Part shown: piece after piece, positions 1 through 64,000 of the stretch
How positions within the stretch are numbered: the stretch's first letter is position 1
How the letters are laid out: every line of letters starts with the position of its first letter
Source: Marsupella aquatica
Taxonomy: Eukaryota > Plantae > Marchantiophyta
NCBI GenBank assembly: GCA_973895155.1
Contig: OZ316893.1
Coordinates: 27,786,210 to 27,850,209 of the forward strand
Direction of reading: 5' to 3'
Length of the DNA: 64,000 bases
Notes under the pieces: generated by a model
The model's input: the letters and a program-made list of their open reading frames with translations, nothing else
Databases searched by the model: none
Told to the model about the DNA's origin: nothing
Position numbers and translations under genes: made by a program

Positions 1-2791
1 TCTGATCTATCTGATCTATCTGATCATGTGTATGACCGACCAACAAGAAACCCACTTTAATCTTGTCAAAAATCTTCAAATCTACTAACATGTGAAGATA
101 AGCCATCAAGAATTTATTCTTGTTTTCCCTAGTGGTATTATCTAATTGAAGATATAACACTCTTGGTAATGTCCCATCCCATGTATTCAATACATTTTGA
201 ATAACATGTATGGTCAAGTTTGCATCATTATGGATATTGGGATATGTCAAAAATACTTTTGCTGCAAGGTTCCTGTTGAAGATGAGACAACCTACAACAT
301 GTATTGGAATGAAATATTTTTCATCCATGTTCTTTGGACAATGAAGAAAATGTGGTAGCTTTGTTTTCTTTTGATCCATACCATCTATACAAATACCCAA
401 ATACTTGTTGGGCTCATCATAGCATTTTTTACGATGCTTGGCTAACTTCATCCTTTCCAATGATTGTACTTTTCGATGCTCCATAAAGGCATTGATGTAC
501 TTTCCTGAAATGATACAATAGCAATGAATTAAAAATCAATAACTAAGGATAAACTTTGACAAATATTGAAGTACATGTCATCAAATTAAAGTTGAAGGTT
601 ATAGTTAGTGGAACTTACTTTTATCCTCTTCAGTTGTTGCTTTGTCCCGAAGAGCCTTGAATTTAGTACAAGGACCACAAGTAGAAAATCGACTCCTTTT
701 ATGAATTCGTACATTTGGAAACTTTTTTTTCCAAACACACAAAAAATAAGAATATCTAACTTGTTGTTCTTCTCGCAACATTGTTTCAGCTTCAAAGATT
801 CCATGTATCTCTTGCTTTGTCCAATTGTCTGGCAAGTGATGAATCTCTTTATGGGGAAGACTATCCATATTTTTTTGGAAAAAATCTTTCAACCATTCCA
901 CCAAGTTTAGAAATGAAGGTGAGTCTTTCTTACAAAAGGTATCTTGTTCAATCCTTGTAAACATGTTTTCATGGATTGTTGCCAATCTATTATTACCTAA
1001 AGAATATAGTTTCTTGAATTCTCCTCTACATATAGGTTGTCCATTTACACTACATCCACAAGAAGTACTACGGTTGTTCATGATACAACCTCGTAGCAAA
1101 ATATTTTTTTGCAAGTGTTTAAGACCAAAATAATACTTGCGTTGTTTTGAGCATTCCTCTAGACCCAGAGACCTCAAGCAAAACTTGTCACAATAGAGAT
1201 ACTTAAAAATATCTTTAATTTTGCATTTTTTTTAGATTTGCAATGGTAAGTCTATCTTTTCTAATCATCTGATCTCTGATTTTCGTGCTGGGTCTTGTCA
1301 CCTCTACTCTATCCTGAATAGTGTCGGGAGAACTTACCCCCCCCACTATTTTCTAGTGAATTAGAATTCAAAACAAAAAGATCTTCTGTAGAGTTGTTTC
1401 CACTCTCCACATCTTTTGTAACTGTTTCATGAACAATCTCACATCCCAGGATCTCTTCAACAACATTTGAGATTATAGCAGTCTCTCTGTCATTTGCAGC
1501 CTCCTCTGATCTCTCTTCAGAGTCTTCTGAAAATGTAATAGGTGTTCGGAGATTTCTAGTTTGAAATCTTCTAATGATATTCACATCTTCAGTCGGAGTA
1601 CCGCCCACTTGTCTCTGAGACTGTAATCCCAGCCTAGGTGATTTTTCTCAACTTGAGGGCTCATCTTGACCATTGAATAATCTTTGGACAAGTTTCAATT
1701 TAGCATGTACCCTTGAATTTTTGGGCCCTCTCTCCGGCAGCTCACTTCGCAATAATCTCTGAGGAATTTTCTGGATGCTAGATCTCTTCCCTCTTTCGTT
1801 CTGCACTTGCCGTTCAATGGAAGATCCAAAAACCTCACACTGCATCCTCGCCAAAGGGCTTCGAAGCCCCATGTTGTTAGTTTTACCACTTGGTGAAATA
1901 ACTGATGGGAATACCGATTGGGATCCATGGATCCCAACTCGTATTCGTCCTTCGAGACTTCAAAGTGAAAACTTTCCCACTTGCTGTTCTGCGTCATGAC
2001 TTGGTAATTTTCCGTTGCGCAATACAAACTGGGATCCGCGTATCCCATTTCGCATTCCACCATTGGAACTCAGGTTGGAAGTCCGCAAGACCGGTGACTC
2101 GGGCACAGGATTCTGCAAAATACCACGAGGGAATACTAAGTGGGATCCATGGATCCCACTTCGTATTTGACCCAAGGAATTTGGTACTGAAGGAGACAAA
2201 ATAGGCAATCCACGTTCACTGTTTCTCAACATTCGAGTAGGGAATACCAAGTGGGATCCACGGACCCCACTTGGTATTCGACCCACCAAATTTGACTCCG
2301 AGGCTGTCCCTCCCTGCAATTCCAGCACATTTGGACTCCTCATTCGCTCAAACTGTGATTGAACACTGGACACAGCTATCTTCACTCCCGGAGAATGAGA
2401 CATTGGAAAAACCAACGGAGATCTTCGGGCGGGCCTACATGGTAACGTTGTTCTTGGCATTAAAAACCGGGGCCTTCGTCTTTGAAGATCTGTCGGGGTT
2501 TGTGGTGAACCAGGTGTCTCTGTCGTAGGAACTACATTAGGCTTCTTTACAAGTAGACATCGTTTAAGAGGTTTACTTGGAGAGACAGTATGAAATCGGA
2601 GCACCCACAACACTCCTACAAGACTCTAAATCAGACTCTGATTTCTCAGATTCTGAGGAAAATGAAATCTCTTGCACTACTCTCTATGAGGCTGGTAATT
2701 CATTCATCAAACGAGATGGAATAAATGTTTGAACAACATCTGGCGAAGATGCATCCAAACTGTAAATTGACTCATCACTTGAAGATGCCAT
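1..2791 (-). pseudogene. DUF7869 / Sola1-like DDD transposase gene, runs off window start, N-terminal part degenerate
   Basis: ORF 605..1177 (..FSTCGPC..) splices in frame via a GT-AG intron 618-505 (AAAA|GTAAG ... TTTCAG|GAAAG) to exon 504-1, which reads ICIDGMDQKKTKLP..LYLQLDNTTRENKN..FLLVGHTHDQID, the motif set of this family. The candidate ATG at 2791 is inferred; the region 1178-2791 has stops/frameshifts. Confidence 0.75.
1909..2279. repeat. Array of four 38-bp palindromic repeats (GAATAC-N5-GGGATCC-N2-GGATCCC-N5-GTATTC) with an exact 111-bp period and dissimilar 73-bp spacers
   Basis: Copies start at 1909, 2020, 2131 and 2242, read directly from the sequence. Confidence 0.9.
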
Positions 2792-3073
2792 AGAGAATCA
2801 AACAAGGATTATATAAGAGTACGTATTCCTATCCAACAGAGATAATTCAGATTACAGTATTCTATGAAAACAACTACTCAATACTGAATGAACCTCAAAG
2901 TAATCGCGAGAAATGAAGATGAAAAACAGATGTGAGCTCTTCCTTTTATAGTTTTTGGGGGCATTGGACACGTGGCATTCCCTGATTGGTCTGTACAAGG
3001 GTTTTTTCACGTGAGAGTCTGTCTTTTCAAAGAATGCTGAAATTTAAATTGTAGATTTTGGAGGAAGTTGTTG

Positions 3074-3568
3074 TGGATCCCAGTTGGTCTTCAAACTGGA
3101 ATATCAAGGTATGCGATGCAAAAACTTCAAAATGTAGAGGTTGAATACTAGATGAGATCCATCCCATCTGGTATTCATCCTCCTGTTTTCCCGATGAGTT
3201 TTTGGACTTGCAAAAAAAATGGGATCCATGGATCTCAGTTGGTATTCATGTCGAAAGATCTCCTGATGCAAAGTTGCAGGTGGAAAACATTGAGGTTGAA
3301 TACGATAGTGGATACTTGGATCCCATCTCGTATTCATCATGCATTATGGGCTAAAAAAATTCCGGACATGTCGTCGGGTTAACTTAACTAATTGTGTGGG
3401 TCGATTGTAGTCTGCGGTCAGTTTTTCGCAATTTTTGGTTTTATCGTAGTTAAAAATTCAAATATTTTTAACCCGAGGTTAAATGAAAGCGTCAAGAGAA
3501 TGATTTGGTGCGGTTTTTGTCCACGTTCAACGGTTGAATCCAAAATGGGATACGCCGTATCCCATTTT
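3074..3568. repeat. Second cluster of the same palindrome, upstream of the transposase gene
   Basis: Copies at ~3143-3176, 3210-3247, 3298-3335, 3542-3568 and a half-site at ~3074-3092. Confidence 0.8.
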
Positions 3569-3974
3569 CAGTTTGCCATTTTGATGACGAAAATGAAATC
3601 TTGTGTTTTACTCGTTTTGTTTGACGCTCGGATTTAGCTTTTAGAAGGATCACGTGAAAAACATTGTTTTTCTAGGTTTTGGAATTTGCACTTTTTTTAG
3701 ATGAAGTGTATCGGAATTATGGATTGTGACAATTCTTTGTTTTTGTGTCAACAATATCTCGATTTGAAATCCGATGTTGGATGCAATTTTGGATTCATCC
3801 TCAAAATAGCGTTTTTGATCTTAATTTTAGTGATTTTTTGCCGTTTTTCGCGAAATCGAAAACACACTTCTCGTTTGGTGGTCATACTTCTTGTTTGGTC
3901 CGTCACTGTGTTTTAAGGGTTACTTGTCACGGCTTGCAAAGGTTGAGCATAAAGTAATTGCTGAAGAGTTTTCC

Positions 3975-4660
3975 ACAATTTAAGGATTTCCAGGATGTGT
4001 TGGGCTCATTGATGGTACCCTAATTCCTCTTCCTCAACTTGGACCAGCATATATGATAGAAAGTGCAGATATTCAATCAATGCCCAGGTGGTTTACGACC
4101 ACAAGCAAAAGATCCTATACCTATTCATTGGTAACACTCTACCCACATCATCTTCCATCTTGGAATAAAGGCAGGAATAAAGGTGATATGTTGATTTTGA
4201 GAGGTTTAGGTCTCAAAACAGAAATTGTTTTCATAAGACCTGTTGTCTTGCAGGTATGCCCGGGTCAGTTGGTCGGGTCTGTTTTTGATCTCACATGCTA
4301 CCAAAGGTCATCTTTATTTCACAATCAAAATGACAACAATTTATTTGGCAGTGATCAGTATCTACTGGGTGACAGTCTGTGGATTTGAGTCCATGGATCA
4401 CAGTTATGGTTTCTGCATACAAAAGAGCTAATGTTCACTAGTCAGGAGCGGGAGGACTTCAACACAATCATGTGTGTGTACAAGCTAAGTGCAAAGTAAC
4501 TAATTAATGAGCATTGCATTGGTGTTTTGAAGTTAATGTGACACTCCCTGAGAGAGATCCATACCCAGTTCAAGAGGCCGGACAAGAAGGTGATAGCCTG
4601 GCTAACTCAATGGATTATCATGTGTGCTAGATTGCACATTTATGTAATTGGACGTAATGA
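3975..4660 (+). pseudogene. PIF/Harbinger (DDE_Tnp_4, HARBI1-like) transposase remnant
   Basis: Reads GFPGCVGLIDGTLIPL (~3983), GSVFD..QYLLGDS (ORF 4053..4388), NEHCIGVLK (~4506) and WIIMCARLH (~4611), broken by frameshifts. Confidence 0.8.
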
Positions 4661-5496
4661 TATTTGGACTGAAGCTAGAGGATTCAAAAATCCTTCTCGA
4701 CAATGATTCAGATAGTGATCCAGGTGTTGCCAAAAGTTGTCATGAATTGGCGGTCTATTAAGGGTGTCATGCATTGGTGCTTATAACAGAATAGTGTGAG
4801 GCGATTCTACTTCTGACTGCGTTGGTGTATTTGCAACTGAGCATCACGCAAATACAAATTAGTCAAAATCCTGATGTTGTAACAACAAATGTCCCTCCGA
4901 CTAGGGATGTCAAGAAGAATCAGAATAGTCATGCAAGTAGCATACAAATCTAAGTACTTGAAACAACATGAGCACCAGATTGACTAATATAAAAAGTGTT
5001 GACTCATATCACAATTTGCTACCTTCAGGAAAGATAGTAGGGGAATAAGTTGGGATGACGTATGTTTGGGTTCAGGTTCTTGCCATATGGCAAAACTCCC
5101 TCAGGATCCCATGACTCCTCCAACATGACATGTCTTTGACTCCAACATCATCCAAGACTTCTTGCCCGGTAACATTCGGCCTCTCTACATAAAGGGTAAC
5201 TATGCCGGGAACTATGCATGCGTTCAAAGTATGGGCATGTATATGTATATATAGCCGGTTGAGCTTGTCATCCAATGTAAGCCCCATTCTTAAATCTTGT
5301 TGGTGAGGCCTCCACCCGACTGGTACTTAATTGACATCTTTGGCATCCTTGTACTGCTTTCAGACAAGATATTGAAAACATTTTGTCAAATTGGGCGCAA
5401 TAATTTCTTGACATGGAAATCCATGGTGTTGCAATGCAACAAACATCTGCCAGAAGACAGAAGCCTTGCTTTGGTACTTGCCACCCACCCTCGTCT

Positions 5497-5773
5497 CTCG
5501 GGGTTTCACTTCCACAAAAATGGCACATCACGTGCGACGAAGGATAGGGCCATTTTATTGGTTCAAAGGGAAGACTTAAGAATTTTCTTAGAAGACCAGT
5601 AGGGTCTTTTAAATCCAATTTTAAGACTTATAAGAATATTAAGGTCCTTCTAACTTTTTTTTGGAATATTCCAACTTTATAGGGGTTGAAAAAAAATTCT
5701 TACGTTTAAGGGGGTTTGAGGCATAAAACCATCGCAGGTGATGGGGAGGCCTTCATATAGTGAGACCCCCAAG
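5497..5773. mobile_element. MITE, 277 bp, C(T/C)YGGGG-type TIR family, 8-bp TSD
   Basis: Ends CTCGGGGTTTCACT ... AGTGAGACCCCCAAG; TSD cctcgtct (5489-5496) / ccttgtct (5774-5781); homologous over its length to 46664-46942. Confidence 0.85.
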
Positions 5774-7885
5774 CCTTGTCTTCTTCCCTCATTGCACCGT
5801 GAATGGCATTGAAGTTTTTTGGCACTTCCAAGTACGAGACAATCAGCTTGTAATCTTGAAAGATCTTTAAGACGAAACTTGTCAACTGTCTCCTTCCCCC
5901 CGGTTGGCACATGTATGGAGGATTGAAGGCCCGATTGAAGGTCCCTCTATCCCTTAAAAATCTTGCACTCCCTAAATTTTCCATGTGAGTTAATCACAAC
6001 AAGTGACAATGTCTTCAGAACTTGTACCAGTCAGAGGACTGAAACCCATAAAAGATTTCAAGCAAAATTTCCAAGGGTGGCTTAGAATGAGACGGTGTTG
6101 GACAGCCATGGACATCCTCCGGCTTATATGTTGGAATGTGTTGGCTATCAAAAGTCATCGTCAAACTTGGTGATTTTGCAATTGAATCTGCAACTACCTT
6201 ATCTTTGATGCAAAATGGTATTTGGACATCAATTCTAGAGCTTTGCAATGCTAGACTTGGGGCTCCATATAGTATGTATGACTCACTCAGGAACTTGAAA
6301 TTGTTTGAAAGGAAGCTTTGAACTCCATCATCTTTGGGATATGGAATGAAGGGCATCAGAATGGAGTGGGTTCAAATGCCCGGGAATCAGCACAACATGG
6401 CTTCTCCGGAGGCCGCCTCACACTCTGCTGCGTGAGAGGGAAGTAATAAGGGTGCTCAACTTTGAGCGAGTACTAACCCGTAACTGAAGCCTTACAAAGC
6501 GGGTCACAGCTGGTACCCCATTGGACTTATGTGTTATAACTGGCTCTGGTAAGCTAGGTTCCAAGATCAGTCTTATTCTACCCGTAACTTTTTATTGACA
6601 CTCTACTCTTAGATGCCCTAAGTTTAATTAGGGCATCTCAAACCAGGATACACTACTACATATTTGCCATTTTTGTGAAGGTCATTTACAAGGGGATAAA
6701 CAAACCGCGAAGCGCCGTTCATCGCTCATCTTGCTATGCAAACCGCATCGCAAACTGCGACACTGACACCATCACAACCACTATTTGCGAAACCCAAATC
6801 TTCGCAAATATTTGCAAAACCAAATATCTCCCAAAATGTTTCTGAACCTTTGAGCATTATACTTAGTAGCAATGTTTACCGTTTCGCAAACAACTTGCGA
6901 CGCCGAATGCATCGCTAACGTTGCAATACTTCTGTAATTGGAAAGCGGCTTGCGATGCAAAATTGATCGCAATACAGCGAAACTTAGAGAATCGCTACTT
7001 TTCAATATGGTGTGGCTCGCAAAATCAAGGCGCCTCAGTGGTTCTCTTTAGAGAAGGCTTGAGATTCGGAAAGTTGAGATACGCGTTGCTTCGGAATGTA
7101 GCGATGGTGTTGAGATGGGATCTAGCGATGAGATGGGGATCGCTAATGTAGCCATGAGGTTGAGATGGGTGGGGGTTCGCAAAATGGTTCGGAAAATTGG
7201 TTTTGGGGTTTGTCAGATTTAGAAAGGGCATGGGACAAGGAATGGAGGAAGGAGGGTCAAGGAGAGAGGACGGAGGAGGTACAAACAGTTTTAGGGAGGT
7301 ACACTTTAGGAAGAAAAGGAGGAGGAAGGGTTGACTTAAGGGGGGACAAGGAACAAAGGGAGGAGGGCGGTTTAGGGTGCACAAGGAAATGAGGGAGGAG
7401 GGAGCGTACCTACCTACAGTTTAGGGAGGGAAAAGGAAAGGAGGGAGGAGGGAGGGAGGGTGGAAGGTATAGGTTTAGGAGGGGGACAAGCCAAGGAGAG
7501 AGGAGCATAGGTTGAGGACAGTGAAAGGTGGAAAAAATTGAGGGCATGTATAGGTTTTAAAAAGGAAGGGGTTGAGACAAGGGGAGGAGGGAGGTGGGTA
7601 CAAGTACTAGAGAGAAAGGCTAGGGGGTGGGAGAAGGAAAGCTACGAGGAGGAATGACTACAAGAGACATGAGTTTTCTTTTCATAAAGTGTACCAAAAG
7701 GTGGGAGTGTACATAGGACTTTGGGGATGGAAGATGTAAAAAAGCCACATTTAAAATTGATATACTTACAAGATTGATTTGGGCAAACATAAATTTATAT
7801 AATTTAGAAACAGATATTTCTCCAACCAAGAAGAGAGATCCTCATATGTTCAAATCTAACTATATATCCACATAACATATACCCC

Positions 7886-10800
7886 TCAAACTTGGTCTTC
7901 ATCCTCTTCAGGTTGGGACACAACCAGAATATCTGGCTTTTCCCCAACAACTGAACGAGATTGTGGCACATATGTGATGACAAGTGACCATTCCTCTGGG
8001 TTTGGGGGGTATGGAATATAGAAACATTGTTCCACATGACTTGGAAAAGTGAACGGCTCTGATGTTTGCCAATGAGATGGCTGGAAACTAGTGGCAGATG
8101 TCTTTAGCCGTGTAAATCCACACTCATCTTGAAGCACGGTGGGATTGTTACCTGCAAGGTTCACTTTGAACCACTTGCACTTGAAGACATACTCTTCAAA
8201 CTTTGATTGTGCATCATAAGAGATCACTAGGATCTCCTCTATCTTTCCATAATGTGGCACAACATCTCGAATAATATTTGTGTCATGGCGACTGCTGCGG
8301 GAATCTTGAGAGAATTGTCCTTGAACTCCACAATCAAAGGTACGACCCCTCTTCTCATCAAGGGAAGAAACCCTAAAATCCATCAAACCATAAGGACATG
8401 TTACAAAAATAGGCATAAACATATAACAATTAATATCACATGCCAAAAAAATATCTTTTCAATATATGTGGGTGCATTACACATAAATTAAAATCACCAT
8501 AGATGAAAGGTTACTAAGGTACTTGGAAATAACCTGAAATGTCTCCCTTGTGTCCACATTGCCGTCATTGTTGTAACCATTCTCAAGGGACCATGAACAA
8601 TGGTACGGACGTCATCTGTGATAGCTGGAAAATGTAATACATTCTCTCCCCTCGCTACCATGTCATCCACCTCAACCAACTTCTCCTTCATGTAGTCATG
8701 GTACTTTGGAAAGATCCTTGGTCTTCTACTGGTACTTTTGGCATCCTCATAGAAATCCCTCCATTCTTCCATGATAGTGCTGTTACCCAACATGAATGTG
8801 GTTAGTTTTTTCAACTCCACTGGTGTCAACATGCGGGTTTTTATAGCACCTGTTAAACGATCCTCCTCATCTTCCCTCTCCTCTACCCAAGTACGGGGAG
8901 AGGTACGATCAATTGTGGCCAATATGTTACTGCAATAGAACATACTCTCTGCTGTCAAGTATCCTGTAGCCATGCTTCCCTCAACCCGTGCCCGGTTACG
9001 TACATAACCCTTTAATACTGCCATGTACCGTTCCAACCAATACATCCACCGACAATGCATAGGACCAGCAATGGCCACCTCATGACCAAGATGAACAAGT
9101 AAATGCACTTGGCAATCAAAAAAGGAAGGAGGAAGGGCCTTTTTTAACTTGCATACCACCTCTGCTGCCAGTACCTCCATTCCCGGGATCTCTTCACAAT
9201 ATATCTCCTTAGAACATGTACCCATCTCAATAGTTTTCCCAATGACCACATGGCATCTTGCACTTCTGAACTTTCCAAACCTATTATGGCCATGGGCAAT
9301 ATATGCTGCAATAACCGATGATAGTCATGCATCTTGAGATATATTGGCCACTTATGATTGTCCTCCATCCCAAAGGCTTTCCGAAGATTAGCACCATAAC
9401 CAATAAGAAACCGCATGCCTCCTATGCGATTCCTAAACTCCCTTCTCTGGCCAACAGGAAGCACCCATGGGGCTGAAGGTCGATGTTCTATCCCTGTGAT
9501 AGGATCAATTGTGACCCATACATGTGGATGCATCTCAAGATCCTCACAAGCCTCCCTGAAGTTAGTGTCCTTTTCTCCATAGAAAGCCTTTATCAAAGCC
9601 TTTCCCACATTTCCCTCAATGTGCATGGGGTCCAATAGATGGCGGATCTTCAACTCTCCCCAATAAGGCAAAGTGGTTAATATACTCCATCTAGTCAACC
9701 CGCTACCCTCAAATTGCATGGGATCCTCCTGGTTTGCCACTCTATCAGCCAAGTCTTTCCAATGTGCAAAGTTGTTGGCTCTGGTATATCACGTTCATCA
9801 CCAAAGGGCATATCAATGGAGGAAAATAGTAGTGGGTCAAACCTCATCTGATGGCCCATTGGCAGAAACTTTGTATGCCCAAGATAAACAATCTTGTGAA
9901 GGTGTGATGAGTACTTGGCTATATCACCAAGACTTGGGCCACAAGTGGAGCAAGCCTTGTAGCCTTGGGTTTGCAACCCACTCACAAAGCCAAATCCTGG
10001 TCATATAGACACACATAATATACAATTAGCACATGGAAATGAGGGGATAACATGCATTATCATATCATGCTGGATGTAAACAAAAAAAAGTGTTGTAGTT
10101 TCATAGTTCTTACCTGGGTAGTCATGCATGGTCCACATACAAACCCCTTTTAGTTAAAAAAACCTGTGGGGTACCCCCTGTAGTCTTTTGACCGTCATAT
10201 GCCCATATTCTGTCCAATAATTTTTGGAGTTCCTCGACCACTAATGCCAAATAGGTGTTCATGTTCTTCACCTTCTTTGGCCCTGGGATAATCAAAGATA
10301 GCAATAAAAAGCCCTTTTTCATGGACAACCATGGTGGAAGGTTGTAATTCATGAGAACCACCGGCCAAACTGATGTAGGTCTCCCCTTCCCTCCAAGTGA
10401 ATGAGGGCTAACCCCATCTGATGCCAACCCAAGTCGCACATGCCGAGGGTCACGCTCAAAATCTGGCCATGTTGACTCCACATGTTTATGAGCAGGTGTG
10501 CCATACCATCAACTCGGCCAAGTTAGAACATCTATACATGTGCAACAAGCAAGGAATAATGGGGAACCAACGAACTGCTTTTCTTGGCACCTTCCCGGTT
10601 AGCATGTTTGGGTCATATCGTGGCTCATGACATACTGTGCATTCTGTCATATGGGCTTTGTCCCCATGAAATAATAGCAATCATTCACATAGGCATGAAT
10701 GATATGGTAATCCATGCCAATGGATGAGAGAATCTTCTTTGCATCCTTCCAAGTTCCAGGCAACACATTCTCCAAGGGTAACATCAAGTCATGACTGTTC

Positions 10801-11198
10801 AACAACCCCAATATGGCTGACAAACGACTCAACCGAGCACCCTCAAAGATAGGTGTCCGGGCATGTTCCTTAGCCTCCTTTCATTGTTGTTGTCCCTCTG
10901 GAATATGTTGTGGTCGTGGGTCATTTTGGGGGGCAGCTCCTTCAACACTAATGTCAGGGACACCATCTTCAACATCAGCACCAAACCAATCAACCATGAA
11001 GTCATCCATGGCTCTGTCCTGGTCATGCATGACCTGGTCATCAGTCTGAGGTGTTGCTTCCTTATCACTATGATCACTTACATCATTACTTGATGAGGAT
11101 TCATCATCCTCTGATGGTTCTCCCTCTTCTGGCATGCCCATCTCCCGATATGCTGCTCTCAACCTTCGTGGTAACATTTGTTGAGATGGTTGCACATT
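7886..11198 (-). pseudogene. CACTA transposase (TnpD; Transposase_21/DUF4218/DUF4216), frameshifted
   Basis: ORF pieces with RHVRLGLASDGVSP..SVWPVVLMNYNLPPWL, LDPMHIEGNV, LKMHDYH, FFDCQVHLLVHL..GP...RWMYWLERYM..LKGYVRNRARVEGS, FKCKWF..EPFTFPSHVEQCFY. Confidence 0.92.
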
Positions 11199-11446
11199 CT
11201 ACGCACATCACAACCAAAAAACCTCTTGATGTACATTTCACCAGGTACAACAAAAACAGACTTCAGACCATTCATTCAAGACAAATTAACAATCAGTTTT
11301 AAGGATTGATTGCATGCATTCACATTAAGAACTTAAGTGAAGGGCCACACCAAAATTATACTACTCCAAAATGAGGCCAGAGGACATGTATATAATGATA
11401 AGTGTGAAGTACACACAAGGTACAAGAGGATGTATGACATGGCTCC

Positions 11447-12600
11447 CTAATCCCACTCATAGTGTGTGAATAACTCATCTCCAGCTCTAATAGTCCTAGT
11501 GGCAAGAACTAAGCAATGGTCTTTATGATATGTTGGTCCATATGGTGCCGGCATTGGGCCATCAGTAAAAACCCACTCACAATTGGCCCTACGCTTGGGT
11601 CGAGTCCCCACAGTACTATTTATAAAGCCAGCAATATTCCCATAATGTACGGGATCACCGTCTATCACCCGCTGCTCACTATACCTTCTAGTGCTACCAT
11701 GAAAAGTATCTATCTCTAGGGCATATATTTTCCACTCAGGATGTTGTGCAAGGATCATGTTCCAGTGTCTTCTCTTGTAGATGGGTCCACCGTATGGGAA
11801 CAAAGTAGGACCCTCTCTACCACAAGCACTTGACCCACTCCCATCATCCATGACGATATCCTCACAAGCAAATACTCCATATCCGTGTCTCTCTCCAAGT
11901 GTGGAAGCTTTCACATTCCAATGTCTACCCCAAACCACAATTATCTCCTCATCATAACCGGGAAAATAAGGCAAGCCAAGAGTCATAGGATCCCAATCTT
12001 TGATGATAGAGGCACACTTGCCAGTGAATGAACAAATGCCCCACCTACCCTCAACTAGTGTTCTTGATGGGTCATTGGGTGCTCATGGCCTCCTCTTGGA
12101 CTGGGGCCTGGACCGGGGTCTTCGTGTCTCAGTGGGCACATGAGACTGTTCCTCTTCAGTCCCATGATTTGTACTGACCCCTACACCCAAGGCTTGTGAA
12201 AGTGCATTGCCTATAGCATCTAAAACTCCTTGTGATGGGACATAGGGTGGTGGTGTCACCGGTCTACGCATACTGGATCCCTATTCCATGCAAAAACCCA
12301 CAAAAAACCATGTGTAAACATTGATTCACTTATGAAAATATGAGGGAAAAAAGGCAAACAATTGAAATCCACATGTACCATATGGGGTGAAGAAGCCCCC
12401 GGAGTAAGACCCCTGTGACGTCCATATCTCTCAATATGTTGAGCACACACATAAGATTTTTGAGAAACTTGGCCCACACATCTGGTGCACTCACAAAGTC
12501 TCCGGGGAGGATCACGAGGACCGGTAACCTCAGGTTGAGGAGGAGGGGGTACATCGGAGGAGGAGTACTCACTACTGGATAGTTCAGAGGAGGAGGACAT
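11447..12600 (-). CDS. Two-exon gene: CxCxxC..H (transposase-associated Zn-domain-like) exon plus SET-domain exon; one internal TGA at 12083-12085
   Basis: SET motifs GYGVFA, GNIAGFINST and ATRTIRAGDELFTHY in ORF 11447..11986. The frame continues up to 12280. Intron 12378-12281 (ATG|GTAC..AATAG|GGA, phase 0) joins exon 12600-12379 (CECTRC..CAQHIERYG). Confidence 0.8.
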
Positions 12601-13224
12601 ATCCACTGCCACATTACATTGCATGTAGGGCATGATTAGAATCCCTCTCGGCCAAAAAATATCCTAAAACTAAACTACAAAAACCCTTTTTTGTTTAGCA
12701 TGAAACCCAAAGGAAAGTGTCATGCACAAAAATATCACATTGTCACCCTTGGGAAAATTGTAATGGTCTAGGCCCTGAATTAGGTTAGTGAATTACCTGA
12801 ATGAGACCCGGGCTCAACAGTGCCTATAGGTCGTGTGGCTCAATGAACATGAGCCAAATCTAGAAGTAGGAGGAAAATACTGGAAAAAAATGTAAGTTTT
12901 GGATAGTCATTAGCATCTCTCAAGTTGTGGAACCCCAAACATAAGTTACACATATATATTCTTGCAAAACAAAAAATGGCAAGGTTTATGAAAAATCTCC
13001 ACTAACAACACTACATACATGTTATACCTTTTAGATGCCCGGGTTCCCACAATGCATATGCATTAGACAAAAGTTGAGGAAGTAGTGATGTCCCTGGGGT
13101 GTATCATGATTACATGGGTTTTCCCCTCAATTGTTAGCATAAAAATCTCTTAGAACTTTCCCTCATAAGTTACCGTATAATTAACCCAAGTGTCCATGAA
13201 AATAGAGCCTGTCTTTCCCTCCTA

Positions 13225-13640
13225 AGTTGGCCTAAACCCCAAAAGCCAAAACATAAACACCTCCTCTTATTCCAATACATATAAGCCAAACATTCATAAA
13301 ATGAAATCCCCCTGGCCAAACCCAAAACATAAAACACCTCATACATATTACCCTCCAATCTAAGCCCAACGTACCTTCATAAAATAAACCCTCCCCCAAC
13401 CAAACCAAACGTCCCTCCATTTACCCTCCAATACACATAACCCCAACCTTCATAAAATAAAAACCCTCCCAACCAGGCAAAACCCAAAAGCCAAAATATA
13501 AATCCCCGTCTCTTTCCTTCCAATATAACCCCCAATTTTCTGAAATAACACTCCCCCCAACCAGGCCAAACCCAAAAGCCGTAACATAAAACCCGGGCTC
13601 CTCTTACCCTCCAATGTCAGCACTTTTAAACCCCAACCCT
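13225..13640. repeat. Degenerate C/A-rich tandem repeats between the divergent CACTA genes
   Basis: Recurrent AAACCCAAAAGCCAAAACATAAA / TTACCCTCCAAT / CCTTCATAAAATAAA blocks. Confidence 0.65.
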
Positions 13641-15953
13641 TATATGATCACATGGAATGAATTACTTGTACCAAATTTAATGTTTATGACCCCTCTTAGT
13701 ATCCCTGCTCACAAAAAATACACATGCGAGATGGGGGTCTTTGCAAACCCAATAGCGAACATGTTTGCGAAGCCGTATTCTTTGCAAAGATACCATTTGC
13801 GAAGCTGGTTGAGAAGGTAGAACCATCGCAAACTGCGATGCAAATGACTTCGCAAACCCTAACTCTACTGTCCTTATCATTTGCCGAGCGCGGATGAGGC
13901 GGATCCATTTCTTTTGGGCCTTGGGAGAGAGCACCGCAGGCAAGGGAGGAGCGATGGCAAGCGGAGGGGGAACTGGAGGTGATGGAGGAGCTTCTGCCAG
14001 CAGCGGAGGCAACCACTTAGAGGAGGAGGATCGACTTCAAAAGATTGTGGATGACCATTTCTTGGTTGCGTAGTTGAGTAAGATTGATTTCACCTCTCCA
14101 GCAGGGCTTGCATCATTGAGTGCATTATTGGGCCAGGCCTTGCAATCTGGTCTCAGTGTAGGGAAAGCAGCAAGAGAGGAGGAAGAAAGGAGGACAGCCG
14201 AGCATAAGGCCGCTGAGAAGAAGCGAAAGAGGGATGAGAGAGCTCAGGCTGGAGTACTCTCCCCTCAAGCCTTGGAAAAGAAGAGGAGGAAAGATGAGAG
14301 AGACTTGATCAGGAAACATAGGGAGGAGCAGAGAAAGAAGGAGGAGGCAAGGAGGAAGCTGCCTCTGATTACATTAGAGGATTAGGGAATTCCCACAGAG
14401 CTTGCTTACAATGGGGCCAAGAGCACAATCAGACACATTGTGTCCACAAATTTTGCAAGAGGAGTCGAGTGGGGCACTCTCTCCAAGGCAGAGCAGAAGC
14501 GAGTGATCAATCAGGTGAAAGATGCATTCCGAAATGGAGGAGAGATGGATTCACAATGGCTTGCTGATAAAATCTCAAATTCCATGTCACAAGCACGATA
14601 CCATGACAGGATGAAGATCAGGGCTCACCTGAGAGATCTAGAGGAGTACAGGAATTTAGGGAGGCCGCAACAGTTCTTAGAAGATATCTGGCAGGCCTTC
14701 TACGCCACAGAGGTGAAGTTGAAAGCAGCCAGGGTCCTGAATGAATTTACAAAGAAGTTGACAAAGGCCTGGAAGGCAAAGGAGGCCAGGAAGTCTGACC
14801 ATGACCTGAAGATGATGGAGCAGAAGATGGCCCAGCTGCAGCAGGTTGTAGCAGAGGTGGGAGATCCGCCCAACAAGTTCTTGAAGGCAGCTGAGAGAGT
14901 CCAAGAAAAGCCCAACATCACCCACAGGCTTGGTCAAGGTGGCCTCCCCGGCCTCAAAGCAGCATTTGTGAGTGCACCGCCCTCTCCTCTCTTGACTTCT
15001 TACTCCAATTTCTATTCCAACACACCTGCAATGCCCCAACTCTTTTCTGTTGTGGCACCAAGTACTTCCAATTGGAGTTGTTGTGTCAGATTAGCTCACG
15101 AACATTTGCTTCCCTTTTGACTTTTCGTCATAACAGAAATTGCGAAGCATTTGCAATGCGCGTCGCTTCGCAACTGCTTTGCAAACCTTGTTATTCACTT
15201 TTTTGGAAATAAATTTGCGATGCCCTTGCGAAGCCCCGCGCATCTCAATCAATTTTGCAACCTAGTTTTCCCTTATGTTTGCGAAGCTGGAGACTTCGCA
15301 AATTCAAAAAATTTGAATTTTTGAATATTTCAAAACGTTCAAGTGTTGTTTGAGGGTCGTAAGTCCCCATGCCACCCTTGTAAAACCACCCCCCCAACCT
15401 AAGCCCCAACCCCACTAGCACCTAATTAACCCCTCTAATTGTTTTAAGGCATTTTGGCTTGCTGTTATTGCTTGGTTTTGACCGATTGTGCCGGTTTTTA
15501 TTTTGGTTAGTACAAGAGGTACAAGAGGAAGATCACAGCGCTGAGATGGAGGTGGGCCAGAAACATGGGAAGGAGCATCTCTTTCGGCAAGTTGATCAAT
15601 TATTGGTGAGCGTTAATTTTCAGGTTAATGTGTTGATTGCATTTATGAAAAATTCCCTCTTATGGATGTCATTCACTTAATTGTAAGGTTCTATATGACT
15701 AATGCATTGCTGGCTTGCTAATGTAACAGAGACCGGATGATGATGGTGACTCCCATACCGAGGGTGATAGTAGCAATGAGGATGAGGAGGGGACAGGGGA
15801 GGGGAGTATTGCTCCTGCTAGTCGAGTCAGGCCAACTAGCATTGGAGAGCAATCATTTGCATCAGCACACTCCACTGGTGCTGCGAGTGGTAGTGCGGTA
15901 GGGGATGGGGATGGTGATGGTGATGGGGATGGGGATGGTGGCGGTGATGGGGA

Positions 15954-18900
15954 TGTGGTGCGTCCCATGGCTCCCTAAACCCAAGAAACCCCCCCAGCGC
16001 AAGCCGATTCCCGTAGGTTTCGCGCTTGGCGAGGCTGTTTCCGCGGCTTAGCGGCATGGGACGCTGCTAACCTCCTACTACTACTATTAACATTTTACAC
16101 ACATATACTGGATAGATCCTTCATCGGGTCATGAGATACGTAGCCGGCCTAATCTAGGCCTTCCCTTGTCTTCCCCTCCGTCTTGTTAGGTATGTTTGGA
16201 TTCCGCCGCCGGAATGATCCCCAATAGGCTTGGTTAAGCCGCTAAGACCTCTCTCAGCTCGACACATCCAACTCTCACTCCCCTGCTTACTTTCCTTCCT
16301 CTATTGGTTGATGTGGACACTCTTCACACAAGTTAATGCGACACACAAATAGCAAAGTGACTCCTTCTGACTGAGTCATACCATGCACTTGCCATACAAA
16401 CAGTACATCTCATACACAAGCTCTGCGAACTAAGCCGTGAGGCCAACTCTATTCAGCTCTTAGGCATGAGGAAACATGAATATACACAAGGGTCACTGTA
16501 TGACTAACCGAGAGCTTCTCTTACTACTTGATCCCAGCCCGGCTGGTGCAACTAAAAACTTGCTAAAGAAGAGGCCCTGAGCTCCCCGCTGCCCAGGTAC
16601 TTATCCTGGTAGTGGATCCGCCTAATTCTTTGCAGCGTAAGCCTAATCTACTTAACTGGATCTACCTATGTACAGTGAGGCAGAAGTACAAGTGTTGCTC
16701 TTACCAGTGGAACCGCAATCCCACTAAGCTAAGTGTCAGGGCCGCCTCCTGGTCCTGATCCTAATCCTAAACTTAGAGATCTGAGCCCGCTCTGCCCACT
16801 CACGCCTCCTCCCTCCACGTCCGCCCTTCCTAAAAGGAACGGCGCCCTTGCACCGTCACGACACCGGTGGTGGATCCTCAATGGACGCCCCCAACGCTCC
16901 CTCCGCAACCACTGCCGTAGGTTCGTTCTCTGACAGATTACCTGCCCTTGACTGAGTCAACTCTCCATCGGCCTGACTGGGCCCACCCCCGGCTTCGGCC
17001 TCGGCTCAGAAATCATTCTCGGCTACGGCCTCAGCCTCGGCTACGGCCTCCCCGGCCTGCTCAAGAGGTGGATCTAGGATACCGGCCTCATTACTGAGTA
17101 GTTCGGCTTGGGCCGCGCCATCCCCACCTTTGGTGATAGCGGGATCTATTGCCGTGTTCAAGCCGGAGGTTGGTACCGGTTTGAGTACGGCTTGAGGGGT
17201 CGAATAACCTCCGGACCCCGAAGGTTTCCGCTTCTTCTTCTTCAATATCTCCATAGCCGGTTCCTTCCCCTTGCCGCCAATGTCCGGCACCAGGCCGTGT
17301 GTCACGGCTGGTCCTTCGGCAATTACCACCCCGGGTAACTGGTTTGCGCCAACGGGAGATGGACCTGATGCAGCTAAGCATTTAAATACTGCGGCTTGTT
17401 TCTTCAGCCGCTTTGTTTGGTTGTCGGCCCGCCGCTGTAGGTTCTCCATCTTCCTCGTGATTTCCTCCAACTCCTCCTGGGTCTCATCCAGGTCCTTACG
17501 TGCCTCCTCTAGCTCGTTTTTGGCTTCCTCCAATTCCTTCTTGGTGGTAGCCCTCTCCTCCTGGGTTGCTCTTAGCTCCTTGTCGAGCTCCGCTACGACC
17601 TCAGACTCCATGTTATTCATCTTGGCATAAGTCTGGTCGAGCTGGGCGTCCGTCTCCCGCAGGTCGGCCTTGAAGCTGGCCGTCAGGGACGCAAGCTCCT
17701 GCTGTAGCGCAATAATCCCTTGATAGGATTTCCCTAACTCGGCCTCCTTCTGCTCAAGGGCTCTGTGGATGACCTCGAGCTCTTCCTTCAGCGCCCTCTC
17801 CCTTCTCTGAGTCTCCGCCGTGACCCGGTTGTTGACTGCTATATGGGCCTCCTCTGCGTCTCTCAACTCCTTCTTCCATTTCTCCCTGTCCTTGATTGCG
17901 TCGGCCAATTCTCCCTGGGTCTGAGTCAGTTTATCCTTGATAATCTGATTATCAACCTACGCAGTGTCCAACTGCCCCTGCATGATGTTCAGCTCATGCT
18001 GCTTAATCCGCAGTTCATCTTGGGCTTTCTTGGCCGCCCTTAGATCTTCAATCTGGGCTTCCATCCTCCTAAGCCGCCGGATGACCTCGTCCTTCTTGCT
18101 TCTCTCTAAAGCCACCGCTTCTTCTAATTGGTGCTTCTCCAACTGCTCCCTATGGAAAAAGGGTCCTACCTCCAACTCCTCCCCAAAGATGCCGAGCGCA
18201 AGTTCCCCACATATCTCACCATACTCCATGGCTCTATTTTTAGCGTAGGTGGAGTAAGTAGAAGTGATCGGCATCGCCCATCGCGGCCTCTGCTCCCAAG
18301 CCGTCTTGCGGATCTCTTCAATCGTGGCTAGAGGTTTGCTTCCTTTTTTGGCTAGCCGCCTGATGTCCTCCGGCCAATCTCCTCCTGGCAAATCCTTTTC
18401 CCTAGCCAGGGCTGCCTTTTCTACTTCCCTAAGTCGCTCCTGAAATTCCTGTGCCGTCTGCTTTATGCCGTCAAAGCTCGGGGGAGCAACATCTGGTGGG
18501 GGAGACTCGGGGCTACTCTGCTGGTTGGGGTCCCCTCAAACTACCCTTGGAAGTGTGGGGATAAACCGGCCACAGGTCCTTACTCCTGGAACGTGATGGT
18601 CCGACCCATAGCCGGAGTTATCATGGCTGCAGTCCTCCACTGCCTCCTCCACCTCTTGGACTTCCGGCTTCTCCCTCTCCTCTTTGCCGGTAGGAGCTTC
18701 AAGCAATTCTGCCTCAGATTCAGAGCTTGAGACTCCCACGTACATTCGAACACCCAGCTTGGATTCTGGCCTGATTCTTCCGGTAAAGGGGTTTTCCCTT
18801 CTAAGTCTGCTTAGGTTGACCTCTGGGGCAGTGTCCTGTATTGGTGCCGCTGCCGAAGCTAGTGCCGCCTTTTCCTTCTCCAGCATTTTCAGCAGATTCT

Positions 18901-20580
18901 GCATGCTTGGTTGCTGCATCGGCAAGTCTTCCTTCCTTGGCCTAAACACCTGCTCAATCGTAGGGCTAACAGGTGGTTGAGGCTTCTCTGCTACCGGCCT
19001 TGGTGCTGGAGCTTCCTCGGGTGCCCTTACCTGCAGGGGAAGTACTGGGGCAAAGGTCTGACCTCTCGCATACCGGCACAACAGCGGCATGTGATAGCCA
19101 AGCCGCGACACGCTCCCCAGGCCGATTACCTGCTGCTCCTCCTTTAAGATCTTCTTCAATTGGTTGAGGAGGTACCCGTTGTAGTCCCGGCTTGGGTCTG
19201 GCCTCTCTGCCAGATAGACTTGTGCCTTGCCGATCTCTGCCCTCGGCAAGTTACAATGCATGGTCACCCGCAAGAAGTCGATCATCTCTCCTATGTGCGG
19301 GTTGGTGCAGGTGTTCCGGAAGAAGCCATTCTTCGTTGATGGCCCGGGGAACGACCGGAACTCCTTGTCAGGCAAGGTCTTCCTGGTATCAACTTTGGTC
19401 TTATTGCCTATCGGCAAGCCAAACACTTCGGCAATCACCTTGGGAGTAAGATAGAAATCCTTCCCATATATCCTCGTGGAATTGGTCTCGGGTTCCCATG
19501 ACCCCACGAATTCTAATAGGTCTGAATCCGGCACCTCCGGCTTCAGCCATGGTAATCTTACAAAGGCCTCTAAGCCGGATCCGGCCATGAAGCCTTGGTA
19601 CTTCTTGGTCTGCATGGCCGTAAAGCATGCATCCTCCTCCCGTGCAAAATGTAGTTGCACCTCCTCTGGTAGGGTTGCCGCCCAGCCTTTCCAGGTGTCA
19701 TCCCTGGTTGGAATGGCATTGATGGGATCGTCCTCCTCCTCTTCGGCTTCTCCCTGCCTCCTGCTCTGCTGCTCAGCTGGCTTCTTTGGTGCCGCCAACC
19801 TCGTTCTTTTTGTCGGGGTGGCTTCATCGTTGACGGCTCCCTTCCTCTTCATTTTGGCTCCTGTGGATGTCTCTCCTAGCACGGTTGCCTTTGTCCACCC
19901 CTCCGTGCTACCCTTCAACTCCCAGTGTATGTTGTTGTAGTGTTTGATGGCTTCTCGGATGCCGACGACTCTATCTTCGCAAAACAAAAGATCGTCGAGC
20001 TGATTGGAAGTAGGAGTCCACAAGAACTCGGCCTTGATGAGTTCGCCTCCTAAGAAAGCCGTCTTCTGCAGCTCCCACAATCGAGTGAGCTCCTGCCATT
20101 CTCGAGCTGCCCTTTCTGATTCTTCATCCTCGTAAGTCTTGATGTATTCAGTTGCCCGTTCGAATAGCATCCCCAGAAATGTGCCGCTTGATTGACGTTG
20201 CTCATACCCTCCTTAGGTCGATCGTCAGTATCTACTCTCTCCCCGAGTGCTTGCCTAAGCAGCTGACAGTAGTTGGCCTCCCGTAGTCATCTGCCTAGTT
20301 CGTGCTCGCAAATGAGCCACCATTCCCTGCAAGCGCTCCTTACCCCTCTCCTCTTTCGGTTCTTCCTCCCGTTGATCCTTCCTAGCCGCCGACGCTTAGT
20401 GCGCCCTAACCCTAATCTTGTTTTCACGCCCAGCGTCCTTACCTCCGGCCTCGGCCCGGGTTCCATAGTCGCCCCTAATTGTTTATATTTTCCTTGTTTT
20501 GTCCCTATACTAAGGTGTTTCTAGGGTACACTTCCCTTTTCCCCTTAAACTAGCCCAGTGATTCCTGACTAGGCATCACA
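15954..20580 (-). mobile_element. Solo LTR (4627 bp) of the gypsy family at 20779-28030
   Basis: TG...CA ends with an 8-bp imperfect IR (TGTGATGC / TGTGGTGC); 5-bp TSD GGGGA (15949-15953, 20581-20585). Its 5' end TGTGATGCCTAG matches the sequence starting right after the PPT at 24393. Confidence 0.88.
17006..20466 (-). pseudogene. LTR-encoded ~1150-aa protein (PMD/plant-transposon-domain-like plus long coiled coil), copy A
   Basis: ORFs 18536..20170, 17957..18391 and 17006..17908 join across nonsense codons that are sense codons (CGA, CAG) in copy B. ATG (MEPGPRPEV) lies ~115 bp inside the LTR. GLEAF..LLEFVGSWEPET..LTPKVIAEVFGLPIG motif. Confidence 0.8.
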
Positions 20581-20778
20581 GGGGATGAGGATGAGGATGA
20601 GGAGGGAGACCAAGAGGAGGAGGAGGCCCCGGTCCCCCACCCCCGCCCCCCCAAGAGCATGCAAGGGCAAGGAGAAGGCCAAGGGGAAGAAGTCAAGGAG
20701 GGGTAGGAACCAGCTTGCCGATGCCGAACGAAACTACTCCACCACAGAAAGAGAATTGGGGTAAGAAGGAGTTCACCT

Positions 20779-23700
20779 AGCCAAAGTAATAGAGGATTGG
20801 GGTAAGAAGGAGTTCACCTTTGGGGCCCCATCTATCACGTTATCCTGGGACACCAAGGATGACCGCAGGAAAAACATCAGGTAGATAGATGGGTACGACA
20901 GTGGACTGGAATCCGCCGATGAAGTACGTTGGCTAGAATGCCTCACTGACCTAACCGAAGAAAGTGTGTTTGGACCGGAAGAGCCCTCCAGCGGACTATG
21001 GCATGAACCTATGGAGAGTAACCTGGAGGAAGGTGAAGAAGAGACCAAGGATTGCTTTGCCATAGAGTCAACATTTTTAGCTTCAATTCCGGAGGAGACA
21101 CAAGAGGCGGATCGGCTAGATGAAACGGCTCGGTGGGGAGCTACACCAGAGACAATGGATTTTCCTCGGGCGTTGTGGCAAAACCGACAGGATCCACAAC
21201 GCCGTCTATCATCGGCAACAAATTAAATACCAAGGGATCGGCTTACAAGCCGATCACAAGGGCAGAACAAATTGAGGCCCTGCTAGAAGCCGGAAGAGCA
21301 CGACAGCCTGACCCTCAGGAAGCAAGAATAGATAAGATGCACGGGAAGAAACCAGAGCCGAGTCAAGAAGGGGAGCTGAGAACCAATTCAAAACCAAGCA
21401 GAACGGTAAGGGAACAGTCTATTAATAACCAGGGAGAACCTAAGTCAACCAACTCGGCTAGTACTGCCAAGATTCCAGTCTATGGAGGTATGAGACTAGA
21501 GAGGCTGGAAGCCGAGTTGGACCCAAATTTGAAGAAGCAGATTAATATGATCCAAGCACGGCAATACCGAAAGCTAGACTTAGGAGAAGGAAGGGAACTG
21601 AACTTGGGGCGGGACCTAGCACCTGAGCTTGAGAAAGAGATCAGTGAATTACTAATTGAATTTCAGGATGTGTTCGCATGGAGTCACCAAGATCTGAAGG
21701 GAGTAGACCCAAAACTAGGAGAACATCGAATCGATCTCATGTTAGGGGCCAAATCATTTCAACAATCGATTTGAAGGATGAACCCTAAGTATTCTCTGAT
21801 GGTCAAGGCTGAAATCGATAAACTAGTGGAAGCCGGATTCATCACTCCATTCCTGCATTTTGACTAGGTGTCTCCAATTATGATAGTTCCCAAGAAAGCT
21901 GGACCCGATGGTAAACCAAAGATCCGGGTTTGTCAGGATTACAGGAAGTTGAATGAGGCTACGTTAAAAGACCATTTTCCCTTACCCTTTACTGATATGG
22001 TACTAGACATGGTAGCCAATCATGAGCTATACTCATTCATGGATGGATACTCTGGTTATAACCAAATCAGGATTAGGCAGGAGGACCAAATCAAGACAGC
22101 CTTCATCACAGAATGGGGGATCTGTGTCTTCAATCGTATGCCGTTTGGACTCTGTAACGCACCAGCTATGTTCCAACGATTAATGGTGAACATTTTTCAT
22201 GACTACTTGAGAAAATTCATGGAAATCTTCATTGATGACTTTGCAGTAGTTGGGAAGGCATCGAAACATGCTAAATACCTCAGGAAGACCTTCATGAGAT
22301 GCAGAGAGGTAGGCCTCAAGTTACACCCAGATAAATGTTTCTTTGCCGTAGCAGAGGGTGTGCTACTAGGTCACAAGGTATCAAAAAAGGGCATTGAGAT
22401 TGATAAGGGTAAGCTAGCAGTGTGGCTAGATATCATGCAACCTAAGAACATAAAGGATGTGAGATCCTTCTTGGGTTGCATTGGTTATTATCGCCGGTTC
22501 ATCAAGGATTTTGCCAAGCTAGCTTTACCATTAACCAACATGCTCAAGGCAGGTGCAAACTTTGAACCTACACCAAAACGAGTGACAGCGGTAGTGGAAT
22601 TGAAGCAGATGTTAGTAGAGGCCCCAGTCATGATAGCACCAGACTGGAACAAGGATTTTCATGTCTTTGTAGATGTCTCAGGCTTTTGTATCGGCTCAGT
22701 ACTAAGTCAGTTAGATGAGAAAGGAAGGGACCATCCTATATACTTTGCAAGCCACCAGCTTGCCGATGCCGAACGAAACTACTCCACCACAGAAAGAGAA
22801 GCATTAGGAGTCATTTATTCATGTAAAAAGTTTAGGCATTATCTGCTAGGGTACAAGGTAATCTTTCATACTGATCATGAAAGTTTAAAATACCTAGTAA
22901 ATAAGCCGGAACTTACAGGCAGGGTAGCAAGATGGATTTTGCTATTACAAGAGTTTGACTACGAGTTAAAAATCAAGCGAGGAAAGCTACACGCCAATGC
23001 CGACTTCTTTTCAAGGATCACAGGTGAACCTACCACGGATTGCATCGACGATCGATTTCCCGACGAGGAGCTATTTGTTGTGGAAATAGCTGATACATGG
23101 TACCCTAAGATTTTACAATTTCTCAGCACTTCTAGATTACAGCCCGGACTAAGCCGAGAGCAAGCCGCAGTCTTTTTGCGGAAGGTCAGACAGTATCAGT
23201 GCATTAAGGGCGTGCTACACAGGCATGGAATCAGCAGCACGATTCAAAGGTGTTTGGAGGAGGGAGAGGTAAAACGAGTCTTACGAGCTATGCATGGGGA
23301 GGAGGCCGGGGGATATTTCGCTCCAGTAACCACTTCTAAAAAGATATTAAATGCCGGTTACTGGTGGCCCACCTTGCACAAAGATGTCTATAAGTTTATC
23401 AAACAATGTGATCCTTGTCAACGAGCAGGAGGACCAAGGGCGTCCACAAGACATCCACTGCATCCTATTCTACCTCTGGCACCATTTGAGAAGTGGGGTA
23501 TTGATTACATCGGACCCCTGAAACCATTGACCCATCCTCGAAGAAACAAGTACATAATCTTGGCCACGGATTATGCAACTAAGTGGGTAGAGGCCAGGCT
23601 GACAACGAAGGATGATGCAATTACTACGGCTTGATTCATGTATGAGCAGATCTTCACCAAGTATGGCGCACCCTTAGAATTAGTTAGTGATAGAGGAACC

Positions 23701-24404
23701 CATTTTCTGAATGATATAATTAGTCGTTTAAATGAGCAGTATTTAGTTAGACCTAGGCCTACTACTCCCTACCACCCAAAGGCAAACGGGTTGACAGAAC
23801 GAGCCAATGGAATTATAGGAAAAATATTAAACAAAACTGTAGCCTAGAACAAACTCGATTGGGATGATGAATTGTTTGCTGCTGTTTTTGCTTACAATTT
23901 AGCCTATCCACTACCGGTCATACACCTTTTTTCTTAACCTTTGGACAGGAAGCTCTGGTACCCATGCAACTTGAGATCCCTACATTTCAAGTTACAATTG
24001 AGGAGAGAACCTCAGAGGAGGAAAGCCTAAAGGATCGAGAATATAGATTAGAGGCCTTAGAAGAGGCAAGAATGATTTCAGCCGAGAGAGTAGAATATAG
24101 ACAGAATACCATGAAGCAGCGGTATGATAAAAGGTTGAAACTAGTTAGTATTCACACAGGAGATCTTGTATTACTTTATGACAGTAGGTATAGTAGGTTT
24201 CTGGGGAAACTTTATACTTGCTGGTTAGGACCTTTCAGGGTATCAATGAAGTTCTCTAATAGCTCTGTGCAATTGGCCAACATAACTAGAGAGGTGTACC
24301 CAGTTCGCATCCATTACGACCGCCTCAAGAAATACTATATGGACGAAGATGAAGTTGTTTGCAAGGACGCTTCACAAATAAGTGGGGAGCTATGTGATGC
24401 CTAG
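20779..24404 (+). pseudogene. pol: gypsy pol (RT, RNase H, integrase) with several stops/frameshifts
   Basis: SPIMIVPKK, QDYRKLN, DGYSGYNQI, MPFGLCNAP, FIDDF (RT); DVSG, EREAL, TDH (RNase H); CDPCQ, IDYIGP, SDRG, ERAN, WLGPF (integrase). Confidence 0.95.
24376..24389 (+). other. Polypurine tract of the gypsy element
   Basis: AAATAAGTGGGGAG, 3 nt before the TG of the 3' LTR. Confidence 0.75.
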
Positions 24405-27400
24405 CCAAGAATCACTAGGCCGGTTTACATGGTAAAAGCAGGAGTGTACCCTGGAAACACCTTAATATAGTAACAAGACAAGGAAAATATAAACAATTAA
24501 GGGTGACTATGGAACCCGGGCCGAGGCCGGAAGTAAGGACGTTAGGGGAGAGAACACGATTAGGGTTAGGGCGTGTTAAGCGTCGGCGGCTAGGGGTGAC
24601 CAACGGGAGGGAAGACAAGAGGAGGAGAGGGGTAAGGACTGCTCGCAAGGAATGGGGGCTCATTTGCAAGCACGAACTGGGCAGACGACTACGGGAGGCC
24701 AAATACTGTCAGTTGCTTAGGCAAGCACTCTGGGTGGGAACAGATACCAACGATCGAGTTAAGGAGGGTATGAGCAACGTCAATCAAGCGACACATTTTT
24801 GGGGATGCCTGTTCGAATGGGCAACTGAGTACATTGGGACTTACGAGGACGAAGAATCAGAGAGAGCAGCTCGAGAACGGCAGGAGCTTGCTCGACTGTG
24901 GGAGCTGCAGAAGTCTGCCTTCTTAGGAGGAGAACTCATCAAGGCCGAGTTCTTGTGGACTCCTACTGCCAATCAGCTTGATGACCTTCTGTTTTGCAAA
25001 GACAGAATCGTTGGCATTCGGGAAGCCATCAACCGTTGCAACGACGCGCACTGGGAGTTGAAGGGTAGCACGGAAGGGTGGACAAAGGCAACTGTGCTAG
25101 GAGAAACATCCACGGCAGCCGAGATGAAGAGGAAAGGAAACAACAACAAAGAGGCCACCCCGGCAAAAAGAACGAGGTCGGCAGCACCAAGAAAACCAGC
25201 AGAGCAGAAGAACAGGAGGCAGGGAGAAGCCGAAGAGGAGGAGGTCGATCCCATCAATGCCATTCCAACAAATGATGACACCTGGAAAGGCTGGGCGGCA
25301 ACCCTACCAGAGGAAGTGCAATTACATTTTGCATGGGAGGAGGATGCATGCTTTACGGCCATGCAGACCAAGAAGTACCAGGGCTTCATGGCCGGATCCG
25401 GCTTGGAAGCCTTCGTAAGATTACCATGGCTGAAGCCGGAGGTGCCGGACTCAGACTTATTAGAATTTGTGGGATCATGGGAACCCGAGACCAATTCCAC
25501 GAGGGTGTATGGGAAGGATTTCTATCTCACTCCCAGGGTGATTGCCGAGGTGTTTGGCTTGCCGATGGGTAATAAGACCAAGGTTGATACCAGGAAGACC
25601 TTACCTGACAAGGAGTTTCGGTCGTTCCCAGGACCATCAACAAAGAATGGCTTCTTCCGGAACACCTACACCAACCCGCACAATCGGAGAGATGATCAAT
25701 TTCTTGCGGGTGACCATGCATTGTAACTTGCCGAGGGCAGAGATCGGCAAGGCTCAGGTCTACCTGGCAGAAAGGCCAGACCCAAGCCGGGATTACAACG
25801 GGTACCTCCTCAACCAACTGAAGAAGATCTTGAAGGAGGAACAGCAGGTGATCGGCGTGGGAAGCGTGTCCCGGCTTGGCTATCACATGCCGCTGTTGTG
25901 CCGGTATGCCAGAAGTCAAATCTTTGCCCCAGTACTTCCCCTATCGGCAAGGGCACCGGAGGAGGTTTCGGAGCAGAGGCCGGCAACAGAAGAGCCCAAC
26001 CAGCATGCCAGTCCTACGATCCAGCAGGTGTTTCGGCCAAGGAAAGAAGACTTGCCGATGCAGCAATCAAGCATGCAGAATCTGCTGAAAATGCTGGAAA
26101 AGGAGAGAACGGCACCAGCAACGGCAACGGCACCAGTACAGGACACTGCCTCAGAGGCCGGCCTAAGCCGACTCAGGAGGGAAAACCCCTTTACCGGAGC
26201 CAAGGAGAGAAGGAGGCCGGAACACAAGTCGAGAGTGCGAATGTATGTGGGAGCCTCAAGCCCCGAATCGGAGGCAGAGCAGCCTAAGGCTCCTTCCCGT
26301 GGAGAGCAGAGGGAGAGGACAGCCTGGAACCCAGAGGAGGAACAAGAGCCCGTGATCTGTGAGGCCATTTTCACGGCAGGACCAGGGGAACAGAGGGGGA
26401 AGTCGGGAGTCCAAGCATTGGAGGAGGCGGTGGAGGACTACAGCAACGATAACTCCGGCTATGGGTCGGATCATCATGTTCCAGGAGTAAGGACCTGTGG
26501 CCGATTTATCCCCATGCTTCCAAGAGTAGTTCGAGGGGACCTCACTCAGCAGAGTAGCCCCGAGTCTCCCCCACCAGAGGTTGCTCCCCCGAGCTTTGAC
26601 GGCTTAAAGTAGACGGCACAAGAATTTCAGGAGCGACTTAGGGAGGAAGAGAAAGCAACCCTGGCTAGGGAGAAAAATTTACCAGGAGGAGATTGGCCGG
26701 AGGACATCAGGCAGCTTGCCGAGAAAAGAAGCAACCCTCTTGCCACCGTAGAAGAAATCCGCAAGGCGGCTTGGGAACAGAGGCCGAGGTGGTTGATGCC
26801 GATGACTTCTACTTACTCCACCTATGCTAAAGATAGAGCCATGAAGTACGGGGAGATGTGTGAGGACCTGGCGCTCAGCATCTTTAATTTGGGGAGGAGT
26901 TGGAGCAGGGACCTTTCTTCCAGAGGGAGAGGTGGGAGAAGCACCGATTAGAAGAAGCGGTGGCTTTGGAGAGAATCAAGAAGGACGAGGTCATCCGGGG
27001 GCTTAGGGAGAAGGAAGCCGAGGTGGAAGTCCAGCAGGCGGCCAAGAAAGCCCAAGATGAGCTGCTGATTAAGCGGCATGAGCTAAACATCATGCAAGGA
27101 CAATTGGATGCCGCTCAGTCTGGCAGTCAAATTATCAAGGATAAACTGACTCAGACCCAAGGAGAGTTGGCTAGCGCGGTCAAGGACAGGGAAAAGTGGA
27201 AGCAAGAGCTGAGGGATGCAGAGGAGGCCCACTTAACCGCCAACAACCGGGCCATGGTGGAGACTCAAAGAAGAGAGAGGGCGTTGAAAGGAGAGCTCGA
27301 AGATATCCGCGGAGCCCTTGAGCAGAAGGAAGCCGAGTTAGGGAAATCCTATCAAGGGATTATTGCGCTGCAGCAGGAGCTTGCGTCCCTGACGGCCAGC

Positions 27401-28030
27401 TTCAAGGATGACCTGCGTGAAAAGGACGACCAGCTCGACCAGACTTATGCCAAGATGAATAAGATGGAGTCTGTGGTCGTAGCAGAGCTCGACAAGGAGC
27501 TAAGAGCAACCCAGGAGGAGAGGGCTACCTTTAAGAAGGAATTGGAGGAAGCCCAGAAGGAATTGGGGGAAGCCCAAAAGGAGCTGAAGGAGGCGCGCAA
27601 GGACCTGGACGAGACCCAGGAGGAGTTGGAGGAAATCATGAGGAAGATGGAGAACTTACAGCGGCGGGTCGACAACCAAACAGAGCGGCTGAAGAAACAA
27701 GCCGTAGTATTTAAATGCTTGGCTTCATCAGGTCCAACTCCAATTGGGGCAACCCAGTTACCAGGGGTAGTATTGGCCGAAGGACAAGTCGAGACACTCA
27801 CCCCGGTACCGGAGGTAAGTGGCAAGGGAAAGGAACCGGCTGTCGAAATAAGGAAGAAGAAGAAGTGGAAACCTTCTGGGCTGGGTCTGGGAGTTATACG
27901 GCTTCTCAAGCCGTTGTGACCGAGAAGATTAACCCGGCACCAACCTCCGGCATCGACACGGCGATGGATCCACCAGTCCTAGGAAGTGGGTATGGCAAGG
28001 CCGGGACAACCAGTAATGAAGTCGAGGCTT
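24393..28030 (+). repeat. 3' LTR (truncated at ~3.6 kb), inverted homolog of 15954-20580
   Basis: Starts TGTGATGCCTAG; collinear with the reverse complement of ~17080-20580; similarity ends at ~28030. Confidence 0.88.
24509..28030 (+). pseudogene. LTR-encoded ~1150-aa protein, copy B
   Basis: ORFs 24503..25726, 25542..26612 and 26900..27919 are homologous to copy A; its lesions are at different positions from those in copy A. Confidence 0.8.
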
Positions 28031-28559
28031 CCTTTGGGAAAGTTGCTTGAGTTTGGCTTGAATTGTGGCCATTACCTACCAGGGGAGCCTAGGGTTAGAT
28101 TTCAGCTCATTCTACTTGTCTGATGCGGACGGTACGCGGAGGCAGCAAACTAACAATGGCAAAAATCTGGAATACTGCATGCATTCTTCTGAAGTGTATT
28201 GCTTTTGACTTCAGTGTGATAACTGAAAATTAAAGATCAAATTTGTTTTGTACAGTCAATTCTGCAGAGAAGTCCTAAGATTGAAGTTTGGACCCTTGTT
28301 GTCAAGGATCTAGAGTCAAGTATTCAATGTCTAGTTATTGTGGATGAAGGTTTGACACTGGCACCTATAGTGGTTCCTCCTCCAGTGTGAGGAACCCCAC
28401 TCTGAGGACACCCACCAAAAGTTCCAATTTGACACCGTCAAGTACTCCAACAAAGGGTAGGAGTACCAGTAAAATTCTGGAAGATCTTATGAAGGTCCTG
28501 AATGATGTTGATTTAGACAATTGGATAGGCTAGCTCTCTCACTGCACTTTAGGTTGCAG

Positions 28560-28803
28560 CCCGGGGGGGTCACTATATGGAGGGTCATGCACATCACGTG
28601 CAACGGTTTGGGTCATTTATGACCCTGTTAAGTCACTTTCTACAAAGTTGTACGACCACTATCCCTTGATGACATTATGCATTTTGCAATTAAATAACCC
28701 TATGTTTCCATTCAAGACTTAATAAGTCTTCCGCCAAAACCATTTAAATGGCCCTATACTTCGTTGCACCAATCCTTAACAACAATACTACACCATCCCC
28801 GAG
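28560..28803. mobile_element. Diverged member of the CCCGGGGG-TIR MITE group
   Basis: Starts CCCGGGGGGGTCACTATATGGA, like the right end of the 5497/46664 copies; contains CACATCACGTG; ends CCCCGAG. No TSD recognised. Confidence 0.5.
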
Positions 28804-31800
28804 TGTGTCCTTCACTTCCCTCCTTCTAAGCTTGACAACAAATAGTCTGTTAATTTTCATGGGCAATTTAGCTTATAGCCACATTTCCTATAATCAAATG
28901 TGTTACCTAGTAGGTGACAAGAGAATATGCCCAGGAGAGGGTGTTAGTGGCGTGATAATAGATCACTATATACCTTGTGCTTCTTTTAGCTAGTGATATT
29001 TGTCTCCATGGTGGACAACCACCACACCACCAGGCTTGACTGCTCTTGAGAGTTCTGTTAGACAAGCAAAAATAGTGGTGTCTTAGCAACAGATATTCTC
29101 AAGTATGTATGGCTAAAAAATCACTCGATTCATTTAAATTGGAATTTTCTTTGATCTTTGTACATTTGGGCACTAAAATACAATTATTATTTTTAGGCAC
29201 AAGAGTGGTACATTTGAGTAGTGAAAGCTGTAAATAGGGCACCAATGTTCAATAAAAATTTAGGGGAGAAAAAAGTTTTTATTGGGGAAAAGGAATATCA
29301 TTTTGGTTTTAAAGAAAAACATTTGGCCATGTGGTAAAAATGTAAAATTGGTTGGATAATCAAGCAACATTTGCCAAACTTTGCCTTTAGCTGTAGTTGG
29401 ATTTGCCAGATCTCTGAAGATTTGATGGCTGTCGTTAAGATCATGAAAAAATTAAGGCTTTTGAGAACTCTCATTTAATTATATTAATTTATTCTCACCT
29501 TTGTATTTTTACTACTTAGCTGTCCCCCTCACTGGATTTCTTATGCAAATTCATTCTAAATAAAACCTACCACAATGAATGTCCCATGTTAGGCATTTAC
29601 TCAAGGAGTTACTATTCAATCATGGCTTTTAGGCTGACCTTAGTCGGGTGCTTGGCTAAGGTTAGGTGTGTTACTACTGGTGGATTGCATGATTGAGGAC
29701 TACCAAAGGAGGCAAAAATGTCTCCACTCCTTTTAAAAGTCCTTACACTGCCAACGGCCAAGATTAGGCTGATCTAAAGCAAAAAGTACTTTAACAAATC
29801 AAATACGTATGAGGCACATTCATTACTGTGTTGAGCTCCCGAGGGAACTCCTTTCTTGTCTCGACATGTATTTTATTGTTGGACAACTGGTTTTATGGGA
29901 GAGTGTCGGTGCTATTCATTCCCTTAGGACTTTTTGAAAACAAGGAGTCAGACTCCTTTGGACTTAGGTGCGGGACAGAGTAGTGGCAGATAGAAGTACT
30001 CGGGCGCTTTTGGTGTTCAAGATTCTTGTCTTTCCACTTGCAACTCATTGAGAAAGTATTGAAGCTGAGCCTTGTGGAGCGCAAATGGGTAGCAAAGTCC
30101 TCTAGAATTGCTGCATTCACGTCTAGCTACATGGGTTGAATTGATTTGAAGAGTAGTCGTGCGGTGTGAGCCCAGATGCAAAGGCCAATCAAGCGCGAAA
30201 AGGGACATTGATGTTCAACGCAAAAAGAAAGGCCTTGGTTGAGCTACAGATTTAATTTAGGGTCTAGAGCCTTCTCTTGGCGAATGACATTCAAATCTAG
30301 ACAGGAGCGACAGGAACAAGCAAAGAAAGAGGGCCAATCAAGCTGCAAATTCGATTACGTTGTGAGCTTGTAGGTTTGTCAATGACATTTGATACCGGAA
30401 GGGAACATTGGAAAAGAGCACAGAGAGGATGGTCGAGCAGTCACTCAATCACCAGGTGCCACTTTAAATCTTGCTTTGCTTTCGTTTGGAAATAGGATCT
30501 GAAGTTGCATTGGAATCAACAGAATTGAAATAGTTTAATAAATGCAGGTTCGCTTTTGTTTTTCAAGAGAACAGAACAGATCTAGGTTGCGTTGGCCTCA
30601 GGAAGGGTAGCAGGAGAGATTAAATGCGTTCAGATTTTGTGAGGTACTCGTTATAAATTGAAATGCATGGTATGTACTAGGTGACAAGGAAGTTCAATGT
30701 CAGGCTATCAAAGTGGGACTGTCAAAGCGGGACTACTGTGATTGTTTCAAGCCTTTGATCGTGACGATGTTGAGTCACGCGTGTTAATTTGCATTGCGCT
30801 CCTTGACATGCAAGCAAAGAGTGGGAGCAGGGGCCGTGCAGAGCTTTTCCGTCCCTTCTTTATGTTACATGAGTAGGCCAAAATGGTCACAATGAATCAG
30901 GTATCTGATGCCCTAGCAAGAGAGAAGCTGGAGAAGCGAAGATTGGCGAACCGCAAATCCAAGTTGAAAAAACAAGAGCAGATAGCAAGTGGTCAGCAAG
31001 GAGGTGGTCACCAACCATCTCTCTCTGATGAAATGATTCTTGAAGCACAAAAGCAATGCGATCTCATGATGGAGAGTGCAAAGCAACAATGCCAAGATTT
31101 AGTAATTGATGGCAACCGAAGGCGAAGAGAGATATTGGCTGCTGGGCAATCAGAGGTGATATTGGCTGCTGGGCAATTAGTAATGAGGCTCATGAAGCTG
31201 CCACTGTGGTCTTGCGTACAGCCCGAGAAGAAAGTGAAATTCTTATGGAGACTGCACATTCATGCCTTGCCGAGCTTTTAGAGTCTAGGCAGGGGTCCCT
31301 AAGTGCAAGCATTCTAGAACAGGATGCCCACATTCAAATGGTAGAACAGAGCACCCAAACTGATTGCAGACAAGTGCAGGCAGCCCACATTGGTCCACTT
31401 AATGAAGGTGAGCAAGATCACAACTCTGGCTGTGATCGCCAAGTGCAGCAAGCTGCCATGCTTGAGAAGAGAAGGAAGGATGCAGGCAAGAAGAGAATTG
31501 AATATGAAAGGACGAAGCGCTCTGCTGCTGATGACTGTGAAACTCCCAATCGAAAGCGTAGGTGTATTACAGCTGTCTCATCAGATATAGTTAGGTACAT
31601 TCTGGAGAAGACTGCTACATTCAATCTAGGTGCAAGGAGGGCAGTACTATCTGGGGTCTGGTTACACAAGTATTTGAAGAAGTACCAGCCGACACGACTA
31701 GGTTCACCTAAAGTAGATGGGGCTGTAGCTGCTGCATTGATTGATGTGAGAAAAACCTTGAGCATAGTGAAGCCAGGGAAGTGCAAAGACCACCTCGCTG

Positions 31801-32309
31801 CAAAGTACCAAGTTCTGTCAGCACTTGTAGGAAAGACATGTGTAGATAAAAGGCAGCAGACCTCTCTAGCGAAAGCTTTGGGTATACAACGGCAAAATCT
31901 TCATAGAGCATCTAAGATGAGGATACAGATTGATGCAGACAGTAAAAAAATGTATCCTATGGGGGAAAGAAAGGTACGTCGAGACAAGATTTCTGATGAA
32001 GTTCGAATCCAGGTGGAACACTTTTGGGAAACTCACACTAGGATTTCTCCATGTAAGAATAATGAAGCCAGATTGCGACTAGGATGGAAAATGGTTCAAA
32101 CACATCAAGTGCACTGGCTGGAGGATACACAGGTGAGAAACTCTATGTGATTGATGTAACTGTTATGTCCATTTTGCCAGATTTGATTGAACTCTTATCT
32201 CCACTCCTTGATGAGTAATTTTCCTTGTTAGTCAACCATTGTGATCGCTACCCAGTGTGTTGTAAAGGTAAGATTTGAATAAATTTTGTGGCCTAAAGAC
32301 TGTTAGTAG

Positions 32310-32835
32310 TCCCTAGTCAAGGACTATTAATAACTGACGAAGGACTATGGTCAGGACTGTAGTCCTTCCCCAAGGACCTTAATAGTCCTTTCTCAAGGAC
32401 TATACTCCTTTCTCAAGGACTTTACTCCTTTCCCCAGGACTGTGCTCCTTTCTAGTCCTTTCTCAAGGACTTTACTCCTTTTCCAAGGACTCTATTCCTT
32501 TTCCGAGGACTATAGTCCTTTGTTAAGGACTCTACTCCTTTTCCAAGGACCAGAGTCCTTTCTGAAGGACTCTACTCCTTTTCCAAGGACTCTAGTCTTT
32601 TCGTAAGGACTCTAGTCCTTTTCCAAGGACTCTACTCCTTTTCCGAGGACTATAGTCCTTTCTGAAGGACTCTACTCCTTTTCCAAGGACTCTACTCCTT
32701 TTCCGAGGACTATAGTCCTTTCTGAAGGACTCTACTCCTTTTCCGAGGGACTATAGTCCTTTCTCAAGGACTATACTCCTTTTTCGAGGACTATACTCCT
32801 TTTTCAAGGACTTTAGTCCTCTTCGATCCGAGGAC
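32310..32835. repeat. ~21-bp minisatellite of palindromic AAGGAC-N5-(G/C)TCCTT units in transposase intron 1
   Basis: About 20 tandem units such as AAGGACTCTAGTCCTTTTCC. Confidence 0.92.
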
Positions 32836-33138
32836 TCCTGTTCCAAGTTTTTAAGTCGAGTGCATTGAGTACTTGAGTCCTTCCAAATTGATTCTACTCC
32901 TTCCCTAAGAACTTTAGTCCTTCACCTCTCTTGGTAGAGTCTTCCAATAAGAGCTTGGACCCTTATTGAAGGACTGTAGTTGCAGGCAGAACTGAAGTCC
33001 TTCAGTAAGTAGTAGTACCCACATACATGGGTTTTTGTGGCTGCACATTTGAGGGTATCCGTTCCTAACAGTCTTTCTAACAAAAATAATGTATGTCTTG
33101 TATATGTATAGTTCCAATTTTTTTCAGCATTTTGTGAC

Positions 33139-33425
33139 CTCGGGGGGTTAACTAAGTGTATATTTTGGGGTACCACGTGCGATCCTAGCCTAATATAAAT
33201 AGACCTATTTTATAAAGAAAATATTCCAAGAATATTCTCTATTTTAAATATTAATAACCTATTTTACTTTATAAAGGGTATATATTAAAGAATATTCTAT
33301 AAACATGAGTTTATAATACCTTCTTTTGCCTCCTACGCATATAAAATTTTTAGTTAAAATCTGTCAAAAATACATATTTTGGATCGCACGTGGTTCCTAA
33401 GATTTTTGATAATCAACCCCCCGAG
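33139..33425. mobile_element. MITE, 287 bp, 8-bp TSD, inserted in Sola2 transposase exon 2
   Basis: Ends CTCGGGGGGTT / AACCCCCCGAG; inner IR ACCACGTGCGATCC / GGATCGCACGTGGT; perfect TSD TTTGTGAC (33131-33138 / 33426-33433). Removal restores FQFFSAFCD|WCTREQ. Confidence 0.93.
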
Positions 33426-36393
33426 TTTGTGACTGGTGCACAAGGGAGCAGAATGGGGTGTCTATAGGGATGCGGTCATTTATATACTTCAAGCCATATT
33501 ACGTTCGTAAGATGAAAGACAAAAATGTTTGTTGCTGCAAACAACATGTGGAGATGGACTTACTCAAAGAGGCAGTTAACAAATTCAGGCGGCACCAGCA
33601 CAGTAAGGACTGTCCTTGTGAATGTGATACCTGTAGACCCTTGGGTGTTGTACCCATCTCTTCTTGTATGGCATCTTCAAAGTCCATAACCTCAGTTTGT
33701 GGCTGGATAGAGGAAGCTCTTTGTCATAGACTGCCTGAGACAGAGTGGCACCAAAAAGCCTGTATTATGGGTGAATGTGAAGAATGTGGAGTAGAGAAGT
33801 TGGATTGGTGCACTCAAGAGCTGGACCCTGCACATAATCAAATGATCGAATGGCAGACATTTGAATATCGTGACCTGGATGACACTACCAAATAGAAGAG
33901 AGAAAAAAAGAAAGGGGCTGAAGAGAGTGCAACAAAGAAGTCTAGGCGATTGAGGATTATTTATAAGCAAACTCCCATGGTTGATTTTAAGAGAGCAGTA
34001 ATGGATACCATGAAGACATTTATTGTGCATAACTTTCGAGCCCATTGGCAATCACAACAGTTTAGACAATGTCTGAAAATATTTCCAAGAGGGACAATTG
34101 TTTCTTCAATAGATTTCTCCGAAAATTACACTTTTTTGCCTCAGAATGAGATTCAGAGTCAACATTGGGACAATAAGCAAGTGACATTGTTAATCCATGT
34201 TACCTATAGACACAGGGAAGATGCCAATTCACTTGAAGCTGCAGTTGGTAGGCCTGTGAAAGCAGCACAGAATGCTGATAAAACTCGTGATATTATAGCA
34301 GATTACCATTTCTACATTAGTGATGATAATTGTCATGACACTCTTTTTGTGCAACACTGCATGGATGCGCACTGGGAGTGGATGGCTAATCAGGGAATTC
34401 ATGTTGATCAACACTGGGTTTGGTCTGATGGGGCGGCATCTCAGTTCAAGGCCTGCAGACCATTTTACTACGTTAGTAGGTACTACTCCCGGTTTGGTGC
34501 ACGGATGAAATGGTTCTTCCATGCCTCTGGCCATGGGAAGGGTGTTGCTGTAAGTATCTACACCCAATTCTATGCATGCCTTAGTTGGTTTCTAATGAGT
34601 GATGTATCTACTGGAATTGGATGACCAAACTTGCAGTCTAAGTAAGAAACTTTCTAATCTGTGTTTCTTGTATGCTTTAATAGGATGCTCTTGGCGGCCA
34701 CATTAAGACCGGGCTTGCAACTGAGCAACTAAAAGGCATGAATGGTCATCGTCTAGAGGGTGCATCAGATGTGGTGAAGTTTTGCAAGGACAAGTTTGCC
34801 CTTGGTCAATTGCAGGAGTATGGTGAAGTGCTGCTTGTTCGACGTATATTTTGGGAAATTCCTGTTGGCACTGTAAATAGAAGGAAGAAGTGGGATTGTG
34901 ATCCAATCAAGGATTATAGATCTTTGCACTGCTTTGATGGATTTAGTAAGAGTCTGTCAACACTGTTGCAAGTTCGGGAGCTCTGTTGTTTTTGTGTAGC
35001 TTGTGTTGATGAAGATCCAATGAATTGTGAGAACAAGGAATGGGTAGGCAAGTATCGCCTGGAGATGATCAAAGGGGTATTGCAAGTAGATGTCAGAGTT
35101 GATGTGGAGAACATGGGAGAGGGCGAAGGACGGCTTGACAACATCTCTCTACCAGAATGTGTCCAATTGGGAGATTTCTATGCATGCTGTGCAAGTCAAC
35201 CAAATGAAGATAATGTAGATTTCTACATTTATCAGTGTGAAGAGGTGCTCCACACAGTCACAAAGAGTTTCACTGATGGGTACAAGGTACAATTCAAGGC
35301 AGGGGACCTGGCCTTAAAGGGAAGGTGGTTCCAACTATATCCAGGATCAGAAAACAAGTTTGTCTTCAATTCTGCTTCTCCTTTCAGCTACTGCCATCCA
35401 GGGGAAGTAATTCACATTCGATTTGGTTTGACACCATGTGAGGTGCCCAAGGGAGGCAAGGGACGAGGTGCTAGATTTTACACACTAGATTCAGACACTT
35501 TAGAAGCAATTTATGAATCGCTGCAAGTGTAGCTTCTGTAAAACTAATGGATCATGTTGTACATGAAGACATACAGAAGGTCATTGTAGTAGGGTAGGCT
35601 ACTATTTAGCATTTCTGAGGCTCCTACACAGAGAGATTGTAAAAAAAATCTTAAATTTAATGTAAGGCTATCAGTTCTTTTCCACCTTTATTTCATTTGA
35701 GGATCAATAGTATGTTGTTAACATGTGTTGGTGGCAACCTGTCGGACAAATGGAACCAGTAAGCTTGTCTAGTGCATTGGAATGTTCATTTTTTGTGGAT
35801 TTGTCCAGGATGGGCCAAGGCTGTAGCAGCATGCAGAATAGCTTCTTTTATTAGAGCATTAGAGGACTAAATTAACCTGCGGCATTCACACAGCTCAAAT
35901 TTCCCCCGTACTAAGGGTAACTGTGGCTAATGATCTTGCTGATGATCAATATTCAGTTGGCACAAGTTGAGAGCAACTAAATGTGGCTTTGTAATCATTG
36001 GCGCTTCAGCTTTACATTGAGCTAGTTACCTTCTGATTTTTCAATATTACGTGACATCAAGCTAAGTTTCAGTCGTTGTCATACAAAATGATAGAACATC
36101 ACGGATTAAAATTTATGTACACAGCTCTTTGAATGAGAGGAACAAACTTCCAATCACCACTGGGGCTGACGATTGTTGTTGCATTATGCAAGACGTGAGC
36201 TCACATATTGACCAACAGACAAAGGAGAGACTGAATCGTGGAGTACACAAAGTGACAGAAGATAAGGTGCATAAAATGCTCATCCTGTTACAATCAAAAC
36301 TAGGCTTTGAAGGCCTCAATCCAAAACAAAGTATCATTGAAGACACAGTTCATTGAACCAACCATCCTCAAACCCCTTGCTTGTAGAGGCTGC

Positions 36394-36981
36394 CTACTTT
36401 TTGATGCTAAAAGATCTGAACGAATCCACTCTATCTGACCCTAGGTCAACAACAACATTCTTTAGCCTGCTAAGGCCACCTAGCGCCACAGGTGACTCGT
36501 CTACTGGATCCTTGACTTTGCTTTCTTCAAAGTACAAAGCTCGAGACAGATCAGCTTCCCTGTCACCCTTGACATACCTGATTATCCAAGTCCCAGCCAA
36601 AACCTGATCCCTAATCTGGTCTCTCCTATCAATGTTTGAATCCCTGTACTCCTGGCCCGTGATCCCCATCAATTGCTGACCATTAGCTTCATTCACTTGA
36701 AGCACAATGTCGCCAACCTGCACAGCAAAACAGTACATGTATGTTCCTTCCCCATCCCTTGTACAGGTGTGTTGAAGTCTGCTGCGAGATCGAGGACCCA
36801 ATGGTGACTCGGGGTTCTGCATTCTCAACCTGCGTTTGTACTTCCCCAAAGTGCAGGGACGACCATCACTCAAAACTCCCCCACAGCCTTCATACGTAAA
36901 GCCTCCGACACATAGACCCCATATCCTATCAATCCTGACTTCGTGAAGAGTATCATACAGGCTAAGCTTCTCCATCTGCAA
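36394..36981 (-). CDS. RPA70 C-terminal-like OB fold with Zn ribbon (Sola2 cargo)
   Basis: FTYEGC..C..K..HTC..YMYCFAVQVGD..NEANGQQLMGITGQEY resembles Rep_fac-A_C (YxAC..C.K..C..Y.....D.....a..llG.sa.e). Confidence 0.55.
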   Translation of the reverse strand: MQMEKLSLYDTLHEVRIDRIWGLCVGGFTYEGCGGVLSDGRPCTLGKYKRRLRMQNPESPLGPRSRSRLQHTCTRDGEGTYMYCFAVQVGDIVLQVNEANGQQLMGITGQEYRDSNIDRRDQIRDQVLAGTWIIRYVKGDREADLSRALYFEESKVKDPVDESPVALGGLSRLKNVVVDLGSDRVDSFRSFSIKK

Positions 36982-37069
36982 AACTGAAGCACCTCATTCT
37001 CAGAAGCAAGAATTCAAAAGTGTCCGCAAAAGTTCCAGTTACAAGAAACCAGTTACAAGAGCCCCATGG

Positions 37070-37900
37070 ACGTCAAGTCCTTCCCTGAGTACTTGCAATC
37101 ATTCCCCCGGCCAGTACTTAAAGCCCTTTCCACAAGGATTTGGAGTCATTCCACAAGGACCCAGAGTCGTTCCAGGACTTTGAGTCCTTCAAAATCCTTC
37201 GATAAGGACTCAAACTCCTTTGGAGTCCTCCCACGAGGACGCGGGGTCCTTGCCCAAGGAGCCGGAGTCCTTTCTAGTCCTTTCTCAAGGACGTTTAAGT
37301 CCTTTGAAGTCCTTGCCCAAGGATTCTAAGTCCTTTCCCAAGGACTCAGAGTCCTTCCACGAGGACTCGGAGTCTTTTCCCAGGACTCTGATCCTTCCAC
37401 GAGGACTCTGACTCCTTGCCCGAGGACTCTGAGTCCTGCCCGAAGATGACTCGTAGTCCTTTACCCAGGACTTGCAGCCCTTGCCCAAGGACTCACAGTC
37501 CTTTCCCAAGTCCTTTTCCAAGGACTCGGGGTCCTTGCCCAAGGACTAGGAGTCCTTTCCCAAGGACTCTCAGTCCTTTCCCAAGGACTCTCAGTCCTTT
37601 CCCAAGTCCTTTCACAAGGACTCGGGGTCCTTCCCAAGGACTCGCAGTCCTTTCCCAAGGACTCGGGTCCTTTCCCAAGGACTCGCAGTCCTTTTCCAAG
37701 GACTAGGAGTCCAGTCCTTGCCCGAGGACCTCCGACTCCTTGCCGCCCGAGGACTCCAAGTCCTTCAAAGTCCTTCCACAAGAACTTGGGGTCCTTCAGA
37801 GTCCTTTGACAAGGACTCTATCATTGACTCTACCAAGACCCTAAGGACTGAAGCTCTTGCCCACAAACTTCAAGTCCTCACGCTAGGACTTGAACTCCTC
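37070..37900. repeat. Second array of AAGGAC-N5-GTCCTT palindromic units inside the Sola2 element
   Basis: About 30 units such as CCAAGGACTCGGGGTCCTT. Confidence 0.92.
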
Positions 37901-38124
37901 AGGCCCTACTGTCCAAGCTAATTTCAAACAAAATAGTCACGATTCTAGTCAAAGACATAAAGGGGAACGGTTTGAGATAGAAAACCAAAGTTACCTGCTT
38001 GATTGTTTAGACTCCGTTCACAGCTTTGGCTCTTGTTTTCCGCCCTGATTTTATCTACTGCACATGAAACGATATTCTTTGTTATTCAGTTCATAGTACC
38101 CAGAAAACCCTCAGATTCCATTTG

Positions 38125-40653
38125 CTATGGGTCTCTTACAAGAAGCTGCAATCGTTTCCTGGAGTTCAAGCACTTGGGAGGAAGAACAAGGGATTCAGTT
38201 GTACTGCTGTCCGACCGTGGAGGTGTTTCTCCTGCTTCAGTTTGAACAAGGCTCAACAGTCGCCTGAATGAAACACGAGACACAGACTCAGGAGTAAAGG
38301 GCAAGGTGCCAAGCTCAAGAGGTGTCAATAGGGTACTGGTCACCTTGCTAGCTAATTCACTCTCCTGCTTCTGTTTCTTCCTCACATGCAGTTCATTGGT
38401 CAATGTGGGATCCAACGCTGGCATTTCAGGAGAGTCATCCTCATGAGTACCCTGTTCATGCACAGAAATAGTGTGGTTCACATTGCACAACCGCACAGCT
38501 TGGACTTGGGCTTCTTCCTGCACACACAAATGAAGACATAATTTACTACATGGCCCAAAACCGGAACCTTAGAAACCAAATACCAATTGAAACATGACAG
38601 TGTGCCTCTACATACCAGAGCTTGCGTGGACTGCATTTGTTGCACAAGGTGACGACGTCTGCCCAAGCAGGCACTGTTTACCCCATATGTTCCCTTCATC
38701 TCTTGAATATAGCCACCTTCACCCGATGGCAACTTGTCCTGCCCTATGTTTGGAAGACCCTAACTTCGAACCCAATCTTCCAAAAAGGGTTTCCCACATG
38801 CAAAGCAACAGGGTGCTCTTGTTTTATCCCCCAACAATGTAAATAAACAATGTGGATGATACACGTGGCCACAACTTGCTGGAACCCAGTTGAAACAATG
38901 GTACCCGTGGCAACAAATTGGACAATTACTCACAAGCACTTCCGTTCCCACTATTGTAGTTGATGTGGGAACAAAGTGAGGTTGCAACACTGGACATGGA
39001 TTGGACAAAAGAGACTCCAAAATAACCAGTTCAGACTTTTGAGCTGCTGCAGACAACTCAAGGAGCTTCAGGTCTGCTTCCAACTGTGACTCCACAACTT
39101 TTAGACGAGCTACCTTCTCTGGTACCCGTTCAAAGCGCTTGTTGTTGGTATCTATGAGCTTGTCAAATGTTGCCATCCCCTTCAGAATAGATGATTCATT
39201 GTTCTTCAAAGCCTCCATGTCCTTGTTACCATCCTCCAACTTCTCCCGTAAGGTAACAATGTAGCTATCCTGCCCCCCAGAAGAGAAAACAACACATGGC
39301 AACATTATTTTGCAGTTCATCATGCATCAATGCCTCGTCCTGCCAAACCGAATCCAACCACCCAACAAAACATACATAGCCTACAGGTATTTTGAGCAAC
39401 ACAAGGACAGGCCTATGGTCTGACAAGCAGTATACCTCCTCGTCTTGCTCTCCCTTCAGCTCCTCGAGCTCCATTTCTGTTGACAAGTCATCATGTAGGG
39501 TGTCCCTTGCCTGCATTTTGCTTCTCACCTCACCCAACTCTTCCTCTAGTTTGTTACGTTGCTCTTGAATGACAGAGATGACTGCTGGATGGTCCCGTTT
39601 TGACCCCTCCAAGCTTTCCACAGTCTTCTGAACCGCACTGATGCGCTGACGAGTCTCTTTTAGACTACATTCAATCGTGACGATTTGCCCATCCAGAATG
39701 GACAGCAAAAGACTTCTTGGCAATGCAGGGAGAACAAGAGTCTCGGGCTTGGTAGGGAGAAGCTTTATCTGGGGGACACAAAGGGCCGCAGCTGCCAATG
39801 GTTTGGGATGTGGGCTCCCCTTGCTGCAAGAATCCACTATCCTTGGGTGAGCTTTGTCCCTCGCCGTTTGATTCTCGGTAGAAATCCGTGGGACGGGCTG
39901 TGGGAGATGCGTTGAAGGGTCATCCACAAGCCACTTCAAATTTTCTTCATCAAATTCTGCAGGCACTGGTGGTGAATATAGACGTAGCCTCCTTATGCAA
40001 GGAGGCCCGTCTGGCTTACCCTTACCATCTCGCTCCCATTGGGAAATTTTCCCCTTCAGCTTGGACACTGCATACACACACCAGTCCACCTTTCGCCTTT
40101 GGATCCTCTCTGCATAGGCCCCTTTGATGAAAGTGAATGTCAGAAAGCCATTCACTGGTGAGTCGTAACCATCCGCAACTTGGGATAGCTGCAAAACCTC
40201 CTCAATTGGAAGGCCGACACAAAGACTCAGCTTATACCCGTTACTGTCTTTCTCTCCAAACACCTCGGCCAATTGTTCCTTGGAAATGTCTTTGATCTTA
40301 TGAGGATTAATACCTTCATTTGGAAGACCAAATGTGGTGTGGAAATACTCTGCGTCCTTAACGTAATCTTCAGGATCCCATGACTCTACAGGCACCTCCA
40401 CCTTAGCCTTTCCTTTTAACACTTTGGTACTCTCAGATAGGGGAGCAGGAGAGTCAGTCGTAGCATGGTCCGTAGCTAGGGAAGCAGAAACTTTGGGTTT
40501 GCTAGTAGTTCGTGCTCTGCCGCTACGAGGGATAACAGGGTGTGGGACAACTATCTCCTTTTCTCCTAACTGAATGGTAGAAGTTGGAGGAGCTTCTGGC
40601 TTATTAGTTGACGCATCCATGACTGCATTCGAACAAAGTGTAGAAGGTATCAC
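38125..40653 (-). CDS. Multi-exon Sola2 cargo gene: low-complexity N-terminus, globular domain, coiled coil, RING-H2 finger
   Basis: ORF 39265..40653 (coiled coil LKETRQRISAV..ELEELK) and ORF 38760..39323 with C-x2-C-x11-C-x-H-x2-H-x2-C-x12-C-x2-C (CPIC..SCGHVYHPHC..CFAC). Donor GAG|GTATAC ~39435 and acceptor CAG|GAT ~39270. Downstream exons uncertain. Confidence 0.7.
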
Positions 40654-42028
40654 CGAGGAAAGCTAGTGTTCAATGGTGACAACTTCAACTACCATCGGGC
40701 GCACACCTACAATAATTACCTCAGGGCTGTTGCGGATTGAAAATGGATGTTCAATCACCAATGACTTGCAGGTAAAGTTTCCTCCACTGGCTCAATTCAG
40801 GCCAACGGCGTGCGCCCTGCATCCAATTTATACAAATGACGAGTCACTTTAAAAGGTTTGATTACTGAGAAGGCTTGTACTCAATCTGTGATTCATTGGT
40901 ATAGTTGTTTGAAAACTACAAACAGGGCGCTATGACCTATCGGAAGTCAGCTAAGGGAACCAAAACAAAGCTAGCCATTGTTTCAAGAGTTTCATGATTG
41001 CGCAAACCAAACCTAAGGCGACCAGTGGAAGCTTAAGACACAATCTGAAGAATAGATTTCTGATATAGCTGTTCAATCAAACTTAATCCAGAATTTGCAA
41101 ATGATGTTTAACATACCAAGCTATTGTACAGTTTGACTGTCGAAAAAGCTCCCCTCAATTTGAACTTCCTTCACTACCTTGCTTGTGTTGCCAACAAAGC
41201 TCCTTTCGAACCTCCTCCACTGACTGCCGATGTCTAGCTTCAAGCTATTTCACAATGAAAGCTCCCCTGTATTCTCAATGGTTTGAACGAGAGTCCTCTA
41301 AATCAATTGCGATCAATGTGACTCAATGCGTCCATGGAAGGTAGACCTCAGATTATCTTGCTAACCATCGTCGCTCTCCCTTCCTCACCCGATGTTGAAA
41401 CGTTCACTACTTTCTGATTTCGGCAACTATGGTTTTCAAGCTCGGTTTTCACCATCAAAAAGTTCGAGAAATTGTGGAATGCTGATAAAACTTGCCGCAT
41501 CCGCAAGTCCTTACCACTATTGTCATTGTCGCGGCTAGGATGGAAGGACTCGGAGTCCTTGTTTTCAAATAGTCCTTGACGACGCGGGACAATAGGACTT
41601 AATTATCGTCCACTTTCCAAAGTCAATTCATGCACGCTACTTCCCCGAGGACATTTATTAAACACTTGTCGCATGTAAGTACTTTATGACTTAAATTAGA
41701 GTTCTAGGCTACTAAATCTTAAAATGGTTATAATGGAATCATTTCTCAATCATTTAATTCTAGCCTTTGATCTGTGAATTTTCAATCTTGGCCATTGAGG
41801 GATATGTTGCACATTTAATGCAACATGGAAAGGACTTGAGTCCTTGTCTAGGAGAAAAAAGGACAAAAATGGTAGTCCTCAATCATGCAATCCACCTACT
41901 ATATTTACTAGCATGGCTTTGTTAGTTAGTGGAACTTATGGTCATTGTTACCACTAAATAGCCTTACCAAAGGCGACTTCTCGTACTTATATAGGGCATA
42001 TCCTATACATGGGTCCTTGATATGGAGG

Positions 42029-42465
42029 CTTGGGGGTCTTACTGCCATGGGAAAGGCACAACACATGGGACAAAGCATATGGTTATTTCAGTAAACCTAA
42101 GGGAAAGCCCAGAGAGGCATGACTTTGTGGTAGCTCACTTGAGTAGAGACTGATAGGTCTTGGGTTCAACTATTGTGGCTGACTCTTCCGTTTATGTGAG
42201 GTTTCACAAATTTCCCCTTTAAGAATAAAATAAAAATAAGGGAAAATGTTGTGATTTTTTGTCAACAAACAATTATTAGGGTCTTTTAATCCAATTTTGG
42301 GACTTATAAGATAAGATAGGGCTTTGCGAGGGGCTTTGTAGACCAAATTTTGGAAAATGTTCAAGAATATTCCAGACTAATAGGGGGAAATTTAATTTTG
42401 TTCTATACGTTTAAGGTCTACAAGCCTTCAAAAAGTATCATGCAATGGGGGAGCCTCCATGTACT
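42029..42465. mobile_element. Degenerate relative of the 5497/46664 MITE
   Basis: Starts CTTGGGGGTCTTACT; the internal TAGGGTCTTTTAATCCAATTTTGGGACTTATAAGA matches 5599-5634. Confidence 0.55.
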
Positions 42466-45400
42466 AATATTTCCTAAGTATAGGGATGGTATATCCAGCC
42501 TACCATCTAAACTAATTTTGTATAGGGCCAAATATATCCAGCCTACCATCCCTATACTTAGGAAATATAGGGCTAAATAGTTCGTAGATACTTTACCTAC
42601 TTATTTTTAAGCAAGTGTACAGTCACTGAAAATTGCTTCTAGAGAATACATTTGGTGGACTAATGTACATAATTGTAGGATAATTATGTTACAATAAAAA
42701 ATGAAAAAAATAGTCAGACAGGTCATGAGAAAGGGTTGCAGGGACAAGGGGGCCCATTAAGTATATTTGAAAAGTGAGGGGCTCGTCAGGAATCTCTTTA
42801 CCTAGAGGGGCCATCAAGTATTTTGCCAAAGTTTTCCACAGACCATATTTTGTGAACTTGTATAATTTTGCATCAATAACATTCAACATTGATTGGTAAC
42901 TTCACAGGTAAGTTCATTCATTATGAGTTATTGTCACTAATATACTATATGAACGGTCATCAATAAATTGCTATAAAATTAAATCATAGTATCATTCGAA
43001 ATGTCTTCAAATATAAGGTTGGTTTTGTTTTAGATTTCTAATGAAAAATGCAAACACACATATATATAGTTTTCTTAAATTTCATAACATGAAAACACTT
43101 ACAAAATCAGTTTTTTAATAAACTTCCCGAAATCAGCGAAGGCTGACGGTTGCAAAAAATCAATTTTGGTCATTCAAACACATGAGTTTGATTCATTTTC
43201 TGATTGGGTTGTTGAAAGGACCCCGGAAAGGATGCGACTGTTCACTCAGCCATATTGAAGGCAACTTGCCATGGTTGTTAACATTGAACATAAGTCACAG
43301 TTCTGATGGTTCATTTTGTAAGTAAACATCTAGATGAGGTGGCCAGATTTGAAACACATATATCATGAATTAATAATAAGTGAGTCTCTTTAATGACCAA
43401 TTTTGTGAGGTCCAAAATAAGATGTTTCAATTGAAACAATTGTTGTTTATGGATGATATACTGGTCCGGGTAAAATCACTAGTTGCACAGCTAAGTAAAG
43501 AAATTTTAGATTGTTGTTTCAACTTCTTGAGTAAATGAAGCAACATCAGTTTGTTAATCCCTACAATGTCTTCCATGAATTTGTTGATGATAGGTGACAA
43601 GTGCACCATGTTCACAGGCCTAAACCTATTGACAATGAGGATGGCATGATATGATCAATTTGCTATCTAATGTGAAGCCTCTATTTTCTACAAAGTAACC
43701 TCAACCTGGGATAGAGCCTTTACAAAATTGTGAGTGAATTAAGAATAGTTCTAACAGTGCTCTTATTTCATTTGTGAGATTGAGCAGTGGAACTATATGT
43801 AGAATGATTTAACATGCAGCACTAGGTATTGACGAGTTGATTAGTCATAGTGTTAAGTACAAAATCACAGTTGCTAATGAGGTGCCTTAGGGATGCCATT
43901 TCTAATAGATGTCTTTTGTTTTCTTTTCAATTCTACTTGATGTCCACATTTTCCTCTTGCTGCTGTAACACCATGATTATGAGTGTTATTAGAGTATATT
44001 GTGTTCAGGATTGTGTTGTATGGATTTATGGTTTTCATATGTACAGTGCTATATGAGCCAATAGGGTTCAATTTACATTTGGGAGGATAGTTATCCCTTG
44101 TGACTCAAAGGCCTCATCTTTTGATGTTGAGCCTTTGAGCACGAGCTCTGGTGACTATGGTGTGGCCGACCAGGTTATGTGTAACTATGCAATGTGGATT
44201 CCTTGAAGCGCAAGGTGCATTCTCGGGTGCATTGGCTTGACATTTGTGTGTGATTGGATTGGACATGGTCGGTTGTGTATTGTTGGCGTCAATTGCGGTT
44301 CGAATCTTCAACATTATTGTGGGTATTGGACATGTGTGGACATGAGTTCCATTTGTAGTTCATTCTCTTATTTGTGTTTGTGAGTATGTTTGGATGATTG
44401 TTTGTGACTCGCGATGTATGTTGTGTAACGATCTATATGCGCACGACACAGCCCCCATCATACCTCGTGTTTTCCCTCATCCTATTTTTCTCCCCAATAA
44501 ATGGTCCTTTTCTACATTGTTGTCCCTAAGTTTTTGAATGATAGCATCCTTGTCTTTCATGACTATATATTCCCTCTAATTTGCCCAAATGAATGTTATT
44601 GTTGAAAGTGGTAGCACCATTGCAAGGGGCAATGAAATTAAAGAAGACATGGTTTTAAATCAAAATTTTATACTCCCAACATTTTGAAATTAGATTGATA
44701 GAAACAACAAACTAGCTACTTAGACACCCTTATCTCACTTTTTAATCTATAAATTAGTTACTCACCATATATGAAGTAGTCTGCAATGAGAGCCTTTGTT
44801 TTGCAGCCACTGTCTACTAAAATAATACCCTATCCTGCCAGAAATTCCTGAGAGCAGCAAGGGCTGTCCATTCCAAAAATTCACTTTTGGTCAATCAAAT
44901 GACTTATAATATTCTTAAATTTGTGATTAATTAGATGAAAAGCCTTTCTCAAGAGACACGGCTGTTCATTAACTTTATAAATAAAGAACATATTAATTAT
45001 TTAATTCAATTATTATGTCTATTTCATTTCAATCTATAAATCAACTATTTACCATAAAATAGTCTCCAATGAGGTGTTAGGGTTTTGACTCAATCTTGGC
45101 TAGGTTAACTAGAGTAAGTTAACCAAAGTTAACATTAGTTGACTAGACTCTTGATGAAGGGATAACCCTCTTTGTATCCCATGGAGAGAGAACACTTAGT
45201 AGAGAACTTTGTGTGTGTGTGAGAGAGACAGAGAGAGAGAGAGCTTGGACCATGGAGTTATGGTGATATGGACTTTTCATGTTCATAGTGAAGCTCTTGG
45301 TGCAGCCGTGGATGTAGCCCTGACGTATCTTTGTGTCGGTGTACTTGAGTGCTGAATGAATGATAATTATCAGATGTCATGTTGTCCATTTTGATCCTAC

Positions 45401-45594
45401 ATGAGAACCTTTTTTCACAGCCACTACTAAATTGGTCTTTCATGCATGTTCAAACTCAAAAAACCACTACTAAAATGGTCTTTCATCCATGTTCAAACTC
45501 AAGAAAAAACAGGAACCAATCCTAGCCTTTCATTAAAAGAGTTTTTTTTGCCATCTCAATTGCCTATGCCTAAGGTGCATGTATTTTGCCCAAA

Positions 45595-45987
45595 TCTAAC
45601 CAAGATTTAATAATTAATTGAAATTTAATTATTAAACTTCAAATTATTTAATAAAAAATAAATTTTAAAAAATATTTCTCAAAAAATTGAAAACAAAAAC
45701 AACATTAATATTTTTCCTATCACTCGATTGAACTTGGACTCTATGATGCGTTGGCTGTTATCTTGCATCTCCAATGTTTATGTGCAACGCATGGGTTATT
45801 GAACACCACCTCAACAACTTTACTTTGCCTTGACATTTTTTTCTCATCTCACCATTTTTTCTTACCTTGACATCTCCTTCTCTCATCTACATCTTTTTTC
45901 ATCTGGACTTATTTCAACACCTTTTTTTAACCTTGACATATTTTCTCACCTGAACATCTTTTGTGCAACCCACAAACATTGGGCTAG
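45595..45987 (+). mobile_element. Short non-autonomous Helitron-like element
   Basis: 3' end TGTGCAACCCACA hairpin followed by CTAG|T (45984-45988); 45715-45820 is homologous to 54128-54240. The 5' A|TC boundary is approximate. Confidence 0.55.
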
Positions 45988-46616
45988 TAGTGTATAATAG
46001 TAATTACCATCACCTGCCAAATAGAACTGTACATCTCATATCCTTCTAAACACAATTTTTTAAGCCCTTATTCTACAAGAGTTGGCAATCTTTGTCTCAT
46101 TCAACATTAGTGTGACCACTTCAACAAGACACGACAAAATTGGATTGGAACCTAGACTACAATATTTTAATCTCAAAGAATAAAAGATCATAGTAGGCTC
46201 AGATGGTGAAAATGATCTTGAGATTCTTTACTGCCTAGCTGGGAAGCAATATTGTAATAGTATGAAAGTTTTTGTTTTAAGTACAACTCTTGAGCAAATA
46301 TAATTTTAGTGTTTTTGCATAATCATACTTAGCACAATAGGACCATTGTCAATAATTATTTAATATTTTGCAACCTGTCCCAACAAATATGTGATGGACC
46401 ACATTACCAGTTACACAAGTAGCATTCTAGAGCAATGCTTCTTGTTCTCTCATTCTCGCAAAGCCAAATTAAAACAAAGTATATTCAGGCATCTCTCACT
46501 CTTCCACAGGTTCTTGAATCGAGAGGGACAAGTTTACTAGAGATGAAGCTCGCTTGACATAACAGACTAATTTTTAGTCATTTAAGAAAGTAAACAGTCA
46601 CTTGCCTTATCAGAAG

Positions 46617-47723
46617 GAGGTATATGCTTAATCGACCCCCTCTGGACTGTTTCTTACTTAATCCTTGGGGCTTTCACTTCCACAAAAATGGTACATCATG
46701 TGCGACAAAGGATAGGGTCATTTTATTGGTTCTAAGGGAAGACCTAAGAATTTTTGCAAAAGAACAATAGGGTCTTTTAAATTCACTTTTGAGACTTATA
46801 AGAACATTGGGGTCTTTTTAATAAAAAATATTCCAACTTTATAGGGGTTAAAAAATAACTTATTTTTTCTTACATTTTAGGGGTCCGAGGCCTAAAAACA
46901 TCGCAGGTGATGGGAAGGTCTCCATATAGTGAGACCCCAGAGACTTAATCAATCCCCTATGTTCAGATCTGCCCCAATTGACCTCCTCTGACAATTTGTT
47001 AGAGATAGTTCTGACTTGGGAAAATCACTATATAGGGAGACTTTACCACGGTGAACTCTAATTTTCTATCATATGAGCCCGTGGTCTTGCCCCCCAGGTC
47101 TCGCATGTGGTATGCCGCAATTGTGTTGAGATAAGAGTTGGCCCACAATCCACGCGTGATAAGATCTAATGACACCAGATGCAGTTGTGGTACTTTTGTG
47201 TTTGAAGACAAAACTAGTATGGTCTTCAAACATTTAGGGGTTAGTCTCTAGCAGGGTCTCCATTTGTCTGAAGTTTAGAGGTAATAAAACTGGGCTACTC
47301 CATAACGTTCCTATATAGTTGGGTTGTTGAGAATCTTTATCGGTGCATTCCACTAGAGACAAATCTATGTTTGGATCTCCCTCACAAACAAATGCTTTGG
47401 TGGATTTCTTTGACACTGATTTGCTAAATCGGCACACTTGTGTTGATAAATTATTAAATGTTCTCCAAATGCTTCCAATCTTTATACCGCAAGACCATTA
47501 TGACAGCCAAGAATCCAAACACTTGTAAAATTCTCCAAAATCCTTGAAGTGTTTGGACCAATTCAAGTTATGTGAGGGCAATTCAATAATGAACACCAGA
47601 AACTATCAAAGGGGGTCGATTGGGTTACAAACAGACTTTGGGGGGTCGATTTGGACAGATCTGAACATAGAGGGTAGATTAAGTAGGAGACAGTCTAGAG
47701 AGGGTTGATTAAGCATATACCTC
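46617..47723. mobile_element. Non-autonomous Mutator-like element (~85-bp TIRs) with a MITE nested in its left TIR
   Basis: GAGGTATATGCTTAATC..TATGTTCAGATCTG is the inverse of 47640-47723; candidate 9-bp TSD tatcagaag / tatcactag. Confidence 0.75.
46664..46942. mobile_element. MITE, 279 bp, same family as 5497-5773
   Basis: Perfect 8-bp TSD ACTTAATC (46656-46663 / 46943-46950); removal restores the host TIR. Confidence 0.9.
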
Positions 47724-48393
47724 TATCACTAGTGGAGTTGTGTGCTCCAAAAAAACTCTTCCAAGTTCAGCAACCTATATTTGTACAGTGCACATGCATA
47801 AAAAGTGTTCACTTGGGCTGTCACGACTGACTCACATGAACGAAAGAAGTAGTACGTTGTACACCACTCATTTAAAATATGTACTGGGTGAGAATAAAGA
47901 TGGGGTCATCATGGCTTTTCTCTGATTTTACAAGTATGTCGCTCTCATTAATTGAACCTTATAAGCAATCCCCCTCTTTCTCTGACTTCCATGGTCCTCT
48001 ATGGACATAACCGTTGTCCCTGCTGGTAATCACACATCAAAATGTGGCTGCATTCATTGATTGAAAGAAAAAAACTAGGGTTATCACGGTATGCAGGGGT
48101 GTCGTACATCATATATGTCATACAACCGTTGTCAGGAGGGAGTCAATCGACTTTCATTCCCTGTTTCTCAACTTTTGATGATCGGCTACAGAGGACTCTG
48201 GATTTATCACCTTGCACATCCACACAGATTTGCACGTCCACACTGCCACCCCCCATTATGGCAGGTCACAGATTAGGTCTTACCAACGCCATCCCTCACC
48301 ATGCTCCTCTGGTCTTGTGTGGTTGCTTGCACGGGTGAGGCTGTCCACACATGGACGGCCGTGCATGCAAAACAACAACACTTCTGCAACAAC

Positions 48394-48497
48394 AACATGG
48401 CTGCAACGATCACTTGCCAGAGCAACAACAATTTCGCAACCATGGCACAGATGCCAACATGGCTGCAAGGATCACTTGCCAGAGCAACAACAATTTC
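48394..48497. repeat. 60-bp-period tandem duplication
   Basis: AACATGGCTGCAA(C/G)GATCACTTGCCAGAGCAACAACAATTTC occurs twice. Confidence 0.8.
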
Positions 48498-50788
48498 CGT
48501 ACTGGTAGGACATGACAGTAATGACAATTTGCAATGCACAGGCATGGATACTACATATCTAGTTAAAATTTCATGAGCAAAAGTTGCACTCTGGAGTGTA
48601 TTGGCTAGAGTGAAGACCCAAGACCATGACTCTACTGTGGCTGCAAATTTAATGGTGAGTGAGCAGATGGGGAAAGCAACAGTGGATCTGAGCTAAGCTT
48701 GGGCAGTCAAGCTAGTGAAATATAAAGGCTACGTACATCCTATGTGGGCAGGGAAGTTTTGGAAGAGCACCAAATGTTTTTTTAAGCTTGCTTAGCTCCT
48801 TTCAAAATTTAGCAGTTATATTCTACGTCTATGCTTGTAGGGCGCTAATCATGATCAATGACTACAGTAATGCCACTGTAGGACGGCAGTAGGACGGTTG
48901 TAGTGTCAACTTACGTTTTACCAATTAACTTCCTTGGTCAAGAGAGTTCTTTGTAGGACGCGTTGGTCTCTTTTGTTCGGGCACAAGAATGGGCGTTTCG
49001 TCCTCTAGTTTGCTTCAAAGTCCATACCATCGGCTTGAAGAGATGGTAAGTTACCCAAGCTGCCTCAATTTTATTTGAGGGAACAAAAATAAACAGCCAC
49101 CAAAACAAGGATATCTCCCCATTCTCGCGATGCACTTGAACAACAGCTACCTGAAGAACGAAAGGTCACTCCTGCAAATCTGCAATCCTTGGATAGATTG
49201 GAAAACTACAGACAGCTGTATGTACGAGCAAGAAATAGTCAGAAGATACTGGAGAGCCAGTGCAATAACGTCCAACAGTTGGTTATTGATTTGAGCAATA
49301 AGCATTCAGTAACCTTCAGCACTTTTATCGCAGGTGAGTGATAAGAGTGGGAAGGTTAGATATAACAGTTGACAGGAGGGAGATAGCGTTTAGTGTCTTG
49401 GAGAAAATTGGAGGTTTTCAGTAAGCTGGGAAGTCAGAAATAATTAGCTAATCATTTCAATTGAACATGCCCCAGGTCTGGTCGTATGGACTATTTGACA
49501 TGGCGCAAGACATTGCAACTACGTGGTAGTTTCTCTTTGTCACGGAGCAAAAGGTTCTCTAAATATTTCACCGACCATAATGATCTTGAGGTTAAGAATG
49601 CTCCGTGAGGTAATTGATTCGACATCTGTCTTGGGAGGACAAGTAGCACCTTGTGGCATGCCCATTAGAGGCACCGAAAAACAAACATAATTTTGCATTC
49701 TTTTCTGAATTTTAAAACTACATTCATTAATTCTGCGAAACCTTCACGAGGATTAACGGAAACAAACAATACCGCAGCCAGGAAATAATGGAGGACAAAG
49801 ACTTCACCACCTAAAAGCCCCCTAAATAAATTAGTACATAGAAACTTACGGAATCATTCTGCATTCTTACGTGCAGCAACTTTTGTTTCCTCGAAGAATT
49901 CCAAAGAATTCCAATTCCTTGAAATCAGCCTACAGTGCAGCAGGGGAGTCCACGGTGAGCCAGGAAGGGGAAACATACAGCAACTTGTTGAAAGGCCTAA
50001 CGACATTTCAGCAACCGAAGGCAAAACTGGAAAGCGGTCCAAGCAAAGGCAATTTAATAATGTACGGTATTCTTCATCCTTATATCTAGCTCCGAAAGAA
50101 AGAAAGAAAGAAACGTCGTTTATTTCGTGCACTCCCAAAATTGCCACAACACATTTACTCACAGAGAGGCAGAGTAGTGCGGTGAGAAATGAATGCGAAT
50201 CTGAACAAAATTCTCGCTGAGTCCTACGTCTCCCTAGAAGTGGATTTAGGTTGTGGTTTCCACAGCACTTGTCTCTTACATGTAGCTCACAAATAGCCCC
50301 AAATAGCCCAGCAAATTATAGCTCGACAAGTTCTTTGGCATCTGATATTGCCCTGGTCGGTGACCACGAATGCGAATTTCACACTCTAAAATTTCTTTAG
50401 AAAACAAACCATGTCTCCGAAAGAGGAAACAAGAAGGCGGTGACGGGGTCTGTGATGCCCGTCCAATCTGTTTAATCAGCGGAGTGCTTTCGATGTGACC
50501 GTACTGCTGCTCACAACTATCGAGTTACCCTAAAGTTTCACTGTGTCATCCATTATCTTAGGTCTACGATCACTTCCGTGCGATTTCAGTTATTGCTCCA
50601 GAAGAAATTGGAGATGGGTTTGTGGTTGAGCTTTGTAATTGACAAAGGACCAAAGCAATTAATATTTGTAAGGAGCTGAATTCAGGAGTTTTCGGCGACT
50701 TAGGGGGCCCGATTCCGATGTTACTGAGCTGTCGTCATGCTGATAGAACAATGTCGTAAGAGCAGGCTTTCTAGAACTTACGATTGCA

Positions 50789-50796
50789 TATAAATA
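50789..50796 (+). promoter_or_regulatory. Candidate TATA box for the hairpin cluster
   Basis: TATAAATA ~30 bp upstream of an Inr-like TCATTC (~50822) and ~160 bp upstream of hairpin 1. Confidence 0.4.
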
Positions 50797-50949
50797 TTGC
50801 CTCACTCCACCTTTGTTCGCATCATTCATTTCCCCATGTTTCAGGTATCAACGTCTTATCAATTCGCATGGTGTGTTCACCTCTACTTCTTATTTTGTTT
50901 TAAAAGCAGTAGAACTCGCCGCGTAGAAGTTGTCGCAATTTATGAGCTC

Positions 50950-51562
50950 CAGGCCCATCATGGTACATGGAGACCATAGGTTGGCATGCTAACGCTGTAC
51001 TTCTATGGCTTCAGGCACCGTGATTGGCATACAGGTGAACGAGAATCAAAGTTTGTAGAGCTGAAGACACCACCCCATGCATATACCTCATGCAACTTCT
51101 CAAGTATATATTCTGCGCGCAAGGAACGACCTCCAGGCCTACCGTGGTCCATGGATCCAGACTTTAGACCGGCAGACTTTGCTGCAAATCTATCGTTCCG
51201 GGTACCACGAATGCCTCAGTGTTGTCTGGTGCAAAACATCTGTCAATTTCGACTCGATTGTCCAGTCACGTAGGTACTGCTATAGATGATATATCTTTAA
51301 GCCATCCATGGTACATGGAGATCATAGGTCTACAGTCTTCGCTGCATAGCTATGGCTCCATACACCATGAGTGGCCTGCAGATAGAATGAGAAGGAAAAC
51401 CTTTCTTGCGGGAGACATTGGTACTCAAACTCCTCACCTTGGTAGGGGAACATGGTATGCAGTCAGTGTCAATGACCTCCAGGCCAGCCATGGTACATGG
51501 AGATCATAGGCTTGCAGTCTTTGCTTAAAATCTATGGCTCCATGCGCCATGATTGGCCTGCG
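50950..51562 (+). ncRNA. Putative polycistronic MIRNA / hairpin-RNA cluster with four related stem-loops
   Basis: Hairpins at 50953-51028, 51135-51216, 51301-51375 and 51482-51558. 5' arm CATGGTACATGGAGA(T/C)CATAG pairs with 3' arm CTATGGCT(C/T)CA..CC(A/G)TGA. G:U pairs favour the + strand; loops and spacers are diverged. Confidence 0.6.
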
Positions 51563-52309
51563 GGGACAATGTGGAAGATTCCCGCCCCACCCGCTCTTAC
51601 CCCTGAGAAAAAAACGATTTTGTTTCCTTGTCTAGAAGCTGTGCATTGTCATGAATCTCATACCAAAATTTATGACCACATCCACTCTTCGTCTTGCAAT
51701 GGAATGGCGGCGCTTTAGAAGCGGGTTAATTTAGATAACATCTCATTTCCTTGATTCGCACCATAATTAAATTAATTTCTTTTGTGCAAAGGGGGCAGGC
51801 TCTGTTCGATGAGCTTCGTGGATCGCGACCTCAATTTATGCGTTCCTCCATTATAATGTGTGTGGTTTGGACCGGCCGTACGTGGGACACGGAACCATAC
51901 GGACGCAGTCTAGGAGCAATCGATCGGATCGTCGATCTCGTTAAACTCTTCTCTGCAATGCTGTGGTGTCTGTGGCCACGATTGTCCAAGAGGCAGAGTA
52001 TGCCAAATCATTTCTAGAAGGTCATAGACTCGACTGTCCGTGGCCACGACCTGTGGCTGCAACAGTCTTGTAGCGCGACATCAAGGTAAGAGTCGGAGAT
52101 TTGTCCGAGGGGTTCCACACTTTGCCGGGCTGATTCAAGAAAACACATTGGAGCTATGCATTTCTCGAGTGGTTGGCGAGAATCAAGGCTGCGGGCTCCT
52201 TGCCTGTGCTACATGGAGATAATAGTCTCAAATAAAAATTAGATTGTGGTGGCTCTAACAACAAAAAACTGAGAAAGACCTCCATTTTCTTCTGAAGGAC
52301 CAAGCGGTT

Positions 52310-52410
52310 GCTCAGAGGTCCAGAAAAGTATAGCTCAGAGGTTTATTACTCAGTTGCGCAGAGGTCCAGAAAAGTATAGCTCACAGGTTCAGAAAAATAT
52401 TACTCAGAGT
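52310..52410. repeat. Short degenerate tandem repeat (GCTCAGAGGTCCAGAAAAGTATA, ~3 copies)
   Basis: Read directly from the sequence. Confidence 0.7.
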
Positions 52411-55400
52411 TGGTATTGAAGGATTTGGGTAATTTACTTGTAGACCAAGTTTACTCAGTTAAGTGAACGCCGGCTTACTGCAATGTTTTAACTGCATCAC
52501 TATGACTCCATGTAATCCGATTATCTAGCAGGCACGGTGCGGATGGTTTACTAGTCAAGTGATCTTGCCCTCCATGACCACTTCATCACCCTTGGTAGCA
52601 AGAAAACCGTTCAGGTACATCAGTCCATAGTCGATAGTCAGTAAGGCGTTTTGCGTAGTGTTCCCCAGTAACACTGAGTTCGTCCAACATTAGATAGGTC
52701 ACAAGTGTTAATTTGTGCCCATGGGTAATGCAGTCATTTGCGATTTCGAACTCATCACACTACTTTTTGATGTCTACGGGAGGCCTTACGTGTGCGAAAA
52801 GCTGCATTTTGTTTTCTGTTTTGCCCTCTCTTTTGAAGACTCATCCTGATCATCGTTTGAATGGCAGTAAAGATGTATCTCAAGTAGGAGCCATGATCAC
52901 CTTTGTCGCTAACACCTTCCACCTCAGAGTCGCTGATCCGGAGCTAAAAAAAGTACTGTCGGCACAGAGGGCGGAAAATCATTTTTGACGAGGTTTGTGC
53001 AACGCCAGTTGCTTTTCTTCTTGATTACGAATCATATTGGCGGGCTCCGAAAGTGTCCTCTTTGCCAACCGCATGACATGGATACCATACTATTGCTGTA
53101 CATTCTAATACCATTGAGGTGGTTCTAACAACAGCTCGGAACTTTTTGTCTGTAAAGCTATAATTATATGATTCCATACATCCCGATTTCTGGCAGGCGA
53201 GGAACGATTCATCACATCTAGCACGGGTTCATTGTTTCAGGTACTACATTTGCTTTTGTATTTTGAAGAGACTCGCAATTGCATTTTAAATCTCTCTTCT
53301 CAACAAGTTGTCTGAGCTCTTTCCAGGCGAGCTCGTGAGTGAAAATTCTGGAGTCTGTTAATTTTTGCTTTCATTTTTCTTTGCGAATGCATGCTTTCCT
53401 GATAAGTAAAAGGTAAGAAAGGATTGCTCTCCAGACTGTTTATAAAGGGATATATCATGCACAGATATTAGCCTAAGTAGAGGCCGCTCGGATTCATTGT
53501 GATTCTAGTAATAAAGTTTCCTCCCCGCTACTCAAAAGTATCTCAGAATGTTAAACCCTAAACCCTAAACATGGTCATTTGATTAGAGTTAAAGATACTT
53601 TGGTGACCAACTTTTCTGTCTTACCTTAAAGTTTCTGTAAAAACGCTGCTGCTCTCTACTCATCTGGAATCGTTAATTTGCAATTGAAGTTGTCCTTACA
53701 AATGTATTGTGCGCAACAGACAGTTCATATGAATGGATCGGACGCCGGATGGCTATGCCCCTGACCAACTTACTGTGGCTAATGAAGAGACCATAGGTTT
53801 CCGCTTGTGCATAATGAATCCTTGTTTGCAATGTTGTGGTCTCCAGATTCCAGAATTGGCAATCTGGATAAATCTTCTCGATCGCCCACTGCACAGGTTT
53901 ACTCAGGTAATGTGATCAACACCTCTAAGAAAGAACAATACTGTGTTTCTTACGAGATTTGAGATTCACAAAAATATCATACAAAGTATCAAAAATGATA
54001 ATACAAGGTTCCTCCCTAAAATGTGTGGTAACTAGTAATTAAATTAATTAACATCTAAATTATTAAATTGGAATATAGAAATTATTTATTTAAAAAAAGT
54101 TATAATGAAAATGGGAAACACGTTTGTCCCTATCACTTGGTTGTGTTGGCTACTTTACAATATTGTGGCTGCTAGTTTGTGTCTTCAATTTTTATGTGCA
54201 AAGCATGGCTTAGGTTGTTTGAATATAACTACAACAACTACATGGTTATGATCACACATAATATGTTTCAATAACTATATTTCAAATAATATGTTTTTGT
54301 CTTCTCTCTTGATATCTTTTCTTAATTTTTATATAATTATCTTTCCTTAATATCTTTATCTTGTTTTTGATATTTTTTGGCACATGTCTTTATCTTATAA
54401 TTACATTTTTTTTCTTACATTTTCACATATTTTCTCCTTTCTATATCTTTTATTTCCTCAAGATCTGTTTTCACATGGTTTGACATCTTTTCATTAATTT
54501 TTTTCATTTTGATATTTAATTTTTTCATTATGCTATTTTTCTTTCATTTTGACATTTTTATTTCACTATGAAATCTTTCTTGCACCCTCATATTTTTTTC
54601 TTGACATATTTCCTCATATTTTTATTTTTCACTTTTCCAATATCCTTTTTTTCACTTAGGTTTATTTTTCTCACTTCAACGTCTTTTTTTGTTTCACGGA
54701 CATCTTTTTTTCATACATTTTTCCAAATGTTTCTACATCTTTTCTCGTCTCTGCATGTTCGGGCAGTTCACAATAGAGTGCACAAATGCTCATAATCATA
54801 ATCTCATCCAATTAGTACTAAAGACTGAATGCTCAATCCAGAGCCAGCCACACATCCTAAACTATAATACACAGTTGCGCCAAAAAATGGCCTGGTCGGT
54901 CATTCAAATTTGGAGTGTCCTTTTGGGTGAGAATAATTGAAACCTGTAAATATGGAACCAATAAGGGGGAAAAAAAAGGAACGTGAGAAAACCTGGTACA
55001 GGGTTTGGTGTGCACAAAACAAGTACACAAAGATACACAAGACAGGTACTATTGTACCTTCAGGTACAGCATATGAGCTCATTACTCTTAGGAGCCCCAG
55101 GTACAAGATACAAAGGGGATAGAGGTCCTGTACAAGGAGGTACAATTGTACCATCAGAGTACAACTTTTAAGAGAGAAGGAAGAGCGTAGCTTCTTTCCT
55201 TTTGGAGTTTGGAGCTCTCTATTCCAAGCCTATGTGAGCTTATAAGGGCTCCAGGCATTTAATGAGTACTTTTAAGCAACAACAACTACCCAATGGCAAG
55301 AAGAGGGAGTGTGAAGAGGAGCAATACCCATTACCCAATAGCTAGAAGAGGGAGAGCAATGAGGGAGAGTGAAGAGGAAGGGATGATGACTCCTGAGACT

Positions 55401-56029
55401 ACCCTGGCTATGGCCTCATCCAAACAACGTAGTTTTTAGGTGCAAACTTTTGCCAAATTCCACCTCCCCAAAATATGTTCACCACTTTTTCCGTCACTTT
55501 TGCCAAAAAATTGCTAGATTCTTTACATACCATTGGCCACTCTCCCACCAAATCATGGACCCCATTTGCCAAAATCTAACCCTTGTACATCAATCTAGGG
55601 ATATCTGATGAAGAAGATATAATTCAAGAAAAATTGTTGAAGAATACTCCTAGCATTTCCTTCCTTTGAGAGGCTGACATTTGTCACACTGGCCAACAAC
55701 AAAAAATTAATGTTGTAAAAAATGCTAGACCCAACATCCCGGGGTGGAATGAAACCCGAGACCCCAAGGTCCCATCCCCAACCTAATCAATCTTGCCCCG
55801 GGTTCCAACTCCCCAACAACCCCTCAGTTGTTGTTATGTCTTGCCACTTTGTTTAGCACAGGAAGAGGCATGGGGTGGGGGCCAAAATATCTGGACCAAA
55901 GTTGGTGCGGGGGTGGCAGGTCCTCAAATGTTGGAAAGTGTTGCAAACCACACCACCACCCCAGGGGGGCATGGTATTGGCGAGTACGTAAGGGGCCGAG
56001 TAAACTTGGATGAGCTTACCAAAGGGGTT

Positions 56030-56550
56030 CCATGCAAGGGGTAGGCAAATTGTTTTGTTGAAAAGTGGGCTGAGTCGTGCCGTTGCCCCAAGGGGAATTG
56101 GCATTGGGGCGGCCATAGCCAAGTAAGCGGCCACGGTCAACTTTAAGCAAACTAAGCTTAAAGTAACCAAAAAAATTGGGGTTACTGATGGGGTTCCAAG
56201 ATATATGCAAGGGTAGGGAAAGGGCCGTTGAAAAGTCAGCCAAGCTGCTCCGTTACCCGAGGGGGTCTTGACATTGGGGCGGCCAATGCCAATTAAGCTA
56301 TTGCGGCAACTTTAAGTAAGAACTCTAAGGTAGCCAAAACTTTGGGCCCAATGGGGTTCTAAGATGCAAGGGGTAGTGAAGAGTTGTTGAAAAGTCAGCC
56401 AAGCCGTGTCATTATCCCAAGGGGTCTTGGCATCCCGCTCGGCATTGGGGCGACCAAAGCCAAGTAAGCAGCCATGGTAACTTTAAGTAAAAAGCTTAAA
56501 GTAACAAAAACTTTGGGGTTATCAATGGGGCTTCAGGATGCAAGGGGTGG
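56030..56550. repeat. ~165-bp tandem repeat, 3 diverged copies
   Basis: TTGAAAAGT..GGCATTGGGGCGGCCA..CAACTTTAAG..GATGCAAGGGGT, with copies at ~56058, 56229 and 56387. Confidence 0.8.
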
Positions 56551-56619
56551 CAAAAAAGTGGCAACAACTTAACAACTTTTTTTACTTAACATGGTTTACT
56601 AGCAATATTTTCAATTGTA

Positions 56620-57822
56620 CTTAAGAACATCTTTTACTTCACAACTTACATCTTTGTCTAATGACATCCCTTTACTTATCGACCATTTTGTACTTAACAA
56701 AAAAATACTTAATAACATCTTTCGTAAAACATCATCTTTTACTTGACAACATCTTGGACATAAAGACATCTTTGGTGCAACGACATCTTTTATTTCACAA
56801 CATTTTTCACATAAGAACATTTTTTCTTCACGACACCTTTGGCATCACGACATCTTTTTTCTTAACGACATCTTTGGCAACATGACATCTTTTTTCTTAA
56901 AAAAATCTTTGACAACACAACATATTTTTACTTAACAAAATTGTTGGCAACATCACCTTTTTTCATGACAACATCTTTGGCAACACAACATATTTTTTCT
57001 TAACGACATCTTTTGTGCAACGCACGGGTATTGAGCCATCTTTCACATATTAATGACATATTGGGTGAAACGACACCTTTTTATTTATAACATCTTTTAT
57101 TTCACAATCACTTAGTTTGGCAAAATGACACCTTTTTCTTAACGCCATCTTTCACATAATGACATCTTTGGAAAAATGACTTCTTTTTTCTTAACGACAT
57201 CTTTTTACTTCATGACATCTTTCAGATAACAACATCTTGGGCGACACGACATCTTTTGTGCAATGCACTGATATTTTTCCTCAATGACGTCTTGGCCAAC
57301 ACGACATCTGTTTTCTCAATGACGTCTTGGCCGACATGACTCTTTTTTCACAATGATGTCTTGCCCGACACAACATATTTTCTCTCAATGACGTCTTGGC
57401 CGACATGACATCTTTTTTCTCAACGACTTCTTTGCCAACACAAGATCCTTTATCTCAATGATTTCTTGGCCGGTCACACGACATCTTTTTTATCAATGAG
57501 ATCTTGGCCAACACGACATCATTTTTCTCAACGACCTCTTGGCCAATACAACTTTTTTTCTCAACACCCTCTTGGTCGACACGACATCTTTTCTCTCAAC
57601 CAAATCTTGGCCGACATGACATCTTAGTCGACACGACATCTTTTGTTCTCAACGACATCTTGGCCGACACGACATATTTTGTTTATCATCATCATCTTGC
57701 CGACACGACATCTTTTGTTCTCAAAAATTTCTTGGGCGACACGACATCTTTCTTCTCAACAACCTCTTGGCCGGCATGACCTCTTTTGTTCTCAACGACA
57801 TCTTGGCCGTCACGACATCTTT
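56620..57822. repeat. ~34-bp minisatellite (CTTGGCCGACACGACATCTTTTTTCTCAACGACAT), more degenerate toward the 5' side
   Basis: About 17 good units at 57240-57820, AT-eroded units upstream. Confidence 0.88.
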
Positions 57823-59009
57823 TGTGCAACGCACGGGTATTGAGCTAGTGTACTTTAAAATGAGGAGAGCCTGCCCTCGGACCAAGAGATTGACAAACAA
57901 ACAGCGAGGGACGAAGACGATGAGAGCTCTGAGCAAGGAAACCCCGCCACGTGGTGCGAAACGGAATGTCTTACACCCACGCCTCTTCACAGAAAGAAAA
58001 GAGTGAAAGACAACTAGCCCTACCACTTAACAGGATCGAAACAGGGAAGGCGTCGAGACCAAACAACGATTCAAGAAACCTCCACAGGTAACAAATGATA
58101 CGATGATTCTAGCACGATCCATGCCTTCAGGAATGCTTATGTTTCGACTGTCAGTTTCTTTACGCTTTGAGCACCATCCAAATATTCTGGTGTATTCGAC
58201 TCCAGTTCTAAGTTCTCTATACCTCGAACTACTCATCCGTTTCTGCAATTCGGTTCTGAAACTGGTTTCAAGTTTTACAAATCTTGAGCTATCAATATGA
58301 GTTACTCGGTGTGATTTTTACAAAGAATTGGCTGCCTACTTCCTTCTGTTGCCAACTAAGTGAGAAAGGAGCTAGGCGCATCCATGGAGTTTTAAGGGAT
58401 CAAAATTGTGGTTGAGGGAGTACAAACATTTATGCCAGAATTAGTTATTATGGATCTACATGACTGTCGCTGTACATTGAGAAGCGATATATATCCAAGG
58501 AAAGCCTGAAGGCATCTGAAAACTTTCTGACTGTAGAATTTGCTCGTTCCAATTGCTGAACGTGCACAGCCATGAGCCTGCACACGACTGAGGCCAGGCA
58601 AAGATTTTAGTATATTATTTTCAAACCCCTCGCTAATCTCTCAGACACTTCTGCTCCCATTATAAGTCTTTTGCATCACGAGGAGATGAGTGCGATGGCA
58701 AAAATGAAGAAACTGACGAGCGCAGCTTCCCATAATTTACACAGCAAGAATGCAGAATGAACAGTGAATTGGTCCTTAAGAGAGTGGTTGGCGAGAGAAT
58801 GCACCACACCAGATCAGTGAATACTAATCGGACCGTAAGTAAGATTAACCCTAAATCTAACGGTAATCACACATATACAGGCCCCCCCAGATAACACCTA
58901 AGCGAAGGGGGAACAGACAAAGGAACAGCAAGTGGCGTATGTACACCGGATGAACGTCGTAAACTTAACACCCCCTCCCGTCCGGTAATCCATCAAATGC
59001 ACAGAGCAA

Positions 59010-59597
59010 GTGGGGAGAATGGACGTAAGCAGAGTGGGCCTGCAAGTGCTCTGGGTGTTGTTGGGTACGATAAGCTTGGTACTCAAGGTGCTGGGAGATA
59101 TGGTCGAGACTCAATTCCAGTATGTACAATGGAAGTTGAATGTGAGTGCGACTGAGGTAGAAGAGCACCAGGGCGAGAGAGAGGACGAGCCACAGATAGG
59201 GGAGCAGGTCAAACAAGTAATGGTGAAAGTCACCCGAGCGCCTGATGTACAGGGTGCACAGCACACGATACAGCCAGTTGTGCCAACATCCCGCTACTTC
59301 AGTGACCATACCACAAGGCGAAAGTACTATGCAGTGGTGCGGGGATATGTTCCAGGCTTGTATGATTCCTGGGAGGACTGTGAGCCACAAGTAAAGGGGT
59401 ATAAGGGTCAGGTGTACAAGTCCTTCAAGTCGAGAAGCGAGGCAGAACGATACTTGCAGGAGAAGTTGCAGCGAGCAGGGGACCACGCAGTCCATGGGCA
59501 CCGATTTCGAAGCATGGGGCAAGGCAATTTTGGTGGTCAGCTATATAGATGTGAATACTGCTTAGAGGTATATCACGATGCTACGCATCCTGAGTAG
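59010..59597 (+). CDS. Antisense accessory ORF of the copia element: N-terminal hydrophobic segment plus RNase H1 N-terminal hybrid-binding (Cauli_VI) domain
   Basis: KYYAVVRGYVPGLYDSWEDCEPQVKGYKGQVYKSFKSRSEAERYL matches the HBD consensus (YYAV..G...GIY..W..C..QV.G.....YK.F....EA). The intact 195-aa ORF fills the pol-PPT gap. Confidence 0.85.
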   Translation: MGRMDVSRVGLQVLWVLLGTISLVLKVLGDMVETQFQYVQWKLNVSATEVEEHQGEREDEPQIGEQVKQVMVKVTRAPDVQGAQHTIQPVVPTSRYFSDHTTRRKYYAVVRGYVPGLYDSWEDCEPQVKGYKGQVYKSFKSRSEAERYLQEKLQRAGDHAVHGHRFRSMGQGNFGGQLYRCEYCLEVYHDATHPE

Positions 59598-62500
59598 CTG
59601 CGTTACCCAGGGTAGGTAGAATGTCGCGCAGGGACTTCATGCCAAGGAATTCACGATGTTTCTCAAACTTCCATCTTGGAAGGGATTTTGTAAGGATATC
59701 TGCAGGTTGCTCTGCAGTGGGAATGTACTTAAGCGTCACTTCTCCTTCCAGGACTCTTTCCCTGATGTAATGGTGCTGGAGTTCGATGTGCTTGGTCCAA
59801 GCATGGAAGATGGGGTTCTTCGCCAAATTAATTGAGCCTTGGTTGTCGCAATGTAGGTTTAGATGAGCATCTTGCAAGGTGGGTTGACTGGCCACCGACA
59901 GATTTGAAATCACCTCCTGATTTTGGCAATTCAATGCCACCTGAATTTCTGGGATGAAGCTCAACTCTGAGAGCAGACGCCTAAGGAAGACAGCTTCTCG
60001 AGCTCCTTCCGATAGGGCTCTGTACTCAGCTTCAGTTGTACTCTGTGAGACCGTTGCTTGTCGTTTGCTCGCCCAAGTAACAGTGCCCCCAGCAAATTGG
60101 AACACATAGGCCCCAATGGATCTTCGAGTGTCTTTGCAAGCACCATGGTCTGAGTCAGTGTAGCCTGAGAGAGACAAAGTTCCAGTTCTCTGGAAGAGTA
60201 AGCCGAAATCAATGGTGGATTTGATGTATCTGAGAACAAGCCTTGCAGCATCCATGTGTTTTTGTTGTGGAGATGACATAAATCTGCTGAGAATCCCCAC
60301 CGCATACGCCAAATCCGGTCTGGTGTTAGTTAAGTAGATCAACTTGCCAACTAACTTGCAGTAGTGAGTGGCATCCACGTCAGGTGATAGCGTATCAGCC
60401 GATACATCAAATCCTTCGGGTAGAGGAGTCGCTGCTCCTTTGCAGTCTTGCATTTCAAATTCCTCCAGGAAGCTTTGGCAGTAGTCACGTTGATGGATGA
60501 ACATTCCATCGGCCACATCTACAAAATCTATTCCCAAATACCTGGTGACTTTGCCCAGATCCTTCATTTTGTACTGTTAGCTGAGTTGTGCTTTGACCTC
60601 ATCAATTTTGGCATCGTCATTGCCAGTGATGAGTAGGTCATCAACGAAAAGAAGCAGAAGAACAATTTTCCCTCCTTCGTTGATGAAGTACAAATTATGA
60701 TCAGCAGTGCTCCGGGTCCACCCTTTTGAGCGAAGGAACCGATCAACTTCCTCATACCATGCACGCGGGGACTGCTTTAAGCCATAGATGGATCGATTTA
60801 GCTGGCACACAAGGTGTTCGGATCCTGGGACCTCAAATCCTGGTGGTTGCACCATGTAGATTAGTTCCTTGAGCTTGCCGTTCAAGAAAGCCGTGATGAC
60901 ATCCATTTGGCTGATGGACCAGCCAAGAGCTGCAGCGAGTGCAATAACCAGTCTAATGGTTGACCACTTGACAATCGGTGCGAAAGTGTCCTCAAAATCA
61001 ACTCCAAAGCGCTGTTCAATACCACGAGCCACCAGGTGAGCTTTCAGTCGAGTGCGAGTGGGGTTTACTTCTGGCTTCGCCCTATACAGCCACCTAGCAG
61101 AGATGGCCCTCTTTCCTGGTGGGAGTGCAGTGAGGACCCATGTCTCATTTTCGATCAGAGAATCAAATTCTTCTTTCATAGCTGCATTCCACTGAGGGTC
61201 CAAACGGGCTTGCTGGAATGAGATGTTTTCATTCACAGGGTCGGTAGTCTCGACTAGGCAGACATCAGGGTTGTTGGGTCGAAAATCCAACACGTAATCT
61301 TGGCGTAGATGAACTGGGAGTTCCCTTGCACGAGATGACTGCCTGCGAATTGGGAATGGCAATGGTAATGTGCTCGTAGGGGTAGAGTCAGCTGGTGCGG
61401 GCTCAACTTCAAGAGAAGAATCGACTGGCTCAAGTGGCTCTAAGTTGGAGTCAGTACTATTACCAGGATCTACAGGCACAGAGTCGGGAGATGCAGGTTC
61501 AGATGCAGAGTAGGAATTTTGTTCCTGTGTTGCAGGAGAGATATAAATGGACTGAGCCGGTGAAATCAATAGTAATTCTGCAGTGGCTTGAGATGGTTTG
61601 ATGTTGAAGTCAAACATCTTTAACTCATTGAACACAACATCACGACTGATGTAGATTTTTCTTTTGATAGGATCATAGCACCTGTATGCTTTCGATTTCT
61701 CGTCATATCCCACCAATGCAGTCCGAATGGACTTTGCTGACAGCTTATGTCTCAGTTCACTAGGAACATGAACATACGCCAGGCATCCAATAATTCTTAG
61801 ACTAGACAGGTCAGGCTTGGCATTGTATAATTGCTGGAAAGGTGTGGAGGAGGTCAAAGAGGAAGTGTCACACCTGTTGAGCACATACGTGGCTGATTGA
61901 ATGAGCTCATCCCATAGGAACGTGGGAGCTCCACTCGCAATGTGGGCGCTGCGTGCTGCTTCGAGCAGTGTTCGGTTTTTCCTTTCTGCTACTCCATTTT
62001 GCTGAGGTGTGCGAGCCGCTGTGAGTTGCCTCTTGATCCCTTGTCTGTCGCAAAATTGGCAGAATTCGTTGGACAAGTATTCACCTCCTCGATCTGATCG
62101 AACACATTGAATTTTGCTGTCGAATTCATTTTCGACCATAGCTTTAAAGTCTTTGAACTTTAAGAAGGCTTCACTTTTGGCTTTCAGGAAATACACCCAT
62201 GTGTAGCGAGAGAAATCATCCGTGAATGTAAGCAAATATTTTGCTTTAGAAAGAGATGAAACAATGAAGGGGCCACAGAGATCCGTATGAACCAATTGCA
62301 GTGGTTTGGTTGACCTGTTGGCAGATTTCTTGGGTATGCGCTCTCGATGTTGTTTCCCCATGATGCATGTATCACAGACATGATCCTCCAATGGCAGCTT
62401 GGGCAGACCTTCAACCAACTCGTTTGAAGACATGTTGTAAACTCTGCGGAAGTTCACGTGACTGAGCCTTCGGTGCCATAGCTCAAGAGGTGACACATCG

Positions 62501-64000
62501 CTTTGTGTCTCACTGTTAGCATTGCTCGTAGGTGTGTTGGATGGAGGACTGCTGGCATGCTCGTCCGTGCTGTCTACTAATGAAATGTGTATTTCAGAGC
62601 ACAGCTTGGCATTGCCCTGAATAGACGAGTCTAGTCGGTATAGACTATTGTGTCTATCCCTTGTTGCCCTCAGAAAGATCTTATTAGGATCTTCTTTATC
62701 CAACACGTAGCAATGACGGGAATTAAATAATACATTGTGGCCTTCATCAGCCAACTGACCAACTGACAAGAGATTGCGAGTCATACCAGGCACGTACAAA
62801 ACCTTTTTGACCACTTTATTTCCATTGAACTTAGTGCTGCCTCTTCCAGCAACTGGAATGCGTGCACCAGAGGCAGTAGTTACATTGGAGGTGGATGCGT
62901 ATGGAACAACGTGATTAAGAGTACTCTTGTTCCCAGTTACATGAGTACTAGCACCTGAATCAACTAGCCAATCTTGACTAGCTTTGAATTCTGTGAGATT
63001 AACTTCTAAGATGCTTCTGTCGGGATCGCTGTCGGACTCACATTCTTCAGGTTCCACCGTCTCAGCCACGTTTGCATGGTGCATGCCTTTCTTAATGTCC
63101 GCATGCTTGATTTGTAGGCCCTTGATTTGGCTCTCAATCTTCTTGAGGCATTCCCCTTCCCAGTGACCAATATGCCCACAGAAATTGCAAGCTTCGGTCT
63201 TCCTGGCTGAAGAAGGTGCGCTTCGTCCCCGTCCACGATAGTTGTTTCTGCCTCTGCCACATCCACGAAGAGGGCCACCACGCTGGGTGTTGTAGCTAGT
63301 CATCAGTGCTTCTTCGGTGTCGTTGCTCTGTAAAGCCCGTTGCATTTCTTCGGCCTCAAGGTGACCAATAAGGTCTGAGAATGACAGTGTCGGGAACTGA
63401 TGCAGCAAGGTACCAAACGACATGATAAATGGCTTCCAGCTCGCAGGTAATCCTTTGAGAGTGGTGCGGATTAGTTCCTTATCTTCTATAACAAAATTGA
63501 TGTCACCTAGCTGCATCACCAAGTTGTCAATCTCACGAATGTATTCCTCAACACTACTCCCTTCGGACATGTGCATCTTAGACAGTTTATCCCTGAGGAT
63601 GAGCTGCTTACCCATGGCCGCGGATTCAAAACGCGATTTCAGCTGTAGCCATATCTTGGCAAGATCGTCAATGTACTTCTTCACGATAGGGAAGATGTGA
63701 TCCTTGACCGTCTGAGAGAAGATGTAGATTGCTCTTTCCTTCTTTTCTTCGATTTGCTCTGGCGTGAGTTGCATTGGCTTCGTGGGGTCTGGACTGACCA
63801 GCTCGAACCACACTTTATCCTTGCGGAACTGTCGCTCCACCTTGAAGGACCACCCGATGAAATTCTTACTGCCATCGAGCTTGTCCTTGTCTGCATAGAC
63901 GAGGCCTTTGTCAAACTCGTAGTGGACATTCTGAGCTGCAGGAGGTCCAGTGCTTGGCGATGCTTGCTGTGTGCTGCTGCCTGGTGAGGCAGCTTGGGAG
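59581..64000 (-). CDS. pol: copia gag-pol polyprotein with a single in-frame TAA at 60577-60579
   Basis: LDGSKNFIGW (gag), CNFCGHIGHWEGEC knuckle, WLVDSGAS protease, LWHRRLSH, HTDLCGP/RSDRGGEY/AERKNR integrase, YGLKQSPRAW/FVDD RT, GYTDSD/STTEAEY/CDNQG/ADILTK RNase H. The two ORFs are in the same frame. Confidence 0.96.

Follow-up and report, generated by a model that had tools for sequence, protein, structure and literature searches.

An old CACTA transposon lineage of land plants carries a SET-domain exon and likely splices its first exon to both SET and transposase

An old, land-plant lineage of CACTA transposons carries a SET domain. The window (the whole 64,000-nucleotide stretch of Marsupella aquatica DNA that we analyzed) contains a dead copy of this lineage, with a finger exon, a SET exon, and the transposase on the minus strand (Table 1). 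The SET exon is conserved and, judging from substitution rates, is under purifying selection, and the first exon is likely to be common to the SET and transposase products by alternative splicing. We propose that the finger is spliced either to the SET domain or to the transposase, and that the SET product, which is likely an active lysine methyltransferase, would mark chromatin at copies of the element and so relieve their silencing. We consider this proposal, taken as a whole, to be evenly poised between right and wrong.

Read along the minus strand, the window copy has a 222-nt finger exon, a 98-nt GT-AG intron, an 834-nt SET exon with its own stop codon, 248 nt of non-coding sequence, and then the transposase. 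The preliminary description of the window called this a CACTA element, and we agree: there is a right terminal inverted repeat (TIR) at 6651, the transposase has tnp2, DUF4218, and DUF4216 domains, and one relative (L028) is a complete element with CACTA TIRs at both ends and the 3-bp target site duplication ACA (positions 6072-15964, 9.9 kb). Clusters of TCGCAA at the right end, between the genes, and in an intron of ORF-B account for 19 of the 38 TCGCAA hexamers in the window, and they resemble CCVTCGCAAA, the target of TnpA. The nearest named relatives of the element are from Calypogeia and Sphagnum.

Table 1. Features of the SET-bearing CACTA copy, in window coordinates
Feature	Position	Strand	Evidence
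CACTA right TIR, CACTACTACATAT	6651..6663	+	Agrees in 12/13 letters with L028 (complete relative) at its right end
Subterminal TCGCAA cluster	6748..7183	.	9 exact hexamers; near-matches at 31 per kb vs 2 per kb in coding parts
TnpD-type transposase body (acidic N-terminal part, tnp2, DUF4218, DUF4216); broken	7886..11198	-	PF02992, E = 6.5e-28; PF13960, E = 4e-32; PF13952, E = 4e-8
Non-coding, from SET stop to transposase acceptor TGCGTAG; putative SET 3' end and end of the long intron	11199..11446	-	
SET exon, 277 codons: disordered linker, then 206-residue SET-fold domain	11447..12280	-	Acceptor AATAG at 12281/12280, in frame; terminal TAG
98-nt GT-AG intron, finger exon to SET exon	12281..12378	-	Donor and acceptor kept in relatives
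First coding exon, CxCxxC-x13-H-x4-G finger, PF13963-like; putatively common to SET and transposase products	12379..12600	-	hhalign; Pfam matches of relatives
Internal TCGCAA cluster separating two divergent genes	13764..13856	.	4 exact motifs
ORF-B, divergent multi-exon gene, with stops in the window copy	13954..15975	+	Same place in 8 loci
Third TCGCAA cluster, inside ORF-B intron	15140..15302	.	6 exact hexamers
Another, far more abundant repeat in place of this copy's left end	15977..16500 (boundary approximate)	.	Jump in contig depth

The preliminary description did not mention the divergent gene ORF-B (from 13954, plus strand) or the loss of the copy's left end. Near 15.9-16.0 kb, contig depth rises more than tenfold in all four runs, and no left TIR or subterminal cluster was found in the window sequence beyond about 16 kb. 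We call the copy dead because its transposase has stops and many insertions or deletions: it is broken by stops, frameshifts, and deletions, with many runs of gaps relative to the homologous locus L001. The SET exon has a single internal stop (12085-12083), as reported before. All of the contigs that cover 12085, in all four runs, read another letter there, so this stop is private to the window copy. Contigs from these runs cover the introns, and none of the joints listed matches either intron; these contigs are uninformative on expression.

Other repeats lie elsewhere in the window. Two long inverted arms (17142-20580 and 24393-27971) are 84-87% alike and contain coiled-coil and other ORFs. 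Between them is a Gypsy-type reverse transcriptase-RNase H-integrase region (20885-24404); these are possibly two elements in opposite orientation. A 12.2-kb unit (29679-41896) has a perfect 27-nt inverted repeat at its bounds, tandem arrays of 20-21 nt at 32.3-32.9 kb and 37.1-37.8 kb, transposase-like ORFs with no match in Pfam (33413-35532), and a weak RING ORF (38760-39326). At 58989-60576, an RNase H1 N-terminal (Cauli_VI) ORF is on the strand opposite to a Copia reverse transcriptase.

The arrangement of SET and transposase is not peculiar to the window. A scan of metagenomes yielded 45 loci, 33 close and 12 distant. In 22 of the 33 close loci, SET is immediately followed by the transposase, which starts about 150 nt past the SET stop; 10 others end too soon, and at the remaining one (L021) SET is cut and there is no transposase within 10 kb. 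The finger exon is upstream in 14 of the close loci and a divergent ORF-B is present in 8. Left CACTA ends were seen at L006, L008, and L037. A CACTA transposase also follows SET at two of the 12 distant loci (L035 and L044), where SET identity is down to 27-29%. L035 (29% SET identity) has the finger, SET, and transposase exons in the window's order, with three phase-0 sites, and its near-twin L037 opens with a CACTA TIR. In gene models from Riccia sorocarpa, SET pieces come directly before the transposase (P0063, P0065, and P0273) or the finger comes before SET (P0148, P0158, and P0199). The synteny that the preliminary description proposed to look for is thus found in both close and distant relatives.

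Eight of the distant loci (L036, L038-L043, and L045) form a subfamily in which no transposase was seen, with 1.2-4 kb of downstream sequence present in three of them; another (L034) is short. The subfamily is in AT-rich DNA and has the same NS motif as the window's SET. L040 matches L045 at 82% over 3.8 kb, the upstream exon of L043 differs and is cysteine-rich, and P0216 is listed with this group. It may be another carrier of the SET gene or a non-autonomous form. The wider SET family includes a Ginkgo protein, from a gene model. In L044 (190-1600), which is a decayed distant copy, CGCSTC cysteines and a later histidine are far apart and seem to lie within the SET-bearing stretch, so its exon structure may differ from the window's.

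We computed pairwise dN/dS between real copies by the Nei-Gojobori method (the comparison with L035 was saturated and was left out). For SET, the window against six loci gave dN/dS of 0.19-0.22 (dS = 0.75-0.9; upper bootstrap limits of 0.28-0.32). Other parts of the element gave similar or lower values: 0.09-0.13 for tnp2, 0.17-0.24 for DUF4218, 0.12-0.21 for the finger exon, and 0.14-0.16 for ORF-B. SET and tnp2 also have the same rank order of identity to L001 in five comparisons (77/86, 44/60, 38/58, 38/48, and 29/47 percent; one of these pairs uses two related Riccia proteins).

These results bear on whether the SET exon is a fragment of a host gene that was captured by a Pack-type element and evolves neutrally. 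Copies inside one family do drift (dN/dS of 0.6-1.0 for SET) and the window copy has a stop. However, the transposase drifts equally within families (0.4-1.4), as expected for dead copies; dN/dS for SET is about 0.2 between families; the same layout is found at 29% identity; and at E up to 0.001 the SET family comprises 350 cluster representatives. Given the selection between families and the conserved synteny, we reject neutral capture, which is extremely improbable, and the one-off capture that the preliminary description had considered is not what we see. Pack-CACTA capture would leave a neutral fragment, confined to one copy, of a host gene that can be recognised, and the fixed layout, the selection between families, and the large SET family argue against this.

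The SET cores of a liverwort type (P0002, P0120, Calypogeia) and a moss type (L001/P0001, Sphagnum type) are 77% identical, while those of Riccia, which is also a liverwort, are only 38-44% identical. The ends of the intron at 12281-12378 still align between the window and the Sphagnum-type loci. The likeness between moss and liverwort could be due to horizontal transfer between bog bryophytes, or there could be several old lineages.

The preliminary description placed a SET exon between the finger exon and the transposase, without pre-SET or post-SET cysteine clusters, and this stands. Pfam's SET model (PF00856) matches the window with 29.8 bits (E = 8.6e-7; cut-off 22.4 bits), and the motifs are GYGVFA, NIAGFINS, and IRAGDELFTHY. 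SET is the only Pfam domain in the SET products. Structure prediction, which had been suggested as a check, also agrees. With 33 close sequences the model was poor (pLDDT of 44.8), but with 122 sequences it was confident (pLDDT of 90.1), and the structures that it matches best are, without exception, SET or PR domains (Foldseek E = 2e-7; Z = 12.2, rmsd of 2.5 over 124 residues). The model leaves us in little doubt that the domain has the SET fold. On the other hand, the comparison to a minimal domain such as vSET did not hold up, as the confident model comprises 206 residues and includes an N-terminal hairpin and helices. The best viral structure match (E = 7e-7) is no better than the cellular ones, so these matches speak neither for nor against an origin from vSET. 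A pattern scan of viral contigs and prokaryote genomes, which detects close relatives only, found no relative.

The fold matches do not point to any single substrate: Z is 10-12 alike for Set1, EZH2, SET7/9, and SET8, with no eukaryotic sub-type standing out. A search of sequences in PDB with a shallow SET alignment gave no match. The best sequence match with a solved structure is LegAS4/RomA (PDB 8swi, 8sr6, and 5czy; E = 2e-9, with the next at 1e-4; Z = 11.1). Like our family, LegAS4 has no histidine after the asparagine (RYINFS) and no cysteine clusters; unlike it, LegAS4 is a secreted bacterial protein with ankyrin repeats that read H3. LegAS4 methylates H3K14, according to the accessible part of bioRxiv 10.64898/2026.05.29.728679. 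Because the identity is only 25-29%, we do not predict a substrate from this match. A profile search of 1.84 billion representatives found 350 members of the SET family at E up to 0.001, including 186 at 1e-10. An Atlas query with a SET homologue returned SET clusters only, of which the first is probably the query's own.

Is the SET product active? GxG and YxG are described as motifs of SET lysine methyltransferases (PMC7412744, available text). Among 122 aligned members of the family, GxG is kept in 89/100 and 101/103, the Tyr/Phe of YxG in 108/111, the motif Asn in 104/114, the catalytic Tyr in 80/87, and the Glu of ELxxxY in 85/92. The family departs from the NHxCxPN motif in that the first Asn is kept without the Cys (the last Asn is kept in 107/108), and the position of the Arg/His that precedes NH in the consensus holds Gly or Ala. 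The preliminary description had remarked on NS in place of NH in this copy. None of the 156 stored family proteins that have the motif has the His, so NS is a family trait, and decay of the window copy is ruled out as its explanation. The protein ends three residues past the catalytic Tyr. Post-SET residues of other SET domains help to close the cofactor pocket, and the short C-terminus may leave that pocket open.

Given these departures, the SET product might be a pseudo-enzyme, which would read or act as a decoy by binding a histone tail or methyl-lysine, and would shield the element without catalysis. The NS motif across the family and the very short C-terminus fit this idea, as do statements in the accessible part of PMC4146578 that H/RxxNHxC is important for activity and that inactive SET or PR domains exist. 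However, the same source notes that several PRDM proteins without the H/RxxNHxC consensus are active, LegAS4 lacks the His yet is active, and GxG, YxG, the Asn, and the catalytic Tyr are retained at 88-98%. We consider a pseudo-enzyme improbable. Based on the motifs and the model, the SET product is likely an active SAM-dependent lysine methyltransferase; we think it reasonably probable that it has SAM-dependent activity.

The translation of the finger exon reads MSSS...CECTRC...H...PHM, followed by GT at 12378 in phase 0. The SET acceptor (12281/12280) and the transposase acceptor (TGCGTAG/AAT, 11199/11198) are also in phase 0, and the donor is in frame with both, as claimed in the preliminary description. 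The donor GT is retained in 16/16 pattern-matched loci and the SET acceptor AG in 13/15 aligned homologous loci. The AG of the transposase acceptor is retained in 20/22 close loci, even though the sequence upstream of it diverges, and there is an in-frame stop just 5' of this acceptor.

The finger resembles PF13963, which is the usual start of CACTA transposases. The comparison with PF13963 that had been suggested earlier gave matches below the cut-off for relatives (E = 0.023 for the finger of L035 and E = 0.0056 for the N-terminus of P0064) but none for the window's finger exon on its own. When aligned with hhalign to the N-terminal segments of 19 PF13963-annotated angiosperm transposases, the finger matched with a probability of 87.9 (E = 3.2e-6); this result is biased because the segments were picked by CxCxxC, but the H-x4-G spacing is independent of that choice. 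A CxCxxC finger is within the first 200 residues of 19/19 PF13963-annotated relatives that we tested. P0064 is a continuous ORF of 1135 residues that has the finger and the transposase but lacks SET. We built a quick tree of 39 transposases, in which P0064 groups with all 12 of the SET-linked ones (SH-aLRT of 100). It may represent a transcript that has been spliced or come from an element that lacks SET. Under either origin, its ORF and its place in the tree indicate that the finger is the N-terminus of the transposase in this clade. Together with the resemblance to PF13963, this makes it likely that the exon is shared. We left P0080 out of the tree: this gene model from Sphagnum has a WRKY part, a piece of a SET-linked transposase, and a DEMETER-like part, and is probably an annotation chimera across an insertion.

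The joining of finger to SET is seen more directly. Gene models from Sphagnum, Calypogeia, and Riccia join them, and P0146 (Logan) is a continuous finger-plus-SET ORF. Because the source of P0146 reads through introns elsewhere (P0059), the fusion of finger and SET exists as real sequence.

The exon might instead not be shared, if there is a finger-SET gene and a separate transposase gene that starts at MLPRR, or if finger, SET, and transposase are fused. There is an in-frame Met (MLPRR) 8 codons past the transposase acceptor, and ATG opens the transposase exon of L035, which makes a start of its own possible for the transposase. Also, 0/15 gene models among the longer finger-bearing proteins have a clean finger-to-transposase junction, and in four models (P0057, P0063, P0065, and P0273) a cut SET continues into the transposase. 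But the acceptor AG and its frame are retained in 20/22 close loci, in the window, and in L035, the 7 codons that precede the Met keep the frame, and both the CxCxxC fingers of the PF13963-annotated relatives and the ORF of P0064 argue for a transposase that starts with the finger. In the fusion models, the catalytic Tyr is lost or the junctions are at differing places, and the place of the SET stop is fixed; we rejected a SET-transposase fusion as the normal product. We consider an unshared exon a shade less probable than a pseudo-enzyme.

Under our preferred reading, one promoter would serve both products. Removal of the short intron and 3' end formation past the SET stop would give finger-SET, and skipping to 11198 would give finger-transposase; we are fairly confident in this step. 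The shared finger would then recruit the SET product to wherever the transposase goes, probably through contact with a protein that is bound to the TCGCAA clusters, and ORF-B is the candidate. We offer this step tentatively, as somewhat less than an even bet. According to the available text of bioRxiv 10.64898/2026.08.24.746577, sequence-specific binding of DNA by plant Spm elements is due to the tandem HTH of TnpA-like proteins, which are often encoded by a separate gene, and TnpA from Arabidopsis binds CCVTCGCAAA. By analogy, we favour ORF-B over the finger as the candidate for binding DNA, and the finger is more likely a docking module; ORF-B might have a TnpA-like role. ORF-B has no family match in Pfam or PDB, and at L037 there is no ORF-B between the TIR and the finger, both of which weaken the recruitment step. 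A predicted complex of ORF-B and the finger scored 0.00 (without alignments, and with the finger poorly folded), which says nothing for or against their contact. Finally, the substrate would be a histone and the effect anti-silencing, which we rate as slightly short of an even chance.

The splicing and the activity could also be as we propose while the substrate is not chromatin at the element: the enzyme might methylate the transposase, ORF-B, or a protein with which the host silences transposons, or it might lay down a widespread mark that weakens the defences of the host, as the SET enzymes of pathogens do. The nearest solved sequence is indeed from a pathogen enzyme that acts across host chromatin, the SET family has insertions of its own and favours no eukaryotic sub-type (Z of 10-12), and no DNA-binding domain is apparent in the SET product. 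Against this, the finger is retained on the SET product across families that are below 50% identity, which fits co-targeting with the transposase, and cases of broad anti-silencing in plants are said to be few (PMC12973397, accessible part). We view such a substrate as unlikely, although it is more probable than either a pseudo-enzyme or an unshared exon.

A bolder version of our preferred reading would be that a CACTA lineage of the same age as land plants delivers both its transposase and a histone methyltransferase of its own to its ends, by means of one docking finger. This methyltransferase would belong to a His-less class that is outside the host's SET repertoire, and it would block silencing by writing a mark that plants do not otherwise use (such as methylation of H3K14). 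This would be the first transposon-encoded, self-targeted histone writer. We consider this version speculative and unlikely to be correct in full, if marginally more probable than a substrate away from the element.

In the accessible sources, the plant cases with a demonstrated self-targeted effect are VANDAL and the TnpA of Spm, both of which act on DNA methylation, and the SET genes on transposons have so far been annotations only. Because there are intact SET copies in sequenced mosses and liverworts, the idea of a transposon that writes its own histone mark can be tested. Our results also bring to light a large SET family that has no name and in which the NS motif is fixed; clustered at 50%, it has 350 representatives. 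In Sphagnum and Riccia, its members are listed as host "SET domain-containing proteins", and the number of chromatin genes attributed to these hosts may be too high as a result. If targeting by the small finger is real, then the system would offer a programmable and compact writer for use in plants.

We found no report of a land-plant CACTA-SET element in the accessible literature that we searched, including the available parts of PMC12973397, PMC11982613, and bioRxiv 10.64898/2026.08.24.746577; Repbase entries and the supplements of the Spm and Plavaka preprints may bear on this. The preliminary description knew of no plant CACTA-SET system that had been described, and in these sources we found none for the land-plant clade. 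The novelty is narrower than it implied because SET genes have already been reported as cargo of further DNA transposons, one EnSpm lineage among them. HarbingerS and Phytophthora MuDR (PMC12730594, which in its accessible text traces these reports to Repbase Reports) and proto-Helentron and Helentrons (PMC4067079) are also DNA transposons with their own SET genes, as far as the available text goes. Unlike our element, they are of other superfamilies and hosts, and their SETs are separate accessory ORFs; the SET of Helentrons is described as having the usual cofactor sites (PMC4067079).

The EnSpm lineage is the red-algal Plavaka with PAG2 (bioRxiv 10.1101/2025.02.11.637652). As described in the accessible part of that preprint, it too has carried SET stably over long times, and a role in chromatin is proposed in both cases. 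PAG2 is a separate gene and is fused to an adenine methylase, the elements are 17-19 kb, and sharing of an exon with the transposase is not described there. A Plavaka-type cassette (a fusion of SET and adenine methylase, with PAG1 and PAG3) was not encountered in our lineage: Pfam identifies SET alone, and the complete element is 9.9 kb. VANDAL elements with VANC are similar in that a factor encoded by the transposon is proposed to act on its own copies, but they are of the MULE superfamily, cause DNA hypomethylation, and have no SET; their function has been demonstrated, whereas ours is deduced.

A close parallel in organization is En/Spm (Spm of maize, Spm1 and Spm3 of Arabidopsis; bioRxiv 10.64898/2026.08.24.746577, available text). 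Both have CACTA ends, a 3-bp target site duplication, tnp2, DUF4218, and DUF4216 domains, and TCGCAA clusters, and in both, a second product would come from the transcription unit of the transposase (putatively, for our element). In En/Spm, that alternative product is a tandem-HTH DNA binder, and TnpA acts through host demethylases. In the bryophyte element, it would be an enzyme of the SET fold, and there is a third gene in the opposite direction.

What the first reader, a model, noticed from the sequence alone, without database searches (positions are those of the whole stretch)
15954..28030. A gypsy retrotransposon whose 4.6-kb LTR is itself a protein-coding gene
Seen: the segment starting at the TG after the PPT (24393) recurs inverted at 15954-20580 as a TG..CA unit with a 5-bp TSD, i.e. 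a solo LTR. About three quarters of that LTR (from nt ~115) is one ~1150-codon reading frame. The two copies have different lesions, each a sense codon in the other copy, and show synonymous differences (GGC TTA GAG GCC TTT vs GGC TTG GAA GCC TTC), which suggests purifying selection. Known: extra ORFs of plant gypsy elements (Ogre ORF1, Athila env-like, Tat/Retand antisense) lie between the LTRs; LTR-encoded genes are a retroviral feature (MMTV sag, the nef overlap). Inference: the gene would be duplicated at every integration and survive solo-LTR recombination, the host's main removal route. Its EFVGSWEPET..LT..IAEVFGLPIG motif resembles the plant mobile domain (MAIN/MAIL1 silencing factors), so it could be a chromatin or anti-silencing effector.
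Basis: partly seen in the sequence, partly recalled or inferred. Interest (0 to 1): 0.92.

Follow-up and report, generated by a model that had tools for sequence, protein, structure and literature searches.

The report
Giant retrotransposon end carrying a gene
A 4.6-kb repeat, very likely the end-repeat (LTR) of a plant jumping gene, carries across 70% of its length a 1,100-codon protein gene kept by purifying selection, so the gene would be copied twice at each jump and would survive deletion of the rest of the element; the protein is predicted to act in the nucleus, likely helping the element stay active.

Summary
15954-20580(-) is a 4,627-bp TG..CA unit with inverted ends and a 5-bp target duplication whose removal leaves the host exon in frame. 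An 84-87% identical copy starts right behind the purine tract ending a Ty3/gypsy pol (24393). Laid contigs rise 25-153-fold at the unit's edge and cover tail and ORF about equally, so the whole unit is one high-copy repeat with no short inner LTR. The frame is under purifying selection (dN/dS 0.28; core domain 0.10). Corrections: the selected gene starts at Met 20205/24770, not nt 115, and the plant-mobile-domain label is only a lead (no Pfam hit). The protein has a nuclear-signal-like motif, a coiled coil and no membrane helix; named relatives are liverwort proteins. Best reading: an LTR that is a self-contained gene cassette for a nuclear accessory protein. Not shown: a full element with two such LTRs, a primer-binding site, expression, function. 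My phrase searches found no plant precedent; MMTV sag is the nearest published case. This scan has noted LTR-borne genes before in moss, flatworm, fungal and animal windows (unchecked notes). New variant of a known kind.

The parts
15954..20580 (-). Copy A: complete 4,627-bp unit, read as a solo LTR
   Evidence: TG..CA, 7/8 inverted ends, 5-bp duplication, depth step at both ends
15949..15953 (+). Target-site duplication, left copy
20581..20585 (+). Target-site duplication, right copy
20482..20487 (-). Only TATAAA of the unit (nt 94; nt 96 in B); predicted promoter of the gene
   Evidence: motif scan; function inferred
16856..20205 (-). LTR-borne gene in copy A, 1,066-1,116 codons, broken by one frameshift and two or three stops
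   Evidence: dN/dS 0.28; start from codon bias and P0017; read with X at stops
19880..20205 (-). Conserved N-terminal domain of about 110 aa, no known family
   Evidence: dN/dS 0.16; relatives P0005, P0006, P0017
19799..19849 (-). Bipartite nuclear-localisation-like motif, kept in B
   Evidence: pattern scan; B translation; function predicted
19022..19741 (-). Core domain of about 230 aa, PMD/DUF1985-like as a lead only
   Evidence: dN/dS 0.10; 18 of 21 phmmer hits fall here; ESM 0.86-0.89; no Pfam hit
17381..18151 (-). Long coiled-coil region
   Evidence: sub-threshold SMC, ATG16 and filament hits; heptad signal; dN/dS 0.27
15954..16855 (-). Non-coding 0.9-kb tail of the unit, partly T-rich; would hold the poly(A) signal and U5
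   Evidence: role inferred; no Rfam family
20790..24404 (+). 5'-truncated, decayed Ty3/gypsy pol (RT, RNase H, integrase); no gag or 5' LTR in the window; last codons run 12 nt into copy B
   Evidence: Pfam RVT_1, RT_RNaseH, Integrase_H2C2; best PDB match Ty3 Gag-Pol, E 8e-71
24380..24389 (+). Polypurine tract directly before copy B
24393..28024 (+). Copy B: 3'-truncated copy in the 3'-LTR position; gene from Met 24770
20709..20819 (+). Repair-type junction: exact 47-nt copy of 22754-22800 plus a 29-nt duplication, joining the host exon to the pol fragment
15731..15953 (+). Acidic exon of a host transposon gene into which copy A inserted (continues 20586-20705)
   Evidence: frame test; CACTA-type DUF4216/DUF4218 at 7886-9324

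Best explanation
The 4,627-bp unit is very likely the LTR of a high-copy, non-chromovirus Ty3/gypsy family of a likely bryophyte host, and it holds a purifying-selected gene of about 1,100 codons that is predicted to make a nuclear accessory protein, likely a chromatin-acting factor that keeps the family transcribed. Shown: integrase-type ends, a target duplication, a second copy starting at the PPT, one repeat unit at high copy, and selection on the frame. Inferred: (1) reverse transcription copies the whole 4.6 kb into both ends, so each insertion carries two gene copies and LTR-LTR recombination leaves one, as in copy A. (2) The only TATA box lies at nt 94, so transcription would start near nt 125, cross a 250-nt leader and end in the 0.9-kb tail, which makes each LTR, solo or not, a complete transcription unit. 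The genomic RNA would arise by read-through or splicing (splice-donor-like sites at nt 139 and 238), or from a second promoter in the tail. (3) In evolutionary terms this is an Athila/Ogre-type extra ORF that became part of the LTR when a priming site came to lie on its other side. (4) The product (nuclear signal, PMD-like core, acidic linker, coiled coil, no membrane helix) would oligomerise and act in trans on element chromatin. Odds: LTR identity about 0.8; a self-contained transcription unit about 0.55; the anti-silencing or transactivating role about 0.35.
For: Ends, duplication and host-frame test. B starts 3 nt after a GGGGAG tract (45 such sites on both strands of the window, 3.5e-4 per site) and exactly where integrase ends. 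Summed contig depth steps up 25, 45, 103 and 153-fold at 15954 in 4 of 4 runs and drops 8- to 23-fold across 20556. Two listed joints lead from inside the unit to exactly 15954, so other insertions share that end. Tail-to-core depth is 0.47-1.01, not the 2 or more expected if only the tail were the LTR. The first and last 200 nt have no counterpart elsewhere in the unit above shuffles. dN/dS 0.28 (bootstrap 0.22-0.35) over 1,074 codon pairs, 0.10 in the core; the two other sense frames give 0.91 and 1.29. A's breaks at 20166, 17959 and 17008 are absent from most of the laid depth (33,146 of 37,381 in X2; 131,224 of 133,401 and 13,018 of 13,557 in X1). Named relatives of the core are Calypogeia fissa proteins. 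Published extra ORFs of Athila and Ogre carry Transposase_32 or PMD, nuclear signals, or SMC-like coils.
Against: No full element with two direct copies, no gag and no primer-binding site was seen; B lacks its last 1.1 kb, so its right end and flank cannot be checked. Summed contig depth is no copy number and depends on divergence (tool caveat); the two joints are single contigs of one run, and 101 joints were not shown. Selection is measured on one pair of copies. No family library names the protein; ESM scores are under 0.9 with 137-142 shared features; the best model has pLDDT 58 and pTM 0.25. The promoter, splice sites and nuclear signal are pattern matches. PMD proteins of Arabidopsis silence transposons, and anti-silencing by transposon-borne PMD is put as speculation in PMC5418596.
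Confidence: 0.7

Rival explanations
1. The unit is a separate gene-carrying mobile element with integrase-type ends (non-autonomous, moved in trans); copy B happened to insert behind the PPT of an unrelated gypsy element.
For: No PBS or second direct copy was seen; B's right end is missing; the unit is high-copy as a whole.
Against: B starts 3 nt after the purine tract and inside the last four integrase codons, a site of the order of 1 in several thousand. The unit has no terminal direct repeats for reverse transcription and no transposase family hit. Break density is similar in pol (4 stops and at least one frameshift in about 1,090 codons) and B.
Confidence: 0.13
2. Full elements have short LTRs with the ORF internal; copy A is a deletion derivative.
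For: This is the published norm for plant extra ORFs.
Against: No repeat of the unit's start or end inside it; the ORF lies downstream of the PPT in B; the tail is not over-represented relative to the ORF.
Confidence: 0.05
3. The unit is the LTR, but the gene lies in U3, as MMTV sag does, with the element's own promoter in the last 0.9 kb; the gene is then expressed mostly from the 3' end of element RNA, and solo LTRs add little.
For: Retroviral precedent (PMC9412291); avoids a 4.5-kb minus-strand strong-stop DNA; many plant promoters lack TATAAA (own knowledge).
Against: The only TATAAA is at nt 94 in both copies, and the first 114 nt differ at 16 of 114 sites against dS 0.33, which suggests a constrained promoter upstream of the gene.
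Confidence: 0.3
4. The architecture is as in the best explanation, but the protein serves integration targeting, nuclear import or RNA export, not chromatin de-silencing.
For: Nuclear-signal-like motif and coiled coil fit a scaffold; reviews propose such roles for extra ORFs (PMC7264820). Copy A sits inside another transposon's exon.
Against: The nearest feature-space families are PMD and DUF1985, and PMD proteins act on chromatin; a stand-alone promoter suits a trans-acting regulator.
Confidence: 0.3

Closest known systems
Extra ORFs of plant non-chromovirus Ty3/gypsy elements: Ogre ORF1 (PMD, in 57% of Ogre elements), Athila 3' ORFs (Transposase_32, PF03078), Retand TRP28/SMC-like ORFs (PMC6317226, PMC7264820, PMC11728184, PMC11963269)
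   Same: Family-wide conserved accessory ORF; nuclear signal; coiled coil; core domain near PMD/DUF1985 in feature space; LTRs of about 5 kb are known in this group.
   Different: Those ORFs are described in the internal region, between the LTRs. Here the ORF lies behind the PPT, inside the repeat, and is present in a solo copy. No Pfam family is met.
MMTV sag/naf in the U3 region of the LTR (PMC9412291, passages)
   Same: A protein gene inside the LTR with an LTR promoter, copied to both ends.
   Different: A vertebrate retrovirus; the product is a superantigen shown on the cell surface. Here a plant retrotransposon, about 1,100 codons filling 70% of a 4.6-kb LTR, with no membrane helix.
Cassandra TRIMs with 5S rDNA-like sequence in the LTRs; retrozymes with LTR ribozymes (search listings)
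   Same: Plant LTRs that carry a functional genetic module of their own.
   Different: RNA modules in small non-autonomous elements, not a protein gene; Rfam finds nothing here.
Retrosat2/RIRE3 of rice: LTRs over 3.2 kb and ORF0 (PMC3485330, passages)
   Same: Long LTRs, many solo LTRs, an extra ORF under selection.
   Different: ORF0 is described upstream of gag-pol and was searched separately from the LTR; chromovirus lineage; no similarity was tested.

Membership tests
Ty3/gypsy LTR retrotransposon | pol order RT-RNase H-integrase | tested here: met
   Pfam; Ty3 Gag-Pol best PDB match, E 8e-71
Ty3/gypsy LTR retrotransposon | Polypurine tract directly before the 3' LTR | tested here: met
   24380-24389, then TG at 24393
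Ty3/gypsy LTR retrotransposon | Two direct LTR copies around gag-pol | not testable with these tools
   No genome held; the element's 5' part is lost in the window; locus scans empty
Ty3/gypsy LTR retrotransposon | Primer-binding site after the 5' LTR | not tested
   No 5' LTR-internal junction in the window; none among the loose ends listed (2,575 not shown)
Solo LTR | TG..CA with short inverted ends | tested here: met
   7 of 8
Solo LTR | 4-6-bp target duplication on both sides | tested here: met
   5 bp; host frame kept with one copy; empty-site-like contig
Solo LTR | Matches the terminal repeat of an element and holds no gag/pol or inner LTRs | tested here: met
   Matches B from nt 1; no gag/pol family; no inner repeats
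Chromovirus | Chromodomain after integrase | tested here: not met
   No Pfam family in 23871-24401 at E<=0.1
Tat/Ogre/Retand | Additional archaeal-type RNase H domain | tested here: not met
   Only about 100 aa between RNase H and the integrase zinc finger; no such hit in pol; feature from PMC6317226
Athila / Phygy / Selgy | Placement in the RT-RH-INT tree | not testable with these tools
   No reference set on hand; the Athila-like look of RT is recalled. Phygy's NCGN target preference does not fit the 5-bp site here.
Plant mobile domain (PF10536) and kin (DUF1985, Transposase_32) | Profile match at the family cut-off | tested here: not met
   0 hits for the domain and for 28 of 28 relatives
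Plant mobile domain (PF10536) and kin (DUF1985, Transposase_32) | Remote similarity by features or fold | tested here: inconclusive
   ESM 0.87-0.89 to a DUF1985 cluster (82% of members) and 0.86-0.88 to a cluster with PMD in 14%; weak model, no fold match
Env-like ORF | Transmembrane helix | tested here: not met
   Highest 19-residue hydropathy 0.92 in 4 of 4 segments from 20164 to 16859

The most novel reading that the evidence does not exclude
A bryophyte gypsy lineage has turned its LTR into a complete gene cassette (promoter, 1,100-codon chromatin-effector gene related to PMD, terminator). Every solo LTR left by the host's recombination remains an expressed gene whose product protects or activates the family in trans, so the host's main removal route leaves behind a large pool of helper genes.
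Probability: 0.3. Interest if true: 0.9.

Novelty: new variant of a known kind. Interest (0 to 1): 0.72.

Why it matters
Plant LTRs are treated as non-coding, and solo-LTR formation as the end of an element's coding life. The reviews read here place extra ORFs between the LTRs, and the main survey scored them only as up- or downstream of the polyprotein (PMC6317226, section 20). A gene of over 1,000 codons inside the LTR would change that, would mean reverse transcription copies a 4.6-kb terminal repeat with a gene in it, and would show that priming sites can move across an accessory gene. It also gives a direct test of an open question: whether retrotransposon-borne PMD-like proteins are anti-silencing factors, the mirror image of MAIN/MAIL1. 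For annotation, such solo LTRs would be called host genes.

Tried and rejected
No whole genome is held. Word-indexed protein searches: none for B's first ORF, none among longer proteins, 2 of 7,995 candidates with the alignment. Locus scans found no relative: metagenomes 0 of 155 and 0 of 52 stretches, viral contigs 0 of 2, prokaryote genomes 0 of 112; the alignment was too variable for pattern search. No RNA holder listed. Single-sequence fold pLDDT 35; alignment fold pLDDT 58; Foldseek no match at E<=0.001 in PDB or BFVD, VIA best Z 5.2 on a 52-residue helical pair, all uninformative; PDB profile search only E 1.5 and 3.3. A profile-to-profile comparison with PMD, DUF1985 and Transposase_32 was not made, so that link stays open; the PMD sequence supplement of PMC5418596 was listed, not opened. 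No Rfam family in the window. ATG at nt 115 rejected as the selected start. The antisense frame that shares third positions gives dN/dS 0.31 but has 26 stop-bearing pairs against 3, so it is the mirror of the sense gene. A short 5' LTR plus PBS inside the first 420 nt was rejected: no CA-TGG junction shared by both copies, no inner end motif. A's last 1 kb against the minus strand of the rest of the window scored 40 against a shuffle maximum of 32 (10 shuffles), too short to be an LTR copy and not followed up. A continuation of B beyond 28030 was not found. Two phrase hits proved not to be precedents (PMC6673714, PMC1560396); MDG1 sORFs lie upstream of gag.
Full report
1. Observation. A self-comparison of the window shows an inverted pair: 17142-20580 matches 24393-27971 at 84.1 and 86.7%. 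Copy A, 15954-20580 on the minus strand, is 4,627 bp, starts TG, ends CA and has GGGGA on both sides. Its ends are inverted complements at 7 of 8 bases; the right-end motif occurs only at nt 4620 and the 10-nt start only at nt 1. Copy B begins at 24393, three bases after a purine tract; A 1-3498 aligns to B 1-3632, and nothing above shuffles continues after 28030. Upstream of B lies a decayed pol with RT, RNase H and integrase in gypsy order (best solved relative Ty3 Gag-Pol, E 8e-71), whose last four codons run into B. Gag and the 5' LTR are missing; the pol fragment is joined to the host exon through an exact 47-nt copy of its RNase H region and a 29-nt duplication, which I read as a repair scar (inference).

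2. Is the duplication real? The 5-mer lies in a repeat-rich tract (5 copies in the 60 nt to the left), so it could be chance at about 1 in 10. Keeping one 5-mer leaves the acidic host exon in one open frame; keeping both shifts the frame. One contig of run X4 joins 15898 to 20581 with 20 other letters between, that is, a related host copy without the unit.

3. Is the whole unit one repeat? Contigs of 4 of the 8 listed runs were laid on 15600-20900. Summed depth rises 25, 45, 103 and 153-fold from the bin left of 15954 to the first bin inside, and falls 8- to 23-fold from bin 20379-20555 to bin 20556-20732. Two listed joints, both in X2, run from inside the unit to exactly 15954, so other insertions share this end; 101 joints were not shown. 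The non-coding tail has 0.47-1.01 of the depth of the core coding domain; a short terminal LTR would be expected at twice or more. The tool warns that this depth is no copy number and it varies with divergence, so I claim only 'high copy, same ends'.

4. The gene. Nei-Gojobori dN/dS between A and B is 0.28 (bootstrap 0.22-0.35) on 1,074 codon pairs, with dS 0.33; the core domain gives 0.10 (0.05-0.20), the N-terminal domain 0.16, the coiled coil 0.27; the other sense frames give 0.91 and 1.29. The 87 codons after the ATG at nt 115 show no third-position bias (17/12/11 against 102/83/186, Fisher p=0.007), and relative P0017 starts at the Met at nt 376. The selected gene therefore runs from 20205 for 1,066 codons to the 17006 stop, or 1,116 to 16856 if that stop is private. 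That is 69-72% of the unit, followed by a 0.9-kb tail.

5. The protein. N-terminal domain, bipartite nuclear-signal-like motif, core domain of about 230 aa, acidic and proline-rich linker, long coiled coil, basic patch, acidic tail; no membrane helix. phmmer over 1.84 billion representatives gave 21 hits at E<=0.001, 18 of them on the core. Of 10 looked up, 3 carry an organism name, all Calypogeia fissa, as does P0028; the ESM neighbours with recorded taxa are streptophyte. A bryophyte host is inferred, not shown. Pfam names neither the core nor any of 28 relatives as PMD, DUF1985 or Transposase_32.

6. Mechanism. Shown: integrase-type ends, position behind the PPT, solo state, selection. Inferred: the unit is the LTR (about 0.8), so the gene is duplicated at each integration and survives LTR-LTR recombination. 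The only TATAAA is at nt 94 (96 in B), and the first 114 nt differ at 16 sites against dS 0.33, so the gene likely has its promoter at the very start of the LTR and each LTR would be a full transcription unit (about 0.55). Donor-like sites at nt 139 and 238 could splice past the gene to gag-pol (pattern only). The alternative is a U3 gene with the element's promoter in the tail. I commit to a nuclear, trans-acting chromatin factor that keeps the family transcribed (about 0.35); targeting or transport roles are nearly as likely. The main structural rival, a separate element that inserted behind the PPT, needs a hit at a site of about 3.5e-4 per base that also coincides with the integrase end, but it is not excluded without a full element or a PBS.

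7. What is known. PMC7264820 (parts 1 and 2 of 3: all main text, part of the references) and PMC11963269 (passages) place additional ORFs in the internal region. PMC6317226 (passages and section 20) finds PMD in 57% of Ogre elements, reports LTRs up to about 5 kb, and scored extra ORFs only as up- or downstream of the polyprotein. PMC11728184 (passages) reports Transposase_32 and nuclear signals in an Athila ORF. PMC5418596 (passages, supplement list only) shows PMD genes in silencing and speculates on anti-silencing by transposon copies. PMC9412291 (passages) gives MMTV sag in U3. PMC3485330, PMC6431247, PMC12885004, PMC11952523, PMC6673714 and PMC1560396 were seen as passages and give no protein gene inside a plant LTR. 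Cassandra and retrozyme papers were seen as search listings. Steinbauerova 2011 was not read. Phrase searches for an ORF in an LTR found no plant case; the library holds only open PMC papers and bioRxiv, matches exact phrases, and supplements or Repbase entries may hold such elements. Earlier notes of this scan describe LTR-borne frames in a moss, a flatworm, a fungus and an animal; they are unchecked and unrelated in sequence to this one.

8. Verdict. A real feature and a new variant of a known kind: an accessory gene of the plant gypsy type in a retroviral-style position, at unusual size. It works like an extra ORF; it is not filed as PMD, env, Tat/Ogre or chromovirus. Interest 0.72; the boldest reading (expressed helper genes in every solo LTR) has probability 0.3 and would deserve 0.9.

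Noticed in passing
window 38760-40662 (-): ORF with a weak likeness to the same core domain (hhalign probability 4.9%, E 0.008, 108 columns), then a coiled coil and a RING-like Cys/His motif; possibly a distant relative in another element.
   Followed up: partly
window 7886-15120: CACTA-type transposase pieces (DUF4218, DUF4216) on the minus strand with a SET-domain frame at 11447-12082 (E 8.6e-7, under 30 bits) beside them; may be a histone-methyltransferase domain carried by a transposon.
   Followed up: no
window 20709-20819: Junction with an exact 47-nt copy from 2 kb downstream and a 29-nt duplication, like templated filler at a repaired break.
   Followed up: partly
window 31110-35532 (+): Several frames of a transposase-like gene with no Pfam or NCBIfam name; the DDE-like look is recalled. 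Tandem repeats at 32353-32922 resemble those at 37121-37819.
   Followed up: no
window 58989-60576: Copia RT/RNase H fragment (-) overlapping a plus-strand frame with an RNase H1 N-terminal (Cauli_VI) domain, E 5e-19.
   Followed up: no
window 20255-20323 (-) and 24652-24720 (+): A 22-codon upstream frame in the leader is open in both copies; may regulate translation or be chance.
   Followed up: no
window 5500-5777 and 46668-46946: A 280-bp repeat at 81% identity; also tandem arrays at 56019-57845.
   Followed up: no

Follow-up and report, generated by a model that had tools for sequence, protein, structure and literature searches.

Sola transposons encode DDD transposases, make 4-bp target site duplications (TSDs), mostly measure 2-9 kb, although some exceed 15 kb, and have been reported in Physcomitrella (PMC10741241, PMC9033089). 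Reported terminal inverted repeats (TIRs) range from 11 to 1124 bp, the termini being called very variable (PMC10741241), and the Sola2 TSD is given as AWWT (PMC3627910). Sola2 elements with a second gene, Sola2-Fanzor, are known at 12-13 kb; in Sola2-Fanzor1 of Dictyostelium and Polysphondylium the cargo encodes a TnpB-like nuclease whose 3' halves are swapped (PMC3627910). Accessory proteins are also described for VANDAL elements of Arabidopsis, whose VANC protein contains a coiled coil and whose short motifs form tandem arrays within introns, intergenic and terminal regions (PMC5735166, PMC13547354). PMD proteins share an accessory domain common to retrotransposons and DNA transposons that is reported to be structurally like VANC DUF1985 (bioRxiv 10.1101/2024.09.27.615353), and accessory anti-silencing genes have been proposed for fungal DNA transposons (PMC12730594).

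Here we describe a 12,218-bp element at 29679-41896 of a 64,000-nucleotide stretch of the liverwort Marsupella aquatica (contig OZ316893.1; hereafter the window). It shares with Sola2 the same motif series, a DDD transposase, short TIRs and a 4-bp TSD, and differs in its 12-kb length, its conserved convergent accessory genes and its internal palindromic arrays (PMC10741241, PMC9033089, PMC3627910); its host is a land plant, a group from which reviews list Sola1 of Physcomitrella and elements of Capsicum. As in Sola2-Fanzor1, a Sola2 transposase is accompanied by a spliced second gene in ~12-13 kb with short TIRs and a 4-bp TSD, but the Marsupella cargo consists of RING/coiled-coil and OB proteins kept across families (PMC3627910). 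Like VANDAL it is a DNA transposon with a coiled-coil accessory protein and arrayed short motifs, but it belongs to another superfamily, its motif seems conserved between families and sits in the TIR, and RING and OB are absent from VANC as described (PMC5735166, PMC13547354). The Sola2-type element is real and carries a conserved, selected accessory module of putative function. We lean towards reading the window copy as a defective member of a young, multi-copy Sola2-type family of cut-and-paste transposons whose two accessory genes are under selection and likely serve the element. Its features are as follows.

29675-29678, unstranded: left TSD copy TACT, from flank sequence and empty sites in the sequencing runs
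29679-29705, plus: left TIR, 27 bp, starting GGTGG, with one AGGACT motif inside, from an inverted-repeat search
29926-29958, plus: subterminal imperfect inverted repeat (88%), motif-bearing, partner at 41544-41576
30892-32132, plus: transposase exon 1 (predicted); both frames match P0007/P0043
32353-32824, unstranded: 20-bp palindromic array of AGGACT/AGTCCT motifs within transposase intron 1, where 37 such motifs occur
33112-34549, plus: transposase exon 2, with Cys/His cluster, DFSENY, QNEIQ..HW, ISDD..HD, SDGAASQFK and HGKG
33139-33425, unstranded: nested 287-bp MITE-like insertion inside exon 2, TIR CTCGGGGGGTT
34684-35532, plus: transposase exon 3, third catalytic Asp at its start; 64% to P0007 over 281 aa
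36394-36975, minus: ORF C, 193 aa, intact, predicted zinc-ribbon OB fold of RPA70 DBD-C type
36976-37994, minus: predicted intron from the ORF B end to the ORF C ATG, splice sites inferred from sequence
38007-38057, minus: predicted exon 4 of ORF B, coding for a short basic tail and opening on a stop codon in this copy
38140-38517, minus: predicted exon 3 of ORF B, a low-complexity linker
38616-39269, minus: exon 2 of ORF B, with a coiled coil and the RING-H2 (C3H2C3)
39436-40620, minus: ORF B exon 1, disordered start, helical N-domain, linker and coiled coil
about 39964-40380, minus: conserved helical N-domain within ORF B exon 1
41870-41896, minus: right TIR, 27 bp
41897-41900, unstranded: right TSD copy TACT

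The TIRs are 100% complementary, perfect as the first-pass annotation had them but 27 rather than 26 bp long. The 4-bp TSD that it proposed is borne out by TACT at both ends and by comparison of the element and its flanks with contigs of four public runs from two studies, one of which may derive from the source of the window. In all four runs, left-flank contigs (5, 2, 3 and 2) run up to 29678, pass one TACT and continue into right-flank-like sequence, and the single-copy flank contig stops at 29706-29707, where the element starts; read depth stays raised up to the right end of the element. Since these empty related sites show a single TACT in 4/4 runs the duplication is 4 bp, and since left-flank contigs bypass the element the target site belongs to a short repeat of low copy number that also occurs empty. 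Other insertions exist, because the left TIR is joined in further contigs to different, AT-rich flanks. The element family is young and multi-copy: contigs across the cargo show 1-8 differences from the window per 273-624 letters and lie at ~5-25x flank depth, a measure that by the tool's own warning is not a copy number and gives no count of members. The target itself (29630-29678 / 41897-41950) is a short repeat present in several copies, and some empty versions have an AGGACT motif just past the insertion point.

The three-exon, Sola2-like DDD transposase recognized at first pass stands. The motif series F..L+P, CxC..H, DF.ENY, Q.E.Q..HW, SD...HD, SDG...Q.K, HGK...DG.G is complete in exons 2-3 and their homologs and, compared by eye, agrees with the published alignment of Sola2 transposases (PMC3627910, supplement S10), in which the Asp residues of DFSENY, SDGAASQFK and HGKG.ADALGG have the same placement. 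Liverwort proteins match the three exons piece by piece at 34-72% identity, the best named transposase matches coming from Calypogeia fissa and Riccia sorocarpa, followed by Klebsormidium, Taxus and Ceratodon (41 among 306 candidates), a ranking that by itself makes a liverwort host likely. The features of Sola membership (DDD transposase, 4-bp TSD, TIRs) are present. TACT is A/T at three of four positions, with AT-rich flanks elsewhere. The rule for Sola2 termini is 5'-GRG, and the element end reads GGT; such a rule for Sola was not found in print. In intact copies, the transposase would very probably cut at the TIRs and make 4-bp duplications. A Klebsormidium nitens gene model (P0025) has LRR repeats and a Sola2-like transposase in one protein and may be a model fusion.

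The window copy is full-length, as first annotated, yet defective. Exon 1 carries 11 extra bases near 31157-31174 that shift the frame and are missing from other contigs, and exon 2 contains both a stop at 33893-33895 and the MITE-like insertion (11-bp TIR, 8-bp TSD at 33131-33138 / 33426-33433). The insertion lies at hundreds of times flank depth and is skipped by other contigs (joint 33130>33426, at very high depth). This copy would presumably be mobile only with help in trans.

Both cargo ORFs lie on the minus strand, convergent with the transposase, as previously noted. ORF B begins at 40620; its four predicted exons comprise about 755 codons and encode the N-domain, coiled coil, RING-H2 and basic tail. 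The first-pass coiled-coil/RING-H2 assignment keeps its RING-H2 and loses its extent: the gene is longer, has an additional conserved N-terminal domain, and does not end at 38760, where the stop (38760-38762) is premature and other copies and P0042 read Trp. Position 38761 differs from the window in two of four runs that show the place, and the exon 4 first-codon position 38057 differs in 4/4. In one diverged contig the exons still align while other sequence takes the place of the intron separating exons 2 and 3, and locus L021 has a basic tail similar to predicted exon 4. The RING-H2 pattern, C-x2-C-x13-C-x-H-x2-H-x2-C-x13-C-x2-C, is kept in homologs; Pfam zf-RING_2 gives E 0.075, under the cut-off, as part of a scan in which none of 10 element ORFs had a match above it, and the RING exon has one match to longer proteins among 599 candidates. 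E2-binding RINGs typically have a Trp, a Pro and a linchpin Arg, and the ORF B RING is without these. The RING might act as a ubiquitin ligase, to which we assign slightly less than an even chance; the first-pass idea that it degrades host silencing factors is conjectural.

Fold searches with the N-domain gave no significant match, its HMM returned coiled coils or noise only from PDB sequences, and atlas searches with the N-domain and ORF C gave no usable match. VANC DUF1985 has no sequence match in the N-domain and its structural match (PDB 9lnj, 9lnk) is not significant; likewise no match to Pfam PMD was seen, and the structural alignment to VANC21 is weak. It is conceivable, at rather less than even odds, that the N-domain binds DNA at the motif arrays in the manner of VANC.

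The ORF C ATG directly follows a CAG splice acceptor. The protein has 61 homolog clusters, and its predicted structure (pLDDT 85) is an OB barrel with an inserted zinc ribbon whose top structure matches are RPA70 DBD-C (4gop, 8rk2, 1l1o) and Teb1 OB-C (3u50), agreeing with the RPA-like zinc-ribbon fold suggested earlier; Pfam PF08646 has no match in ORF C and reaches E 0.024 in a single one of 24 proteins scanned, P0081. The likeness to these proteins lies in the OB fold with its inserted ribbon. In contrast to them, ORF C is a single stand-alone domain, at 8-12% identity, with a Cys/His ligand set, lacks DBD-A/B, and is carried by a TIR transposon. That the protein binds ssDNA is somewhat more likely than not.

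The arrangement of homologs shows that ORFs B and C are a conserved tandem: among 72 homolog models, 8 are N+RING+C, 11 N+C, 3 RING+C, 17 N+RING, 32 N only and 1 C only. They are probably two tandem ORFs and not one protein, a reading favoured by a conserved Met and by the adjacent separate models R1sor_017370 (C alone) and R1sor_017371 (N+RING). That B and C are instead exons of one gene encoding a single N-coiled coil-RING-OB protein is unlikely, although 22 of the 72 models fuse C to N and/or RING in the same order and a phase-0 donor at 38139 could join in frame to the acceptor before the ORF C ATG. Against such a fusion, the Met lies 18 residues ahead of a conserved Trp in 18 of the 31 homologs listed, among them 11/14 long models whose upstream residues vary, 17 models have N+RING without C, and ORF B of L021 ends in the basic tail. 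The sole donor noted between B and C lies 12 bases past the predicted B stop, from which a bicistronic message would result.

Whether this cargo belongs to the element can be judged from its relatives. In Riccia, cargo gene R1sor_010677 and transposase R1sor_010679 share a contig and are two tags apart, a closeness with a roughly estimated chance of ~1% (~90 cargo genes, ~27,000 tags) that refers to one transposase among elements that cluster. N-domain matches are Riccia models in 66/68 cases, on 7 contigs, with 3/4 of the query rows also from Riccia. The Calypogeia accessions gave no gene neighbours, which counts against the cargo belonging to the element. Metagenomes were scanned with the transposase because the ORF C alignment is too variable for a locus scan. 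The best 80 of 167 loci include no close relative, none being above 48% identity, and 22 have at least 3.5 kb downstream. Opposite-strand N and/or RING occurs in 10 of these 22, representing 7/15 families, and RING lies on the transposase's strand in one further locus, L008. Cargo was not seen in the other 8/15 families, which likewise counts against its belonging to the element; ORF C was found in 0/80 of these best loci, and searches of the same 80 for the TIR and for TSD-flanked inverted repeats gave chance-level matches only. The L008 RING ORF (3658-4917) is downstream of its Sola2-like transposase, on the same strand, in place of the convergent layout seen elsewhere.

The dN/dS check proposed at first pass, run on the related pair L041 and L044, gives 0.27 for the N-domain, 0.64 for the linker, 0.37 for the coiled coil and 0.11 for the transposase, values that indicate purifying selection on the cargo N-domain and coiled coil in that family. 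This makes it very improbable that the cargo is host DNA captured passively (Pack-type) and useless to the element, even though host genes often encode RING and RPA-like domains and B is broken in the window copy; the cargo also has the same position and orientation in distant families, is dispersed in dozens of copies in Riccia, and has no named host gene among its matches. RPA70-like genes are typical of plant Helitrons, and the cargo could in principle belong to such a nested element with its own ends. There is, however, no depth step at the cargo borders, unlike those of the nested MITE, no inverted-repeat pair surrounds the cargo among the 25 of 44 listed, the same motif arrays occupy the transposase and cargo halves, and transposase-cargo linkage recurs in other families, leaving this origin with a very small probability. 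The earlier proposal of a multi-gene Sola lineage is therefore upheld, with integral cargo of the same layout in distant families and in multiple copies. Its view of Sola as usually transposase-only gives way to the Sola2-Fanzor extra gene (PMC3627910). No Sola element with RING or OB cargo was found in the literature, although Repbase Reports and Bao 2009 may hold a description, and the excerpted Riccia genome paper makes no mention of Sola (PMC11735767).

Several neighbouring features also merit description. At 17111-28002, a Gypsy-type pol (21124-24404) stands between two ~3.4-kb arms in inverted orientation (72-90% alike), and each arm contains a long ORF with a relative of the N-domain found in the Sola2 cargo. 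Such an arrangement is unusual for LTR elements. CACTA-like ORFs (DUF4218, DUF4216) at 7886-12082 lie beside an ORF with a SET domain (E 8.6e-7) and may represent a further DNA transposon, one whose passenger is chromatin-related. A 1.1-kb element at 46617-47723 has 47-bp inverted repeats (89%) at its ends and a second inner pair; a Copia-like RT/RNase H fragment, recognized by eye at 58989-60576, is convergent with an RNase H1 N-terminal-domain ORF (E 5.4e-19); and a large 35-bp tandem array at 56715-57825 has a motif unrelated to the Sola2 arrays.

Those Sola2 arrays consist of AGGACT/AGTCCT motifs, with a 21-bp array in the predicted B-C intron and 46 motifs in 36976-38006; 97 of 98 motifs fall outside the exon spans. 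The motif also occurs in the TIR and subterminal repeat and recurs in distant families, an arrangement that would suit transposase binding sites resembling subterminal enhancers, with the cargo acting in transposition or post-excision gap repair and not in anti-silencing. The predicted ssDNA-binding-type fold of C and the weakness of the VANC link both favour this alternative, which we regard as a substantial minority possibility; most motifs, however, are 2.5-5 kb inside, in introns of both transcription units, and the N-domain is also found in the Gypsy element, which has no cut-and-paste step. Under our preferred reading, in which the accessory genes serve the element, the N-domain/coiled-coil/RING protein would dock on the element's own arrays and, once docked, would shield it from silencing, and the predicted RPA-like OB protein would bind single-stranded DNA during excision and repair. 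A fuller version, to which we give little credence, is a bryophyte Sola2 anti-silencing kit in which a remote VANC/PMD-like domain, traded with Gypsy retroelements, would read the arrays and bring a RING ligase to chromatin, with a liverwort RPA-like ssDNA-binding ORF placed bicistronically on the same spliced transcript, its ATG 12 bases past the stop of the upstream ORF.

Counter-defence by plant transposons is well shown solely for VANC in Arabidopsis Mutator-like elements. The module described here, which is under selection, belongs to another superfamily and occurs in early land plants, offers a second case that can be tested. It combines a candidate DNA-binding domain and a RING with a recognizable candidate target motif, and liverwort model plants are easy to transform. 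If the transposition and repair alternative alone were true, the outline would still be that of a Sola2 lineage, as yet undescribed, in which several genes include an RPA-like helper. Dozens of hypothetical genes annotated as 'RING-type' in liverworts would be explained as transposon cargo.

Follow-up and report, generated by a model that had tools for sequence, protein, structure and literature searches.

Does an open reading frame (ORF) that lies antisense in a Ty1/copia retrotransposon of the liverwort Marsupella aquatica belong to that element as a gene, and if so, what could a hybrid-binding domain without a nuclease do for it? Antisense ORFs have been known in plant LTR retrotransposons for decades without an assigned function, and they have been described almost only in gypsy elements. 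The ORF considered here lies near the right end of the window, the whole 64,000 nt stretch of contig OZ316893.1 that was analyzed. We find it very probable that the element has in it a functional accessory gene; what the gene does can be proposed more tentatively.

The last 5.3 kb of the window are the 3' part of a minus-strand Ty1/copia element (Table 1). Its gag, protease, integrase and RT domains are read in frame, and the 5' end of this frame, like the 5' LTR, lies outside the window, beyond position 64000. Pfam matches along the frame (PF14223, PF22936, PF13976, PF00665, PF25597 and PF07727, then a weak RNase H-like match with an E-value of 0.039) give the domain order gag, protease, integrase, RT and RNase H that is characteristic of Ty1/copia, and a polypurine tract (PPT) followed by a TG...CA 3' LTR is also as expected of a copia element. 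Contig depth is raised over 58706-58973, and the contig of the unique flank ends at 58734. Because of the in-frame stop in RT, this copy is likely to be non-autonomous, although its antisense ORF stays open; among the contigs compared, the stop is apparently private to this copy. In the pol RNase H (window 59800-59900, minus strand), 57 residues separate the EAEY helix from the CDN strand, a spacing that is 30-33 residues in 86 of the 96 pols scored. Similar spacings of 47-57 residues were found in P0016, P0017, P0021 (Calypogeia), P0025-P0027 and P0080, and the insertion of 24-26 residues is typical of the clade. A 35-bp tandem repeat with very high contig depth occupies 56785-57856, approximately 850 bp from the LTR end.

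Table 1. Features of the copia element and its antisense ORF (window positions)
Feature	Position	Strand	Basis and remarks
gag-protease-integrase-RT frame	60577..64000	-	open at window edge; in-frame stop 60577-60579 in this copy
pol C-terminal part: end of RT and RNase H with clade-typical insertion	59581..60567	-	ORF reading, Pfam, alignment
Antisense extra ORF, 192 aa from ATG to stop	59019..59597	+	ORF reading; selection; homologs
Tail-to-tail overlap of antisense ORF and pol, 17 bp, both stop codons inside	59581..59597	.	sequence
Short hydrophobic segment, aa 6-19, opening predicted helix aa 3-46	59034..59075	+	hydropathy, moment, AlphaFold
RNase H1 N-terminal hybrid-binding domain (HBD, PF01693), aa 102-145	59322..59453	+	profile, alignment, fold
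H156-x4-H161...C178-x2-C181 module; helix, beta-hairpin, helix in model	59484..59561	+	alignment, model; candidate zinc site
176-aa shadow ORF opposite the antisense gene	58965..59495	-	not a gene (sibling differences)
Polypurine tract (PPT)	58971..58979	-	sequence; abuts LTR edge TG at 58970
3' LTR candidate, 266 bp, TG...CA	58705..58970	-	ends read from sequence; presumed antisense-promoter site

The antisense ORF is the single plus-strand ORF in the interval from the PPT to the pol stop, and thus occupies the aORF-3R position, antisense between pol and the 3' LTR. An initial annotation of this DNA had described an open plus-strand frame antisense to copia pol, beside a PPT and overlapping pol by 17 bp, and the ORF reading bears out each of these points. 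The length of 195 aa given there holds only when codons are counted from a GTG at 59010; from the ATG, the protein has 192 aa. The start given, position 58971, belongs to the PPT and to no codon of the ORF, which is preceded by a stop at 58986-58988. As just 17 of its 579 bp are shared with pol, pol cannot hold the frame open. When the bases of the 630-bp region were shuffled 5000 times, just one shuffle gave at least 192 open codons on one strand, and this, together with purifying selection in the ORF frame between sibling copies (below), indicates more than a chance frame. Three ATGs lie within 80 bp upstream of the ORF start (window 58939-58999) and open frames of 4, 12 and 52 codons, the last of which overlaps the antisense ORF out of frame; these upstream ATGs could damp its translation. 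RNA structure predicted at the pol/ORF overlap and in the leader was unremarkable (z -0.39 to 0.43).

Evidence that the frame is maintained comes from sibling copies. The element was found as contigs in four public runs. Members of a near-identical family differ at 3-4 sites over approximately 750 bp, and in run X1 the depth of this family was 85.1 compared with 17.2 for the unique flank, a ratio of approximately 5 that is not to be read as a copy count. A more diverged sibling contig spans both the ORF and pol, with 65 differences in 446 bp. Within the ORF, 43 differences were scored (39 from 59250-59560, where there are 57, and four beyond), of which 30 fall at third codon positions and none of which creates a stop. 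The resulting dN of 0.12 and dS of 0.84 give a dN/dS of approximately 0.14 (Fisher p 4e-7, for stretches believed complete), in line with the ratio below 1 that would be expected of a gene; as this is one sibling pair scored by simple counting that takes no account of transition bias, the ratio may be somewhat low. The excess at third positions is independent of the transition-bias issue. In four other frames, the sibling changes are badly tolerated. Two minus-strand candidates were rejected as selected genes: the frame that shares its wobble positions with the ORF is just as silent in its pattern of changes, yet stops close it, and in the 176-aa shadow ORF the sibling differences alter 35 of 37 codons and add three stops. 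Two further contigs with approximately 80% identity cover the HBD, and the loose ends of one of them, judged by eye, read in frame as family motifs. The ORF is therefore retained in other copies under purifying selection, which is a property of aORF-3R genes. The sibling contig has 57 differences in 59250-59560 and only 8 in 59561-59695; the low divergence of the latter stretch could reflect either a constraint in cis where the two genes overlap or recombination between families.

The protein encoded by the ORF contains an RNase H1 HBD, as the initial annotation had proposed from the letters. A Pfam search gave PF01693 at aa 102-145 (E-value: 5.3e-19; 68.6 bits compared with a cut-off of 21), and this region aligns with the N-terminal domains of yeast and human RNase H1. 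An earlier AlphaFold model from six sequences reproduced the HBD poorly (mean pLDDT 59.6) and its fold search was without a match. A model of aa 85-192 built on a 14-row alignment has a mean pLDDT of 81.8 and matches the human HBD-hybrid complex 3bsu with an rmsd of 0.8 Å over 45 residues (E-value: 1.7e-3) and 1qhk with a Z of 5.0; further fold matches include several models of caulimovirus TAV and of viral RNase H. The RNase H catalytic domain is absent: only 47 residues follow the HBD, and PF00075 was found neither in the ORF nor in its homologs P0012, P0141 and P0279. Hybrid binding by human RNase H1 is impaired by the substitutions W43A and KK59/60AA (PMC10639055). Across the eight rows of a family alignment, the equivalent of W43 (W118) is kept in all eight members and that of K59 (K134) in seven, while the K60 position is Ser in all eight. 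Ser also occupies this position in RNase H-linked HBDs such as P0006, but affinity may differ. A basic patch (RRK, aa 100-102) precedes the HBD, and this region is KR-rich in the homologs.

The HBD is flanked on both sides by conserved parts. At the C-terminus, the initial annotation had noted CxxC..H..H, and this we reject as a conserved motif, since the later histidines H186 and H190 are kept in one and two of the eight aligned members, respectively. The conserved pattern is instead H-x4-H...CxxC, with H161, C178 and C181 kept in 8/8 and H156 in 7/8. The model sets these four residues around a hairpin, and they are candidate zinc ligands. No known fold or Atlas cluster was matched by the C-terminal module, a result that shows neither novelty nor absence. 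At the N-terminus, a helix is predicted for aa 3-46 (AlphaFold pLDDT 80-94), in the order of a basic residue, 13-14 hydrophobic residues and an amphipathic second half. The hydrophobic N-terminus is present as first quoted and is common to the four homologs with long N-termini (P0011, P0012, P0004 and P0279). The Kyte-Doolittle maximum over 19 residues is 1.98 in the ORF, 1.67-2.61 in four of the seven homologs scored, and 1.21, 0.47 and 0.12 in three shorter homolog records. This helix may serve as a short anchor in a membrane, or for packing or oligomer formation; 13-14 residues are short for a membrane span.

Homologs of the same build were found beyond the near-identical family. A protein search gave 3 matches among 31 candidates, and a profile search gave 9 among 3240, five of the nine being of family length. 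Among the 150 best matches from a search of 1.84 billion representatives, six (P0001, P0002, P0005, P0141, P0146 and P0279) run from the HBD into the C-terminal module. P0141 is a protein of Calypogeia fissa, and the remaining homologs are Logan proteins. In the 8-row alignment, the homologs are 29-55% identical to the query. Some of the records are cut short or split (P0005, P0141, P0151, and P0007 with P0146). As far as these proteins and the bridging sibling contig show, other members keep the ORF. A recent capture of a host RNase H1 gene, one of the findings that the initial annotation had named as overturning it, is excluded because the nuclease is missing, the flanks are family-specific and the family is widely spread in identity. 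One alignment was discarded in which the second HBDs of tandem proteins had landed on the C-terminal columns. Some profile hits (P0210, P0240, P0263, P0226, P0232 and P0257) combine HBDs in tandem with helicases of the UvrD and Pif1 types in one protein. A scan of viral contigs confirmed none of 60 pattern matches, and a scan of metagenomes confirmed 1 of 54, with the HBD only.

The relatives of its pol suggest that the element belongs among those of liverworts. Its best-ranked named relative is from Calypogeia fissa (45% identity), with angiosperm and Riccia records next, and in an RT tree (48/49 rows) the element falls in a supported 8-row clade of which Calypogeia fissa is the sole named member. 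The Ty1/copia clade that carries the ORF is thus likely to be one of liverworts. The ORF homolog P0012 and the pol P0016 both derive from a 3896-bp contig, where approximately 0.02 such matches would be expected, and P0016 is 63% identical to the window pol and among its two nearest RTs. A tail-to-tail overlap of 20 nt could encode the C-termini of P0012 and P0016; this is the longest of 1000 ORF-pol pairs, 944 of which allow no such overlap. The 17-nt overlap register of the window itself also accommodates the ends of P0004 and P0146. We infer that P0012, the only one of the homologous proteins so linked, is tied to the copia pol P0016. In an HBD tree (54 rows), eight of the nine family domains group together with weak support (91/71), and the HBD of P0279 stands apart, so that P0279 may have arisen independently or be only very distantly related. 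As the tree has only 45 columns, the donor of the HBD is not nameable. The nearest HBDs outside the family (67%) are RNase H-linked or stand-alone, and are not those of P6.

Compared with known systems, the ORF combines a familiar position with unfamiliar content. Grande (gene23), RIRE2, Retand, Ogre and PvRetro13 are known to carry an antisense ORF in the interval from pol to the 3' LTR, with function unknown according to PMC7264820, and the ORF shares with these aORF-3R (eORF-3'R) genes its site, its orientation relative to gag-pol and its maintenance under selection (PMC7264820). Known aORF-3R genes are, in the portions of PMC6317226 and PMC11963269 available, mainly from Ty3/gypsy elements and encode Transposase_28, plant mobile domain, SMC-like or unknown domains; in contrast, the copia ORF carries an RNase H1 HBD and overlaps pol without a spacer. 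For copia, the accessible part of the REXdb survey gives eORF-3'R in 1% of SIRE elements and in none of Bryco, Lyco and Gymco, with ambiguous cells for Bianca and Ikeros, and PF01693 is not among the domains it reports from five or more elements (PMC6317226). That survey used a cut-off of 250 codons (PMC6317226) and would therefore miss an ORF of 192. The SIRE env-like ORF (eORF-3'F) is likewise an extra ORF that a copia element carries between pol and the 3' LTR, and it too has a hydrophobic segment. It is described as sense, long, highly divergent and without a conserved known domain (PMC6317226), whereas the ORF described here is short, in the opposite orientation and built around an HBD.

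The caulimovirus protein P6 (TAV) is similar in that a reverse-transcribing plant element expresses a separate PF01693 gene without a nuclease. P6 is approximately 520 aa in length, sense-encoded and equipped with D-I, translation-reinitiation and inclusion-body domains (PMC3836500); the part shared is the 44-aa domain, and the ORF, of 192 aa and with matches covering the HBD part, is not itself a P6/TAV gene. It resembles RNase H1 in the sequence and fold of the HBD and in the W43 and K59 equivalents, and differs from it in lacking the catalytic domain, in the Ser at the K60 position and in the hydrophobic helix and H/H/C/C module that flank the HBD. The same domain is also known from a transposon in capE (pfam01693) of a Pleurotus ostreatus Helitron (PMC4289320); there, a single large copy of the DNA transposon holds a single captured gene, for which selection or family-wide retention is not reported in the text available (PMC4289320). 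No HBD in a retrotransposon is named in the available portions of PMC11963269, PMC4408406, PMC6338049, PMC11728184, PMC5670102 or bioRxiv 10.1101/572842. Searches of open-access literature, in which subscription papers are not covered, found no copia element reported with such a gene, and REXdb's large supplements may hold rarer or shorter copia eORFs. What appears new here is the occurrence of an antisense aORF in copia together with a domain defined by its ligand.

How might such a gene serve its element? As only 48 bp, the PPT included, separate the LTR from the ATG, the message would begin in the 3' LTR, from an antisense promoter, and would be complementary to genomic RNA. By means of its N-terminal helix, the small protein would be expected to attach to a membrane or to self-associate, and once clustered it would display a duplex-binding domain free of nuclease. 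Its target could be the RNA:DNA hybrid made in reverse transcription, or else the duplex that genomic RNA forms with the antisense message, and such duplex intermediates would be held at the site of particle assembly, as the related P6 domain serves caulimovirus replication. A membrane- or self-associated HBD protein that supports replication by binding the duplex nucleic acid of its own element is the explanation that we tentatively prefer. The conserved equivalents of W43 and K59 and the close fit to 3bsu are in favor of it, and retention under selection across elements that are 63% identical in pol points to a benefit to the element. In cells, one HBD is diffuse and three in tandem form foci, a single domain being weak (PMC10639055); this need to multiply the HBD fits a protein clustered by a membrane or a helix. 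Against the proposal stand the Ser at the K60 position in every aligned member, the hydrophobic core, which is short and was judged by hydropathy alone, the three upstream ATGs, the truncated or split homolog records and the fact that most copia elements replicate without such a gene. Reverse transcription takes place inside Gag particles, and access is the weak point, since a separately made, membrane-bound protein would have to meet a hybrid enclosed there. An extended version, in which a liverwort copia clade evolved a P6-like, membrane-tethered HBD made in trans from an antisense promoter of the LTR, in parallel to the caulimoviruses, to build a replication site and partner the RT-RNase H with its insertion (a split RNase H1 encoded by two strands of one retroelement), appears improbable as a whole.

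The same properties can be read in other ways. The protein may coat dsRNA, including the antisense/genomic duplex, and shield it from Dicer and RDR at membrane-bound siRNA bodies; expression of the gene necessarily makes RNA complementary to the genome, and the domain family is said to bind duplex RNA. HBDs reportedly prefer hybrids over dsRNA, however, and there is one HBD per chain. The HBD-like motif of P6 presumably lies at approximately aa 140-180 and would hence be cut by a deletion of aa 166-201. That deletion, in the miniTAV region overlapping the RNase H-homology part, abolishes replication of CaMV and keeps silencing suppression, which maps to and requires domain D-I (PMC3836500). 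Suppression by P6 thus needs D-I and not the region overlapping its RNase H homology, which weakens the analogy with an RNAi suppressor drawn in the initial annotation and agrees with support of replication. A dsRNA-binding domain is nevertheless named for P6 in PMC5670102, and a DRBM-like fold has been proposed for some gypsy aORF proteins (PMC11728184). On balance we would favor support of replication, and regard anti-silencing as unlikely. Improbable, in our estimate, is control of copy number, in which the antisense RNA, a non-catalytic binder or both dampen the element's own reverse transcription by blocking RNase H or trapping RNA on membranes. A nuclease-free binder could compete with RNase H, antisense regulation has been discussed for such elements (PMC7264820), and the near-identical family looks small by depth, which is not a copy count; but long-term purifying selection on the protein needs a benefit to the element lineage, and low copy number is common without such genes.

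Ranked lower again is a reader of R-loops in the nucleus or at its envelope, steering transcription or integration at the element's own loci or insertion targets. HBDs read R-loops in nuclei (PMC10639055), some gypsy antisense aORF proteins are nuclear (PMC7264820) and the basic patch ahead of the HBD would suit such a role, but the conserved hydrophobic N-terminus argues against a soluble nuclear protein. That the ORF is a functionless passenger, either a captured host or microbial gene fragment or an accidental antisense frame, is largely refuted and is the least credible reading of all. HBDs are promiscuous, occurring with RNase H and with UvrD and Pif1 helicases, a fungal Helitron captured one (PMC4289320) and some homologs are broken; yet a passenger would not be expected to show the dN/dS, third-position bias and freedom from stops found here, nor a four-part build kept down to 29% identity and a fixed overlap with pol.

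Support of replication and its rivals are open to direct experiment, because the HBD brings a solved structure, a known ligand and known point mutants to an antisense ORF. The family adds a second reverse-transcribing group, beside the caulimoviruses, that keeps an RNase H1 HBD free of nuclease, and it bears on the role of the HBD in P6 and on how retroelements handle RNA:DNA hybrids or dsRNA with accessory proteins. Given the 250-codon cut-off and the few liverwort genomes, similar small genes may be under-counted.

Other parts of the window contain further mobile-element features. At 17216-27880, a Ty3/gypsy pol region (21124-24404) lies between inverted arms of approximately 3.3 kb that are 84-90% complementary; the arms include long ORFs, the longest of 558 aa, which match no Pfam family or give weak coiled-coil hits only. 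At 7886-12082 on the minus strand, a SET-domain ORF (11447-12082, E-value: 8.6e-7) lies beside same-strand CACTA-like transposase pieces, one with DUF4218 at 8494-9324, and may be a SET gene carried by a transposon. Near-palindromic repeats of 20-21 bp form two arrays (32339-32921 and 37103-37740) that flank ORFs without a Pfam match (33413-35532) and resemble the subterminal repeats of DNA transposons.
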